NCBI GenBank assembly: GCA_001430755.1
Contig: CP013062.1
Span: 720,001 to 752,000 of the forward strand
Origin: Candidatus Peribacter riflensis
GTDB taxonomy: Bacteria > Patescibacteriota > Gracilibacteria > Peribacterales > Peribacteraceae
Direction of reading: 5' to 3'
Length of the DNA stretch: 32,000 bases
A program made the position numbers and the translations under genes. Of the stretch, positions 1 to 32,000 are shown piece after piece. How positions within the stretch are numbered: position 1 is the first letter of the stretch; each line of letters opens with the position of its first letter. Under the pieces are notes generated by a model. That model saw nothing but the letters and a program-made list of their open reading frames with translations. It did not search any database and was not told the origin of the DNA.

Positions 1-1765
1 TCTGGAACTCGTCGACGTAGAAGTAGAAATCCGGACGATGTTCCTCCTCCACGTTCGCCCTGCTCATGGCGGCCTGATACATCTTGGTGATGATCATGGA
101 ACCGATGAGCGAGGAATTCTCTTCGCCCAGAAGCCCCTTCGAGACCTTCATGAGCAGAATTTTCTTGTTATCCATGACATCGCGGATATCGAATTGGGCC
201 GTGGGCTGGCCGATGATATTGCGGATCATGTTCGTGGCCACGAACTGGCCCACCTTGTTGAGGAGGGGCGTGATGGCTTCGGAATCGAACTTCTCGCTCC
301 ACGCGGCGAATTCCGAAACCCAGAAGCTCTTCACCACGTTATCCTGGATGCGCGCCACGATCTTCTGGCGGTAGTTCTTGTCATTGAGCATCTTGAGGAT
401 CGAGAGCACCGTGGTATTGGGACTATCGAGGAGCGCCAGCGTGGTGTAGCGGAGCACGTGCTCCAGACGGTAGGTCCAGTTGTCGCCGAAGAGCTTTTTG
501 AAGATGTCGAGGAACCCGATGGTGAGCTGCATCTTGTAGGCCTCATCCACCTTCGCGAGCGGATTGAAGGCGATGGGGAACTCGGTATCACCCGGGTCGA
601 AGAGGATCACATCCTCAATGCGGCTCTTGGGCACGTGCTTGAGCACGCAGTCGACTAGATCGCCGTGCGGATCGAGCACTGCCACTCCCCTGCCGCGCTC
701 CAGATCCTCCTTGATGAGGAGCTCGAGGAGCTTTGATTTGCCCACACCGGATTTGCCGACCACGTACAGATGACGCCGGCGGTCTTCGAGGCGCACGCCG
801 AATTTCACGAAGTTGTTGTGATAGTTCGTGATGCCGAAGGTGCTCACATCCTTCTCGCCGGACCGGGGCAGATCCTGCGGCGGATCCGATTTGCGCGCGA
901 GCACGTGGACGATGTGATGCACATAATCCGCATTCGGCAGATGGAAGAGCGTGGCGACCTCCGCAGCGCTCAGGATGTAGGCGGTTGCATGCTGTCGTTC
1001 GCGGTACCGACGAAGAAACGATGCCACATTGATGTCTTTGGAGGAGACAAACCCGTTGATGTCCGAATCATTGAAGTGATAGAAGCTGTTCTTCACTGCT
1101 TCGAGCTTGCGACTGGCCTCCTCCTCGCTCTTACTCAAGTACGCGCAGCGGATGGATACACGAAAAGGCTTCGTCTGCTCCTTCTGCTTGGCCGCCTCAT
1201 AGCGAACGGACTGAATACCTTTGCGACCCTCCTTGCGCAACCGATCGCGCACGGAGAAGTACTTCTTCAGGTTCGCGAACTTGAACCGCCAGCTCCGACG
1301 GAAGTGGTAGAGAGCATCGTCGGCATGCGGCTCCACGACGATCTGTACCCAGACCTGCTCGCCGCTGTCGATCTTCGAGAGCACTGAGAAGAGGCGTGAC
1401 ATCGAGTCCTCCTCGAACTTGTCATACATCTTGATCGGGTACACATCTCTCTCTTTGAGTGTGAGCTCACACCCGGCAAGGTGATGCTTCTCTGGATGCA
1501 GCATCTCCGTGTAATCCTTGGTCTCGCGGATCTCGGCATCGGGGAACGAAGCGTAGATGAGACCCTCGATCGTCTCTTTGTACTTCTCACCCATGACCAC
1601 GTAGAAGTACGTGTACTGCTCGTAGCCGAAGTACTCGAACGAGAAGCGCTCCTCGGTGACGGTGTTGCGCAAACTGACGAGCAGATCCTGGAATTTGGAT
1701 TCCAGTTTCCTGTTCTCCTTCTTCCCCTGGGGGACCACGATGTGGAGGTAGCGGAGATTGGCCAT
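1..1765 (-). CDS. VirD4/TraD/TraG-family (T4SS coupling-protein-like) P-loop ATPase; 3' end runs off the window
   Basis: Missing from the ORF track because it is open at the window edge. My translation from ATG at 1765..1763 (MANLRYLHIVVPQGKK...) stays open down to nt 1. Walker A GKSGVGKS sits in RRRHLYVVGKSGVGKSKLLELLI...AVLDPHGDL (about nt 735-760). A Walker-B-like FYFYVDEFQ lies at nt 1-28. Plus-strand ORFs 38..658 and 770..1387 are its antisense shadows. Confidence 0.8.
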   Translation of the reverse strand, partial: MANLRYLHIVVPQGKKENRKLESKFQDLLVSLRNTVTEERFSFEYFGYEQYTYFYVVMGEKYKETIEGLIYASFPDAEIRETKDYTEMLHPEKHHLAGCELTLKERDVYPIKMYDKFEEDSMSRLFSVLSKIDSGEQVWVQIVVEPHADDALYHFRRSWRFKFANLKKYFSVRDRLRKEGRKGIQSVRYEAAKQKEQTKPFRVSIRCAYLSKSEEEASRKLEAVKNSFYHFNDSDINGFVSSKDINVASFLRRYRERQHATAYILSAAEVATLFHLPNADYVHHIVHVLARKSDPPQDLPRSGEKDVSTFGITNYHNNFVKFGVRLEDRRRHLYVVGKSGVGKSKLLELLIKEDLERGRGVAVLDPHGDLVDCVLKHVPKSRIEDVILFDPGDTEFPIAFNPLAKVDEAYKMQLTIGFLDIFKKLFGDNWTYRLEHVLRYTTLALLDSPNTTVLSILKMLNDKNYRQKIVARIQDNVVKSFWVSEFAAWSEKFDSEAITPLLNKVGQFVATNMIRNIIGQPTAQFDIRDVMDNKKILLMKVSKGLLGEENSSLIGSMIITKMYQAAMSRANVEEEHRPDFYFYVDEFQ

Positions 1766-1817
1766 TTAAGCCATATTCTTCAGTATTTTGGCTCTTTTGT
1801 AAATAGTTTTCACAGCT

Positions 1818-3512
1818 TCAGTAGACCTCTTTTAAGTAGCAATTTTCGCAATAAACCTTCTCCGGTTTGTCTGGCGGGTAGGTCGTCTCAATGGGTTTCT
1901 GGCACTTCATGCATTCCCGCTTCCAGAGCTTGCGGGGATTTCTGAGTGCAAGACGACGGTCGTAGCGCTCGTCGGGATGGAGCCGCGGCAGCGGAAGTTT
2001 CTGTCTCCGGTAGAAATCCAGCTCCTGTTTGAGAATCCGGAAAGGACGATGGGTGACGGGGCAGACAATCGCCCAGTTGATGACATCATCGGGAATGTCG
2101 TCTATGGAATCGGGCAGGCTGCCCGCGGGGATCGTTTTCTTCACTTCAGGATTCTTCTCCACGATCTTCCTCCAGTGGAAACCCCGCTCCTTCGCCTCGC
2201 GCTCGGTGAGCGGCATGTACTCGTGTGCCAGCGATTCGTTGTACCCGAATGGTGAGTATTGCGGCGGAAAGTAGAGTCCCCATTCCCCTCCCTTCTGCAT
2301 GTGTTCAATGATTTTTGGAACAAGCTGCTCGTACTCCTCTTTCGCATACTGCTTGTTGAAGATGCAGTACTGCTTGCGCTGCAGCCCCACGCACCCGAAA
2401 CAATCCTTGCAGTGGAAGCAGTACTCGCAGTAGAGCAGATTTTGGCTGTGGAAGACGAAAAGGCAGTAGGCCGTATTGTACGTCTCGATCGTTCCGAGGG
2501 TCTCGTACGCAAGCTCCGGCTTGATGTACATGTTCGAGCAGTCGTAATTATCCTTCACCTGCACTCCCACCGTCACGTACCGGCTGTCCTGGCTCTCATT
2601 CACGTCGTAGCAATCCTGGCAATGTTTGGAATTCTCGATGAAATCGCCCGTGCAGTGCTCGCTGTTCACGATGTTGGCATACCGATGGACCATCTTTTGC
2701 GCCATCTCCATCCACTGTTTCCGCATTGCCTCCATCTTTGCGAACGATCCATGCAACTCCCGGATTTTTCTCTCGTATTCTTCCTTGGAGAGCGGCTCAT
2801 TGAGAAAGTGATACTGCTTCTGGCGGAGATTGGAACAGAGGCAACAATTGCTGCATCCGCTCAAATTTGAGGAAAAGAAACAGTCGCTGCAATTCGTGGA
2901 GAAGGAAACGAAGGAGCAGTTGTAGGACTTGAAGACGCTGAAGCACTCGTAGCAGAGTTCGGAATTATACAAATAGGAACAGTCCACGCTGCTCTTACAG
3001 CTCTGCAGGAGTTTTCCGTAGTAGCAATCCTCGCAGTACTCCGAGGAATTGATGAGATAGCAGTTCCTGCAGTAGCCCGTGCCGGCGGTGTAATCGCAAT
3101 TTTCGTTCCCGATGACCATCGAGCCGAGGCGCGGAACAGCTTTGTGCAACTCGCCAAATTGCACGAAGAACGGACGGGAAAAATCAAAAGGACGACCGTG
3201 CTCCATAAAATCCCTGCCTTCAGCATTCCACTCCTCGTGCGTGTACACGGCATCCGGCGGCCCCCAAAGAGGCTCCTGATGATAGATGGAGACCATGTCC
3301 TTGCCCGTCAGGGTCGCCGTCCTGCGGTAGAAATTGCGCTCGTTCCTGTGGCACGTGCGGATCTTGAGACGGCAATCGGGGCAGTAGACGGGGAGCGGAG
3401 GATGGACCTTCGTTGCACCGAATGTGAATGTCATCTTGCACAGAAACTCCTCCTCATCGGGATGAACCGTGAAGGGTTGCTTGCACCAGGGATTGCGGCA
3501 TAGCTGTTGCAT
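1818..3512 (-). CDS. Cysteine-rich zinc-ribbon ladder protein, paralog 1 of 7 (no recognised family)
   Basis: 564-aa ORF with an ATG start (MQQLCRNPWCKQPF). It has an N-terminal CxxC...CPDC ribbon and two Cys ladders capped by CLCSNLRQKQYHFLNEPLSKEEY and CFGCVGLQRKQYCIFNKQYAKEEY. The C-terminus reads CMKC...YCENCYLKEVY. My hand count gives about 38 Cys. Homologous end to end with six other ORFs here. Confidence 0.92.
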   Translation of the reverse strand: MQQLCRNPWCKQPFTVHPDEEEFLCKMTFTFGATKVHPPLPVYCPDCRLKIRTCHRNERNFYRRTATLTGKDMVSIYHQEPLWGPPDAVYTHEEWNAEGRDFMEHGRPFDFSRPFFVQFGELHKAVPRLGSMVIGNENCDYTAGTGYCRNCYLINSSEYCEDCYYGKLLQSCKSSVDCSYLYNSELCYECFSVFKSYNCSFVSFSTNCSDCFFSSNLSGCSNCCLCSNLRQKQYHFLNEPLSKEEYERKIRELHGSFAKMEAMRKQWMEMAQKMVHRYANIVNSEHCTGDFIENSKHCQDCYDVNESQDSRYVTVGVQVKDNYDCSNMYIKPELAYETLGTIETYNTAYCLFVFHSQNLLYCEYCFHCKDCFGCVGLQRKQYCIFNKQYAKEEYEQLVPKIIEHMQKGGEWGLYFPPQYSPFGYNESLAHEYMPLTEREAKERGFHWRKIVEKNPEVKKTIPAGSLPDSIDDIPDDVINWAIVCPVTHRPFRILKQELDFYRRQKLPLPRLHPDERYDRRLALRNPRKLWKRECMKCQKPIETTYPPDKPEKVYCENCYLKEVY

Positions 3513-3532
3513 AGAATGCTAGTGTAGTTAAT

Positions 3533-3593
3533 TTTGTCATGGTGAGCACTGCCTGCCCGGCCGAGCCGTTCGGACGGGTCGAACCATGACAAA
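3533..3593. repeat. Intergenic hairpin module between paralogs 2 and 1
   Basis: A perfect 10-bp inverted repeat, tttgtcatgg (3533-3542) / ccatgacaaa (3584-3593), encloses a GC-rich self-pairing 41-nt core. It shares the blocks ttgtcatggtgagc, gtcgaacca and atgacaaac in the same order with 7915-7985. Confidence 0.7.
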
Positions 3594-3597
3594 CATA

Positions 3598-5247
3598 CTA
3601 ATAGACCTCTTTTAAGTAACACTCCTCGCAGTACACGATCTCCGGCCGCTCGGGCGCATACGTTGTTTCCATGGGTTTCTGGCATTTCATGCAATTGCGG
3701 CTCCAGAGACGGCGCGGATTGCGGCGCCAAATCCGCTCCAGATGGCGCTCGTCGAAGCACGCGCGGGGCAGCGGCAGGTGATGCTGACGGTAGAGAGCGA
3801 GCTCCTGCGGGATGATCTTGTAGGGCTTACCTGTGCGCTCGCAGGTGAGGATCTGCTCCGTGATGTCATCGGGAACGTCTTGGATATCAACAGGAAGAGA
3901 GAGGCGCGGCCCCTGGTAAGCGGATGTCTGGCTCTCGGTGTCCTCGCGCCACTTCCAGCCACGCTTGGCCGTATCATTCTTCGTGAGCGGAAAGTACTCC
4001 TGTGCCACGGTCTCGTTGTAGCCGAAAGGCGAGAGTTCCGCCGGAAGCGGCTGGCCCCACTCCCCTGTTTTCTTCATGTGCTCCACGATCTTCGCCTTCA
4101 GGCGCACGTACTCCTCTTCGGAGTACTGCTTGTTGAAGATGCAGAAGCGCTTCTTTTTCAGCCCCGAGCAGGCGAAGCAGTCCTCGCAGTACTGGCAGTG
4201 ATCCAGATATTGTGAATTCTTGGAGTAGAAGCTCACGAAGGTGAACTGGGTGTTATACTGGTTGATCGTAGAGATGGTCCCGTACGTCAGTTCGCAGCGA
4301 TCCACGACCACGTGACCGTCATAACAATCCTTCGACTTGAAGCTGAAGATCAGGTAGCCGCAATCCTCCAGATCCGCGCTGTCGTAGCACTCCACACAGT
4401 TCCTGCAGTGCACGATGTGGTCGCCCGTCACGTTCTCATTGCCGTTGCCGTCGATATACTGGTGGATCTGCTGCTTTCCGGCCTTCTTAAGAAAGACATC
4501 GCGGGCCGACGAGAGCGTGCGCATATTGCCCGTGTTGAGCTCACTGAGCTTCTTTGCGTACTCCTCTTTGGAATGCTGCTCATTGAAGATGCAATACTGC
4601 TTGTTCCGGAGCCCGAAACAACCGAAACAGTTGTGGCAACCCTTGCAGTCACTGAGGAAGAAGCTGTCACGGCAATTGTGCGACTTCTCGGAGTGGGCGA
4701 GGTTGTAGGACTCCGAGCAATCCACACACTCGATGCAGAGCTCGCACTTGAAGCAGTTCAGGCACTCGATGCAGCTTAAGCAACTGTCGATGCCATAGGA
4801 GTACAGGCAGTCCTCGTCGTGGTCCGAGACGAAGATCATGTGACAGTTCTTGTCCTGCTGCGCACCGTTCGTGTAATCACTGTTCACATTGTTGGAGGTA
4901 AAGACCGAGATCTTCGGCGTGACCTTCATGAGGGCATCGAACTGGGGGGAAAAAGGCCGGTTGAAATCGAAGTCACGACCATGTTCCATGGCATCCCATT
5001 TGTCGGTGTACCACTCGTGCTGATCGTAAACTTTGTAGGGACTGTCCGGCGCATAGACTGAAATGATCTGCTTGCCCGTGAGGTCGCACTTGCGGTGATA
5101 GAGTCGACGCTCGTTGCGCCACGCAAAACGCTCTTGGCGCCGGCACGTGGGGCAGAGAGTCGGATCAGGCAGTGAAACCTTCGTGAGGAATGAATGCTCC
5201 TGCGGCAAGACGGTGAAGGCCGATCGGCAGCGACGGCAGGTGCTCAT
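3598..5247 (-). CDS. Cysteine-rich zinc-ribbon ladder protein, paralog 2 of 7
   Basis: 549-aa ORF with an ATG start (MSTCRRCRSAF). Caps are CFGCFGLRNKQYCIFNEQHSKEEY and CFACSGLKKKRFCIFNKQYSEEEY. The C-terminus is CMKCQKPMETTYAPERPEIVYCEECYLKEVY. Confidence 0.92.
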   Translation of the reverse strand: MSTCRRCRSAFTVLPQEHSFLTKVSLPDPTLCPTCRRQERFAWRNERRLYHRKCDLTGKQIISVYAPDSPYKVYDQHEWYTDKWDAMEHGRDFDFNRPFSPQFDALMKVTPKISVFTSNNVNSDYTNGAQQDKNCHMIFVSDHDEDCLYSYGIDSCLSCIECLNCFKCELCIECVDCSESYNLAHSEKSHNCRDSFFLSDCKGCHNCFGCFGLRNKQYCIFNEQHSKEEYAKKLSELNTGNMRTLSSARDVFLKKAGKQQIHQYIDGNGNENVTGDHIVHCRNCVECYDSADLEDCGYLIFSFKSKDCYDGHVVVDRCELTYGTISTINQYNTQFTFVSFYSKNSQYLDHCQYCEDCFACSGLKKKRFCIFNKQYSEEEYVRLKAKIVEHMKKTGEWGQPLPAELSPFGYNETVAQEYFPLTKNDTAKRGWKWREDTESQTSAYQGPRLSLPVDIQDVPDDITEQILTCERTGKPYKIIPQELALYRQHHLPLPRACFDERHLERIWRRNPRRLWSRNCMKCQKPMETTYAPERPEIVYCEECYLKEVY

Positions 5248-5280
5248 ACGTGAGTAGAATTATTGAAAAAATGTGTACTG

Positions 5281-5309
5281 ATATTAAATATCACCTGTTA
5301 TTCAGTCAA
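5281..5309 (-). promoter_or_regulatory. Sigma70-like promoter for the paralog 2 / paralog 1 (and possibly ATPase) transcription unit
   Basis: The minus strand reads TTGACT (5309-5304), a 17-nt spacer, then TAATAT (5286-5281). It lies about 34 nt upstream of the ATG at 5247, inside a 156-bp AT-rich divergent intergenic region. Confidence 0.5.
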
Positions 5310-5347
5310 TACAATGAATTGCATAATGACGATATTTATATCTATAT

Positions 5348-5375
5348 TTGATTTATTGGCTCTTTCTCGTATATA
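5348..5375 (+). promoter_or_regulatory. Candidate promoter for the divergent TrmB-like regulator
   Basis: TTGATT (5348-5353), a 16-nt spacer, then TATATA (5370-5375). The ATG is at 5404. Confidence 0.35.
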
Positions 5376-5387
5376 CTATCTGTAGTA
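5374..5387. promoter_or_regulatory. Palindrome TACTA-N4-TAGTA, a candidate operator
   Basis: tacta (5374-5378), tctg, tagta (5383-5387) form a perfect inverted repeat between the candidate -10 and the regulator ATG. Confidence 0.3.
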
Positions 5388-5403
5388 ATATAATTACAAC
5401 AAG

Positions 5404-6165
5404 ATGGTCATCGCAGAACTTCAGGCACTCGGCTTACAACTGGAAGAAGCGAAGGTCTACTACGCGCTCCTGCAGCTCGGTGGTTCCTATGTGAGCGCGA
5501 TTGCGCGCAAGGCAGGCGTGCACCGCGTCGTCTGCTACAAGATTCTGGATGAGCTGGTTGCGAAAGGTTTGGTGAGTTCATTTCTGAAAAACGGGATCCG
5601 ACACTTCGCCATCGAGAGCCCTCTGATCCTCGTCCGCAAAGAGCAAGAGAAGCTCGAACGCGCCGAGAAGCTTCTGCCTGAACTGCTCTCAATCACCAAC
5701 GCACTCGCCTATAAGCCAAAGATCCAGTACTACGAGGGGCTGGAAGGCATGAAGAACATCTTCGAGGAAACACTCACGGCCAAGGGCGAATTACTCGGCT
5801 ACACGAATCTGGAAGACATCCCCAAAGTCATGCCAGAGGACTTTCTGCGTGACTATGCAAAGCGCAAAATCGCGAAAGGACTTAAGACGCGCATGCTCTC
5901 GCCCCATACGCCGCGGGCACTCAAGTATCTGGAAAAGTATTACCCGAGAGGATTTGATCCGAATCTGGTCGAAATCCTCTTCGTGAACCCGCGCGAATTC
6001 CACTTCGAGTACGAAATCACGATCTACGGCGAGAAGGTGGCGATCCTCTCGCTCAATCCGGAGGAACGCATGGGGCTGATCATCGAGAGTCCGATCTACG
6101 CGCGCACGCAGCGTGCGGTTTTTCAGTTGGCGTGGCTCGGAGCCACGAGCTTCGTGGCGAAGTAG
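5404..6165 (+). CDS. TrmB-family winged-helix transcriptional regulator (copy 1)
   Basis: 253 aa. The N-terminus LGLQLEEAKVYYALLQLGGSYVSAIARKAGVHRVVCYKILDELVAKGLV matches the TrmB wHTH pattern. The C-terminal domain is TrmB-like (YYEGLEGMKNIF...IYGEKVAILS). It is divergent from paralog 2 and convergent with paralog 3. Confidence 0.85.
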   Translation: MVIAELQALGLQLEEAKVYYALLQLGGSYVSAIARKAGVHRVVCYKILDELVAKGLVSSFLKNGIRHFAIESPLILVRKEQEKLERAEKLLPELLSITNALAYKPKIQYYEGLEGMKNIFEETLTAKGELLGYTNLEDIPKVMPEDFLRDYAKRKIAKGLKTRMLSPHTPRALKYLEKYYPRGFDPNLVEILFVNPREFHFEYEITIYGEKVAILSLNPEERMGLIIESPIYARTQRAVFQLAWLGATSFVAK

Positions 6166-6179
6166 CAGCAAGTTTTGGT

Positions 6180-6204
6180 AGCCGTGGTTCTTAGAACCCC
6201 GGCT
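6180..6204. terminator. Hairpin between convergent genes (possible bidirectional terminator)
   Basis: agccg-t-ggttc tta gaacc-c-cggct forms a 10-bp interrupted stem with a 3-nt loop. It sits between the stop of the regulator (6165) and the stop of paralog 3 (6212). Neither strand has a clear U-tract. Confidence 0.4.
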
Positions 6205-6211
6205 GCGGGAC

Positions 6212-7894
6212 TCAATAGATCTCTTTCAAATAGCACTCCTCACAGTACACGATTTCGGGCCGCTCGGGAGCATACGTCGTTTCCATAGGTTTCTGGCACT
6301 TCATGCACGGTCGTTCCCAGATTGTCCGCGGATTCTTGAGTGCCATGATCCTTCGATGCCGCTCGTCGGGATGGAAGTGGGGAATCGGGAGTTTCATCTT
6401 TCGATAGAGGTCCAGCTCCTGTCTGATGATCCTGAAGGGACGGCCGGTGGCGTCGCACTTGATGGCCCAGTTCACGATGTCGTCGGGAACTTCATCAATG
6501 GAATCCGGCAGTTTGGATGCGGGAATCACCTTCGCAACCTTCGGCATCTCGTCGTTCTCCTCGCGCCATCGCCATCCCCTCTTCTCCGCATCCTGCTTTG
6601 TGAGAGGGAAGAAATCCTGGGCGACGGATTCGTTGTAGGCATAGGGACTATTTTTTATGGGGAAGAATTCACCGTATTCACCATCGTGCTTCATCCGCTC
6701 AATGATCTTCGGCACCAGCAGCTCATATTCCTCCTTCGTGCACTGTTTGTTGAGAATGCAATACTGGCCGCGCGTGTGCAGTCCGTCGCATCCGAAACTG
6801 TCGGATTGGTAGAAGCAGGAGCTTAAGTAAAGGGAACGCGGGGAGGAGATGGTACAGTAGCAGAAACGCGTCAGATAGCTCTTTTCGCCGCCCGAAGACA
6901 TCTCGTAACAGAGCTCGATATCCTTGTCGTGCGAGGTCAAGTCCATGGAATCCTTTATGCCTTCGCACTCAAAGAGATATTTGGAGTCCTCAATGTTGAA
7001 ACAGTCGGAGCAGTGGATGGCATTGCGGCAATTGGCGAGGTACGCACCCGTGGATCCTTCGCAGTTGAGCTGGATTTGAGAGCGCTTGGGGACGGTCACG
7101 TCGAAGGCAGCAAACTCCTGCAGAAGATCATCCGGAGAAACAGACTGATAGCGCCGGAGGATCTCTTCGAACGCTTCTTTCGTCCTCTGCTCGTTCTTGA
7201 AACAGTACTGCCGGTTATGGATGCCGCTGCACATGAAGCAGTCTTTCACGCCCGAACAATCCCTCAGGTAACTACTGGAGGAACACTGGCGGCAATTCAC
7301 GAGGTGGTGCGCGCCGAAGCAGCCGTCGCAATTGGTACTATCCGCAGTCAGCTCGCAGCAGTTGAGTACATTGGAGTTGGCGCAATCTTTGCAGTACTGG
7401 CTCTTGCGGAGGTAGTAGCAGTCTTCGACGAAGTAGCTCCCCGGACACAGGTAGGCGTTCTTGCTGAAGGCAAGCAGAAGATTAAACTCGCAGTTTTCAT
7501 TGTTGAGTTGAAGAGCAGCGGCCTGCGGCACCCTGTGCTGCAGTTCCTCGAATTGAGCAAAGAAGGGACGGCTCAAGTCGAACTCCTGCCCGTACTGCAG
7601 AGGATCCCAGCGGTCTGACCACCAGCAATCCGTGCAATACACCGGAAAAGGAACATCGGGACCAAAAGAGGAAATGGTCATCTTCTGGCAGAGATCGCAC
7701 ACTCTCCGGTAGAGACAGTGTTCATTGCGGAAAGTCTGCCTGCGCTGCATCCGGCACTCCGGACACAGAGTCGGCGACGGAATCAGCTCCTTTTTGCCTG
7801 CATAGACCGGAGAAATCTCTTCGTAGAACTGGAGATCACTGTCGGTGATCTCGAAGGGCTGCTTGCACCACGTGTTTTTGCAGGTCTTCTGCAT
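6212..7894 (-). CDS. Cysteine-rich zinc-ribbon ladder protein, paralog 3 of 7
   Basis: The maximal ORF is 6212..7921 (569 aa, MTIVATLSLMQKTCKN...). I prefer the second Met at 7894 (MQKTCKNTWCKQPFEI). This aligns with the starts of paralogs 1 and 4. The 27 nt upstream are homologous to the out-of-frame 5' leader of paralog 1 (ccatgacaa...ctacact...ATGCA). Confidence 0.9.
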   Translation of the reverse strand: MQKTCKNTWCKQPFEITDSDLQFYEEISPVYAGKKELIPSPTLCPECRMQRRQTFRNEHCLYRRVCDLCQKMTISSFGPDVPFPVYCTDCWWSDRWDPLQYGQEFDLSRPFFAQFEELQHRVPQAAALQLNNENCEFNLLLAFSKNAYLCPGSYFVEDCYYLRKSQYCKDCANSNVLNCCELTADSTNCDGCFGAHHLVNCRQCSSSSYLRDCSGVKDCFMCSGIHNRQYCFKNEQRTKEAFEEILRRYQSVSPDDLLQEFAAFDVTVPKRSQIQLNCEGSTGAYLANCRNAIHCSDCFNIEDSKYLFECEGIKDSMDLTSHDKDIELCYEMSSGGEKSYLTRFCYCTISSPRSLYLSSCFYQSDSFGCDGLHTRGQYCILNKQCTKEEYELLVPKIIERMKHDGEYGEFFPIKNSPYAYNESVAQDFFPLTKQDAEKRGWRWREENDEMPKVAKVIPASKLPDSIDEVPDDIVNWAIKCDATGRPFRIIRQELDLYRKMKLPIPHFHPDERHRRIMALKNPRTIWERPCMKCQKPMETTYAPERPEIVYCEECYLKEIY

Positions 7895-7914
7895 CAACGA
7901 AAGTGTAGCAACAA

Positions 7915-7983
7915 TTGTCATGGTGAGCTCTGTCGAACCAGGACAATTCCAATGTCATCCTTCGACAGGGCTCAGGATGACAA
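7915..7983. repeat. Intergenic hairpin module between paralogs 4 and 3
   Basis: ttgtcatggtgagctctgtcgaa (7915-7937) pairs with ttcgacagggctcaggatgacaa (7961-7983) at 20 of 23 positions. An alternative perfect 7-bp hairpin is gtcatcc (7954-7960) / ggatgac (7975-7981). The module is homologous to 3533-3593. Confidence 0.65.
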
Positions 7984-7988
7984 ACGCG

Positions 7989-9680
7989 CTAATAGACCTC
8001 TTGTAAGTAACACTCCTCACAGTACACGATCTCCGGTCTTTCCGGCGCGTACGTGGTTTCGACAGGCTTCCGACACTTCATGCAGCTGCGGCTCCAGAGG
8101 CGGCGGGGATTACGAAGCGCCATGCGCTGACGGTGGCGTTCATCGGGATGGAAGTGCGGGACGGGAAGCTTCATCCTGCGATACAGATCCAGCTCCTGCC
8201 TCACGATCTTGAACGGACGTCCCGTTGCCTCGCAGGTGACCGCCCAGTTGAGAATGTCATCGGGAACATCGTCGATGGAGGCCGGCAGTTTCTCAGCCGG
8301 AATCGTCCTGCTTACCGAAAGCTGCTCCTGCTTCTCTTCCTTCCACGGAAATCCCCTCTTTCGGGCTTCGGACGGCGTGAGCGGGAAGAACATGTGCGCC
8401 GTCGTCTCGTTATAGGCGAACGGAGCGACACCAGCCGGAAAGAACTCACCCCACTCACCGTTCTTCCTCATGAGCTCGATCACCCGGGGGACAAGCTCCC
8501 CGTATTCCTTCTGCGTGTACTGCCTGTTGAGCACGCAGTACCTGCCGGGCTTCATACACACGCACCCGCACATGTCCGATCCTGTCTGAATGATGTCGCA
8601 GTAGAGCAGGTTCTTCGACCCCCATGACCCGTGTGTGAAGAGTGCGTTGTAGGAGCCGTACCCGAGGCTCAGGGAGTCGTACCCGAGCTCGGCATCCGTC
8701 GTGTGGCACACATCCATGAGGTCTTTGATCTGAAATCCCGTGAAGATGTAGGAGCAATCCTCTCCGTATGAGACATCGAAGCAGTGACGGATGTTCTTGG
8801 AATCCTTGAGGTAATCCCCCGTCACGTTGTCACAGCTCACCACCTCGCGCGCACGGTGGATACTCTGCTCTTTGAGGGCGGAAAACTCCCGCAGCACCTC
8901 CGCGAGTCCCCCGCCCGCCACGCGATCCATGATTTCCTTCTTCAGGCGCAGATATTCCTCCTGCGGATACTCCCGGTTGCGGATGACATTTCGCTTATTG
9001 CGCAGATTGGTGGAGAGCAGACACTCGGTGCAGCCTTTGCAATCGAAGAGGAAGGCGGAAGAGGAACAATTCGTGCAATTTTGTGAGAAGGAGAGCGAGT
9101 GGCACTTGTCGACATCGGTCACCTCGAAGCAGTAGTGCGATTCGGTGCAATCCACGGTGTCCACGCATCCGGTGGATTTGATGACCTGATACCCATACAG
9201 ACAATCCTCGTTAAATTCCGCAGCAAAGATCAGGTAGCAGTTCTTGTTACTGCCGGAGTGATTGATGAAATCGGAATTCTCGTTATTCACCACGTTGAGC
9301 GCCATGCGTGGCACGGCATTCTGGAGCTCTTTGACCTGAGCAAAGAACGGACGGTTAAAATCTACTGCGCGACCGTACGTGAGCGGATCGTTTTTGTCGG
9401 ACCACCAGCACTCCGTGCAGTAGACGGGAAACGCCGAACCGGCAGGGTACATCGAAATGATGGATTTCTTACATAGATCGCACGTCCTGCGATACAGACT
9501 GCGCTCGTTCCTCCAGAAAAGCCGGCGCTGCTGCCGGCAGTCGGGGCAGAGAGTCGGAGGAGGAATGGAAAATTTTTTGCCCCCGAAGACGGGAGAGAGC
9601 TTGTCGAGAAGGGCAAGGTCATCCTGCGTGACCTCGAAGGGAGTGCCGCACTGTGAACAGGACTTCTGCACGACCTCCAC
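7989..9680 (-). CDS. Cysteine-rich zinc-ribbon ladder protein, paralog 4 of 7
   Basis: 563-aa ORF whose first start is GTG at 9680 (VEVVQKSC). A second GTG at 9671 would give MQKSCSQCGTPFEV, matching the paralog 1 and 3 starts. The C-terminus is CMKCRKPVETTYAPERPEIVYCEECYLQEVY. Confidence 0.9.
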   Translation of the reverse strand: MEVVQKSCSQCGTPFEVTQDDLALLDKLSPVFGGKKFSIPPPTLCPDCRQQRRLFWRNERSLYRRTCDLCKKSIISMYPAGSAFPVYCTECWWSDKNDPLTYGRAVDFNRPFFAQVKELQNAVPRMALNVVNNENSDFINHSGSNKNCYLIFAAEFNEDCLYGYQVIKSTGCVDTVDCTESHYCFEVTDVDKCHSLSFSQNCTNCSSSAFLFDCKGCTECLLSTNLRNKRNVIRNREYPQEEYLRLKKEIMDRVAGGGLAEVLREFSALKEQSIHRAREVVSCDNVTGDYLKDSKNIRHCFDVSYGEDCSYIFTGFQIKDLMDVCHTTDAELGYDSLSLGYGSYNALFTHGSWGSKNLLYCDIIQTGSDMCGCVCMKPGRYCVLNRQYTQKEYGELVPRVIELMRKNGEWGEFFPAGVAPFAYNETTAHMFFPLTPSEARKRGFPWKEEKQEQLSVSRTIPAEKLPASIDDVPDDILNWAVTCEATGRPFKIVRQELDLYRRMKLPVPHFHPDERHRQRMALRNPRRLWSRSCMKCRKPVETTYAPERPEIVYCEECYLQEVY

Positions 9681-9797
9681 TGTAAGCGAGACGAGCGGAT
9701 GAGCAACTCAAAAGAGTCTTCATGGAGAAATGAGTGGAATAGGGCTCCAGTAAGCCATTTTCAGAGATCGGATATTCTCAGATTCCTGTGAAGATCT

Positions 9798-10598
9798 TTA
9801 CGCTCCGACGCCATTCCCCCACATCCGCTCGAACTGGTCGCGGTAGAGCGCAACCATTTCGGGATGCCGGATGATGACCACCCGTGGATGCTCCTGATCG
9901 CAGATAAAGTGGCGGACATGATCTTTGGTGTACCCCAGGTAATCCCTTGCAACGGGGATCGTGTCTACAAGGCGTGTGGTTCGCAGCTCCTTACTGTCAC
10001 GTTTGGCAAATGTTTCGGATTCGGGGGAATGTGTGTTGAAAACGCGGCAGAACATGTTCCGGCTGAAACGCTTGTGGCGGAACGCCAGCTCCTCGGGCGC
10101 TTCGTCGGACATGCCGGCGATATTCCAGTAATTCTGCATCGATCCCATGCACAGAAACTCATCATCGCAAAAATCGGGAATTTTGAGGTACTCTTCCCGG
10201 AACGCATCCAACCCTTCGCGCACCTCGATCATTTCCCCATCCGTGTTACGGACATCAGCAGATTCCATGCGATCCAGAAACGGCAGGAACCGGTCGAGAT
10301 CCTGCAATGCAAGCTGCACGCGACGAAGTACACGTTGCTCGGTACCAAGTTTTTGAATGAGACCCTTCAGCGTGAGCGGTGCGTACACCGATTGCTTGCG
10401 GTTCACCTTGAGCGCCTGCACCAGTCCCCGATCCTCAAGACGCTTCATGGTCCGGTAGGCCGTCATCACATTGATTCCGCTCCCGCCGATCAGCTTCGGC
10501 ATGGCCGCGCGCTTGTGCTTGAGGAGCTCAAGGTACAGGGTCACCTCCTCTTCACGGAGGCCAGAGAGCCGTAGCAGATCCTGGAGTCTTCGGCGCAT
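9798..10598 (-). CDS. TrmB-family winged-helix transcriptional regulator (copy 2)
   Basis: 266 aa with an ATG start. LSGLREEEVTLYLELLKHKRAAMPKLIGGSGINVMTAYRTMKRLEDRGLV matches the TrmB wHTH pattern. It is co-directional with the array and sits between paralogs 5 and 4. Confidence 0.8.
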   Translation of the reverse strand: MRRRLQDLLRLSGLREEEVTLYLELLKHKRAAMPKLIGGSGINVMTAYRTMKRLEDRGLVQALKVNRKQSVYAPLTLKGLIQKLGTEQRVLRRVQLALQDLDRFLPFLDRMESADVRNTDGEMIEVREGLDAFREEYLKIPDFCDDEFLCMGSMQNYWNIAGMSDEAPEELAFRHKRFSRNMFCRVFNTHSPESETFAKRDSKELRTTRLVDTIPVARDYLGYTKDHVRHFICDQEHPRVVIIRHPEMVALYRDQFERMWGNGVGA

Positions 10599-10641
10599 GG
10601 GGAAAGTATAGAAGACGGAAAGAGGATGTAAAGTTAAGTTG

Positions 10642-12294
10642 TCAATACACCTCCTTCAAGTAGCACGCCTCGCACAAAATCCTCCCGTCATACTCCTTGG
10701 GCCAGCTCGTCTGCGTTTCTTTCTTACACTTCCCGCACGCCATTGTCCGGAGCTCGCCATTGAAGGGAATCAGGCGGAAATTCTCCTGCAATCTTCGCAT
10801 GTAGTACGTATACGGAAGCGGAACCTTCAAATCCTGCGCGAAAACCACATCCTCTTGAAGAATTTGGAAGGGACGACCGGCAACCGGATCCCAGTAGGGC
10901 GACGTGGTCACGGATTCATCTGCATGATCACTGCGATCGGGGACTTCGGAGGCATCCCGCGTGTCCGACTCACGGTGCTCTTCCCTCTCGCGCATCCGAA
11001 ACCCTCTCTTCTTCCCCTCTGCGGTCATCATCGGCCAGACGAAACCTGCCAGACTCTCTTCGTAAGGATTTGCTGCAAAGTGTGGCGGAAAAAATTGGCC
11101 GTATTCACCCGTCTTCTTCATTGCCGCAATCACTTCTGCCTTTTTTCGCTCGAATTCCTTGGGTTCATAGGGCTTGTTAAAAATGTGATATTCCTTTCCC
11201 ACGAGCCCGCAGCAACCGAAGCAGTGCTTGCATTGGAAACACTGCGCGCAGTACTCCATATACTTGCACTGCATGACGTTGTAGCCGAATTTCACGTCAT
11301 AGCATTTGTCCTGCGGCTCGGTCGATCCGTACACGAGTTCCGATCCTACGGCGGCACACACGGTATCCAGGCAATCCTTGCCGCCGAATCCGCGAAACAC
11401 ATGCATACAATCCTCCAGTTCGTCGACGAAGAAGCAGTTCGTACATCCCTTGCTTGAGTAGATGTAATTGGAATCGCCACACTCCTGGCACTGATCCATG
11501 AAGATAGCGCGGTGCCAGGCATTCTCTTTCAGCATCTTCCCGAATTCCTTCTTCGCGTGCTCATAGACGGCGCGCGACCGCAGATCCCAGGACTCAAGAC
11601 GCTTCTTATATTCCTCCTTCGTCAGCTGCTGATTGGCGAAGCAGTACGACTTGTTGCGAAGATTGGTGCAGAAGAAACAGTGATTACAGTTGCGGCAGTC
11701 GTAGAGGAACGCGCTCTCCGTACACTGCCAGCAATTCAGCGTGAACACGGAGCGAAAACACAGATGACTGTTGATGAGGTCAACGGAACGTTCACTATCG
11801 TAGGAGAAGACACCGAATTGGCTGTTCTTCACGTTAAAGACCCGGTAGCAGTAACGAAGATCTTCGTCGTTCAGTCCTGAGTGGCAGAGATAGCAGTTCT
11901 TGCTGTACCACCAGTCATCCGTGTACTCACAATTCTCATTGCCCGTCCCCACATTGTGCGCAATGGGGCAGCACCGGAAAAGCTCCCACATCTGCGGGAA
12001 AATCGGCTTGGTGAGATCGACCTCCGCGGAAGGTGGATCGGCATGCTTGATCCACTCATCCTTGTGCCACACGGGGTAGGGACAGTCCTGCGAAAAGACA
12101 GAAACGATCTGCTTACCGGTCTTATCACATTTCCGTTTGTGCAGCGCCCAGTGCTGCCAGAAAGCGCCGAGGATCTGCCAACGCGCAATCGGGTGGAGAG
12201 AGGGCTCACCCTCAATACCAAGCTTCTTTCTAAGCTCCATCTCGGCAGGAGCCACCTCGAATGTTTTGCCGGTGACGGGGCAGATTTTCGGCAT
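10642..12294 (-). CDS. Cysteine-rich zinc-ribbon ladder protein, paralog 5 of 7 (most divergent)
   Basis: 550 aa with an ATG start (MPKICPVTGKTFEV). It keeps the caps (CFFCTNLRNKSYCFANQQLTKEEY, CFGCCGLVGKEYHIFNKPYEPKEF) and the C-terminus CGKC...ILCEACYLKEVY. The N-terminal CPxC knuckle is lost (LHPIARWQ). Confidence 0.9.
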   Translation of the reverse strand: MPKICPVTGKTFEVAPAEMELRKKLGIEGEPSLHPIARWQILGAFWQHWALHKRKCDKTGKQIVSVFSQDCPYPVWHKDEWIKHADPPSAEVDLTKPIFPQMWELFRCCPIAHNVGTGNENCEYTDDWWYSKNCYLCHSGLNDEDLRYCYRVFNVKNSQFGVFSYDSERSVDLINSHLCFRSVFTLNCWQCTESAFLYDCRNCNHCFFCTNLRNKSYCFANQQLTKEEYKKRLESWDLRSRAVYEHAKKEFGKMLKENAWHRAIFMDQCQECGDSNYIYSSKGCTNCFFVDELEDCMHVFRGFGGKDCLDTVCAAVGSELVYGSTEPQDKCYDVKFGYNVMQCKYMEYCAQCFQCKHCFGCCGLVGKEYHIFNKPYEPKEFERKKAEVIAAMKKTGEYGQFFPPHFAANPYEESLAGFVWPMMTAEGKKRGFRMREREEHRESDTRDASEVPDRSDHADESVTTSPYWDPVAGRPFQILQEDVVFAQDLKVPLPYTYYMRRLQENFRLIPFNGELRTMACGKCKKETQTSWPKEYDGRILCEACYLKEVY

Positions 12295-12386
12295 GGAATA
12301 TGTGTTTAGTATACCTATTTCTTTTAATGGTGTTTGGGAGAATGAAGCAGTACGAATTATGAATAATGCATGGTCGAAGCACCTTC

Positions 12387-12414
12387 ATTCTTAATTCTTA
12401 ATTCTTTATTCTCC
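12387..12414. repeat. Heptamer tandem repeat (ATTCTTA x4, degenerating)
   Basis: attctta attctta attcttt attctcc abuts the TAA stop of paralog 6 (12415-12417). It is preceded by ccttcat (12382-12388). Confidence 0.8.
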
Positions 12415-14112
12415 TTAATAGACTTCCTTCAGGTAGCACTCCTCGCACAACACGGTTTCCTTGCGCTCAGGCGAGAACGTGGACTCCATTGCCTTGCCGC
12501 ACGCGGAGCACGGCCGATTCCAGAGCCGGCGGGGAGGACGCAATGCTGTTCTTCGATCCTGCCGCTCCTCCGGATGCAGGTGCGGGAGCGGGAGATCATG
12601 CACACGGTAGAACGCGAGCTCCTGCTTCACGATGCGGAAGGGGCGGCCGGATACTGCGGATGTCACCGCCCAGTTCAGGATATCATCGGCCTTCGCCAAG
12701 GCTACGGCCGACGAGTCGGGAATTTCCGCGATTGTTTCCGGTAATTTCGCCGCGGCGATGACTTTTTGCACGTCCGGCTTCTCATCCGATTCATCGCGCC
12801 ACGGATAGCCGCGCTTGAGAGCCTCATCTTTGCTTAGAGGGAAGTACTCCATGGCAATCGACTCGTTGTAGGCAAAGGAACTCATGCTCTTGGGGAAGAA
12901 TTCCCCGTACTCTCCGGCTTTCTTCATATGAGCGATGAGTTTTTCGCGCAGTTTCTCGTACTCATCTTTCGTGTACTGCGTATTCAGAATGCAATACTGC
13001 TTCTTCTTCAGGCCCACGCAGCCGAAGCAATTTTTGCATCCCGTACAGCTGTCCAAATATTCGCAATCGCTCATATTCGTCGTGCACATGGTCGAGAATT
13101 TCAGATTGTAGACGTTGTTGCCGCATGCACCGCACTGGTACGCACGCTCCACATTATCGCCCCAGAAGGTGTAATCCATGGAAGACTTCACCCCCATGGA
13201 AACCCGCTGACAGTAGCGGCAATCCTCCAGATCCTTACAGTCCATGCAATAGAAGGCATTGCGGGTGTTACTGATGTGATCGCCCGTCGAGTGCTCATTG
13301 TGCTCGCCCTGCACGTAGCGCTGCGGCTGGGCGCGGAAGAATTCCGTCACGTTCTTTCTCACCATGGCGATGCCGGAGGAGGTATCGAGCCTGAGGGTCG
13401 TTTTCCGCTTCTCGTATTCCTCTTTCGTGAGCTGTTCATTCAGGATCATGAACCGTTTCTGGCGCTGATTGGCGCAAGCGATGCAGTCACGGCATCCGAT
13501 ACAACTTTTGAGGAAGTAACTGTCCGAACAATTGTGACAGTCCTGTGAAAAAAACAGGCTGTGACAATCGATGCAATCCAAACACTCGTAGAGAATTTCA
13601 CTCTTATGACAATTGAAGCAATCCACCATGTCCTTGCAGTGGTAGACACGGTTTGAGTAGAGACAATCCTCAACGTAATCCGCTTCCGCGATCAGGTAAC
13701 AGTTTTTGGAATACCCCGCATTGTTCACATAGTCGCTGTTCACCATCGTCCCCTGAATCACGAAACGCGCCTGATGAGGAACGCGATTCCTGAGCTCCAT
13801 GAATTGTTCAAAGAACGGACGGGAAAAATCGATGTCCTGCCCGTACGTGAGCGCGTCCCAGCCATCACCCCACCACGCTTCGGGGCTAAAGACCGGAAAG
13901 GGATGATCGGCGTGAAACTGCGACAGAATCCGCTCCCCCGTGAGGTCGCACGTTCTCCAGTAAAGCTTGCGGGAATTGCGCTCGAGCAGGCGCCGCCGGA
14001 GCCGGCACTCGGGACACGATTGAGGAGCGGGAACTTCAAAATCATCCAAAAACCTCTGATCATCCGAAGAAATTTCGAAACTCGAGCCGCATTCGACGCA
14101 CTTTCCAAGCAT
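12415..14112 (-). CDS. Cysteine-rich zinc-ribbon ladder protein, paralog 6 of 7
   Basis: 565 aa with an ATG start (MLGKCVECGSSFEI). Caps are CIACANQRQKRFMILNEQLTKEEY and CFGCVGLKKKQYCILNTQYTKDEY. The C-terminus is CSACGKAMESTFSPERKETVLCEECYLKEVY. Its start lies only 3 nt downstream of the paralog 7 stop. Confidence 0.92.
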   Translation of the reverse strand: MLGKCVECGSSFEISSDDQRFLDDFEVPAPQSCPECRLRRRLLERNSRKLYWRTCDLTGERILSQFHADHPFPVFSPEAWWGDGWDALTYGQDIDFSRPFFEQFMELRNRVPHQARFVIQGTMVNSDYVNNAGYSKNCYLIAEADYVEDCLYSNRVYHCKDMVDCFNCHKSEILYECLDCIDCHSLFFSQDCHNCSDSYFLKSCIGCRDCIACANQRQKRFMILNEQLTKEEYEKRKTTLRLDTSSGIAMVRKNVTEFFRAQPQRYVQGEHNEHSTGDHISNTRNAFYCMDCKDLEDCRYCQRVSMGVKSSMDYTFWGDNVERAYQCGACGNNVYNLKFSTMCTTNMSDCEYLDSCTGCKNCFGCVGLKKKQYCILNTQYTKDEYEKLREKLIAHMKKAGEYGEFFPKSMSSFAYNESIAMEYFPLSKDEALKRGYPWRDESDEKPDVQKVIAAAKLPETIAEIPDSSAVALAKADDILNWAVTSAVSGRPFRIVKQELAFYRVHDLPLPHLHPEERQDRRTALRPPRRLWNRPCSACGKAMESTFSPERKETVLCEECYLKEVY

Positions 14113-14115
14113 CGA

Positions 14116-15804
14116 TCAATATACTTCCTTCAAATAGCATTCCTCGCAATAGACGATCTCGGGCCGCTCCGGCGCATAGGTCGTTTCGATCCCCTTCTTG
14201 CACTTGGCACACTGGCGCTTCCAGAGCTTATAGGGGTTGCGCGAAGCCATTCTCTGCTTATGGCGCTCATCGGGATGCAAATGCGGCACGGGGAGCTGCA
14301 TCTTCCGGTAGAAATCCAATTCCTGTTTGACGATCTGAAACGGGCGAGCCGTCGCCTCGCACACGATGGGCCAATTGAGGATGTCGTCGGGAACACCGGC
14401 AATATCCTCCGGCAGCTTGTGGCCGGGAATTGTCTTCCCTGTCTTGGGAGCCTCTTCTGTCTCGTCGCGCCAGCGCCACCCATTCTGCATGGCAGATTCT
14501 TTCGTGAGCGGGAAGTACTCCTGAGCGATGGTTTCGTTGTACGCAAAAGGACTGAGGTCTGCCGGCAGGTACTCGCCCCACTCGCCGCTGGCACGCATCG
14601 ATGCAATGATTTTCGCCACCAGATTTTCGTACTCGTCCTTTGTATACTGCTTATTCAGGATGCAGTAGCGTTTATTCTTGAGCCCCACGCAGCCGAAAAT
14701 ATTACTATTATGGTGACACTCGAGCGAATAGTAGATGTTGGATCCGTACCAGACGTAGAAACAGGCCATCGATGATTCCAGATCGACCGTGGAACAGACG
14801 CTGTAGCAGTACCGGTCTCCATCCGGAGCGCAAAAAGCACAGTCCTGCGTGCAGAGGGTTTTCGGCGCAAAGTAAACGTTTCGGCAATCTTCACAGTCCT
14901 TGCAGTCGAAGGCGTTCGAGCAATTTTTGGAATTGTACACACTGTCCCCCGTGCAGTTTTCGGAAGCATAGATGTGCGCATGTGGGTGGGGCAGTGATGC
15001 CTTGATTTCAGAGAGCGTCTGCCGAAGATAGCCGATGCCCCCCTGGGAAAGCGCGGAATATTCCTTTGTAAGGCGTGCGTACTCCTGCGCTGAATACTGC
15101 TTGTTGAAGATGCAGTACTGCTTCGCCCGCAAGCCGAAACAACCGATGCAATCGGTGCAGCCCAGACAGTCTTCGATCATCGTGCAGTTGCGACAGTTCC
15201 GGCAATTCACGAAAAACCGGCAGCCGTAGCACTGCTCGGATGCCACACCCTCGTAACAGAGTTCGCTGGAGTACACCGCCAGACAGTCAACGCAGTCTTT
15301 ACAGTACACCACGAATTTCCCGTAGAGGCAGTCTTCGTTGTCCCCTGCACCGAAGATCAGGTAACAGTTCTTCTGGTTCAAGGCATAGTTCGTGTAGCTG
15401 CTGTTCTCGATATTCGTGTTATACAGGCCGACATGGGGAACTTCCGCATACAGCTCTCTGAGCTGCTGTCGCATCGTCTTGGAAAAGTCGTATGCACGAC
15501 CATAGGAGAGCGCCTCCCATTGGTCCCCCCACCATGCATCGCGGTCGTAGACCTTATACGGCATATCCGGAGCATAGATGGAGAGGATGGGTTTGCCGGT
15601 CAGGTCGCAGGTGCGGCGGTAGAGCTTGCGCTCATTGCGAAAAGAAAGGCGCAGTTGTTGTCTGCATTGCGGGCACCGCGTCGGCGGTGGAATGAGCTGT
15701 TTCAAACCACTGAAGACCGGTGAAACACTTTCGTAAAACGTGAGATCCCCCTCTGCGATCTCGAAGGGCTGCTTGCACCAGCCGTTGCGGCAAATCTGCT
15801 CCAC
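14116..15804 (-). CDS. Cysteine-rich zinc-ribbon ladder protein, paralog 7 of 7
   Basis: The maximal ORF is 14116..15870 (584 aa), with a TTG start inside the M23 peptidase gene. A GTG at 15804 gives (M)EQICRNGWCKQPFEI. That aligns with the other paralog starts, gives 562 aa, and removes the 41-nt overlap. Confidence 0.88.
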   Translation of the reverse strand: MEQICRNGWCKQPFEIAEGDLTFYESVSPVFSGLKQLIPPPTRCPQCRQQLRLSFRNERKLYRRTCDLTGKPILSIYAPDMPYKVYDRDAWWGDQWEALSYGRAYDFSKTMRQQLRELYAEVPHVGLYNTNIENSSYTNYALNQKNCYLIFGAGDNEDCLYGKFVVYCKDCVDCLAVYSSELCYEGVASEQCYGCRFFVNCRNCRNCTMIEDCLGCTDCIGCFGLRAKQYCIFNKQYSAQEYARLTKEYSALSQGGIGYLRQTLSEIKASLPHPHAHIYASENCTGDSVYNSKNCSNAFDCKDCEDCRNVYFAPKTLCTQDCAFCAPDGDRYCYSVCSTVDLESSMACFYVWYGSNIYYSLECHHNSNIFGCVGLKNKRYCILNKQYTKDEYENLVAKIIASMRASGEWGEYLPADLSPFAYNETIAQEYFPLTKESAMQNGWRWRDETEEAPKTGKTIPGHKLPEDIAGVPDDILNWPIVCEATARPFQIVKQELDFYRKMQLPVPHLHPDERHKQRMASRNPYKLWKRQCAKCKKGIETTYAPERPEIVYCEECYLKEVY

Positions 15805-15829
15805 AGAAGGCAGAGTAGCAGAATCCCGG

Positions 15830-16366
15830 CTAGGCGCCCGTCGTGTTCTTAATGACCTGATTCGCCGCAAAGGTCATGGAGAGGTACGGCTGCGCAGCCG
15901 GCGTGAATTGCGCATGCTGGTGCAGGTTCTGCTGTTGCCAGAGCCTGGTCACTTCAGAGCAGTCCATCGCCCCATCGTAGCCGTTCTCTTTGTTCTGGAC
16001 GACGCCGTTCTTGAGGAGCTTGAATGTCCAGTGCAGGTGCGGGCCGGTGGAGCTGCCGGTATTGCCGCTCAACGCGACCGGATCGCCCTGCGAGATGGGC
16101 TGCCCGTTCTTCACGGTGACCTGTGAGCAGTGGGCAAGGACGCTGCGGCGCGTGGGGCCGTCGATGACCACGTACTTGCCGTAGCCTGTCGCCCCGTCAT
16201 CCTTCACCGTTACAACACCGTCATGCGGCGCGAAGATCTTCGTGTCCTCGGGCACACCGAAATCGAACCCGTTGTGACCGAGCCAGCCGTACTGCTGGTA
16301 GATCTCTTTATTCTGACCGAAACCCTGCGTGACGGTGGGCGTACCGGGGAGCGGAGAGAAAATCAC
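15830..16366 (-). CDS. M23 (LytM-type) metallopeptidase, no signal peptide seen
   Basis: 178 aa with a GTG start. The M23 signatures HNGFDF (HxxxD) and SGNTGSSTGPHLHW (HxH) are both present. It lies immediately upstream of paralog 7. Confidence 0.85.
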   Translation of the reverse strand: MIFSPLPGTPTVTQGFGQNKEIYQQYGWLGHNGFDFGVPEDTKIFAPHDGVVTVKDDGATGYGKYVVIDGPTRRSVLAHCSQVTVKNGQPISQGDPVALSGNTGSSTGPHLHWTFKLLKNGVVQNKENGYDGAMDCSEVTRLWQQQNLHQHAQFTPAAQPYLSMTFAANQVIKNTTGA

Positions 16367-16396
16367 AGAAGCGTGCGGGAAGGAACGAACCCTACT

Positions 16397-16780
16397 TTAC
16401 CGCGAAGACGCCGATGCGCCAGTGCCGCCGATCTGAGACTGGAAGAACGCGATGATCGGCTTGTCGCCCGTGAGGCAGGTGGTACCCGTCCAGAGGAAGG
16501 GAACACCCACGCTGTCGGTGGCGTAGCCGCAGTCCTTCGCGTGCCGCGCCATCTCGCGCGCATTGGATTTGTTGTAGTACACCTCTTTACGCGTGAAGGA
16601 GATCTTCTCCTCTACGTTATTCTCCTCAACGAAGGCATCCACAATGGCGCAGTGGGGGCACCCCTGCCCGTAGTACAGCACCATCCCTGTCGTCTCGCTG
16701 CCATCCGAGGACCGTGCGAGAAAGAAGACCACGACGAGGAACACAATCACGCCGGCAAAGCCGAGGAGCATGGTGCGCAT
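16397..16780 (-). CDS. Membrane-anchored thioredoxin-fold protein (CPHC active site)
   Basis: The maximal ORF reaches 16966 (189 aa). Its first ~47-62 codons have noncoding-like third positions. Met63 (16780; MRTMLLGFAGVIVFLVVVFFLA) follows AGGAAG and gives one TM helix plus YYGQGCPHCAIVDAF. Met48 (16825) is an alternative start. Confidence 0.7.
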   Translation of the reverse strand: MRTMLLGFAGVIVFLVVVFFLARSSDGSETTGMVLYYGQGCPHCAIVDAFVEENNVEEKISFTRKEVYYNKSNAREMARHAKDCGYATDSVGVPFLWTGTTCLTGDKPIIAFFQSQIGGTGASASSR

Positions 16781-16975
16781 CCCGCTCTTCCTGCCGTTTT
16801 CCTGTGACCAGTGGAGTGATGACATAGCCCACACAGGGTAGCGAGAAATACGCACTTGTCTACTGCGAAGACCATCTTCGTGGAAGCATCGGTTGGTAGC
16901 AACCATGCAGGAAAGGCTCACAGAGCGCAAATACTGACATAAGATGCCAGAGGTCAGGAAGGTCATACCCCCTCC

Positions 16976-17971
16976 TCAGGTAGAGGATACTGCCCCGGCA
17001 AGAACCGCGTTGAACAAGTAACCGGTGAAGAGGATCCCCATCCCCACGACGAACGCGAATGTCAGGATGAGCCTCGTTTTCATCACGCGGCGGAGGATGA
17101 GAAATTCCGGCAGCGACAGACCCGTGACCGCCATCATGAATGCGAGGGACGTTCCGGCCGCCACCCCCTTCTCCGCAAGCACCGCCACGAGCGGCATGAT
17201 GCCCGCCGCATTGGCATAGAGAGGGATGCCGAGCAGCACCGCGAAGGGAACGGCGTACCAGCGATCGGCTCCCGCATAGGCAGCGAGGAAATCTGCGGGA
17301 ATGTACCCGTGCATCCACGCGCCGACTCCCACCCCCAGCAGCACGATCCACCACACGCGCTTCAGGATCATCCGCGTGTAGCGCTGTGCGAACGCGAGGC
17401 GCTCCGGCCACGTCTCCGGCCGTTTTCTGGCACTGTTCTGTGGGCCCTCCCCTCCCCGATCCACCAGGTGCTCGAGCTTCAGCGCTCCCAGGATCATGCC
17501 GGCGACGATCGCAATGGTGAGTCCGCTCACCATATAGAGGAGCGCGATTTTGAGCCCGAATGTCGCGAAGAGGAGCGCGAAGGCCACCTCATTCACCATC
17601 GGCGACGCGATGAGGAAAGTGAAGGTCACTCCGAGCGGCACTCCGGCCTCCAGAAACCCAAGGAAGAGTGGAATGGCGCTGCAGGTGCAGAAAGGCGTGA
17701 CGACGCCGATACCGCCCGCCATCACGTGCCCCGCCAGGCGCCCGCGGCGCGAAAGGAGGGAGCGGATCCGCTCCGGCGGGATGAAGGTGCGGATGACCGT
17801 GACAACATAGATGATGACGATGAGCAGCAGAAAGATCTTGAGCGTGTCTTCGATGAAGAAATGGATTGCCTCGGCCAGATGCGACTCTGGGCGAAGCGAG
17901 AGCACACCATACGTCATGGCATCGGCGAAAACGGCAAGAGGGCGAAAGAGATTCATGATCGGTGAATGCAT
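16976..17971 (-). CDS. COG0701 / ArsP-type (PF03773-like) permease
   Basis: 331 aa and polytopic. The motif VVTPFCTCSAIPLF is characteristic of this permease family, whose members are commonly paired with a small thioredoxin-fold protein. Confidence 0.8.
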   Translation of the reverse strand: MHSPIMNLFRPLAVFADAMTYGVLSLRPESHLAEAIHFFIEDTLKIFLLLIVIIYVVTVIRTFIPPERIRSLLSRRGRLAGHVMAGGIGVVTPFCTCSAIPLFLGFLEAGVPLGVTFTFLIASPMVNEVAFALLFATFGLKIALLYMVSGLTIAIVAGMILGALKLEHLVDRGGEGPQNSARKRPETWPERLAFAQRYTRMILKRVWWIVLLGVGVGAWMHGYIPADFLAAYAGADRWYAVPFAVLLGIPLYANAAGIMPLVAVLAEKGVAAGTSLAFMMAVTGLSLPEFLILRRVMKTRLILTFAFVVGMGILFTGYLFNAVLAGAVSST

Positions 17972-18094
17972 GCATTCTACTCCAACTGCGTTCTCTCCTG
18001 ATCTTTTTTCTCAGAAGAAATGGCTTGCCGCCGATGAAACGGCCTGCAATCCGGTCTCTGGTCAAAATGCCTTCTGTGTGCTACAATAACTAGA

Positions 18095-19003
18095 TTGTCT
18101 CATAGACACATCACCCACCGGCTCGACCTCTTCTGTGCAGTGCTCAGTGCGGTTCTGCTGCCCGCCGCCACCGCATGTGCGCAGTCCTTCACCCTGGATT
18201 TCGACAGCCTGCAGGCAGGCGCCGCAGAGCAGAGAAGCGACGCGTATATTCTGGAAGGCGGATTGGTCTCTCTGCAGGCTGCAGGTGAAGCGGAACATCG
18301 TCAGACACAACCAGTGGGAGCGGTGTCCTTCTGCGGGAACAACGTGCAAGAGAACGGAGAGGAGTGTGACGGAACGGACCGTGCGGGAGTGACCTGTGCG
18401 TCTCTCGGATTCACCCAGGGAGACGTGCTGTGCACCGTGACCTGCACTCTCGAGAGCAGTGCCTGCACCAACAACGAAGCGGGCACGACCGCGACTGCAG
18501 GAAATTCAGCACTAGGGAAGACCGGCGGAGGAGGTCGCGGGAGGAATGCGCCTGCCGCCGCTCCATCCGCTGTACAGGCCGCTCCAGCATCTCCAACACC
18601 TGCTCCCTCTCCGGAAACACCCTCCAGGCATGCCTCCCCGGTAGCACTGGTCGCCGAGACGGCCCCCACAATGGCCGCGCTCCCCCCCTCCATCGAAACT
18701 GCGGAAGGGTTTCTCGCTGCGACAGTGCCGGATACGGCCGTCCTGCCTCTGGCTCCCTCTCAAAAGCAGGCTGCTGCTCTGGTATTTCCGGAACAACGCA
18801 ATCCGGCGGAGCCAGCGCCAGAACCTGACCCACCAATGCTCTCCCGCCTCACAGCATCACTCTTGTCCTGGAAACTGCCCGGCGTGACGTATGCGTGGGG
18901 AGGCCTCATCTTCGCCGGAATCGTATCCATGCTCTTCTTCTTCCCGGCACCCAAAACCGCAAAGGGAAAAGCTCGACGCACATCTTCACGCCGCCACTCA
19001 TGA
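18095..19003 (+). CDS. Secreted protein with one Cys-rich (DUF4215-like) motif, a Pro/Ala-rich spacer and a C-terminal TM anchor
   Basis: 302 aa with a TTG start. The signal peptide is HRLDLFCAVLSAVLLPAATACA-QS. The Cys-rich motif is CGNNVQENGEECDG...C. The C-terminus is GGLIFAGIVSMLFFF followed by the basic tail KTAKGKARRTSSRRHS. Confidence 0.75.
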   Translation: MSHRHITHRLDLFCAVLSAVLLPAATACAQSFTLDFDSLQAGAAEQRSDAYILEGGLVSLQAAGEAEHRQTQPVGAVSFCGNNVQENGEECDGTDRAGVTCASLGFTQGDVLCTVTCTLESSACTNNEAGTTATAGNSALGKTGGGGRGRNAPAAAPSAVQAAPASPTPAPSPETPSRHASPVALVAETAPTMAALPPSIETAEGFLAATVPDTAVLPLAPSQKQAAALVFPEQRNPAEPAPEPDPPMLSRLTASLLSWKLPGVTYAWGGLIFAGIVSMLFFFPAPKTAKGKARRTSSRRHS

Positions 19004-20331
19004 TGCCGAAAAGAATCTGCTCACTGGCCGTCTGCGCCGCGCTCCTCTTTGGCGCATCTCCCGCCTCTGCCGAAACGGCACCGGGCAATCTGCTCTACGA
19101 GGGACGGATATTGGATAGTGCACGGAATCCCGTCACCACCGCGATCGTGCTGCGCTTTTCCCTCTGGCAAACGGAGGACTGGGTTTCCGGCGACACATCG
19201 AGCGGTTCCATCAACACGGGCTCCGCGACCTACGGCGGGTGGTTCGAAGCACAGACCGTCACGCCGAATAGCAATGGAATCGTATCGGTGCGCGTGGGGA
19301 GCGACACGGCCCTGCCTGCCATGAATGCCGCGCAGCACACCTACTTCCAAGTGGAAGTGAAAGCCTCCGGCCAACCCGATACGAGTTACGAGCTCCTCGA
19401 TCCCACGGGGGATGCGGGCGCGGATACCGTCGATCGCAGACTGATCGGATCGGTGGCCTACGCCAAGAATGCCGAGAGCATCGGCGGCCGCACAGCGGGA
19501 ACGTCATCCGGCTCCCTGCTCCTGCTGGGTTCCGGCGGGCAGGTGGGCATCGCTCAGATGGCAAGCGGAACGAATGCAATGGCATTCACCGTCAACGCAG
19601 CGAATGCCGAAGGAGATGCAGTGCTGACATTCGGAAACGCGCTGCTCCCGGAAATGCTCCGGTTCTCAACCGCCGCGCAGCGGTTTGAATTTTCGGATGA
19701 CGTCTATGTTGCAGGGGCACTCGACGTCGCAGGAACGATGTCAGGACAAGCGCTCCAGGTGAACGGTGCGATGACGGGCAGCAGCCTCTACGTCGCGCAA
19801 AATTTCTCCGGAGCCGGCTTGGCCGATTGCACCGCAACAGGCAGCAAGCTGCTCTGGGATGCCGCCACACAGCGCTTCTCCTGCGGCACAGATCAGAATG
19901 CCAACAGTCTGCCCGATACAGCCACATTCCTCGACACGACCACGGAGTCGCTGACGACGAGTGACGTGGACCTGTGGGACGGCCCCTATCCAAACATCAC
20001 CGTGGATGCCGCAACGAACACGGTGCTGGTGAACGTGATGATTCGACTCGATGCGGATGGAGGCGATACCGAAACCGATGCGTTCTTCATCACACGAGAA
20101 ACGGATGGAACGGACCCCACATGCACCGATACGCAAGTGGGAGAGATGTTCCATGCCAGTATGACCACGAACAGCAACCAATTCACCACGGCGCACGCAA
20201 CGTTCGTCGATAGCCCCGGCGTGGCCGGAGAGGTGCGGTACACCGTCTGTTCCGATGCAGAGACCACCATCGGTACCGACAGTAACGATACGCTCTCGGT
20301 ACGCTTCAACTTCATCGAGCTGGGACTCTGA
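19000..20331 (+). CDS. Secreted protein of unknown function
   Basis: The maximal ORF starts at 18895, inside the upstream gene. The ATG at 19000 (MMPKRICSLAVCAALLFGASPASA-ETAPG) gives a clean signal peptide and an ATGA start/stop overlap with the upstream gene. Confidence 0.75.
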   Translation: MMPKRICSLAVCAALLFGASPASAETAPGNLLYEGRILDSARNPVTTAIVLRFSLWQTEDWVSGDTSSGSINTGSATYGGWFEAQTVTPNSNGIVSVRVGSDTALPAMNAAQHTYFQVEVKASGQPDTSYELLDPTGDAGADTVDRRLIGSVAYAKNAESIGGRTAGTSSGSLLLLGSGGQVGIAQMASGTNAMAFTVNAANAEGDAVLTFGNALLPEMLRFSTAAQRFEFSDDVYVAGALDVAGTMSGQALQVNGAMTGSSLYVAQNFSGAGLADCTATGSKLLWDAATQRFSCGTDQNANSLPDTATFLDTTTESLTTSDVDLWDGPYPNITVDAATNTVLVNVMIRLDADGGDTETDAFFITRETDGTDPTCTDTQVGEMFHASMTTNSNQFTTAHATFVDSPGVAGEVRYTVCSDAETTIGTDSNDTLSVRFNFIELGL

Positions 20332-20366
20332 GGAGCATTCAGCGCTTCTGGAGGAATAGTGACAAT

Positions 20367-20395
20367 TTGTGATAATTGTTCTTTTAATATATAAT
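20367..20395 (+). promoter_or_regulatory. Sigma70-like promoter upstream of the SMR gene
   Basis: TTGTGA (20367-20372), a 17-nt spacer, then a perfect TATAAT (20390-20395). The -35 is overlapped by the inverted repeat acaatt-N6-aattgt (20362-20379). It is followed by the 10-bp palindrome ggcaattgcc (20404-20413). Confidence 0.55.
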
Positions 20396-20470
20396 AGTGT
20401 TATGGCAATTGCCCTGAGAACTGCGCATTCCCTCAGTACGAAACACCTCAAACTCATACCCAAACAGCGC

Positions 20471-20785
20471 ATGATTTACCTCCTCGTGCTCGGCATCCTC
20501 ATCTCTGAAACGATCGCCCTGAGTTTCCTCAAAGAGTACTCGATGCATCCGAATGTGCTGTATTACGCCCTCGGACTCCTCTTCTACGTCTTCGTGACAT
20601 TGTTCCTCGTGAAGTCGTTCCAGTACGAAGGAGTGGGCGTGGTGAACGTGCTGTGGTCCGCCTTCTCCATCATGTTCGTCGTCGCTGCGGGCATCGTCGT
20701 CTTCAAAGAAAAAATCCATGCGCTGGAATTGCTCGGCGTCGTCATGGTCCTCGGCGGCGTGTCGCTGATACGGATATTTGAGTGA
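20471..20785 (+). CDS. Small multidrug resistance (SMR/EmrE-like) family transporter
   Basis: 104 aa from the ATG at 20471 (MIYLLVLGILISETIALSFLK). This has the conserved TM1 glutamate and four hydrophobic segments, with typical SMR length. The maximal ORF starts at GTG 20369, inside the promoter. The ATG at 20402 is an alternative start. Confidence 0.8.
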   Translation: MIYLLVLGILISETIALSFLKEYSMHPNVLYYALGLLFYVFVTLFLVKSFQYEGVGVVNVLWSAFSIMFVVAAGIVVFKEKIHALELLGVVMVLGGVSLIRIFE

Positions 20786-20818
20786 CGACAGCCGAAAAGA
20801 AACTGAGCGGTTACTTCA

Positions 20819-20847
20819 TTGAATCAGTACCGTGGTCTCGGTACCAT
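20819..20847 (+). promoter_or_regulatory. Candidate tRNA-Val promoter
   Basis: TTGAAT (20819-20824), a 17-nt spacer, then TACCAT (20842-20847), 13 nt before the mature tRNA 5' end. The same elements recur in inverted orientation at 21966-21995. Confidence 0.45.
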
Positions 20848-20860
20848 GAGCTGCGTCTTT

Positions 20861-20937
20861 GGACGATTAGCTCAGCTGGTTAGAGCGTGCGGTTCACATC
20901 CGCAAGGTCACTGGTTCGAATCCAGTATCGTCCACCA
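20861..20937 (+). tRNA. tRNA-Val(CAC): tRNA-Val (anticodon CAC), CCA encoded
   Basis: Hand-folded cloverleaf. Acceptor GGACGAT/ATCGTCC has 7 perfect pairs. D stem is GCTC/GAGC. Anticodon stem TGCGG/CCGCA carries loop TTCACAT. The variable loop is AGGTC. T stem ACTGG/CCAGT carries loop TTCGAAT. Discriminator A is followed by CCA. Confidence 0.95.
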
Positions 20938-21063
20938 TCCCTCCTCTGCTCGGCATCTAATCGGATTGTCTCGCCTCCCATTCACCTGTCCCGAAGACCG
21001 GTGCTATCTGGATAGGGTATGTAGCGAAAAAGCACCTGATCCACATGATGATTTCCTACGTTG

Positions 21064-21855
21064 TCAGAGAAATTTACTCAGTAGCTCACCGATCTGCCGT
21101 ACCAATTCCACGCCTCCTCCTATCGTCACGGCTTTCTCCAGTGTTCCGTAAGCTGCACTGATGATTTTTTTACTCGGACTTTGTTTGGATAGTTGGGTTT
21201 GGATTGTCGCTACATCAGCTTCAATATCCTTCTTTTTCTCTACGGGCAGATCAGAGGCATTCACCAACTTCAATAGTGATTCGAGTGCAGTAGAAACCTC
21301 AACATATGCTTCCTGCACAACAATATTGTGACTACCAACAACCACGTTCCTGCCCTGAATATTGATTACCGTTCTAGCTTCAAGTTGAGCAGGGGGCTGA
21401 GCGGCACGTTCTTCATCTGCAAGAAGCTGACTCTGTCTTACAAGTAGCGGATATGGCTCTACTCGCTGAAGAAAGCCCCATCCCATGATCTCATCAACTT
21501 TCGCTATGTATGCATCTATATGCTCTTGAGATGCTGAGGATTCTCCCGCATTCAATGCTGCCTGTTTTTCTAGCTCATACTTACGCTTGTAAATAGGCAA
21601 CAGCGCTTTCAGGAGACGGCATGATGCATCGCTAATATCGAATTCCGTAGTCATCCAGTCTTGGAAATCGCGCATGCCATGCCTCCGATTGAACTCGTTC
21701 ATAATGCTTCTATGTGCGCCTGATACGACAGAGAGTTCTTTCTCGATAGTGGCATTGCCTTTACGGTTTCTTTCGGCCAAGTAGGACTTATAGAGACCTA
21801 AAGCATCCCTGCAATAGCAGAGACTGTGGCCGCTAATTTCGATTGCTGGAGACAT
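21064..21855 (-). CDS. Orphan hypothetical protein (visibly lower GC than neighbours)
   Basis: 263-aa ORF with an ATG start (MSPAIEISGH...). I recognise no motif. It is mostly helical/charged with a central INIQGRNVVVGSHNIVVQ segment. It lies between the tRNA-Val and an inverted copy of the tRNA promoter plus 5' fragment. Confidence 0.7.
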   Translation of the reverse strand: MSPAIEISGHSLCYCRDALGLYKSYLAERNRKGNATIEKELSVVSGAHRSIMNEFNRRHGMRDFQDWMTTEFDISDASCRLLKALLPIYKRKYELEKQAALNAGESSASQEHIDAYIAKVDEIMGWGFLQRVEPYPLLVRQSQLLADEERAAQPPAQLEARTVINIQGRNVVVGSHNIVVQEAYVEVSTALESLLKLVNASDLPVEKKKDIEADVATIQTQLSKQSPSKKIISAAYGTLEKAVTIGGGVELVRQIGELLSKFL

Positions 21856-21892
21856 ATCAGTCTACAATAGACTTTACCTTGCCTTGGAAATC

Positions 21893-21995
21893 CTCTAACC
21901 AGCTGCCTGCCCGCCGAAGTCCCGCAGATGCGGGACGTAGGCGGGAGCTAATCGTCCAACGTCGCCATGGTACCAAAGCGGAGCAGATCTTCAAT
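21893..21995 (-). other. Inverted partial duplicate of the tRNA-Val promoter and first ~25 nt of the tRNA, interrupted by a 40-nt GC-rich hairpin
   Basis: The minus strand reads ATTGAA..GGTACCATG..TTGGACGATTAGCTC[40-nt insert]AGCTGGTTAGAG. This is collinear with plus-strand 20818-20885 (ATTGAA..GGTACCATG..TTGGACGATTAGCTC AGCTGGTTAGAG). No anticodon or T arm follows, so it is not a functional tRNA. Confidence 0.75.
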
Positions 21996-21998
21996 CAA

Positions 21999-22586
21999 CT
22001 ATGCCTTCGTAAACTCCGGATCCATCATGAGTCTGCTTTCTTCGGGCAGACTCTGCCCCTGGTACTTACTAAATGGCTTCACGTTGTAGGGCTGCTCGGC
22101 CGGACTCGTCATGACCTCGAATGCCAGCTGGCACACGCGCATGCCCGGGTAGAGCGCTACGGGAAGGCGGTTTAAGTTGCTGATCTCGAGCGTGATCGTG
22201 CCCGAGAAGCCGGGATCCACGAACCCCGCCGTGGAGTGGATAATGATACCGAGTCTCCCTAAGGAACTGCGACCCTCCACACGCACCACCAGATCATCAG
22301 GCACGGTGATGGTCTCTTCCGTCACGCCGAGGATGAATTCGCCCGGCTGCACGATGAACGGATCACCCTCTTTAACCTCGATCGTCCGCATGTTGCCGTG
22401 AAAGCTCTCGGGCTTCTTGGGGTCCAAAACGGCAAACTTGCTGTGCTCGTAGATCTTGAAAACAGAGCCCAGGTGCAGATCCATCGAGGAGGCATGGATG
22501 TGCCGGCCCAGATCACCGCGCGCCGATGTGATCTTCACGCGGCCGGATGCAATGGCCTGCCTGATGTCCTTATCCGAGAGAATCAT
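21999..22586 (-). CDS. dcd: dCTP deaminase (dUTPase superfamily)
   Basis: From the internal ATG at 22586 (MILSDKDIRQAIASGRVKI...), 195 aa. The motifs HASSMDLHLG, VEGRSSLGRLGI and GFVDPGFSGTITLE are typical of Dcd. The maximal ORF (to 22691) adds 35 unlikely residues. Confidence 0.88.
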   Translation of the reverse strand: MILSDKDIRQAIASGRVKITSARGDLGRHIHASSMDLHLGSVFKIYEHSKFAVLDPKKPESFHGNMRTIEVKEGDPFIVQPGEFILGVTEETITVPDDLVVRVEGRSSLGRLGIIIHSTAGFVDPGFSGTITLEISNLNRLPVALYPGMRVCQLAFEVMTSPAEQPYNVKPFSKYQGQSLPEESRLMMDPEFTKA

Positions 22587-22670
22587 GAGGCGCGATCCTA
22601 CCATAGAACAGGATGAAAATCGCGCGATTTTCCACCCGTGCGTGCGCGGATCGCGGTAGAATGCGGACCC

Positions 22671-24419
22671 ATGCCGATCCACACGGATCAACTCTCAGAC
22701 ATTCAGGAACGTGATACTCTCGCGGAGCAGGAATATACCCCCGAAAAGGAGACGCTGGCCCAGAGGCGCAGCAACCTGATTCAGTACTTCCGCGGCTTCA
22801 TTGCGGAGACATTCGACAAGCTGCACGTCGCCTCGGCGGAAGAAACGGAACGCCTGCACCAAGGGCTTTTGCACATCGGGCTCACGGAAGACGAAATCAC
22901 CCAATGGGAGGAGTACCGCGATACTATCGCCGAACGACAGAAGGAATCAGCACATCAGCTTTCTGGGCAACTGCATGCGCAGCTCGACCGTGCGCATGCG
23001 GAACATATCATCACCCGCGAATCGAAGCAGCGCTGGCTGGACCGCTTCACGGATCCCTCGCTCGGTTACAAGGCAAAGGAGTACTTCGTGCAGCACCAGA
23101 TGCCCTCCTACCTCGCCTCATGGGAAAAGGTGGCCAAGAAGCGCGTGAAGCTCCTCAATGATCCGAAGTTCACATCCCTCACGAAGACGGATGTATCGGA
23201 TCTCGATACCTTCCAGAAAGGCAAAGACTTCTTAGACCTCCACTACGAGAAGCGCGCGGACTTGAATGCGCGCGTCGAGGCCGCCATCACATCCAAGGCG
23301 CGCGGCATCGAACATCTGCACGGCAGAGCCAAGTCGCTCCTCGAGACGGCTGCGGCCGCCGGCGCCGTCAACCGCGACAGGCTGGGACGTTGGCTCCTCG
23401 ATAAGCTGAAAAAATTTCCCTCCGCGATGGCGCTGCAGGATTTCGTGGAGCATCAGCTGCCGGAGTACATCAAAACCTGGATCAAGATCCGGACGGAGTA
23501 TGACTGGGTGGAAGCCAAAATGAAGGAATCCGTCCCGCAGGGATTCAACCGCCTCACGCCCGAGAAGTTCCTCCTCTTGAGCTATCCGCAACGTAAGAGC
23601 TACGTGGAGCAGGCGAAGCAGAGGCTCAATCTCACCGAGGCGCCGTCGCCGCGCGAGATGGAGAACATCAAGCTCGGCATCCGCCACGCGCTCGATACCA
23701 AAGACTGGGAAGAAGCCGACAGCCTGCTCAAGAAGGCACGCACACTCTTCGATCAGGGCAAAGGAGTGGATAAGGACCGCTTCGAGCTCGATTCCATGCA
23801 ACGCTACCTCACAGAATTCCGGACAAAAGAGGAGAAAGAGAAACACCCGATGAACTCCGCGCGCGAAACGCTGGAGCAGATGCGCGTCGCGTTCTCACAG
23901 ATCCCGAAACCCCTCCAGCCCCTGTACCTCGCCGCCATGAACGACCCCGACAAACTCGGAGCCGTTGCGGCCTGCACCTACAACCGTGTGTGGTGCCGTG
24001 AGCACGGGTACCTCAACGATGAACGCGAGAAAGAGCTGGAGCAGGACGCGACCGTCTCGACGCAGACGCTCGCCCGGGAAGGCAAGCACCGCAAGAAGGG
24101 GCTCGACAACGTGAAACTCGGCGTGGTAGCCGATAAGCAGCATGACCCGGCGGTACGCCGCTACGACGAGGGAGAGTGGGCTCCGACCATCATTCATATG
24201 CCACCCGACACCTATCAGCACTTCGATACCATTCTGGAGTCGCGAAAGAACAATCACGCCTTCCGCTACTGGACCACCCTCATCCCCACGAACGTCACCT
24301 ACGAGGAGCAGCAGCACCTCGTGAAGAACGTGAACTGGGTGCTCAAGAGCGGCATCAGGAAGCTGAAGGAACAGGGTCTGATGTTCACGCTGACCGGCAA
24401 TCCTCCGTCGCTGAATTAG
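22671..24419 (+). CDS. Hypothetical alpha-helical protein with an internal duplication
   Basis: The maximal ORF begins at GTG 22638. The ATG at 22671 (MPIHTDQLSD) is preferred. Repeated segments are RWLDRF..KEYFVQHQMPSYLASWEKV and RWLLDK..LQDFVEHQLPEYIKTWIKI. No family recognised. Confidence 0.75.
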   Translation: MPIHTDQLSDIQERDTLAEQEYTPEKETLAQRRSNLIQYFRGFIAETFDKLHVASAEETERLHQGLLHIGLTEDEITQWEEYRDTIAERQKESAHQLSGQLHAQLDRAHAEHIITRESKQRWLDRFTDPSLGYKAKEYFVQHQMPSYLASWEKVAKKRVKLLNDPKFTSLTKTDVSDLDTFQKGKDFLDLHYEKRADLNARVEAAITSKARGIEHLHGRAKSLLETAAAAGAVNRDRLGRWLLDKLKKFPSAMALQDFVEHQLPEYIKTWIKIRTEYDWVEAKMKESVPQGFNRLTPEKFLLLSYPQRKSYVEQAKQRLNLTEAPSPREMENIKLGIRHALDTKDWEEADSLLKKARTLFDQGKGVDKDRFELDSMQRYLTEFRTKEEKEKHPMNSARETLEQMRVAFSQIPKPLQPLYLAAMNDPDKLGAVAACTYNRVWCREHGYLNDEREKELEQDATVSTQTLAREGKHRKKGLDNVKLGVVADKQHDPAVRRYDEGEWAPTIIHMPPDTYQHFDTILESRKNNHAFRYWTTLIPTNVTYEEQQHLVKNVNWVLKSGIRKLKEQGLMFTLTGNPPSLN

Positions 24420-24429
24420 AAGGAAACAG

Positions 24430-24451
24430 AGGAGGCAGAGGATGCAAAGGA
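24430..24451. repeat. Left arm of the 22-nt inverted repeat flanking dnaX
   Basis: aggaggcagaggatgcaaagga. The reverse complement of 26090-26111 is aggaggcagaggaagcaaagga, matching at 21 of 22 positions. Confidence 0.8.
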
Positions 24452-24463
24452 AACGAAAGCACT

Positions 24464-24490
24464 GGAGGAGCGTATGCTATGATGCTCTCC
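24464..24490 (+). terminator. Candidate intrinsic terminator after the 593-aa ORF
   Basis: ggaggagc (24464-24471) pairs with gctctcc (24484-24490), giving 7 bp plus one bulge and a 12-nt loop. It is followed by ttcatcttt, which is only a partial T-tract. Confidence 0.35.
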
Positions 24491-24497
24491 TTCATCT

Positions 24498-24562
24498 TTA
24501 GTCCTTAGTCCTAAGTCCTCTGTCCTAAGTCCCCTACGCCCTACTCCTAACCCTAACCCTAG
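24498..24562. repeat. Degenerating heptamer tandem array immediately upstream of the dnaX ATG
   Basis: ttagtcc ttagtcc taagtcc tctgtcc taagtcc cctacgc cctactc ctaaccc taaccc tag. This is nine units, ending 2 nt before the ATG at 24565. It is preceded by ccttcat (24489-24495). Confidence 0.85.
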
Positions 24563-24564
24563 AA

Positions 24565-26031
24565 ATGGCTCTCTACCGAACGTATCGGCCACTCGCCTTC
24601 GTGGATGTCGTGGGACAGGACCACATCGTGACGACCCTCGAGCAGGCCGTGATGCAAGACAAACTCTCGCATGCCTACCTCTTTGCAGGGAGCCGCGGCA
24701 CAGGCAAGACTTCGGTGGCGCGCATCCTCGCCAAGCACATCATGACGCACGGCATTCCCGATGGGCCGCTCAAGCAGCAGATCATCAAGGGTATCGAGGA
24801 AGGGTCTCTCGTGGATCTGCTCGAGATCGACGCGGCGTCGAACCGCAGCATCGATGACGTGCGTGATCTGATCGAGAAAATCCAGTTCTCCCCTGTCGTC
24901 GCCGCCGCAAAGGTCTACATCATCGACGAGGCGCACATGCTCACCAAAGACGCATTCAATGCGCTCCTGAAGACCCTTGAGGAACCGCCGGAGTATGCGC
25001 ACTTCATCCTCGCCACGACGGAGCTGCACAAGATCCCCTCGACCATCCAGAGCCGCTGCCAGACCTTCCCCTTCCGCCCCATCGAAGAGGAGGACATCGT
25101 CCGGCGGCTGCAGTACATCGCCGATCAGGAACACATCACCGTAGACCGCGAAGCCCTGCGGCTGGTTGCCCGGCACGTGGAAGGGGGCTTAAGGGACGCG
25201 ATCTCGCTCTTAGACCAGATGCGCTCCCTCCCCAAGATCACTGTGCAGGATGTGGAGCAGCGCATCGGTGTCTCCGGCCACGAACACATCGAGCGCGTCG
25301 TCGATGCGATTCAGCGCAATGATCCGCCGGCGCTTCTCGATGCCGTCCAGGCGCTGGAGGAAGCCGGCGTTCCGCTCGATCTCTTCCTCCGCTCCCTGCT
25401 CACCCTCATCCGCTCGGAGCTGCATCACGCCATCGCGGAGAAAAAGCCGATCACAGAGCACATGCACGCGCTCGATATCCTGCTGGAAGCCGTGCGTGAC
25501 CTGCGGCTGGCACCCGTTCCGGGGCTCGTGGTCGAAGCCGCCCTCCTCGCGCTCTGCGCTCCAGCAGGAAAGGAACGCGGCAGGGCAGAGATCCTGCCGG
25601 CGAAAGCAGCGGAGAAGGTGGAGAAGAAAAAATCCAAAGAAGAAGAGACTGCAGCAGCCCAAGCCCCCAAGAAAGAGGAGGAATCGGCTCTGTCTGGGGC
25701 GGAGATCGAGGCGCCGGAAGTCACACTCGAAACCATGACGGCCTCGTGGGAGCAGATTGTGGAAGAAACAGCGCCCGCATCGGTGCGCATGTCGCTCAAG
25801 AACGGTGAATTGCAGACCGTCGCGGGGCTGAAAGTCACCGTAGGATTCACCTCGGCATTCCACCGCGACAAAGTGGCGGCCACCGACGCGAGCCGCACCG
25901 TCGAAGAAATCATGCATAAGATCTTCAGGCGATCACTGAAACTGGAATGCGTGCTCGAGAAGGACCGTGAGAAGGACGGCACGAAGGAGAACGTCGTGAA
26001 TCTCGCCGACGCGGCAGCGGAAGTCTTTTAG
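24565..26031 (+). CDS. dnaX: DNA polymerase III subunit gamma/tau
   Basis: 488 aa. It begins MALYRTYRPLAFVDVVGQDHIV and has Walker A GSRGTGKTS, Walker B VYIIDEAHML and the SRC motif TIQSRCQ. The C-terminal linker is Lys/Glu-rich. Confidence 0.95.
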   Translation: MALYRTYRPLAFVDVVGQDHIVTTLEQAVMQDKLSHAYLFAGSRGTGKTSVARILAKHIMTHGIPDGPLKQQIIKGIEEGSLVDLLEIDAASNRSIDDVRDLIEKIQFSPVVAAAKVYIIDEAHMLTKDAFNALLKTLEEPPEYAHFILATTELHKIPSTIQSRCQTFPFRPIEEEDIVRRLQYIADQEHITVDREALRLVARHVEGGLRDAISLLDQMRSLPKITVQDVEQRIGVSGHEHIERVVDAIQRNDPPALLDAVQALEEAGVPLDLFLRSLLTLIRSELHHAIAEKKPITEHMHALDILLEAVRDLRLAPVPGLVVEAALLALCAPAGKERGRAEILPAKAAEKVEKKKSKEEETAAAQAPKKEEESALSGAEIEAPEVTLETMTASWEQIVEETAPASVRMSLKNGELQTVAGLKVTVGFTSAFHRDKVAATDASRTVEEIMHKIFRRSLKLECVLEKDREKDGTKENVVNLADAAAEVF

Positions 26032-26089
26032 AAGAAGCAGAGGAAATTCTCCGTATGGAGAGGTATTCTTCAGGATGTCATTCTCTGCC

Positions 26090-26111
26090 TCCTTTGCTTC
26101 CTCTGCCTCCT
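26090..26111. repeat. Right arm of the 22-nt inverted repeat flanking dnaX
   Basis: tcctttgcttcctctgcctcct. An adjacent partial direct copy, tctctgcctcc, lies at 26083-26093. Translated in the maximal ORF, this gives the low-complexity SFSASFASSASF. Confidence 0.8.
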
Positions 26112-26116
26112 TCCCT

Positions 26117-26698
26117 ATGTCCCATATCTCCGAGCAAAAAACCGAGCTCCGCGCCGCCATCCTGGAACGCATTCAGTACATGAATGAACAGGCACGTACG
26201 GCCGAGAGCCGCTCCATCGCCCGCCGCATACTCGAAGAACTGCCGACGGACAGTGTGATTTGCGCGTTCTTCCCCATGAAAACAGAGCCCGACATCCGCC
26301 TCCTTCTCACGGAAATCATCACACGGGGTCAGGAGTTGTTCTTGCCCACATTCGACGGACACGCACTCGTCATGCGCCGGACATACGACCTGGCACACCT
26401 CATCACAAGCGACTATGGAATTCCAGAACCTGCCAGTGACGCGGAAAAGTTGGATGCGCATACCCCTGTCATTGCGCTCATTCCCGGTCGCGCATTCGCC
26501 GCAGACGGAGGACGGTTGGGCCGCGGCAACGGCGGCTACGACCGGTGGATCGCGTCTCATCGCAGCCAGAATGACCAGTCGCGCTACTACGGAGTAGCCT
26601 TTGACTGCCAGATCGTGAGTGCCGTTCCAATGGAGGAACACGACGTTCCGCTCGATGGATACATTTCTGCGCGTGGATTCACACTGGCACAGAAGTAA
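26117..26698 (+). CDS. 5-formyltetrahydrofolate cyclo-ligase family protein
   Basis: From the ATG at 26117 (MSHISEQKTELRAAILERI). Family-typical motifs are FFPMKTEPDI and GRLGRGNGGYDR. The maximal ORF from 26075 translates a repeat element. The mirror antisense ORF 26078..26701 has no motif. Confidence 0.85.
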   Translation: MSHISEQKTELRAAILERIQYMNEQARTAESRSIARRILEELPTDSVICAFFPMKTEPDIRLLLTEIITRGQELFLPTFDGHALVMRRTYDLAHLITSDYGIPEPASDAEKLDAHTPVIALIPGRAFAADGGRLGRGNGGYDRWIASHRSQNDQSRYYGVAFDCQIVSAVPMEEHDVPLDGYISARGFTLAQK

Positions 26699-26781
26699 CA
26701 ACCTTTGTGTTCAGAAGGCTTTTCAGAGTGTAGGCACGTGGTAGGCTGAAGAAGCCCTCACCCCCCTCCCCTCTCTCACCC

Positions 26782-28104
26782 ATGACGTACCTCCCCGCAC
26801 TCAAGAAGACGGACCCGCAAATCCGCGACCTCATTGTCGCTGAGGAAAAGCGTCAGTGGTCGAAGATCCGCCTCATCCCTTCCGAGAACTACGCATCCGC
26901 CGCGGTGTTGGAAGCCTCGGGGAGCGTGCTCACGAACATCTACTCTGAAGGGTACCCGGGCAAGCGGTACTACGAAGGCCAGCAGAACACCGATCAGATT
27001 GAGACACTCGCCATCGAACGGGCAAAGGCAGCCTTCGGAGTGGATCATGCCAACGTGCAGCCGTACTCGGGCAGCCCGGCGAACATGGCGGTGTATGCGG
27101 CCGTGCTGCAGCCGGGGGACACGATCATGGGGCTCGCACTCGCGCAGGGCGGACACCTGACGCACGGGTGGAAGGTGAATTTCTCGGGCAAGCTCTATCA
27201 CTCCGCGCCCTACGAGCTCGACCCGCAGACGGAGCGGCTCAATTACGACCAGATCTGGAAACTGGCGAAGGAGGCGAAGCCCAAGCTCATCGTTGCCGGC
27301 TACACCGCGTATCCGCGCATCATCGAATGGAACCGGTTCCGCGAGATCTGCGACGACGTGGGTGCCATTTTCCACGCCGACATTTCACACATCACGGGGC
27401 TCATCCTGGGTGGCGCGCACCCGTCACCGTTCCCCATGGCCGACACGGGCATCACCACCTCGCACAAGTCACTCCGCGGCCCGCGCGGCGCGATGATGAT
27501 GTGCAAGGCCCAGTACGCCCAGGCCATCGACAAGGCCATCATGCCGGGCCTGCAGGGCGGACCCCACAATCAGACGACGGCTGCAATCGCCGTGGCCTTC
27601 AAGGAAGCAAGCCAGCCCGCCTTCAAGGAGTACGCCGCGCAAATCGTGAAGAATGCCAAAGCCCTCGCCGACCAGCTCAATAAACATGGCTTCAGACTGA
27701 TCAGTGGCGGAACCGATAACCACCTGATCCTCTTCGAAACCTTCAAGAGCAAGGGCATCCTCGGCCGCGATGCTTCCCGCGCCTTAGACCGCGCGGGCAT
27801 GGTCGCCAACTGCAACCTGGTGCCCTTCGACACGCAGACCCCCATGAACCCCTCGGGCGTGCGCATCGGCACCCCGTCCGTCACCTCACGCGGGATGAAG
27901 GAGGCCGAAATGGTGAAGATTGGCAACTGGATCAACGAGGTGCTCACCCATTCCAAGGACGAATCTGTCTTGGACCGCATCGCCGGCGAGATCGCCGAGC
28001 TCACACAGAGCTTCCCCTGCCCCGGTATCAACCCGCAGAATTGGTCTGAGGACGGGGGTGTCCCTTCGTCAGACGTGAAAAAGCAGGTTGCCCTGGCGCA
28101 CTAG
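26782..28104 (+). CDS. glyA: Serine hydroxymethyltransferase
   Basis: 440 aa. Motifs are LIPSENYAS, YSEGYPGKRYYEG, VQPYSGSPAN and the PLP-lysine region TTSHKSLRGPRG. Confidence 0.95.
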   Translation: MTYLPALKKTDPQIRDLIVAEEKRQWSKIRLIPSENYASAAVLEASGSVLTNIYSEGYPGKRYYEGQQNTDQIETLAIERAKAAFGVDHANVQPYSGSPANMAVYAAVLQPGDTIMGLALAQGGHLTHGWKVNFSGKLYHSAPYELDPQTERLNYDQIWKLAKEAKPKLIVAGYTAYPRIIEWNRFREICDDVGAIFHADISHITGLILGGAHPSPFPMADTGITTSHKSLRGPRGAMMMCKAQYAQAIDKAIMPGLQGGPHNQTTAAIAVAFKEASQPAFKEYAAQIVKNAKALADQLNKHGFRLISGGTDNHLILFETFKSKGILGRDASRALDRAGMVANCNLVPFDTQTPMNPSGVRIGTPSVTSRGMKEAEMVKIGNWINEVLTHSKDESVLDRIAGEIAELTQSFPCPGINPQNWSEDGGVPSSDVKKQVALAH

Positions 28105-31100
28105 TTGTCGCAGGCGCAGAAGTGCACGATGCCTCCCCAGGTGTATCCGTCGGGATTGTACGATGCACTGTACGACCACGGCGTCTGGCCCTGTAAGACC
28201 GTCCTACGTTCGCCACATCCGGGATTACCGTAGGTGTCGTTGAAGAACGTTCCCAGTGCCGAAATCTGCGCGGGTGTGGGATTGTACTTGGCGGGCGTGA
28301 AAGAAGCGGAGGAATACTTGTACATGAGATAGAGGCGCTTGCAGTTGTCCGGCTGCTGCACCATCCAGGTCTGTGCCGTCGCATTGTATTTGTTCGCACC
28401 AAACCGGCTGCAGTACTGACGACAGCCGATGGTGGCGGTGTTTCGGGTGTACATGTCCGATGTCACCGGAGCATTGCCATTTCTGTACCAACAGGTGCCT
28501 CTGTAGGAGGTAATGTTGGACTGAACGTCATACAGCTTCGTTGCAAGATCGCGCGGGTCGAGATCGATCGTCCTGCAGAAGAACTCCTTCATGCACGCAT
28601 TGTCACAGCCATCGGTGTTCCACATGTTCCCGTCATCGCACTGTTCCTTCCCTTCGATGCGCCCATCGCCGCAGAGCGACGCTGCAGTGGTCAACCTGCA
28701 TTGCGCCGTGCAGTACGCATTGCTCATCGGTCCCCAGTCGCACTGTTCGCCGGATTCCACGACGTTATTCCCGCAACCGGGCTGTTCGACGGTGATGAAT
28801 CGATGGAGGATACGCGCGCCCTTTTGGCCTCGCTGCGTGCTGCGCACGGACGCCTCCAATTCGTACATCCCCGCAACAGGAGACGTAACGCCCACCGTCA
28901 CGGCCATCTTCTGCCCCGAAGCCACATTCGGCGCCGTACAGACTACGGAGCTTTTTCCCAGTAACTTGCACCGCGCATCCGATGCCTCTGCGACGTATGT
29001 CAGATTCTTCAGGTCAATCATGATGACGACACTGTCGGCACGTGGCTGCAGATTCAGTCCTTCAATGGTCAATGTCGCCGTCTGACCGGTGACGATCTTC
29101 TTTGGGACAGACGACAGGATATCGGCCAGGGAATCCCGTATGCAGTTCGTGCAGCCATCCCACTCCGTCGTATTGCCGTCATCGCATTGCTCAGTGGCAT
29201 CCACGCGTCCATTGCCGCAGAGTTCAGGATGCTCGCGCTGGCAATTCCGTCGGCAGCCATCGCCGCTCACGGTATTGCCGTCATCGCAGGCTTCGTTCCG
29301 CATGGAGAAGAGCAGATCCTGCACGACGCCGTCGCCGCAGAGAGCAGGAACTTCAATGAGCGTGCATTGATAGGTACAGTCGCTCTCCTTTTTCCCGTTC
29401 TGCTGTCCGTCATCGCACTGTTCCAATCCCTCCCGCACTCCGTCGCCGCAGCGCGGATCACTGCAATCGTTGGGGCACCGATCGTAATTATCGCTATTGC
29501 CGTCGTCACACTGCTCATCTGGCCACTGACGGATGCCGTCACCGCACCGTGCGAGCCTGCAAGCATTCGTACACCGGTCGTCATTGATGGAATTTTTATC
29601 ATCACACTCCTCTCCGGCCTCCACGATCCCGTTCCGGCACACAGCCTGGCTGCTGGAGCTGGAGACAGCGCTTGAAGACACCACCGAAGAGACACTCACA
29701 GCGGAACTGGAGGAAGCGGAGACAGACTCGGAGCTCTCGCTCGAAGAGGCTGCAGCATGGAAGGAGGACTGGGCGGAGGACAGAGAAGAAGCGTCGGACG
29801 CGCTGGAATGCTCGCTGGAAGAAGCCTGCGACGTCAGTGAGGAAACCGATGAAACCGCCGAAGATGCCGAACTTTCGCTGCTCTCAGAGGAGAGTGCTGA
29901 GCTCGCCTGTGATACGAATGAGGATTGCGCGGAACTGATGGCCCGGGACGATGTGGATGAACGCAGCGAACAATCGCGCATGATCTTCGTAAACTGATAG
30001 TCATCCCGGTAATTGAGATCCATGGATGTCTGACGCGCAATCACCATGACGGATACGCCCGGCTGCCCACACCGGACGGTGTCGCTGAGCGAAACAGGAA
30101 TAGAAAATATGCGTAATCCGCGGGATTCGAGATCCCCGATGCGGCAGGTGATGGAACGCCCCGATGTCACGCATCCCTCGACGGCGCCAAAGGTGATTTC
30201 GCTCGCCGTGGAGCCATAAGACATCGAAAACATCACGTCTTTCGCCGTGCCGGGACCGGAGTTCCTGATCCACATTCGCAAAACGGCAGAGCCCTCTCTC
30301 GGAGTACGGTAATAATTACTCGAGGGAACACTGAGATCCGCTTCCACGTGGCAACGATCACTGCAACCATCTTTTGGAGTGGTATTGGCATCATCACACT
30401 GTTCTCCAAGCTGCAGAATGCCATCCCCGCAACGTGGGAGCGCACACGTATTCGAACAGGAGTCTTCGTTCACCTCGTTTCCGTCATCGCACTGTTCCGC
30501 AGCCTGCCGAATGCCATCCCCGCAACGGGCGGCGATGCAAACATTGGAACAGGTATCGGTATCGATCTGATTGCCATCATCGCACTGTTCCCCTGCCTGC
30601 AGAATGCTGTCCCCGCAACGGGGGGCGGCACAGGCGTTGGTACATGCATCATCATCGACCTGATTCCCATCGTCGCACTGTTCCGTCAATTGCACCAGAC
30701 TGTCGCCGCAACGCGCACGAAGGCAGGTGTTGGAACAAGCGTCATTGTTCACCTGATTGCCGTCATCGCACTGCTCCGTCAGTTGTGTGATGCCATCTCC
30801 ACAGCGCGTGCACACGAGCGGATCTGTCTGTGTCGTGGCGCCCGCTCCCGAAACAGTCACCTGAAAGCTCACAGACGGCTGAGCACAGGAGAATGTTGCA
30901 GGAATCCGATAACTCGCAATGACGGTTTTTTCTTTTCCGGCATCAATGCGAAGCGCGCTGCAGTACAACATGCCGTTCGCCCAGGACCAGCACGTACTGC
31001 CCCAACCCGTCGCACCCTGATACACAAAAGAGTTTGGTACACGCGCCACAACAGTCGCCGAACCTAAGCGGTTCGTGATATTTTTCACCTTCACTTCGTA

Positions 31101-31286
31101 ACGGACCAGCGCGCCGGGGGCAATCGTGACCGGCTCCAATTTGGTGACCGTCACCCGAAAGATCACTCCCTGAATCGTCGCTGCCCTCAGCGCCGCATCC
31201 GAATGCACCCTCGTTGCGAGCCACGAGCAGAGTGCAAAGACCACGAGCAGCGAAATGGTGCGCCACGATAGTGATGTGTGCTTCAT
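28101..31286 (-). CDS. Large secreted/surface protein with 12 Myxococcus-type cysteine-rich repeats (DUF4215/TIGR02232-like), DUF11-like modules and a poly-Ser linker
   Basis: 1061 aa. The N-terminal signal/anchor is SLSWRTISLLVVFALCSWLA. There are twelve CGDG-x5-E-Q-C-D-D-G-N-x4-D-x-C-x3-C units arranged 5 + 5 + 2. The Ser-rich linker is about 100 aa. The ~190-aa C-terminal Cys-containing domain is of unknown family. Confidence 0.9.
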   Translation of the reverse strand: MKHTSLSWRTISLLVVFALCSWLATRVHSDAALRAATIQGVIFRVTVTKLEPVTIAPGALVRYEVKVKNITNRLGSATVVARVPNSFVYQGATGWGSTCWSWANGMLYCSALRIDAGKEKTVIASYRIPATFSCAQPSVSFQVTVSGAGATTQTDPLVCTRCGDGITQLTEQCDDGNQVNNDACSNTCLRARCGDSLVQLTEQCDDGNQVDDDACTNACAAPRCGDSILQAGEQCDDGNQIDTDTCSNVCIAARCGDGIRQAAEQCDDGNEVNEDSCSNTCALPRCGDGILQLGEQCDDANTTPKDGCSDRCHVEADLSVPSSNYYRTPREGSAVLRMWIRNSGPGTAKDVMFSMSYGSTASEITFGAVEGCVTSGRSITCRIGDLESRGLRIFSIPVSLSDTVRCGQPGVSVMVIARQTSMDLNYRDDYQFTKIMRDCSLRSSTSSRAISSAQSSFVSQASSALSSESSESSASSAVSSVSSLTSQASSSEHSSASDASSLSSAQSSFHAAASSSESSESVSASSSSAVSVSSVVSSSAVSSSSSQAVCRNGIVEAGEECDDKNSINDDRCTNACRLARCGDGIRQWPDEQCDDGNSDNYDRCPNDCSDPRCGDGVREGLEQCDDGQQNGKKESDCTYQCTLIEVPALCGDGVVQDLLFSMRNEACDDGNTVSGDGCRRNCQREHPELCGNGRVDATEQCDDGNTTEWDGCTNCIRDSLADILSSVPKKIVTGQTATLTIEGLNLQPRADSVVIMIDLKNLTYVAEASDARCKLLGKSSVVCTAPNVASGQKMAVTVGVTSPVAGMYELEASVRSTQRGQKGARILHRFITVEQPGCGNNVVESGEQCDWGPMSNAYCTAQCRLTTAASLCGDGRIEGKEQCDDGNMWNTDGCDNACMKEFFCRTIDLDPRDLATKLYDVQSNITSYRGTCWYRNGNAPVTSDMYTRNTATIGCRQYCSRFGANKYNATAQTWMVQQPDNCKRLYLMYKYSSASFTPAKYNPTPAQISALGTFFNDTYGNPGCGERRTVLQGQTPWSYSASYNPDGYTWGGIVHFCACDN
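29650..29966 (-). repeat. Low-complexity poly-serine coding tract
   Basis: Encodes SSTSSRAISSAQSSFVSQASSALSSESSESSASSAVSS...SSSSSQA within the large surface protein. The antisense strand gives the spurious acidic ORF 29533..29997. Confidence 0.85.
30345..30815 (-). repeat. Tandem ~90-96 nt coding repeats (first block of five Cys-rich repeats)
   Basis: Recurrent plus-strand strings occur at roughly 90-nt spacing. These include aatgccatccccgcaacg (30418, 30511; variants near 30601 and 30690) and (a/g)tcatc(a/g)cactgttc. Confidence 0.8.
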
Positions 31287-31398
31287 GTTGGTGTGTGGAG
31301 GTTCTGTCTATTATTATACAAAAAAATGTCACACATATCAAGTAACCCCGTGTTGCCAATGACTACACAAAAAACCAACTGTGCTACAGTGCCCCCGC

Positions 31399-32000
31399 AT
31401 GTTCTGTCAGCTCCTCCGTTCCTGGCCCCGCACCATTCTGTTGTGCACGTTACTCCTTGCGAGTGTGCCAGCCGTCGCCCAGAGCGACATTCAGAGAGAC
31501 GTTTCGCGACTGCAGTGGCGTTTCGACAGCCTGCTCAAGGCAAAAACTCCCCAGGCCGTCGATCCCATTCAACAGAACATCGAAGCGGAGCGCGCCGCGA
31601 TTCGGTCAGAATTTGAAAAAGAATTTCAAAAGACCATTAAAGACCTGGAGCAGAACCGGACAGAACCCGCAGATCTCGTGCAGGCTCTCGACCGGCAGCG
31701 CACGATCGTTGATGCCATCAGTCAGCGCATCGACGAGGCAAAGGCGGATCTCGCGCTGCTGGAGAATGAAGAATCTTACTACAAAGATATCCAGAAGAGC
31801 GGCACCGGCTCACTGCCATCGGATCAGATCCTGCTGACCAAATCCTACCCGGAACTCCTGGCCAAGAAGGCCATTATGGAGGAACGCCTCGCTGTACTGC
31901 ACGCATTCCAGAAAACCCAGAACGACCGGCTGAATACCCTGAAGCAGGAAGAGCAGGTCCGGGATATCGGCGTGCTCTTCAATATCCTCACGTACCTTGC
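31399..32000 (+). CDS. Secreted coiled-coil protein, 5' partial view (runs off the window)
   Basis: Not in the ORF track because it is open at the window edge. My translation from ATG 31399 is MFCQLLRSWPRTILLCTLLLASVPAVAQ-SDIQRDVSRLQWRFDSLL...QALDRQRTIVDAISQRIDEAKADLALLE..., with no stop up to nt 32000. It has a signal peptide followed by heptad-like helices. Function is unassigned. Confidence 0.65.
   Translation, partial: MFCQLLRSWPRTILLCTLLLASVPAVAQSDIQRDVSRLQWRFDSLLKAKTPQAVDPIQQNIEAERAAIRSEFEKEFQKTIKDLEQNRTEPADLVQALDRQRTIVDAISQRIDEAKADLALLENEESYYKDIQKSGTGSLPSDQILLTKSYPELLAKKAIMEERLAVLHAFQKTQNDRLNTLKQEEQVRDIGVLFNILTYL

Follow-up and report, generated by a model that had tools for sequence, protein, structure and literature searches.

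Homologous finger modules at both ends of an arrayed Patescibacteria protein family, and its probable pseudo-two-fold, zinc-clamped architecture

We describe a family of tandemly arrayed proteins whose members probably share a pseudo-two-fold, zinc-clamped architecture of the order ZnA-M1-M2-L-ZnB, with repeated loss of the inner metal sites and a putative role as partners of an ATPase. ZnA and ZnB are finger modules at the two ends of the chain, M1 and M2 are solenoid units, and L is a linker. At 50% identity the family falls into about 5,900 clusters, known to date chiefly from Patescibacteria, and its genes can stand in arrays of as many as 11 copies. The window analysed here, a 32,000-nucleotide stretch of the Candidatus Peribacter riflensis genome (contig CP013062.1), holds seven tandem copies, all on the minus strand.

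Results

We centre the description on the third copy. Its mechanical open reading frame runs from 6212 to 7921 on the minus strand, and M10, at 7894, is the start backed by homologues; translation from there is 100% identical to a 560-aa NCBI protein of Ca. Peribacter riflensis. The product is presumably cytoplasmic, since no signal peptide is evident. A first-pass annotation had proposed the order module A, ladder 1, ladder 2, linker, module B, which matches the order that we find, and the motifs it quoted for the N module (CKNTWC, CPEC, CDLC, CTDC) and the C module (CDAT, HPDE, CMKC, CEEC) all lie where it had placed them. The features of paralog 3 are as follows.

6212 to 7894, minus strand: paralog 3 gene, 560 aa plus stop, order ZnA-M1-M2-L-ZnB
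7715 to 7894, minus strand: ZnA finger 1, aa 1-60; predicted Cys4 site, intact in this paralog
7595 to 7714, minus strand: ZnA finger 2, aa 61-100; CDLC-x17-CTDC, weak Pfam zf_Tbcl_2 match
7145 to 7594, minus strand: M1, aa 101-250; helix, solenoid and cap helix, acidic overall
About aa 170-188: putative docking patch on M1 for ZnB, from covariation
6695 to 7144, minus strand: M2, aa 251-400; homologous repeat of M1
About aa 315-331: putative docking patch on M2 for ZnA, from covariation
6470 to 6694, minus strand: L, aa 401-475; acidic linker with conserved GEYGEFFP...YNE
6215 to 6469, minus strand: ZnB, aa 476-560; homologue of ZnA
6446 to 6457, minus strand: CDAT, aa 480-483, in the position of the partner CxxC knuckle
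6362 to 6373, minus strand: HPDE, aa 508-511, in the position of the CPxC knuckle

The other members of the array and their neighbours are listed below, with the state of the metal sites given by four digits, the two sites of the N module before the two of the C module (1 for an intact site, 0 for a lost one).

1 to 1765, minus strand: VirD4/TraD/HerA-like soluble ATPase, first 588 aa, cut by the window edge
1818 to 3512, minus strand: paralog 1, 564 aa, pattern 1001
3598 to 5247, minus strand: paralog 2, 549 aa, pattern 1001, C knuckle 2 reading CFDE
5404 to 6165, plus strand: TrmB-family regulator within the array
7989 to 9680, minus strand: paralog 4, 563 aa, pattern 1101, as in paralog 3
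9798 to 10598, minus strand: second TrmB-family regulator within the array
10642 to 12294, minus strand: paralog 5, 550 aa, pattern 0001, only the last finger intact
12415 to 14112, minus strand: paralog 6, 565 aa, pattern 1001, C knuckle 2 reading HPEE
14116 to 15870, minus strand: paralog 7, pattern 1001

The start of the paralog 7 reading frame is probably over-extended, the orthologue at locus L005 being called at 562 aa.

Homology of the end modules

Judged by their sequences, the two end modules, ZnA and ZnB, are homologues; each spans about 85 residues and is built of two different fingers. The first-pass annotation had claimed homology between the N-terminal (residues ~1-100) and C-terminal (476-560) modules, and shuffle controls and profile comparison agree in bearing it out. 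Local alignment of N against C gives z = 14-21 over plain shuffles in paralogs 2, 3, 4 and 7, 9.4 in paralog 6 and 5 in paralog 1. Against the Cys-rich shuffled control set that had been named as the test capable of refuting the claim, with the cysteines fixed in place, z is still 11.4 in paralog 3, 8-15 in paralogs 2, 4, 6 and 7, and 4.1 in paralog 1; masking every cysteine leaves z = 9-18. Profile-profile comparison over 81 homologues aligns the two modules with a probability of 99.8% (E = 1.3e-28, 77 columns), and within them finger 1 matches finger 1 (E = 4e-20) and finger 2 matches finger 2 (E = 1.5e-13). Fingers 1 and 2 of one module show no detectable homology to each other, their profile comparison not being significant.

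Composition, or convergence of Cys-rich metal-binding segments, could be invoked instead of homology, given that Cys and Arg are abundant at both ends, that CxxC recurs by chance in such sequences, and that the N and C modules of paralog 5 show no significant similarity to each other by local alignment against shuffles, but the shuffle and Cys controls have already refuted this reading, to which we give virtually no credence: the similarity survives both the fixing and the masking of Cys, it runs in the same order over all 77 columns, each finger matches its counterpart only, and the N module of paralog 5 aligns with the paralog 1 C module at a score of 92.

Finger pairing and class

Cysteine patterns suggest that the fingers bind zinc, and the full form of the protein would carry four Cys4 sites, with knuckles paired 1+2 and 3+4; the strongest covariation pairs (69-90, 483-511, 69-87 and 10-47) are exactly knuckle pairs. 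AlphaFold models (full protein pLDDT 87 and pTM 0.87; ZnA alone pLDDT 93) predict a hairpin around knuckles 1 and 3 and the N-terminal end of a helix at knuckles 2 and 4. In ZnA finger 1, CKNTWC (C5, C10) is predicted to lie in a hairpin followed by helix 18-27, and CPEC (C44, C47) to open an Arg-rich helix; both models set C44/C47 before helix 45-60 and C87/C90 at helix 88-92, and in the C module positions 508/511 fall at the start of helix 509-518 and C551/C554 at that of helix 552-559. The modules had been called zinc ribbons, a class in which both ligand pairs come from hairpins; in the models each finger draws its second pair from the N-terminus of a helix, so the prediction does not bear that assignment out, and the predicted geometry, a hairpin knuckle plus a helix N-terminus, is treble-clef-like. 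Foldseek searches with the whole-protein and the ZnA model found nothing significant among PDB or viral structures, and for ZnA no solved finger.

Both finger 2s share the pattern CxxC-x17-CxxC (C66/C69...C87/C90 and C530/C533...C551/C554 in paralog 3) with zf_Tbcl_2 (PF23477) and zf_Tbcl (PF13451), described as 'probable treble clef zinc finger', and with TIGR04272. Among the 81 homologues, weak profile matches to zf_Tbcl_2 occur in 70 (best E 9.5e-8) and to zf_Tbcl in 43. Paralog 3 scores 22.9 bits against zf_Tbcl_2, under the curated cut-off of 27, and the window proteins score 15.9-21.9 bits against TIGR04272, under its cut-off of 36; these models span only about 35 of 560 residues, and nothing matches finger 1, the linker or the solenoid units. 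The LIM modules of CRP1/CRP2 (PDB 1ctl, 1b8t) also hold two zinc fingers in tandem in one small module. Between the family profile and the second LIM finger of CRP there is a borderline match (E 0.001-0.04), which covers finger 2 only and has the common pattern C-x-K-C...(I/V)YC-x-x-CY-x-K. LIM identity was rejected: the sequence-versus-PDB search yielded only these borderline matches, the Pfam LIM model gives 18.5 bits against a cut-off of 22.9 and again for finger 2 only, and LIM spacing is not kept, the finger 1 spacer of paralog 3 being 33 residues long, against 16-23 in LIM, with an extra helix and the gap between fingers 18 residues in the family versus 2 in LIM.

The solenoid core

The two solenoid units, M1 and M2, are homologous as well; each has about 140 residues and consists of a helix, a narrow solenoid and a cap helix. 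They align in profile-profile comparison (81 homologues) with E = 1e-29 over 137 columns, and in single sequences with z = 7-20 in all seven paralogs. Conservation along the protein is lowest in M2 and highest in ZnB. Cys or Ser stands at every third solenoid residue (period 3, autocorrelation 0.7-0.8), and the separations of covarying pairs within the M domains peak at 12, which corresponds to a turn of about 12 residues. Left-handed beta-helix enzymes (LpxA, PglD, gamma-carbonic anhydrase) likewise have a repetitive core of short strands with an inward ladder of small residues, and they supply the only, weak, Foldseek matches (E 0.05-1, at least 0.047; TM at most 0.22). This class was rejected, as its turn takes 18 residues against about 12 in the M units, where covariation peaks at 12, none of the 81 members matches Pfam Hexapep, and the Foldseek matches are not significant. 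The M units may resemble the beetle antifreeze protein, a beta-helix with a 12-residue Cys ladder, whose repeat length is the one that covariation gives for them. The Cys/Ser positions of the M units, however, interchange with Val/Leu, and a disulphide ladder is unlikely because the protein is presumably cytoplasmic. A run of cysteines in M1 (C213, C216, C219 and C222, 81-95% conserved) could form a further metal site.

Pseudo-two-fold packing

How do the two ends meet the core? Covariation, from an alignment with an effective size of about 450 sequences over 546 columns and therefore of moderate precision, supports a pseudo-two-fold molecule in which ZnA would dock on M2 and ZnB on M1, in line with the arrangement first proposed. 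The first-finger helices of ZnA couple to M2 (F23-M317, K26-D315, R51-E331), and those of ZnB couple to the homologous patch of M1 (F496-V172, K499-D170, 515-185). Five homologous residue pairs coincide exactly between ZnA:M2 and ZnB:M1, where shifted maps lead one to expect 0.07 and none of 5,000 shifts reaches five. Control mappings at a score above 0.7 contain no coincident pair, and at 0.6 the count is zero for the same-module comparison of ZnA:M2 with ZnB:M2 and one for that of ZnA:M1 with ZnB:M1. Homologous positions show next to no coupling to each other, and the coupled residues make chemically sensible pairs, among them conserved Arg covarying with acidic solenoid residues (R48-D318, R51-E331, R520-188). 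The two-fold model stood out from the controls in this count of exact coincidences, but not when the covariation maps were compared by smoothed correlation. Pairs between ZnA and ZnB are weak, ranking only 98-290, and L covaries with both modules. At the dyad, the two Arg-rich helices probably come together in antiparallel fashion, and the fingers would serve as structural clamps that hold the termini on the acidic core.

The array-end ATPase and a possible role

Immediately downstream of the array, and on its strand, stands the window ATPase, which has an N-terminal DUF8128 domain. With its Walker A motif (GKSGVGKS) and its Pfam matches to T4SS-DNA_transf (32.4 bits, cut-off 20.1), TrwB_AAD_bind (23.6, cut-off 20.5) and DUF87 (33.3, cut-off 23.2), it is a P-loop ATPase of the VirD4/TraD type; it also matches TraD and HerA models, while its NCBIfam TraD and VirD4 scores fall far under the cut-offs. 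It is probably not a full type IV coupling protein, for which a membrane anchor and linkage to virB4 or relaxase genes would be expected: reading by eye found no hydrophobic stretch in its N-terminal ~300 residues, and neither the window nor loci L001-L005 carry T4SS genes near the ATPase. The array end is visible in 40 loci; 12 of these have such an ATPase gene beginning no more than 1.2 kb downstream in the same orientation, and 28 lack it. In locus L005 the full ATPase gene occupies 16130-18373. TrmB regulators are found at 34 of 82 loci.

No model in Pfam, NCBIfam, PADLOC or PHROGs covers the family core, and none of these libraries places the protein in a defence-system or phage family; tblastn found no match to the family in phage genomes. 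No description of the family turned up in the literature on DUF8128, CxxC-x17-CxxC, CPR coupling proteins and Gracilibacteria/Peregrinibacteria. Orphan VirD4-like coupling proteins are abundant in Patescibacteria, with 5,713 homologues that mostly lie far from virB4 and whose co-option for another role has been left open (PMC12102498); the text of that study does not contain the word 'zinc' or a passage on such a neighbouring family. The array-end ATPase, like most of these homologues, is not beside virB4, and it differs from them by DUF8128 and, by eye, by having no N-terminal hydrophobic stretch. We infer that the paralogs, which may differ mainly on the solenoid surface, would be interchangeable partners (adaptors or clients) of the array-end VirD4/TraD-like ATPase, under TrmB-type regulation.

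The charge of the end modules and the kinship of the neighbouring ATPase with the VirD4/TraD/FtsK-HerA group would also fit proteins that bind nucleic acid or are substrates of type IV export, the basic C-terminal module acting as surface or signal. The net charge of ZnB, the best conserved segment, is about +7, and that of the helices following knuckle 2 is about +5; type IV substrates commonly bear basic C-terminal signals. We nevertheless consider this unlikely. The intramolecular Arg-acidic couplings described above suggest that the arginines are used within the molecule, which weakens the case for the basic helices as a DNA-binding surface. Against export stand the apparent want of an N-terminal hydrophobic stretch in the ATPase, the lack of a nearby virB4, and the distance from virB4 of most Patescibacteria VirD4-like genes (PMC12102498), and metal-clamped proteins would presumably make poor export substrates.

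Origin of the mirror order

A single duplication of a half-protein had been proposed as the origin of the two halves. In that scheme one ancestral ribbon-plus-ladder unit was tandemly duplicated and fused, and it would explain why finger module and solenoid unit are both duplicated and why the packing looks two-fold, as a fused homodimer would. Tandem duplication, however, yields A-B-A'-B', whereas the observed order is the mirror A-B-B'-A', and therefore at least two separate events are required. The links differ as well, the C-terminus of ZnA joining M1 by a short link and the N-terminus of ZnB joining M2 through the 75-aa L, which has no homologous counterpart elsewhere in the protein by profile-profile comparison; together, mirror order and differing links call for a further rearrangement or a separate origin of one finger module. 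The homologue lists examined contain no half-size relatives either, all entries being about 520-600 aa long. We regard a direct half-protein duplication as quite improbable, and possibly the solenoid was duplicated and a second finger module was fused to the other end via L.

Recurrent loss of the inner metal sites

The first-pass annotation held that CPxC had turned into HPDE in the C-terminal copy; this is so in paralogs 1, 3, 4 and 7, but the motif reads HPEE in paralog 6, CFDE in paralog 2 and YYMR in paralog 5. It took the change for the loss of one knuckle. The whole Cys4 site is in fact gone, because the partner CxxC has also turned into CxxT, or more generally Cxx[T/S] alongside [H/C]PD[E/Q]. 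In paralog 3, accordingly, ZnB finger 1 is degenerate (CDAT...HPDE) and finger 2, almost invariant across the family, is intact (CMKC-x17-CEEC). Over 263 distinct family proteins the two knuckles of a site are kept or lost together, as the following counts show (both intact, first only, second only, both lost).

N site 1: 228, 5, 2, 28
N site 2: 90, 1, 0, 172
C site 1: 68, 1, 0, 194
C site 2: 259, 1, 0, 3

Loss in the C-terminal copy is not systematic: C site 1 is missing from all seven window paralogs, but 26% of the 263 members keep its CPxC. Nor can the N module serve as the intact reference, its second site being missing from 172 of 263 members and from five of the seven window paralogs (1, 2, 5, 6 and 7; paralogs 3 and 4 retain it); the N copy of paralog 5 has the degenerate form, reading CPVT...HPIA, as had been noticed. 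The last site is intact in 259-260 of 263. On a neighbour-joining tree, which is rough and may inflate the number of independent losses, the four sites in order show at least 18, 24, 29 and 3 independent state changes. Loss has thus repeatedly struck the inner sites, site 2 of ZnA and site 1 of ZnB; the outermost are kept, above all the last. The replacements are stereotyped, Cxx[T/S] with [H/C]PD[E/Q] in addition at ZnB site 1, and 56 of 60 arrays combine different site patterns. HPDE is not a peculiarity of Peribacteraceae, since each taxonomic group shows the whole range of site patterns and single arrays contain a mixture of them.

HPDE with CxxT might be a remodelled site that binds another metal or catalyses through Cys, His and Glu/Asp. 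Its conserved, stereotyped state (HPDE 50, HPDQ 21, CPDQ 19), the first Cys of knuckle 1 retained in 172 of the 194 proteins that lack the site, and the independent rise of a like replacement (Cxx[T/S] + CP[E/D]E) in the N module all speak for such a site. But Glu and Gln swap freely and the first position alternates among His, Cys and Ser, which is unlike a fixed set of ligands and more like hydrogen bonding and helix capping; the pattern is absent from paralogs 2 and 5, and no enzyme family in Pfam or NCBIfam matches. We think a remodelled site very unlikely, and favour repeated loss.

Discussion

The probable picture is of a pseudo-two-fold protein clamped on itself by zinc fingers. Tentatively, and with the balance of probability against us, we would go further: the arrays could be the long-missing partners of thousands of orphan VirD4-like ATPases, forming with them an undescribed cytoplasmic ATPase-plus-adaptor system in which the solenoid surface differs from paralog to paralog and the switching of inner sites tunes the clamp and is not simple decay.

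An uncharacterised family thereby gains a domain map and a testable model of its metal sites. Its hosts are symbiotic bacteria with minimal genomes and little room for redundant genes, and up to 11 copies stand at one locus. For protein evolution, the family offers an example of probable pseudo-two-fold packing with a mirror, non-tandem order of domains, and of structural zinc sites lost in parallel with the same few residues substituted. The recurrent array-end ATPase is a concrete candidate partner, and it bears on the role of the orphan coupling-protein homologues of Patescibacteria.

Terminal modules and central units are each duplicated

The product of paralog 3 (6212-7894, minus strand, 560 aa) consists of an N-terminal double-finger module (ZnA, residues ~1-100), two central units (M1, 101-250; M2, 251-400), a linker (L, 401-475) and a C-terminal double-finger module (ZnB, 476-560). 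The first-pass annotation had proposed that the two terminal modules are homologous, and the motifs it quoted are all in place. When the first 130 residues were aligned locally to the last 110, z over plain shuffles was 14-21 in paralogs 2, 3, 4 and 7, 9.4 in paralog 6 and 5 in paralog 1; in paralog 5 the N module had no significant similarity to its own C module by this comparison with its shuffle controls, and aligned to paralog 1's C module it scored 92. Cys-rich shuffles, which the annotation had named as the control that could overturn its claim, left it standing: with Cys fixed and the rest shuffled, z was 11.4 in paralog 3, 8-15 in paralogs 2, 4, 6 and 7, and 4.1 in paralog 1, and with every Cys masked it was 9-18.

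Profile-profile comparison within an 81-sequence alignment matched the N to the C module (probability 99.8%, E = 1.3e-28, 77 columns) and M1 to M2 (E = 1e-29, 137 columns), and no other pair of segments in the protein was significant. The M1/M2 repeat was detected in every single paralog (z = 7-20). Finger 1 of one module corresponds to finger 1 of the other (E = 4e-20), and likewise finger 2 to its counterpart (E = 1.5e-13); fingers within a module, considered as possible homologues, showed no detectable relation by the same method. The N/C similarity is confirmed, holding in plain, Cys-fixed, Cys-masked and profile comparisons. The annotation was right about the homology of the terminal modules, the domain order and the two-fold architecture.

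Predicted zinc sites are lost as whole sites

We aligned 263 distinct full-length proteins, from the ORFs of 82 related loci found in a family genome scan and from the window, to the family profile. A full module has four CxxC-type knuckles, and these are lost strictly in pairs.

Knuckle states in 263 proteins (both intact/first only/second only/both lost) and minimum state changes on a rough neighbour-joining tree
N knuckles 1+2: 228/5/2/28; 18 changes
N knuckles 3+4: 90/1/0/172; 24 changes
C knuckles 1+2: 68/1/0/194; 29 changes
C knuckles 3+4: 259/1/0/3; 3 changes

Since the site states change many times on the tree, the pairing does not reflect one inherited event. Knuckle pairs also give the top covariation signals of the whole protein (69-90, 483-511, 69-87 and 10-47, paralog 3 numbering), and because the same knuckles are lost together, repeatedly, and covary most strongly, we predict up to four Cys4 sites per protein. 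The modules had been labelled zinc ribbons, but AlphaFold models (pLDDT 87.2 and pTM 0.87 for the full protein; pLDDT 93 for ZnA alone) place the first knuckle of each pair (1 and 3) in a beta-hairpin and the second (2 and 4) at the N-terminus of a helix, a predicted geometry that is treble-clef-like. Database matches to the fingers were limited to weak ones: Pfam zf_Tbcl_2 and zf_Tbcl and TIGR04272 match the CxxC-x17-CxxC finger under their cut-offs, and the match to CRP proteins, in their second LIM finger, has E = 0.001-0.04. A Foldseek search with the ZnA model returned no significant match.

What, then, is the HPDE motif (residues 508-511) that takes the place of a CPxC knuckle in ZnB? 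It had been read as the systematic loss of one knuckle. Where C site 1 is lost, however, knuckle 1 becomes CxxT (124 proteins) or CxxS (48) and knuckle 2 becomes HPDE (50), HPDQ (21), CPDQ (19) or a similar motif, so that the whole site is replaced, and a lost N site 1 shows a replacement of like kind, Cxx[T/S] with CP[E/D]E. Because both knuckles change jointly to recurrent residues, and N site 1 does likewise, HPDE is the stereotyped form that a whole site takes once replaced, and not the loss of one knuckle. In the replaced knuckle 2, Glu swaps with Gln, and His with Cys and Ser, which favours hydrogen bonding and helix capping as the likely service of these residues over a new ligand set. 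Nor is the loss systematic: C site 1 is absent from all seven window paralogs, yet 26% of the 263 proteins retain it.

Site patterns, counted from the knuckle-level table of 263 proteins (order N1 N2 C1 C2; 1, intact; 0, lost)
1001: 111 proteins; paralogs 1, 2, 6, 7
1101: 50 proteins; paralogs 3, 4
1111: 34 proteins; absent from the window
1011: 28 proteins; absent from the window
0001: 22 proteins; paralog 5

Every pattern occurs in Peribacteria, Gracilibacteria, Altimarinota and unclassified Patescibacteria, and 56 of 60 arrays mix patterns. The N module has kept its sites no better than the C module, N site 2 being missing in five of the seven window paralogs. The sites retained are the two outermost, the last almost invariant, and the data strongly support the view that the predicted inner zinc sites are dispensable and have repeatedly been replaced by polar residues.

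A narrow solenoid core

In M1 (7145-7594, minus strand) and M2 (6695-7144, minus strand), Cys or Ser recurs at every third residue (autocorrelation 0.7-0.8), filling 62% of the in-phase positions of M1 and swapping with Val, Leu and Asn. Covarying pairs within the units show a sharp maximum at 12 residues apart (38 of ~110 pairs), and the M1 consensus falls into rows of 12: NCYLxFGSxxxE / DCYYxxxxxxCK / DCVDCxxxxxCE / LCYECxDCxxCY, continuing. The core reads as a narrow solenoid that takes ~12 residues for each turn and is lined inside by a ladder of small residues. No Pfam family covers the M1/M2 region, and Foldseek returned only weak matches, to left-handed beta-helices (E 0.05-1). Such a coil would be unusually tight for a presumably cytoplasmic protein; to our knowledge, the only comparable repeat length is that of the beetle antifreeze beta-helix.

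The last coil of M1 (window 7229-7258, minus strand; paralog 3 residues 213-222 and the equivalent columns elsewhere) carries a CxxCxxCxxC run at 213, 216, 219 and 222. These columns are 81-95% Cys across the family, with Val at 216 in paralog 3, and C369 and C379 of M2 are ~95% Cys. The run could be a further metal site or merely part of the internal ladder.

Each finger module may clamp the distal unit

Mean-field direct-coupling analysis of 499 family sequences (effective number ~453, 546 columns) coupled ZnA to M2 (23-317, 24-318, 26-315, 26-328, 51-331) and ZnB to M1 (496-172, 497-173, 499-170, 499-182, 515-185), and the two sets of five pairs are identical under the N-to-C and M1-to-M2 homology maps. 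Shifted maps gave an expectation of 0.07 coincident pairs and reached five in none of 5000 shifts. Above a score of 0.7, four pairs coincide between ZnA:M2 and ZnB:M1 and zero in every other mapping; at a cut-off of 0.6, the controls gave none (ZnA:M2 vs ZnB:M2) and one (ZnA:M1 vs ZnB:M1). A sixth equivalence, 73-126 / 537-272, ties finger 2 to the first helix of the unit next to it. The homologous positions themselves show almost no coupling to each other, so an indirect artefact is excluded.

The coupled pairs are chemically sensible (K-D, R-E, F-M/V). Conserved Arg in the helices that follow knuckle 2 are coupled to acidic residues in the solenoid, in keeping with net charges of +6.7 for ZnB, about +5 for these helices and -4 to -6 for the core. 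ZnA-ZnB pairs are weaker (ranks 98-290), and every one connects the two Arg-rich helices, in an antiparallel arrangement consistent with a dyad (59-510, 46-524, 49-523). The couplings support a pseudo-two-fold molecule in which each finger module would be clamped onto the sequence-distal solenoid unit.

How might this order have arisen? Duplication of a single half-protein, as first proposed, would yield A-B-A'-B', but the order seen is the mirror A-B-B'-A' and not a tandem repeat: ZnA joins M1 by its own C-terminus, and ZnB joins M2 by its own N-terminus through the unique 75-aa linker. At least two events would therefore be needed. One possibility is that the solenoid unit duplicated and a second copy of the finger module was fused at the far end, where it would bind the equivalent surface. 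No half-size relatives were found among the matches listed.

A patescibacterial family in co-directional arrays

The source organism, Candidatus Peribacter riflensis, is placed in Peregrinibacteria (Patescibacteria/CPR). Its seven co-directional paralogs (1818-15870, minus strand; 549-584 aa) are 30-48% identical to paralog 3, whose product matches an NCBI 'hypothetical protein' of the same organism at 100% identity; an identical paralog 3 is carried by the related assembly GCA_003500185.1. The paralog 7 ORF (14116-15870, minus strand), called mechanically from a TTG start at 584 aa, overlaps the end of the upstream M23 peptidase gene (15830-16366, minus strand); because the orthologue in GCA_003500185.1 is called at 562 aa, this start is likely over-extended and the true one probably lies ~22 codons further in. 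In the window, paralog 6 is a single unbroken ORF of 565 aa (12415-14112), and its counterpart in GCA_003500185.1 (locus coordinates 3650-5480) is called as two ORFs of 473 and 145 aa, either because the gene there is frameshifted or a pseudogene or because the assembly is in error.

Of 1.84 billion cluster representatives searched by profile, 5,936 matched at E <= 0.001, 2,386 of them with E <= 1e-30; nearly all of the best 150 of the 5,936 are 520-600 aa long and match end-to-end. Family members carry the source names 'hypothetical protein' or 'zinc-ribbon domain containing protein', and we found no description of this family in the literature. The top genome matches are Peribacteria/Peregrinibacteria, Gracilibacteria, Altimarinota and other Patescibacteria, plus a few MAGs that bear other labels. 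Family genes run in one direction, and an array can hold up to 11 of them; the largest array seen has eleven consecutive genes in 21 kb (locus coordinates 68-20600, on a Peribacteria contig), and several other MAGs have loci with at least 7-9 copies each.

Features in and around the window array
1-1765, minus: presumably soluble VirD4/TraD/HerA-like ATPase with N-terminal DUF8128, directly downstream of the array, cut by the left window edge (full gene: GCA_003500185.1 locus, 16130-18373)
5404-6165, plus: TrmB-family helix-turn-helix regulator within the array
9798-10598, minus: TrmB-family helix-turn-helix regulator within the array
16397-16966, minus: weakly glutaredoxin-like protein, 189 aa, just upstream of the array beyond the M23 peptidase
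16976-17971, minus: ArsP_1-family permease, likewise just upstream
21999-28104: flanking housekeeping genes (dCTP deaminase, dnaX, 5-formyltetrahydrofolate cyclo-ligase, serine hydroxymethyltransferase)
22638-24419: 593-aa ORF, no Pfam match
28101-31286, minus: 1061-aa protein with a hydrophobic, signal-peptide-like N-terminus

In the 1061-aa protein, nine stretches match DUF4215, a cysteine-rich repeat of the Myxococcus type; the protein also has a Ser-rich spacer and matches TIG weakly, and it fits the large extracellular Cys-rich proteins of Peribacteria (PMC4736985). TrmB-family regulators lie inside or beside the arrays at 34 of 82 loci. At 12 of the 40 loci with a visible array end, a ~750-aa ATPase (DUF8128 with T4SS-DNA_transf/TrwB/DUF87) starts on the same strand <1.2 kb downstream; array-end copies also occur in Gracilibacteria, Altimarinota and other Patescibacteria. 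The ATPase scores far under the TraD and VirD4 equivalog cut-offs, and its N-terminus has no hydrophobic stretch when the sequence is read by eye. It is distantly related over its full length to gp156 of Bacillus phage G (22% identity, E = 8e-42) and to phrog_5156. A 2025 survey counted 5,713 VirD4-like homologues in Patescibacteria, just 148 of them near virB4, and leaves open their co-option for another role (PMC12102498).

Taken together, the evidence strongly supports a rigid, pseudo-symmetric protein in which an acidic double solenoid is clamped on both sides by homologous double-finger modules. Its predicted parts, fingers of treble-clef type and a beta-solenoid, are of familiar kinds; their arrangement, the family itself and its association in the genome are undescribed. 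The protein is presumably cytoplasmic, because it has no evident signal peptide. The paralogs seem less likely to bind nucleic acid directly, or to be exported as substrates of a type IV system, than to have a partnership with the array-terminal VirD4/TraD-like ATPase. That partnership is itself a tentative reading: M2 is the least conserved segment, so the paralogs may show different solenoid surfaces, and they might act as interchangeable partners of the ATPase under TrmB control.

Follow-up and report, generated by a model that had tools for sequence, protein, structure and literature searches.

Every-third-residue cysteines in a tandemly arrayed protein family of Candidatus Peribacter riflensis, with a predicted 12-residue beta-solenoid

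The Tenebrio molitor antifreeze protein (TmAFP) is a beta-helix with a 12-residue TCTxSxxCxxAx coil that places Cys, Ser, and Ala in its lumen. Pentapeptide-repeat proteins form a quadrilateral beta-helix from A(D/N)LXX repeats, each side having five residues and each coil 20, with a core of Leu and Phe. In the beta-helix fucoidan lyase FdlA, the crystal structure shows an internal ladder of five stacked Cys that is described as serving fold stability, not catalysis (PMC9410043). Here, we describe a family of cysteine-rich proteins encoded in the window (the whole 32,000-nucleotide stretch of Candidatus Peribacter riflensis DNA analyzed), with a focus on paralog 7 and on the first of its two cysteine ladders.

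Gene array and protein architecture

The window includes seven paralogs in an array that also contains two TrmB-like transcription regulators (Table 1). TrmB-like neighbors were found by BLAST at 24 of 79 related loci (22 + 5 loci by neighborhood clustering), as well as in the syntenic array of L001, while a VirD4/DUF87-like ATPase recurred at 6 of the 79 by clustering. These two were the sole recurrent partners in the clustering of the 79 loci, which is insufficient to assign a function. Clustered at 50% identity, the family comprises more than 5,500 clusters from Peregrinibacteria/Gracilibacteria (CPR), and its genes lie in tandem arrays that often include TrmB-like regulators. In these small-genome bacteria, the 7–8 ancient copies make up ~1% of a 1.3-Mb genome, and reports of unusually cysteine-rich proteomes in Peribacteria are partly explained by the family.

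Pfam and NCBIfam yielded no match above threshold for the family, and Pfam, NCBIfam, and PADLOC yielded nothing for the ladder. The only PHROGs match was to the uncharacterized phrog_15341 (E 1.5e-5), and tblastn of both modules gave no match among 50,697 phage genomes. Sequence searches of the PDB with a single sequence and two profiles returned only a C-terminal LIM-like finger and non-significant CXXC and NPC2 fragments. The family is not discussed in the CPR protein-family preprint. We also considered whether it corresponds to the cysteine-rich proteins described from Peribacteria and rejected this, as those are large, exported, DUF4215-type proteins (PMC4736985).

The closest homologs of paralog 7 are 562 aa long and cover 96% of its 584-aa ORF. 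The true start is likely the GTG shown in Table 1, which gives 562 aa as in the homologs; because of this, residue numbers in the original prediction lie 22 above the homolog numbering. We use the 562-aa numbering below except where the 584-aa ORF is named.

Table 1. Coordinates of the array and of the paralog 7 protein within the window (aa positions in 562-aa numbering unless stated)
Feature	Position (nt)	Strand	Description
Paralog 1, 564 aa	1818–3512	-	Module B 2718–3149
Paralog 2, 549 aa	3598–5247	-	Ladder 1 at 4591–4845
TrmB-like transcription regulator	5404–6165	+	PF01978, E 1.6e-12
Paralog 3, 569 aa	6212–7921	-	Module B 7118–7543
Paralog 4, 563 aa	7989–9680	-	Module B 8889–9326
Second TrmB-like regulator	9798–10598	-	PF01978, E 1.7e-9
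Paralog 5, 550 aa	10642–12294	-	Most divergent, 29–33% identity; module B 11548–11982
Paralog 6, 565 aa	12415–14112	-	Module B 13354–13794
Paralog 7 gene	14116–15804	-	Probable start GTG at 15804; ORF open to TTG at 15870
Paralog 7 domain A, aa 1–117	15454–15804	-	N-terminal, zinc-ribbon-type plus basic helix, CPxCRxQRRLxFRNERxLYxRxC
Paralog 7 module B (predicted solenoid 1), aa 118–236	15097–15453	-	~9 predicted coils of 12 residues
Paralog 7 ladder 1, 16 in-phase Cys	15112–15366	-	aa 147–231 (169–253 in 584-aa numbering)
Paralog 7 terminal turn, CLGCTDCIGC	15139–15168	-	C213, C216, C219, C222; candidate metal (Zn) site/cap
Paralog 7 helical cap after solenoid 1, aa 237–272	14989–15096	-	DSSP helices 239–248, 254–270
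Paralog 7 module B' (ladder 2), aa 273–386	14647–14988	-	Diverged duplicate of module B, register shifts
Paralog 7 domain A', aa 476–562	14119–14379	-	C-terminal copy of domain A, ends CxxC-x17-CxxC

The paralog 7 protein has the order A-B-B'-A', in which the A and B units are each internally duplicated. Domains A and A' are homologous by HHalign (probability 99.8%, E 4.8e-29), as are modules B and B' (probability 99.9%, E 1.3e-35), the latter pair being offset by 2-residue indels. Domain A is modeled by AlphaFold2 (AF2) at pLDDT 89–98, and its Cys are 90–100% conserved. In domain A', the zinc-finger-type Cys (C532, C535, C553, and C556; C554, C557, C575, and C578 in the 584-aa ORF) are 97–100% conserved with exact CxxC-x17-CxxC spacing, a motif through which small archaeal proteins bind Zn (PMC12704099). 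The treble-clef model of this motif (PF23477) matches the C-terminus weakly, at 17.8 bits against a cut-off of 27; a precomputed PF23477 match is present on some homologs, and domain A' has a LIM-like match in the PDB (E 0.002). The helical cap that follows module B is preceded by a conserved motif, FGLxxKxYCIxNKQY(S/T)KEEY. The paralogs have no signal peptide or hydrophobic segment (maximum KD19 1.25), and the N-terminus starts as a CxxC zinc ribbon, so the protein is cytoplasmic, presumably with reduced thiols. In the longer homologs of 808 and 828 aa, no Pfam domains were found as fusion partners.

Cysteine phasing and the 12-residue repeat

Translation of the minus-strand ORF (14116–15870) exactly reproduced the 16 ladder 1 Cys listed for paralog 7 in the original prediction. 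In 584-aa numbering, these are residues 169, 181, 190, 193, 196, 205, 214, 217, 223, 226, 229, 235, 238, 241, 244, and 253, with spacings of 12, 9, 3, 3, 9, 9, 3, 6, 3, 3, 6, 3, 3, 3, and 9; residue 169 lies at nt 15364–15366 and residue 253 at nt 15112–15114. The chance of all 16 sharing one phase is (1/3)^15, or ~7e-8. Ladder 1 of paralog 2 likewise has 16 Cys in a single phase (aa 135–219), as had been claimed, and includes the run CLSCIECLNCFKCELCIECVDC, with eight consecutive Cys at CxxC spacing. The in-phase non-Cys residues of paralog 7, which had been described as small or hydrophobic, are I, A, N, G, V, V, S, G, S, F, and I; the original list omitted L247 and K250, which are also in phase near the end of ladder 1 (584-aa numbering).

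The phasing extends well beyond these two proteins. All seven paralogs keep the ladder 1 phase, rare CC doublets aside, and the modulo-3 pattern is conserved across 276 homologs (mean 14.2 ladder 1 Cys per protein): the dominant phase holds 96.8% of ladder 1 Cys, and phasing is perfect in 66% of the proteins. Residue shuffles placed 46% of the Cys in the dominant phase (maximum 85%). The commonest spacings are 3, 9, and 12, and module B of paralog 1 shows a regular CxxC-x8 pattern (9, 3, 9, 3). We looked for a DNA-level tandem repeat as a trivial cause and found none, so the pattern is upheld at the protein level. Every-third-residue Cys in ladder 1 is therefore real and conserved. Ladder 2 has register shifts, as the original prediction had noted, and these fall at the 2-residue indels relative to ladder 1; just 59% of its Cys are in one phase.

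A 12-mer register table shows that the period-3 phasing is a sub-harmonic of a longer, 12-residue repeat, present in ~9 copies, with the consensus C-[EK]-[ND]-C-[YLIV]-[YFL]-[CGS]-x-[GND]-[CLSA]-x-[NG]. Eight coils in the 12-residue register share column identities, and in paralog 7, coil position 3 is Cys in all eight (147, 159, 171, 183, 195, 207, 219, and 231). The in-phase positions consist of 43% Cys and 16% Ser (Cys, Ser, Ala, Gly, and Thr together 73%), 20% Val, Ile, Leu, and Met, 1% Asp, Glu, Lys, and Arg, and 1% Phe, Tyr, and Trp; in all, small or aliphatic residues account for 93% and charged ones for 1%. Out of phase, Cys makes up 1%, charged residues 26–31%, and aromatic residues ~20%. 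By composition, this is a buried/exposed pattern with period 3, in which each 12-residue coil has four small, seemingly inward positions. The residue preceding each inward position is usually a turn-former (Asn, Asp, or Gly), and Gly does not exceed 14% at any inward position. A separate observation is that size alone gives no reason for so strong a preference for Cys over Ser or Ala, which sits against a pure packing role.

Covariation shows the same 12-residue periodicity independently of AF2. Among in-phase columns, the presence or absence of Cys is positively correlated at separation 12 (mean phi +0.18), negatively correlated at separation 6 (mean phi -0.18, with pairs as low as -0.52), and uncorrelated elsewhere (~0), with Mann-Whitney p ~1e-7. 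As a detector of disulfide or ligand pairs, pairwise co-occurrence gave no clean pairs (maximum phi 0.49); only the separation trend is informative.

Predicted fold and alternative explanations

The full-length AF2 model (pLDDT 86.8, pTM 0.87) contains beta-bridges that link residues 12 apart (160/172/184/196, 165/177/189/201, 190/202/214, and 131–133/143–145). In a model of the domain alone, bridges recur with period 3 between residues 202 and 235, always one residue past an inward position. Structure prediction did not yield the independent zinc knuckles that had been named as the competing outcome. Confidence in ladder 1 is moderate, with pLDDT of 62–77 in the full-length model and 57–95 in the domain model, and the two differ in the DSSP detail of the N-terminal half of the ladder. 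For both models, the top 50 Foldseek matches in the PDB are all left-handed beta-helices (gamma-carbonic anhydrases, LpxD/LpxA, GlmU, and AGPase), and those in BFVD are largely solenoid-type (hexapeptide-repeat, acetyltransferase, collagen-repeat, and baseplate/tail-fiber proteins). None of the Foldseek matches is significant (best E 7e-3 in the PDB and 1.3e-3 in BFVD, TM ≤0.35, rmsd 7–13 Å).

Based on the models and the repeat, we consider it on balance probable that the period-3 Cys are the inward residues of a very narrow beta-solenoid, in which reduced thiols would form the packing core. Each coil would be 12 residues, with four short sides of three residues each, so that coil positions 0, 3, 6, and 9 would face the lumen. 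About nine coils would stack, making position 3 a continuous column of up to 8–9 Cys and position 0 a second, partial column. Such a lumen would admit only small or aliphatic side chains, and reduced Cys may be the preferred filler in this cysteine-rich CPR lineage, swapping with Ser, Ala, Gly, Thr, Val, and Leu. Because the lumen would be small/aliphatic only and Cys interchangeable there, the ladder-body Cys would be packing residues that make up a free-thiol "cysteine ladder," with no obligatory role as metal ligands or disulfide staples. Residues i and i+6, which would face each other across the lumen, tend not to be Cys together, presumably because there is too little space. Modules B and B' are flanked by the homologous zinc-ribbon/treble-clef domains A and A' in a soluble cytoplasmic protein of ~560 aa, most likely a rigid, Zn-stabilized binding scaffold.

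The ladder could instead be filled with metal, with stacked CxxC pairs or CxxCxxC runs that each bind Zn, Fe, or Fe-S, either as a metal-centered coil or as independent knuckles. CxxC pairs do recur every 12 residues in a cytoplasmic protein with proven-type zinc modules at both ends, and moderate to low ladder pLDDT is expected where a cofactor is missing. The zinc modules also provide a yardstick: their ribbon Cys are 90–100% conserved, and His, Asp, and Glu make up 16% of their replacements, whereas ladder-body Cys are 34–89% conserved and are lost singly, to Ser, Ala, Gly, or Thr (71%) and Val, Ile, or Leu (25%), with His, Asp, and Glu at 0.00 (none of them ranks in the top six replacements at any column of the ladder body). 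Naturally occurring changes include C168S, C171V, C174S, C201S, and C207S. Natural members have from 8 to 20 Cys in ladder 1, and the low-Cys members carry Ser, Val, Ile, Leu, Ala, or Gly in phase. Shared metal sites would also be compatible with the positive covariation at separation 12 and with C192, C195, C204, and C207, which are all positively correlated with one another (phi 0.14–0.39); however, one subfamily has lost C195 and C207 together while C192 and C204 are kept. The C-x2-C-x2-C-x5-C-x2-C-x2-C pattern of C201–C231 recalls the two-zinc CXXC domain, with weak matches, but no ferredoxin, CXXC, or zinc-finger model reaches threshold. Fer4 families are absent from the Pfam scans, the CxxCxxCxxxCP motif is not present, and Cys spacing 4 is rare (148 vs 3691 for spacing 3). 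Near-invariant quartets of ligand Cys with His or Asp replacement, as expected of a Zn(Cys)4 array, do not occur in the ladder body. The array of serial Zn(Cys)4 or Fe-S sites raised in the original prediction is thus disfavored for the ladder body, and we regard a metal-filled ladder as unlikely, if credible. The one candidate metal site within the ladder is the terminal CxxCxxCxxC turn, the sole complete turn whose four inward corners are all Cys, and these are 85–94% conserved; this segment has the highest pLDDT of the domain model (87–95). Nine residues on, C231 is replaced by Tyr or His (His in 37 sequences, a change that also suits a metal ligand), and this turn together with the C/H/Y position would probably close the solenoid with one Zn. 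Altogether, the conservation and replacement pattern favors a thiol-packed core and disfavors both serial Zn or Fe-S sites and TmAFP-style i/i+6 disulfides.

The remaining alternatives concern the fold itself and the state of the thiols. Period 3 is the natural period of polyproline-II (PPII) helices, and the real fold might be a PPII bundle of the snow-flea antifreeze type or a metallothionein-like or partly disordered cluster, with the solenoid an AF2 artefact. A study of perfect repeats showed that AF2 predicts beta-solenoids too readily for repeat sequences (PMC11795689); the ladder coils are instead highly diverged, and the predicted lumen lacks stacked charges, the hallmark of artefactual AF2 solenoids. 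Ladder pLDDT as low as 57–68 in parts, disagreement in detail between the two models, and structural matches that are all non-significant would be consistent with an artefact, yet the 12-residue register, the Asn/Asp/Gly turns, the uncharged in-phase positions, and the +12/-6 covariation are seen in the sequences alone. The low in-phase Gly is unlike Gly-dominated PPII bundles, and aromatics are abundant, unlike in metallothioneins, so we consider a wholly different fold distinctly unlikely. An oxidized or exported protein, in which intracoil disulfides hold a rigid, flat-faced helix as in TmAFP, would have the 12-residue coil in common with it, each turn having four small residues that point inward, and in a related genome, a DsbA/thioredoxin-like gene comes next after the syntenic array. 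The Cys at i/i+6, the TmAFP disulfide partners, are nevertheless anti-correlated; signal peptides, TM segments, TxT arrays, and sequence matches to any PDB chain are absent; the structural neighbors of the model are left-handed while TmAFP is right-handed; and zinc ribbons at both termini imply a reducing compartment. A disulfide-stapled solenoid is therefore extremely improbable. Finally, a thiol-lined lumen might itself be functional. The solenoid would stack its Cys columns at ~4.8 Å spacing over ~9 coils, twice per protein; a linear chain of metal ions, or sulfur or electron transport along the solenoid axis, is a speculative and very unlikely extension. If true, the lumen would act in the CPR cytoplasm as a metal or sulfur "wire" or store encased in protein, and the 7–8 ancient paralogs per genome could represent different specificities.

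Comparison with known solenoids and cysteine-rich domains

The thiol-packed solenoid that we favor can be compared with several described systems. The CXXC domain (PF02008; KMT2B, PDB 4pzi) is the sole sequence neighbor of the ladder in the PDB, at non-significant scores (4pzi E 0.45–1.6); among 48 members, three match PF02008, below threshold (best E 0.23). The C-x2-C-x2-C-x5-C-x2-C-x2-C...C pattern of the last three coils resembles the eight-Cys, two-zinc pattern of this domain, but several of the eight Cys are just 55–64% conserved in the ladder, and the KFGG motif is absent. Left-handed beta-helices (gamma-carbonic anhydrases, LpxA/LpxD, and GlmU) resemble the predicted ladder in their parallel stacked coils, their short strands, and the small or aliphatic residues that point inward. 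Their triangular coils, however, have 18 residues, three sides, and period 6 (hexapeptide motif [LIV]-[GAED]-x2-[STAV]-x), compared with 12 residues, four inward positions, and period 3 in the ladder. Superposition on these structures is poor (E ≥7e-3, TM ≤0.28, rmsd 8–13 Å), and there is no Hexapep match in Pfam even at E up to 10.

Pentapeptide-repeat proteins, for which the Pfam scans gave no match, are similar by description only, in that their coils are four-sided, each side is a single short repeat, and Asn or Asp comes before the inward residue; the ladder differs in having three residues per side (12 per coil) and a Cys/Ser core. FdlA shares a single column of stacked Cys inside a beta-helix. 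Its ladder is one five-Cys column in a large right-handed helix of the pectate-lyase type with an ordinary aliphatic core, whereas Cys fill 43% of all predicted lumen positions in the ladder proteins and the coil would be much narrower.

The analogy to TmAFP, with which the original prediction had compared the ladder, lies in coil geometry. The solenoid core of that comparison is supported by the 12-mer repeat, the i/i+12 bridges, the Foldseek neighbors, and the covariation. Like that of TmAFP, the predicted coil spans 12 residues, has a small, inward-facing residue at every third position (four in each coil), and lacks a conventional hydrophobic core, with Cys, Ser, and Ala occupying the lumen. 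The TmAFP-specific details did not carry over. Cys at i/i+6, paired as disulfides in TmAFP, are anti-correlated in the ladder, which also tolerates Leu and Val in its predicted lumen. The ladder proteins lack a regular TxT ice-binding face (0–3 TxT tripeptides per paralog) and a signal peptide, are cytoplasmic and multidomain with zinc ribbons, and have no detectable sequence relationship to TmAFP.

If the prediction holds, it would offer a structural entry point to a very large unannotated family, and a regular, rigid scaffold that tolerates Cys and Ser could interest protein designers. Stacked reduced Cys would then stabilize a solenoid with almost no hydrophobic core in a reducing compartment, and the 12-residue coil of the insect antifreeze protein, the tightest beta-solenoid known, would have a bacterial counterpart in the cytoplasm that does without disulfides.

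Cysteine phasing in ladder 1

Cysteine phasing in ladder 1, the Cys-rich stretch of the first ladder module (B), is confirmed and lies far beyond chance. On translation, paralog 7 has exactly the Cys positions and spacings of the original prediction, from residue 169 to 253 of its 584-aa ORF (nt 15366-15112). The chance of 16 of 16 Cys falling in one phase is ~7e-8. To its in-phase non-Cys residues as listed originally (I, A, N, G, V, S and F), L247 and K250 near the end must be added. Paralog 2 likewise has 16 in-phase Cys (aa 135-219), including the eight-Cys run CLSCIECLNCFKCELCIECVDC, and the other five paralogs keep a single phase across ladder 1, rare CC doublets aside. In an alignment of the seven paralogs and 270 homologs, phasing is conserved: the dominant phase holds 96.8% of ladder-1 Cys (mean 14.2 per protein) versus 46% in residue shuffles (maximum 85%), and 66% of the proteins are perfectly phased. 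Of the nearest-neighbour Cys spacings ≤30 in the complete proteins, 80% are multiples of three. We found no tandem repeat at the DNA level; protein-level selection therefore maintains the period-3 pattern. HHalign identifies ladder 2, in module B', as a duplicate of ladder 1 that has diverged (probability 99.9%, E 1e-35). The register shifts predicted there were found, at 2-residue indels relative to ladder 1, and only 59% of ladder-2 Cys are in phase.

The 584-aa ORF of paralog 7 opens with TTG. Its true start is probably the GTG at 15804, which gives 562 aa as in all close homologs; going forward, we use this numbering (584 numbering minus 22).

Arranged in rows of 12, ladder 1 has column identities common to 8-9 consecutive rows, and pooling eight coils from 277 sequences gives the consensus C-[EK]-[ND]-C-[YLIV]-[YFL]-[CGS]-x-[GND]-[CLSA]-x-[NG]. 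Cys occupies 67% of coil position 3 (S 19%), 48% of position 0 (S 17%), 29% of position 6 (others G, S, I) and 26% of position 9 (others L, S, A, V). These in-phase positions are 73% C/S/A/G/T, 20% V/I/L/M, 1% charged and 1% aromatic, while the other two phases are 1% Cys, 26-31% charged and ~20% aromatic. The typical turn-formers N, D and G are enriched at positions 2, 8 and 11, each immediately preceding an inward position. This is the pattern that marks a four-sided coil whose sides are three residues long and whose lumen is very narrow.

Independently of AlphaFold2, we scored each sequence as Cys or not Cys at every variable in-phase column and averaged phi by separation. Mean phi is +0.18 at 12 residues (20 pairs, all ≥ -0.06), -0.18 at 6, and ~0 at 3, 9, 15 and beyond; classes 6 and 0 (mod 12) differ at separations ≤24 (Mann-Whitney p ~1e-7). 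Stacked neighbours co-vary and residues facing each other over the lumen are mutually exclusive, which fits a 12-residue coil of limited lumen volume.

Probable packing residues and candidate metal ligands

A full-length AlphaFold2 model (87-sequence alignment) has mean pLDDT 86.8 and pTM 0.87, with the ladder-1 region at only 62-77. Its DSSP bridges in ladder 1 (160/172/184/196, 165/177/189/201, 190/202/214 and 131-133/143-145) are all 12 apart. In a domain-only model (pLDDT 80.3), every third residue over 202-235 is bridged, one after each inward position, and confidence peaks (87-95) at the Cys-richest last coils. Continuous strands are longer in the N-terminal half of this model, which thus differs in detail from the full-length one.

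We consider it probable that the period-3 Cys line a predicted 12-residue beta-solenoid whose lumen is packed with thiols and hydroxyls. Stacked cysteines forming an internal ladder that stabilises a beta-helix fold have a precedent in a crystal structure (PMC9410043). The serial metal array offered as the other original reading now seems rather unlikely. Terminal zinc-ribbon Cys of the same proteins serve as an internal control: they are 90-100% conserved (except C66 at 69%), and H, D or E account for 16% of the few replacements. Ladder-body Cys are 34-89% conserved and are lost mostly singly and independently; among 1,459 replacements, S/A/G/T make up 71%, V/I/L/M/F/Y/W 25% and H/D/E 0.00. 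Ladder 1 contains 8 to 20 Cys across the family, with S, V, I, L, A and G staying in phase in low-Cys members. The conserved rule is therefore a small or aliphatic residue at every third position, not Cys itself, and this speaks against a series of Zn(Cys)4 or Fe-S sites along the body of the ladder. Neither Pfam scans nor PDB sequence searches brought a ferredoxin, CXXC or zinc-finger model to threshold. The last turn, C213-x2-C216-x2-C219-x2-C222, stands apart, with Cys at all four corners (85-94% conserved) and C/Y/H nine residues later; it may be a single Zn site capping the solenoid.

There is a small chance that the predicted coil is an AlphaFold2 artefact concealing another architecture, as the program too readily gives perfect repeats a confident beta-solenoid model, and such models show implausible features, stacked buried charges among them (PMC11795689). 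However, the ladder repeats are strongly diverged, the predicted lumen is almost free of charge, and the +12/-6 covariation does not depend on the program. A disulfide-stapled helix is hardly credible given the anti-correlation of i/i+6 Cys.

Architecture, gene array and family

Domain A (residues 1-117) is homologous to the C-terminal domain A' (~476-562; HHalign probability 99.8%, E 5e-29), and modules 118-262 and 270-410 are homologous to each other (paralog 7, window 14119-15804). From these homologies, the order is A-B-B'-A', a mirror-like internal duplication. Both ladder modules open with a conserved (V/L)PH...EN(S/C) motif. Both A and A' are of zinc-ribbon/treble-clef type and include a basic helix. 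Mean net charge is +6.5 for A'; the solenoid modules (-3 to -4) are mildly and the linker (-8) strongly acidic. The C-terminal motif type, CxxC-x17-CxxC, binds zinc in archaeal small proteins (PMC12704099). Signal peptides, TM segments and TxT arrays are all absent from the paralogs; the protein is cytoplasmic, its thiols presumably reduced.

The seven tandem paralogs (549-584 aa; 33-41 Cys each, 6-7% of residues) share 29-48% identity, and four of them have clear orthologs at 66-74% identity in a related Peregrinibacteria genome, which points to old duplications with individually conserved copies. Paralog 6 ends 3 nt before the stop-side boundary of paralog 7 (14112/14116), and because of this spacing the two are probably co-transcribed. 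Long plus-strand shadow ORFs lie antisense to the paralogs (e.g. 13774-14775, 10639-11457, 6929-7618, 2259-2870), with homologs in 48 of 79 related loci; most likely they are a by-product of codon composition, not real genes.

Features of the window and of the syntenic paralog array (L001) of the related Peregrinibacteria genome
Feature	Location	Strand	Remarks
Paralog 1	1818-3512	-	
Paralog 2	3598-5247	-	
TrmB-family (PF01978) regulator	5404-6165	+	in paralog array
Paralog 3	6212-7921	-	
Paralog 4	7989-9680	-	
TrmB-family (PF01978) regulator	9798-10598	-	in paralog array
Paralog 5	10642-12294	-	
Paralog 6	12415-14112	-	
Paralog 7	14116-15870	-	as 584-aa ORF
M23 peptidase	15830-16366	-	adjoins array upstream
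Unannotated 189-aa ORF	16397-16966	-	upstream of array
ArsP_1-type permease	16976-17971	-	upstream of array
1061-aa DUF4215/TIG protein	28101-31286	-	nine DUF4215 (Myxococcus-type cysteine-rich) repeats, TIG domain
TrmB-family regulators	L001 1-124, 2230-3021, 4945-5706		syntenic array
VirD4/TrwB/DUF87-like ATPase, 791 aa	L001 7520-9895	+	PF02534, DUF8128; inside array

No Pfam or NCBIfam model matches the protein above threshold; PF23477 scores weakly on the C-terminal CxxC-x17-CxxC only. There are >5,671 matches among 90% clusters, all named "hypothetical", and 5,522 50% cluster representatives at E ≤1e-3 (2,369 at E ≤1e-30). A genome scan places the family, in several copies per genome, in Peribacteria, Peregrinibacteria, Gracilibacteria and Abawacabacteria MAGs. 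At 59 of 79 related loci, two or more family ORF matches lie within ~8 kb; some of these matches may be pieces of one gene split by code-25 UGA codons. Extensions of ~250 aa at the C-terminus of a few members (homologs P0122, 808 aa, and P0248, 828 aa) have no Pfam match; they could be read-through or fusion artefacts (e.g. code-25 Gracilibacteria) or genuine extra domains.

The syntenic array holds eight paralogs, three TrmB-like regulators, the ATPase and a DsbA/thioredoxin-like gene downstream. The interspersed TrmB-family regulators are ~250-265 aa long, and one of them has weak CasR/CARF-HTH-type PADLOC matches (E ~2e-4), which probably reflect only the common wHTH; TrmB-like genes also neighbour the family at 24 of 79 other loci. 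Similar VirD4-type ATPase genes occur at 6 of 79 loci and are absent from the window's array. The M23 peptidase, 189-aa ORF and permease do not recur beside family genes elsewhere. The 1061-aa protein is unrelated to the ladder family and belongs to a class of large exported Cys-rich proteins known from Peribacteria (PMC4736985); like it and the peptidase and permease, what else the window carries is ordinary chromosome (DnaX, SHMT, dCTP deaminase, 5-FTHF cyclo-ligase and tRNA-Val). Among phage sequences, phrog_15341 (a family of unknown function, 276-position profile) matches paralog 7 aa 150-227 and paralog 5 aa 264-362 (E 1.5e-5 and 4.5e-4), and tblastn of the ladder modules against 50,697 phage genomes returned nothing. 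A 69-aa Campylobacter phage CP20 protein in the Foldseek viral library (BFVD) aligned over 35 residues (40% identity, rmsd 0.9 A), probably at the terminal CxGCxGLxxKxYC motif.

As a working inference, the family protein may be a rigid binding scaffold, stabilised by Zn and controlled by TrmB-like regulators. If the predicted fold is right, a huge unannotated CPR family would contain a 12-residue solenoid that is bacterial, cytoplasmic and free of disulfides.

Comparison with known solenoids

Foldseek searches of the PDB with both models gave no significant match (best E 7e-3, TM ≤0.28, rmsd 8-13 A). The best 50 matches are all left-handed beta-helix proteins (gamma-carbonic anhydrases, YrdA, LpxA/LpxD, GlmU, AGPase, eIF2B), and BFVD matches are in the main solenoid-type. 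Such poor superposition on left-handed beta-helices would be expected if the local geometry is solenoid-like and the coil size differs, 18 residues versus 12 here. As for the analogy first drawn with the Tenebrio molitor antifreeze protein (TmAFP), sequence, covariation and prediction agree on a tight solenoid geometry, but the family is neither a relative nor a mechanistic copy: in TmAFP, i/i+6 Cys are disulfide partners, whereas in the ladder family they are anti-correlated.

Follow-up and report, generated by a model that had tools for sequence, protein, structure and literature searches.

A tRNA-Val 5′ stub behind a probable resident promoter, inverted relative to the working gene and joined to a mobile ORF in Candidatus Peribacter riflensis

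Mitochondria are known to have mobile ORFs with a duplicated gene end, as at atp6 of Allomyces. REP/BIME elements have RAYT transposases, and Rickettsia palindromic elements sit inside other genes. Islands at tRNA genes are said to follow sublocation rules, set out by Williams in 2002. Such islands leave partial tRNA copies, the att sites (PMC9897764). Phage T4 SegB is a free-standing GIY-YIG homing endonuclease in a tRNA cluster (PMC2330249), and the Ssn proteins are ssDNA nucleases with a single GIY-YIG domain, associated with the hairpin repeats NTS/SRM (Chenal et al. 2025, PMC11893778); tRNA genes are not mentioned in the latter study. The locus described here, in the 1.25-Mb, single-contig, 98% complete genome of Candidatus Peribacter riflensis (G000; other G and L labels denote relatives), has features in common with each of these systems and differs from them in its layout.

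The locus lies within a stretch of 32,000 nucleotides, hereafter the window. According to the original prediction, promoter boxes and tRNA-Val positions 1-25 occur there twice, in inverted orientation, on either side of a low-GC orphan gene, and all four collinear blocks (6, 9, 15 and 12 nt) are indeed present. On the plus strand, an SMR/EamA-like small transporter gene (20369-20785; Pfam Multi_Drug_Res, E = 1.9e−5) forms the left border of a variable slot and is followed by promoter module P2 with its flank (20786-20860), which drives the intact tRNA-Val(CAC) gene (20861-20937). In this left copy, ATTGAA (20818-20823) and 16 further nucleotides precede GGTACCATG (20840-20848), agctgcgtct, TTGGACGATTAGCTC and AGCTGGTTAGAG, the last ending at 20885. 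The right copy, on the minus strand, starts next to dcd (dCTP deaminase; 21999-22691, minus strand; Pfam DCD, E = 2e−47), the conserved anchor of the tRNA-Val locus. Its promoter module, P1 (21958-21998), faces the orphan gene and comprises ATTGAA (21995-21990), a spacer of 15 nt and GGTACCATG (21974-21966); gcgacg and TTGGACGATTAGCTC ending at 21945 come next, and a 40-nt insert (21944-21905) separates these from AGCTGGTTAGAG (21904-21893). The two tRNA-derived parts, together the stub, are exact inverted matches to the living gene: positions 1-13 of tRNA-Val (GGACGATTAGCTC, 21945-21957) to 20861-20873, and positions 14-25 to 20874-20885. A repeat search recovered the inverted pairs I1 (21 nt, 90%) and I5 (13 nt, 100%), as well as I2, a hairpin within the 40-nt insert. 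The window has exactly two instances of the combination GGTACCATG-N(6-12)-TTGGACGATTAGCTC, 100 shuffles have none, and GGACGATTAGCTC is found only at these two places in the whole genome.

ARAGORN identifies tRNA-Val(CAC) only in the left copy, where the Rfam tRNA model scores 70.2 bits; this gene, of the GGACGAT allele, is the only one in the genome. At a permissive threshold, neither the right copy nor the leader has an Rfam match. We also considered the right copy as an intron-containing or split tRNA and rejected this, as the anticodon arm, the T arm and the 3′ acceptor strand are all missing. Beyond AGCTGGTTAGAG, 37 nt (21856-21892, minus strand), with a small predicted hairpin (AGTCTA-TTG-TAGACT), lead to the ATG at 21855 of a 263-aa ORF (21064-21855, minus strand). 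The ORF is convergent with the tRNA gene, and the 126-nt spacer between them (20938-21063) contains no tRNA fragment. GC content over 21000-21900 is 0.44-0.46 versus 0.58 for the genome, as expected from the description of the enclosed gene as low-GC. No 3′ fragment of tRNA-Val is present anywhere in the segment, and the tRNA-fragment census likewise found no direct repeat of the tRNA 3′ end of the integrase type, another point on which the original prediction proved right.

The metagenome origin of the genome, together with repeats at the junctions, could raise the suspicion that two strains were joined at shared tRNA sequence during assembly. However, the arrangement is identical in six independent assemblies: two contigs of 12 kb and 105 kb from different samples span positions 20300-22800 at 100% identity, and four shorter contigs from further samples, 99.8-100% identical over the parts covered, together cover each junction. 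Groundwater metagenomes such as JGI 3300009031 and 3300009285 and run SRR2177362 supplied these contigs. Because contigs from independent samples agree, the arrangement is not an assembly chimera, and the probability of such an artefact is close to nil.

Foreign-composition DNA lies directly 3′ of the intact tRNA gene, the low-GC segment beginning at the tRNA 3′ end, and its distal border is the inverted 5′ stub rather than a direct repeat of the tRNA 3′ end. The locus contains no integrase gene, the sole PF00589 (tyrosine recombinase) match of the genome being located at 489.5 kb, about 250 kb away; resolvases or invertases (PF00239) have no match in the genome. An integrase island was rejected, there being no integrase gene at the locus; an invertase switch is improbable, there being no invertase gene either. 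The geometry itself would permit flipping: recombination between the 13-nt and 12-nt inverted repeats would turn around the segment 20874-21944 and swap the promoters of the tRNA body and the ORF, leaving the tRNA intact in both isomers if the crossover fell within positions 1-13. Some short-read contigs from other samples do end at or near the repeats (20862, 21879); contig ends at a tRNA are expected, because co-occurring relatives share the identical tRNA. Yet RecA would not recombine repeats of this length efficiently, the only tyrosine recombinase is the distant one mentioned above, and a single isomer is present in all six assemblies. Thus, we consider an invertible segment very improbable.

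The origin of the two promoters can be addressed by comparison with relatives. In 46 of 80 family loci, a tRNA-Val(CAC) gene follows dcd at a distance of no more than 2.5 kb. In G008, G002, L077, L080 and L081, TTCATTGAAGATC..GCTTTGGTACCATG lies 2 nt past the dcd stop and is followed by an intact tRNA-Val gene. The 48-nt core of P1 is 73-78% identical to the post-dcd promoters of these five relatives, but only 56-58% identical to any P2-type promoter. P2 with its flank after the SMR stop is, in turn, 78-86% identical to the corresponding sequences of G007, G003 and L074 (82-86% over the 82-nt spacer between SMR and tRNA-Val), but only 55-58% identical to the right copy of its own genome. SMR orthologues flank tRNA-Val in these three genomes as well as in G008 and G002, and the intact tRNA-Val of G000 is identical in sequence to that of G008. 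The spacer at 20938-21063 belongs to a lineage-specific segment and, compared by eye, does not resemble its counterpart in G007, G003 or L058. Both modules were assigned as promoters because their boxes are conserved and because the −10 element of each fits TGnTAnnnT, the tRNA promoter pattern of G000, which precedes the majority of its tRNA genes by 10-17 nt; a generic scan for sigma-70 promoters and terminators returned no sites, P1 being below its threshold.

These relationships indicate that P1 belongs where it stands, at the ancestral site of tRNA-Val, as the resident promoter and not as a captured copy, and that the left copy (P2 plus tRNA) is the orthologue of the SMR-linked tRNA-Val gene of three relatives and not a fresh duplicate. 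Since each promoter resembles its own orthologues more than it resembles the other copy, both predate G000 and the duplication would be older than these lineages; an old duplication would therefore not be tied to the arrival of the orphan gene. The original prediction pointed instead to inversion, template switching or a non-canonical element, in other words to a recent inverted duplication in which the promoter and the tRNA 5′ end were copied past the ORF and the promoter was captured. This would account for inverted blocks of 6, 9, 15 and 12 nt bracketing the ORF and for the lack of both an integrase and a direct repeat. However, outside the functional boxes the two copies are 55-58% identical, whereas identity to the respective orthologues is 73-86%, and the supposed copy sits exactly at the ancestral gene position. 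A recent duplication can hardly be credited, and inversion or template switching is neither required nor demonstrated, both promoters having orthologues of their own in relatives. Accordingly, the idea of a captured tRNA promoter with a tRNA-like leader survives in part: an intact promoter does face the ORF, but it appears to be a resident one at the ancestral site.

By its own terms, the original prediction would fail if relatives had the same arrangement with an intact second tRNA in place of the right-hand copy. This is largely what is seen, five of them having an intact tRNA-Val after dcd, although none has both copies. Neither two intact tRNA-Val(CAC) genes nor another inverted P1 stub was found in the 80 systematically screened family loci (about 90 loci in total). 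Because no relative has two intact copies, we infer the two-copy ancestor solely from the two promoter types of G000. The C-terminal tail of dcd differs in G003, G007 and L074, whereas G000 retains the state-A tail (EFTKA-stop) along with P1, as would be expected if the three relatives had each lost the P1 copy independently.

Alternatively, the lineage might have had P2 only, with the end of dcd, P1, the plugged stub and the ORF arriving jointly, by recombination, from a relative whose P1 tRNA gene already carried the ORF. L074, closest to G000 in its dcd protein (89.7%), lacks both P1 and the ORF, and the 3′ end of its tRNA abuts the dcd stop; furthermore, the ORF is horizontally mobile, and alleles and promoters have been reshuffled between lineages (P1 with GGGCGG in L081, P2 with GGACGAT in G000). 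However, a sliding-window comparison of dcd (78-84% identity) detected no recombination breakpoint and no 3′ segment markedly nearer to the P1-type lineages. Moreover, if the P1 tRNA was already dead in the donor, a second tRNA-Val would have had to exist there, and the two-copy problem would simply be moved to another genome. We consider such an import unlikely; as the genus is star-like, with dcd DNA 78-84% identical to that of all relatives, vertical descent of the P1 stub is inseparable from a later import. No near-identical strain with an empty site was found in one metagenome scan. The 25 tRNA bases of the stub are identical to those of the live tRNA, and the disruption would therefore be recent or the stub homogenised by conversion.

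The reading that we favour, with moderate confidence, is that the locus contains two old paralogous modules of promoter and tRNA-Val, the P1 copy being now a hairpin-plugged stub joined to a foreign gene and the P2 copy the working one. The modules would be convergent, P1 after dcd, the ancestral position in the family, and P2 after SMR, as in a subgroup of the genus, with the P2 copy serving as the tRNA-Val(CAC) gene in the G000 lineage. The P1 copy would have become a stub when a REP-like hairpin entered the D-loop at position 13/14, and about 0.95 kb of foreign low-GC DNA with a single mobile gene would have taken the place of all P1 tRNA sequence beyond position 25. This gene now lies behind the still intact P1 and is most likely transcribed from it.

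The 40-nt insert belongs to a dispersed repeat family (type-A hairpins) with BLAST matches in 109 of 200 family genomes. G000 has about 35 copies at E < 0.01, of which 11 are within 150 nt of a tRNA gene (0.5 expected). The 14-bp stem shows 37 doubly changed cells versus 12 in shuffles, which supports covariation. Within copies of tRNA genes, the hairpins prefer loop or junction positions (7/8, 13/14 and 21/22), and 13/14, the position occupied at the locus, is the commonest stub site, and stubs of a wide range of tRNAs are plugged there. Of the 46 tRNA genes in G000, more than 12 have tRNA fragments beside them in direct orientation, 5′ fragments upstream and 3′ fragments downstream, and the right ends of stubs lie 0 to about 20 nt beyond the hairpin. 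Judging from these properties, the type-A hairpin is a mobile or dispersed REP-like element distributed across the family. A REP of the RAYT type was considered and rejected because the genome has no Y1 transposase: PF01797 had no match in the whole of G000, while controls matched.

The ORF has a GC content of 0.45, compared to 0.58 for the genome, and its homologues are found in four unrelated contexts, beside hsdR, near tRNA-Lys, beside ligA and beside an HD_4 gene. By this distribution, it is clearly horizontally mobile cargo. An inverted stub was looked for next to the homologues in G100, G002, L058 and L059 and none was found. In the AlphaFold model (pLDDT 83), the protein is all-alpha with two domains, and comparison with the PDB gave no fold match with E < 0.1. 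Residues 162-260, i.e. the C-terminal ~100 aa, match PDC-M14B (E = 1.4e−6) and also resemble phrog_16834. The match to PDC-M14B, a component of the PADLOC candidate defence system PDC-M14, is not full-length, and the neighbours of the ORF are dcd and the tRNA gene. Pfam yielded a single sub-threshold match (E = 0.057) and NCBIfam none.

Expression of the ORF from a tRNA promoter with a stub leader is plausible, because the intact P1 points into it; P1 probably transcribes the gene, whose leader would then comprise the two tRNA parts (positions 1-13 and 14-25) with the hairpin between them. The ORF might also have a promoter of its own in TATTGT, which lies 9 nt ahead of its ATG. The stub and hairpin might even be retained for a role of their RNA in the stability, processing or regulation of the downstream gene's transcript, instead of persisting as a passive scar. 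Both promoter boxes and all 25 tRNA bases are unchanged, and the predicted fold of the 110-nt leader (−43.1 kcal/mol, z = −2.75) is more stable than shuffles; the stem of the hairpin family is maintained by compensatory changes, although covariation in a mobile repeat family may reflect selection on the source copies. In GIY-YIG cassettes of relatives the ORF is likewise preceded by such a leader, but homologues of the present ORF elsewhere are not. In addition, the leader matches no Rfam family, other stubs have diverged from their tRNAs (2 of 13 positions for tRNA-Ile and 2 of 13 in G006), and the variable right ends of stubs are what decay predicts. Selection on the leader is, in our opinion, rather doubtful.

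The cassettes of the relatives offer a possible context for the stub. In L074 and G017, the promoter, a stub, a hairpin, an 82-84-aa GIY-YIG ORF (Pfam E = 2e−12) and an intact tRNA-Val gene follow each other in this order, and in G077, too, a GIY-YIG ORF lies between the stub and the intact gene for tRNA-Val. The stub of L074 is chimeric, a sign of recombination. Among the best 30 GIY-YIG matches, each from a different genus, 24 are located within 300 nt of a tRNA gene, always on the same strand and with matching stubs. G000 encodes seven GIY-YIG gene copies, all outside the window, and the search within the window gave no match. Compared with a typical cassette, in which the stub is directly upstream, the G000 stub lies 1 kb from the intact tRNA and in the opposite orientation; it shares with the cassettes an intact promoter, here P1, and a GC-rich hairpin at cloverleaf loop position 13/14. 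The locus may represent an unusual cassette variant, inverted, with a cargo gene and devoid of the nuclease gene. Counting against kinship, it differs from every typical cassette in both the missing GIY-YIG gene and the orientation of the intact tRNA.

More generally, the locus is probably one product of a family-wide turnover of tRNA genes, in which parts of genes are duplicated and replaced and the displaced pieces persist as hairpin-plugged stubs. In relatives, the replacing agents would be small GIY-YIG nuclease cassettes that bring a replacement tRNA. Based on these comparisons, the locus appears to be one case of unusually heavy tRNA-gene turnover in bacteria with tiny genomes. A more speculative possibility, which we advance only tentatively, is that the stub is the left arm of a tRNA-targeting mobile system of CPR bacteria, in which small Ssn-like GIY-YIG nucleases and loop-seeking hairpins can trap unrelated cargo genes, in G000 an ORF resembling a defence candidate, and hijack tRNA promoters for their expression. 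Replacement and flipping of tRNA alleles between lineages would then be driven by this process as well.

Whichever agents were involved, a single-copy tRNA gene in a streamlined 1.25-Mb genome is no stable landmark: within one genus, tRNA-Val has repeatedly changed strand, promoter, allele and neighbours, and a horizontally acquired gene seems to have taken over the promoter of a dead copy. Stubs of this kind will escape annotation pipelines and be misread by naive tRNA-island logic. With this locus, a class of tRNA-associated selfish DNA of candidate-phyla bacteria that is apparently unpublished gains one more variant; the class is characterized by small GIY-YIG nucleases, loop-targeting hairpins and half-tRNA duplications.

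As in islands at tRNA genes, foreign low-GC DNA directly follows an intact tRNA and a partial tRNA copy marks the far end. However, the partial copy in G000 comprises the 5′ end with its promoter and is inverted, whereas islands carry the 3′ end in direct orientation; no integrase is nearby, and the copy appears to be an old resident gene rather than a duplicated att core. The resemblance to homing endonucleases resides in the relatives (L074, G017 and G077), where a small GIY-YIG ORF interrupts tRNA-Val, comes with a replacement tRNA and leaves a displaced 5′ stub. In contrast, the G000 locus has an unrelated 263-aa ORF as cargo instead of a GIY-YIG gene, and the predicted 82-84-aa nucleases of the relatives are single-domain proteins devoid of a DNA-binding domain and encoded in cellular genomes. 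With Ssn systems, the likeness concerns protein size, domain and repeats only: G000 has several single-domain GIY-YIG genes of ~80-100 aa and dozens of short GC-rich hairpins. Finally, unlike REP/BIME elements, the type-A hairpins occur in a genome that has no Y1/RAYT transposase and favour tRNA loop or junction positions, but they share with REP/BIME and Rickettsia palindromic elements a short imperfect palindrome of conserved structure, present in tens of copies and inserted within the sequence of other genes.

On the plus strand, promoter P2 consists of a −35 box ATTGAA (20818-20823) placed 16 nt before the −10 box GGTACCATG (20840-20848), and is followed by 10 nt, TT and an intact tRNA-Val(CAC) gene (20861-20937) called by both ARAGORN and Rfam. 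On the minus strand, promoter P1 has the same −35 box (21995-21990) 15 nt before GGTACCATG (21974-21966), then 6 nt, TT and a tRNA-Val stub in two parts: GGACGATTAGCTC (21957-21945), directly followed by a 40-nt insert (21944-21905), and AGCTGGTTAGAG (21904-21893), 37 nt before the ATG (21855) of a 263-aa cargo ORF. A repeat search recovered the inverted pairs as well as the hairpin within the insert. The joint pattern of −10 box and tRNA start occurs twice in the window and in none of 100 shuffles, and the 13-mer GGACGATTAGCTC has only two sites in the whole genome, the left and right copies. The inverted arrangement with a split right copy is as originally described. Separate samples yielded two contigs, of 12 and 105 kb, that cover 20300-22800 in full with 100% identity; partial coverage comes from four shorter contigs of further samples, 99.8-100% identical where they overlap the region. 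Given this agreement among assemblies, the arrangement is not an artefact of chimeric assembly.

The original prediction took the right copy for a captured duplicate of the tRNA promoter. Relatives bearing on this were gathered via dcd (21999-22691, minus strand), a conserved neighbour of tRNA-Val(CAC), which lies within 2.5 kb downstream of dcd in 46 of the 80 family loci; they are named Candidatus Peribacteria, Peribacteraceae or Peregrinibacteria, all CPR. In two genomes (G008, G002) and three metagenome loci (L077, L080, L081), TTCATTGAAGATC-N-GCTTTGGTACCATG begins 2 nt past the dcd stop, and behind it stands an intact tRNA-Val on the dcd strand. The right copy in the window has exactly the same place and orientation, and the 48-nt core of P1 is 73-78% identical to these five orthologues but only 56-58% to any left-type promoter, that of the same genome included. 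Because of the identical site and the closer match to orthologues than to P2, the right copy is the resident tRNA-Val gene at its ancestral site, reduced to a stub, and no captured duplicate, which contradicts the predicted polarity.

The left copy has orthologues of its own. The interval between the SMR stop (20785) and the tRNA, containing cgacagccgaaaagaaactg, TTCATTGAAT and gtggtctcGGTACCATGagct, is 82-86% identical to its counterpart in two relatives (G007, G003) and at locus L074, where P2 likewise drives a tRNA-Val that is encoded on the strand of SMR and converges on dcd. P1 and P2 have both boxes and their spacing in common and are therefore paralogues. Since each has its own orthologues elsewhere, the duplication is older than these lineages, and the predicted recency is not borne out. 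Among the genomes examined, both promoters were seen only in the present one (G000). G003, G007 and L074 are without P1 and carry three different dcd C-terminal tails; the tail in G000, EFTKA*, is that of P1-type genomes. Most simply, an ancestor would have had two convergent tRNA-Val modules, which would then have been lost differentially; the 80 systematically screened family loci and the other loci read yielded no relative in which two copies are intact. With dcd DNA 78-84% identical to every relative, the star-like shape of the genus does not allow the events to be polarised. Alternatively, the dcd end, P1, stub and ORF may have been imported together from a P1-type relative, which we consider unlikely. 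tRNA-Val alleles of the GGACGAT, GGGCGG and GGGCAAT types combine freely with P1 and P2 among lineages, and the stub allele often differs from that of the live tRNA behind it. One relative shows a further arrangement of the three genes (L084:4500-6950): dcd and then SMR share one strand without an intervening tRNA, and 1.1 kb further along comes tRNA-Val, convergent and preceded by a P2-like promoter.

The 40-nt insert (type-A hairpin) is one copy of a dispersed repeat family with the consensus CCCnCCTTCGTCCCGC-loop-GCGGGACTACGGCGGGCAGGCAG. With the stub as BLAST query, 109 of 200 family genomes gave matches to the hairpin, each of them several; for G000 a covariance model puts the number of copies at about 35 (116477-116523, 640286-640334, 1120709-1120749, 673506-673555, 440553-440600 and about 30 more, besides the window copy at 21905-21944), 11 of them within 150 nt of a tRNA gene versus 0.5 expected. 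Aligning 34 copies gave support for an imperfect stem of 14 bp, with 90.7% of cells paired, 37 doubly changed cells (12 in shuffles and at most six in slid controls) and two conserved mismatches on either side of a covarying A-T/T-A pair. The usual site, both in relatives and in G000, is after TAGCTC (position 13) of a 5′ tRNA piece situated 75-220 nt upstream of an intact tRNA of like kind, and many different tRNAs are involved. A second type, CCCGCCCG...CGGGCGGG (type B), occurs at positions 7/8 and 21/22. In a relative (L041, G001:C17:62151-62317), four or more type-A units are arrayed in tandem with a period of 39-48 nt and no adjoining tRNA. In G000, a shortened form of the type-A motif, …CTTCGGCGGGCAGGCAG, lies inside a larger palindromic repeat, TGTCATGGTTCGAC…CTCACCATGACA, at window position ~3549 (genome 723549) and at genome positions 1157015-1157050 and 202330-202366.

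G000, a single-contig genome of 1.25 Mb in which the window occupies 720001-752000, has 46 tRNA genes, one per anticodon. A genome-wide census with their 12-mers, one mismatch allowed, revealed partial self-copies 70-260 nt from more than 12 of them, all direct. 5′ fragments lie upstream of tRNA-Asn, Arg(GCG), Val(TAC), Pro(TGG), Gly(GCC) (twice), Trp and Asp, with looser ones upstream of Ile(GAT), Gln(CTG) and Arg(CCT), and 3′ fragments lie downstream of Asn, Ser(TGA), Lys(CTT), Gly(TCC), Glu(TTC), Arg(CCT) and Trp. Such copies often have a hairpin inserted in the T loop or at cloverleaf position 7/8, 13/14 or 21/22. Among the stubs, only that of tRNA-Val(CAC) is inverted and distant. In another family member, five tandem copies of the 3′ half of tRNA-Val(CAC) follow this gene (L149:4315-4572 and L164:4253-4302), the unit comprising positions 36-51 and 54-77 with a period of ~63 nt.

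In relatives, this tRNA-Val gene is interrupted by a nuclease cassette. At L074, whose dcd protein is the closest to that of G000 (89.7% identity), the elements after P2 are, in order, stub positions 1-21, a type-B hairpin, positions 22-36, a GIY-YIG ORF (84 aa, Pfam E=2e−12), an intact tRNA-Val of the other allele and, directly next, the dcd stop. The last seven codons and stop of the ORF overlap positions 1-22 of the following tRNA-Val. The stub ahead of the ORF is chimeric (L074:648-1039), with resident GGGCGGT acceptor bases and a donor-type CAGCTGGTTA D-loop, a recombination signature that looks like the crossover junction of a homology-driven cassette insertion. G017 and G077 have the same cassette at tRNA-Val. 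In G000 itself, there are seven GIY-YIG ORFs, each of about 70-85 aa with a single domain (1172953-1173201, 674336-674554, 362463-362693, 53454-53666, 315050-315274, 548091-548297 and 825916-826107), six of them within 200 nt of a same-strand tRNA. The copy at tRNA-Asp ends within the tRNA, the D-loop TAG being its stop codon, as in the tRNA-Val cassettes of L074 and G017. The 30 best GIY-YIG matches represent as many genera of the family; 24 of them have a tRNA no more than 300 nt away, in every case on the strand of the ORF, and the order is stub-hairpin-ORF-tRNA or tRNA-ORF-3′ stub.

The cargo ORF (GC 0.44-0.46 versus a genome mean of 0.585) has no NCBIfam match and no usable Pfam match (one sub-threshold, E=0.057). 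Its C-terminal ~100 residues match PADLOC PDC-M14B (E=1.4e−6) and phrog_16834. An exhaustive search yielded 15 full-length relatives and ~75 representative proteins of 75-330 aa that have the C-terminal module only, with unrelated N-termini; the module appears to be a widespread uncharacterised domain. The C-terminal third of the ORF, a ~100-aa helical module, corresponds to window positions 21064-21360. The AlphaFold model (pLDDT 83) is all-helical with two domains and has no PDB match below E=0.1. Homologues adjoin an hsdR-like gene (G002), ligA (L058, 79% identity) or an HD_4 gene (L059), or have tRNA-Lys nearby (G100), and the stub leader is absent before all four. Based on the matches, the model and these scattered contexts, the cargo is a horizontally mobile single gene of unassigned function, with only a hint of a role in defence.

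The P1 −10 region (TGGTACCAT) fits the element TGnTAnnnT, which in most G000 tRNA genes stops some 10-17 nt short of the mature 5′ end (e.g. TGCTATGCT, TGCTACACT, GGTACCAT); no clear consensus −35 was evident with it, and a generic sigma-70 scan misses these promoters. GIY-YIG cassette ORFs are likewise placed behind a resident tRNA promoter and stub. This fit and the similar layout make expression of the cargo from P1 plausible, and the 110-nt leader is predicted to fold stably (z = −2.75). Of the original prediction, promoter re-use by the orphan gene thus stands as plausible. Its non-integrase nature also holds: no integrase lies near the locus, and invertase and Y1/RAYT transposase genes are absent from the genome. 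Polarity and recency of the duplication are the parts that do not stand.

Starting from the observed promoter modules and their orthology, the stub anatomy and the mobility of hairpin and ORF, the following course of events may be proposed. The P1 gene would have become dispensable once a second working copy (P2) was present; it would have been hit by a loop-seeking hairpin and its 3′ part swapped for foreign DNA, in either order. P1 may still be intact for one of two reasons: it now serves the ORF, or the event happened recently. We favour this reading of the locus with moderate confidence. Within the tRNA-gene turnover found widely among these bacteria, the locus is an atypical variant: inverted, carrying a cargo and lacking a nuclease gene. 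No description of such turnover was found in the searchable literature. Single-domain GIY-YIG ssDNA nucleases of the Ssn family have been described as recognising hairpin repeats, with no mention of tRNA genes (PMC11893778), and a phage analogue of the GIY-YIG tRNA cassettes is SegB of T4 (PMC2330249).
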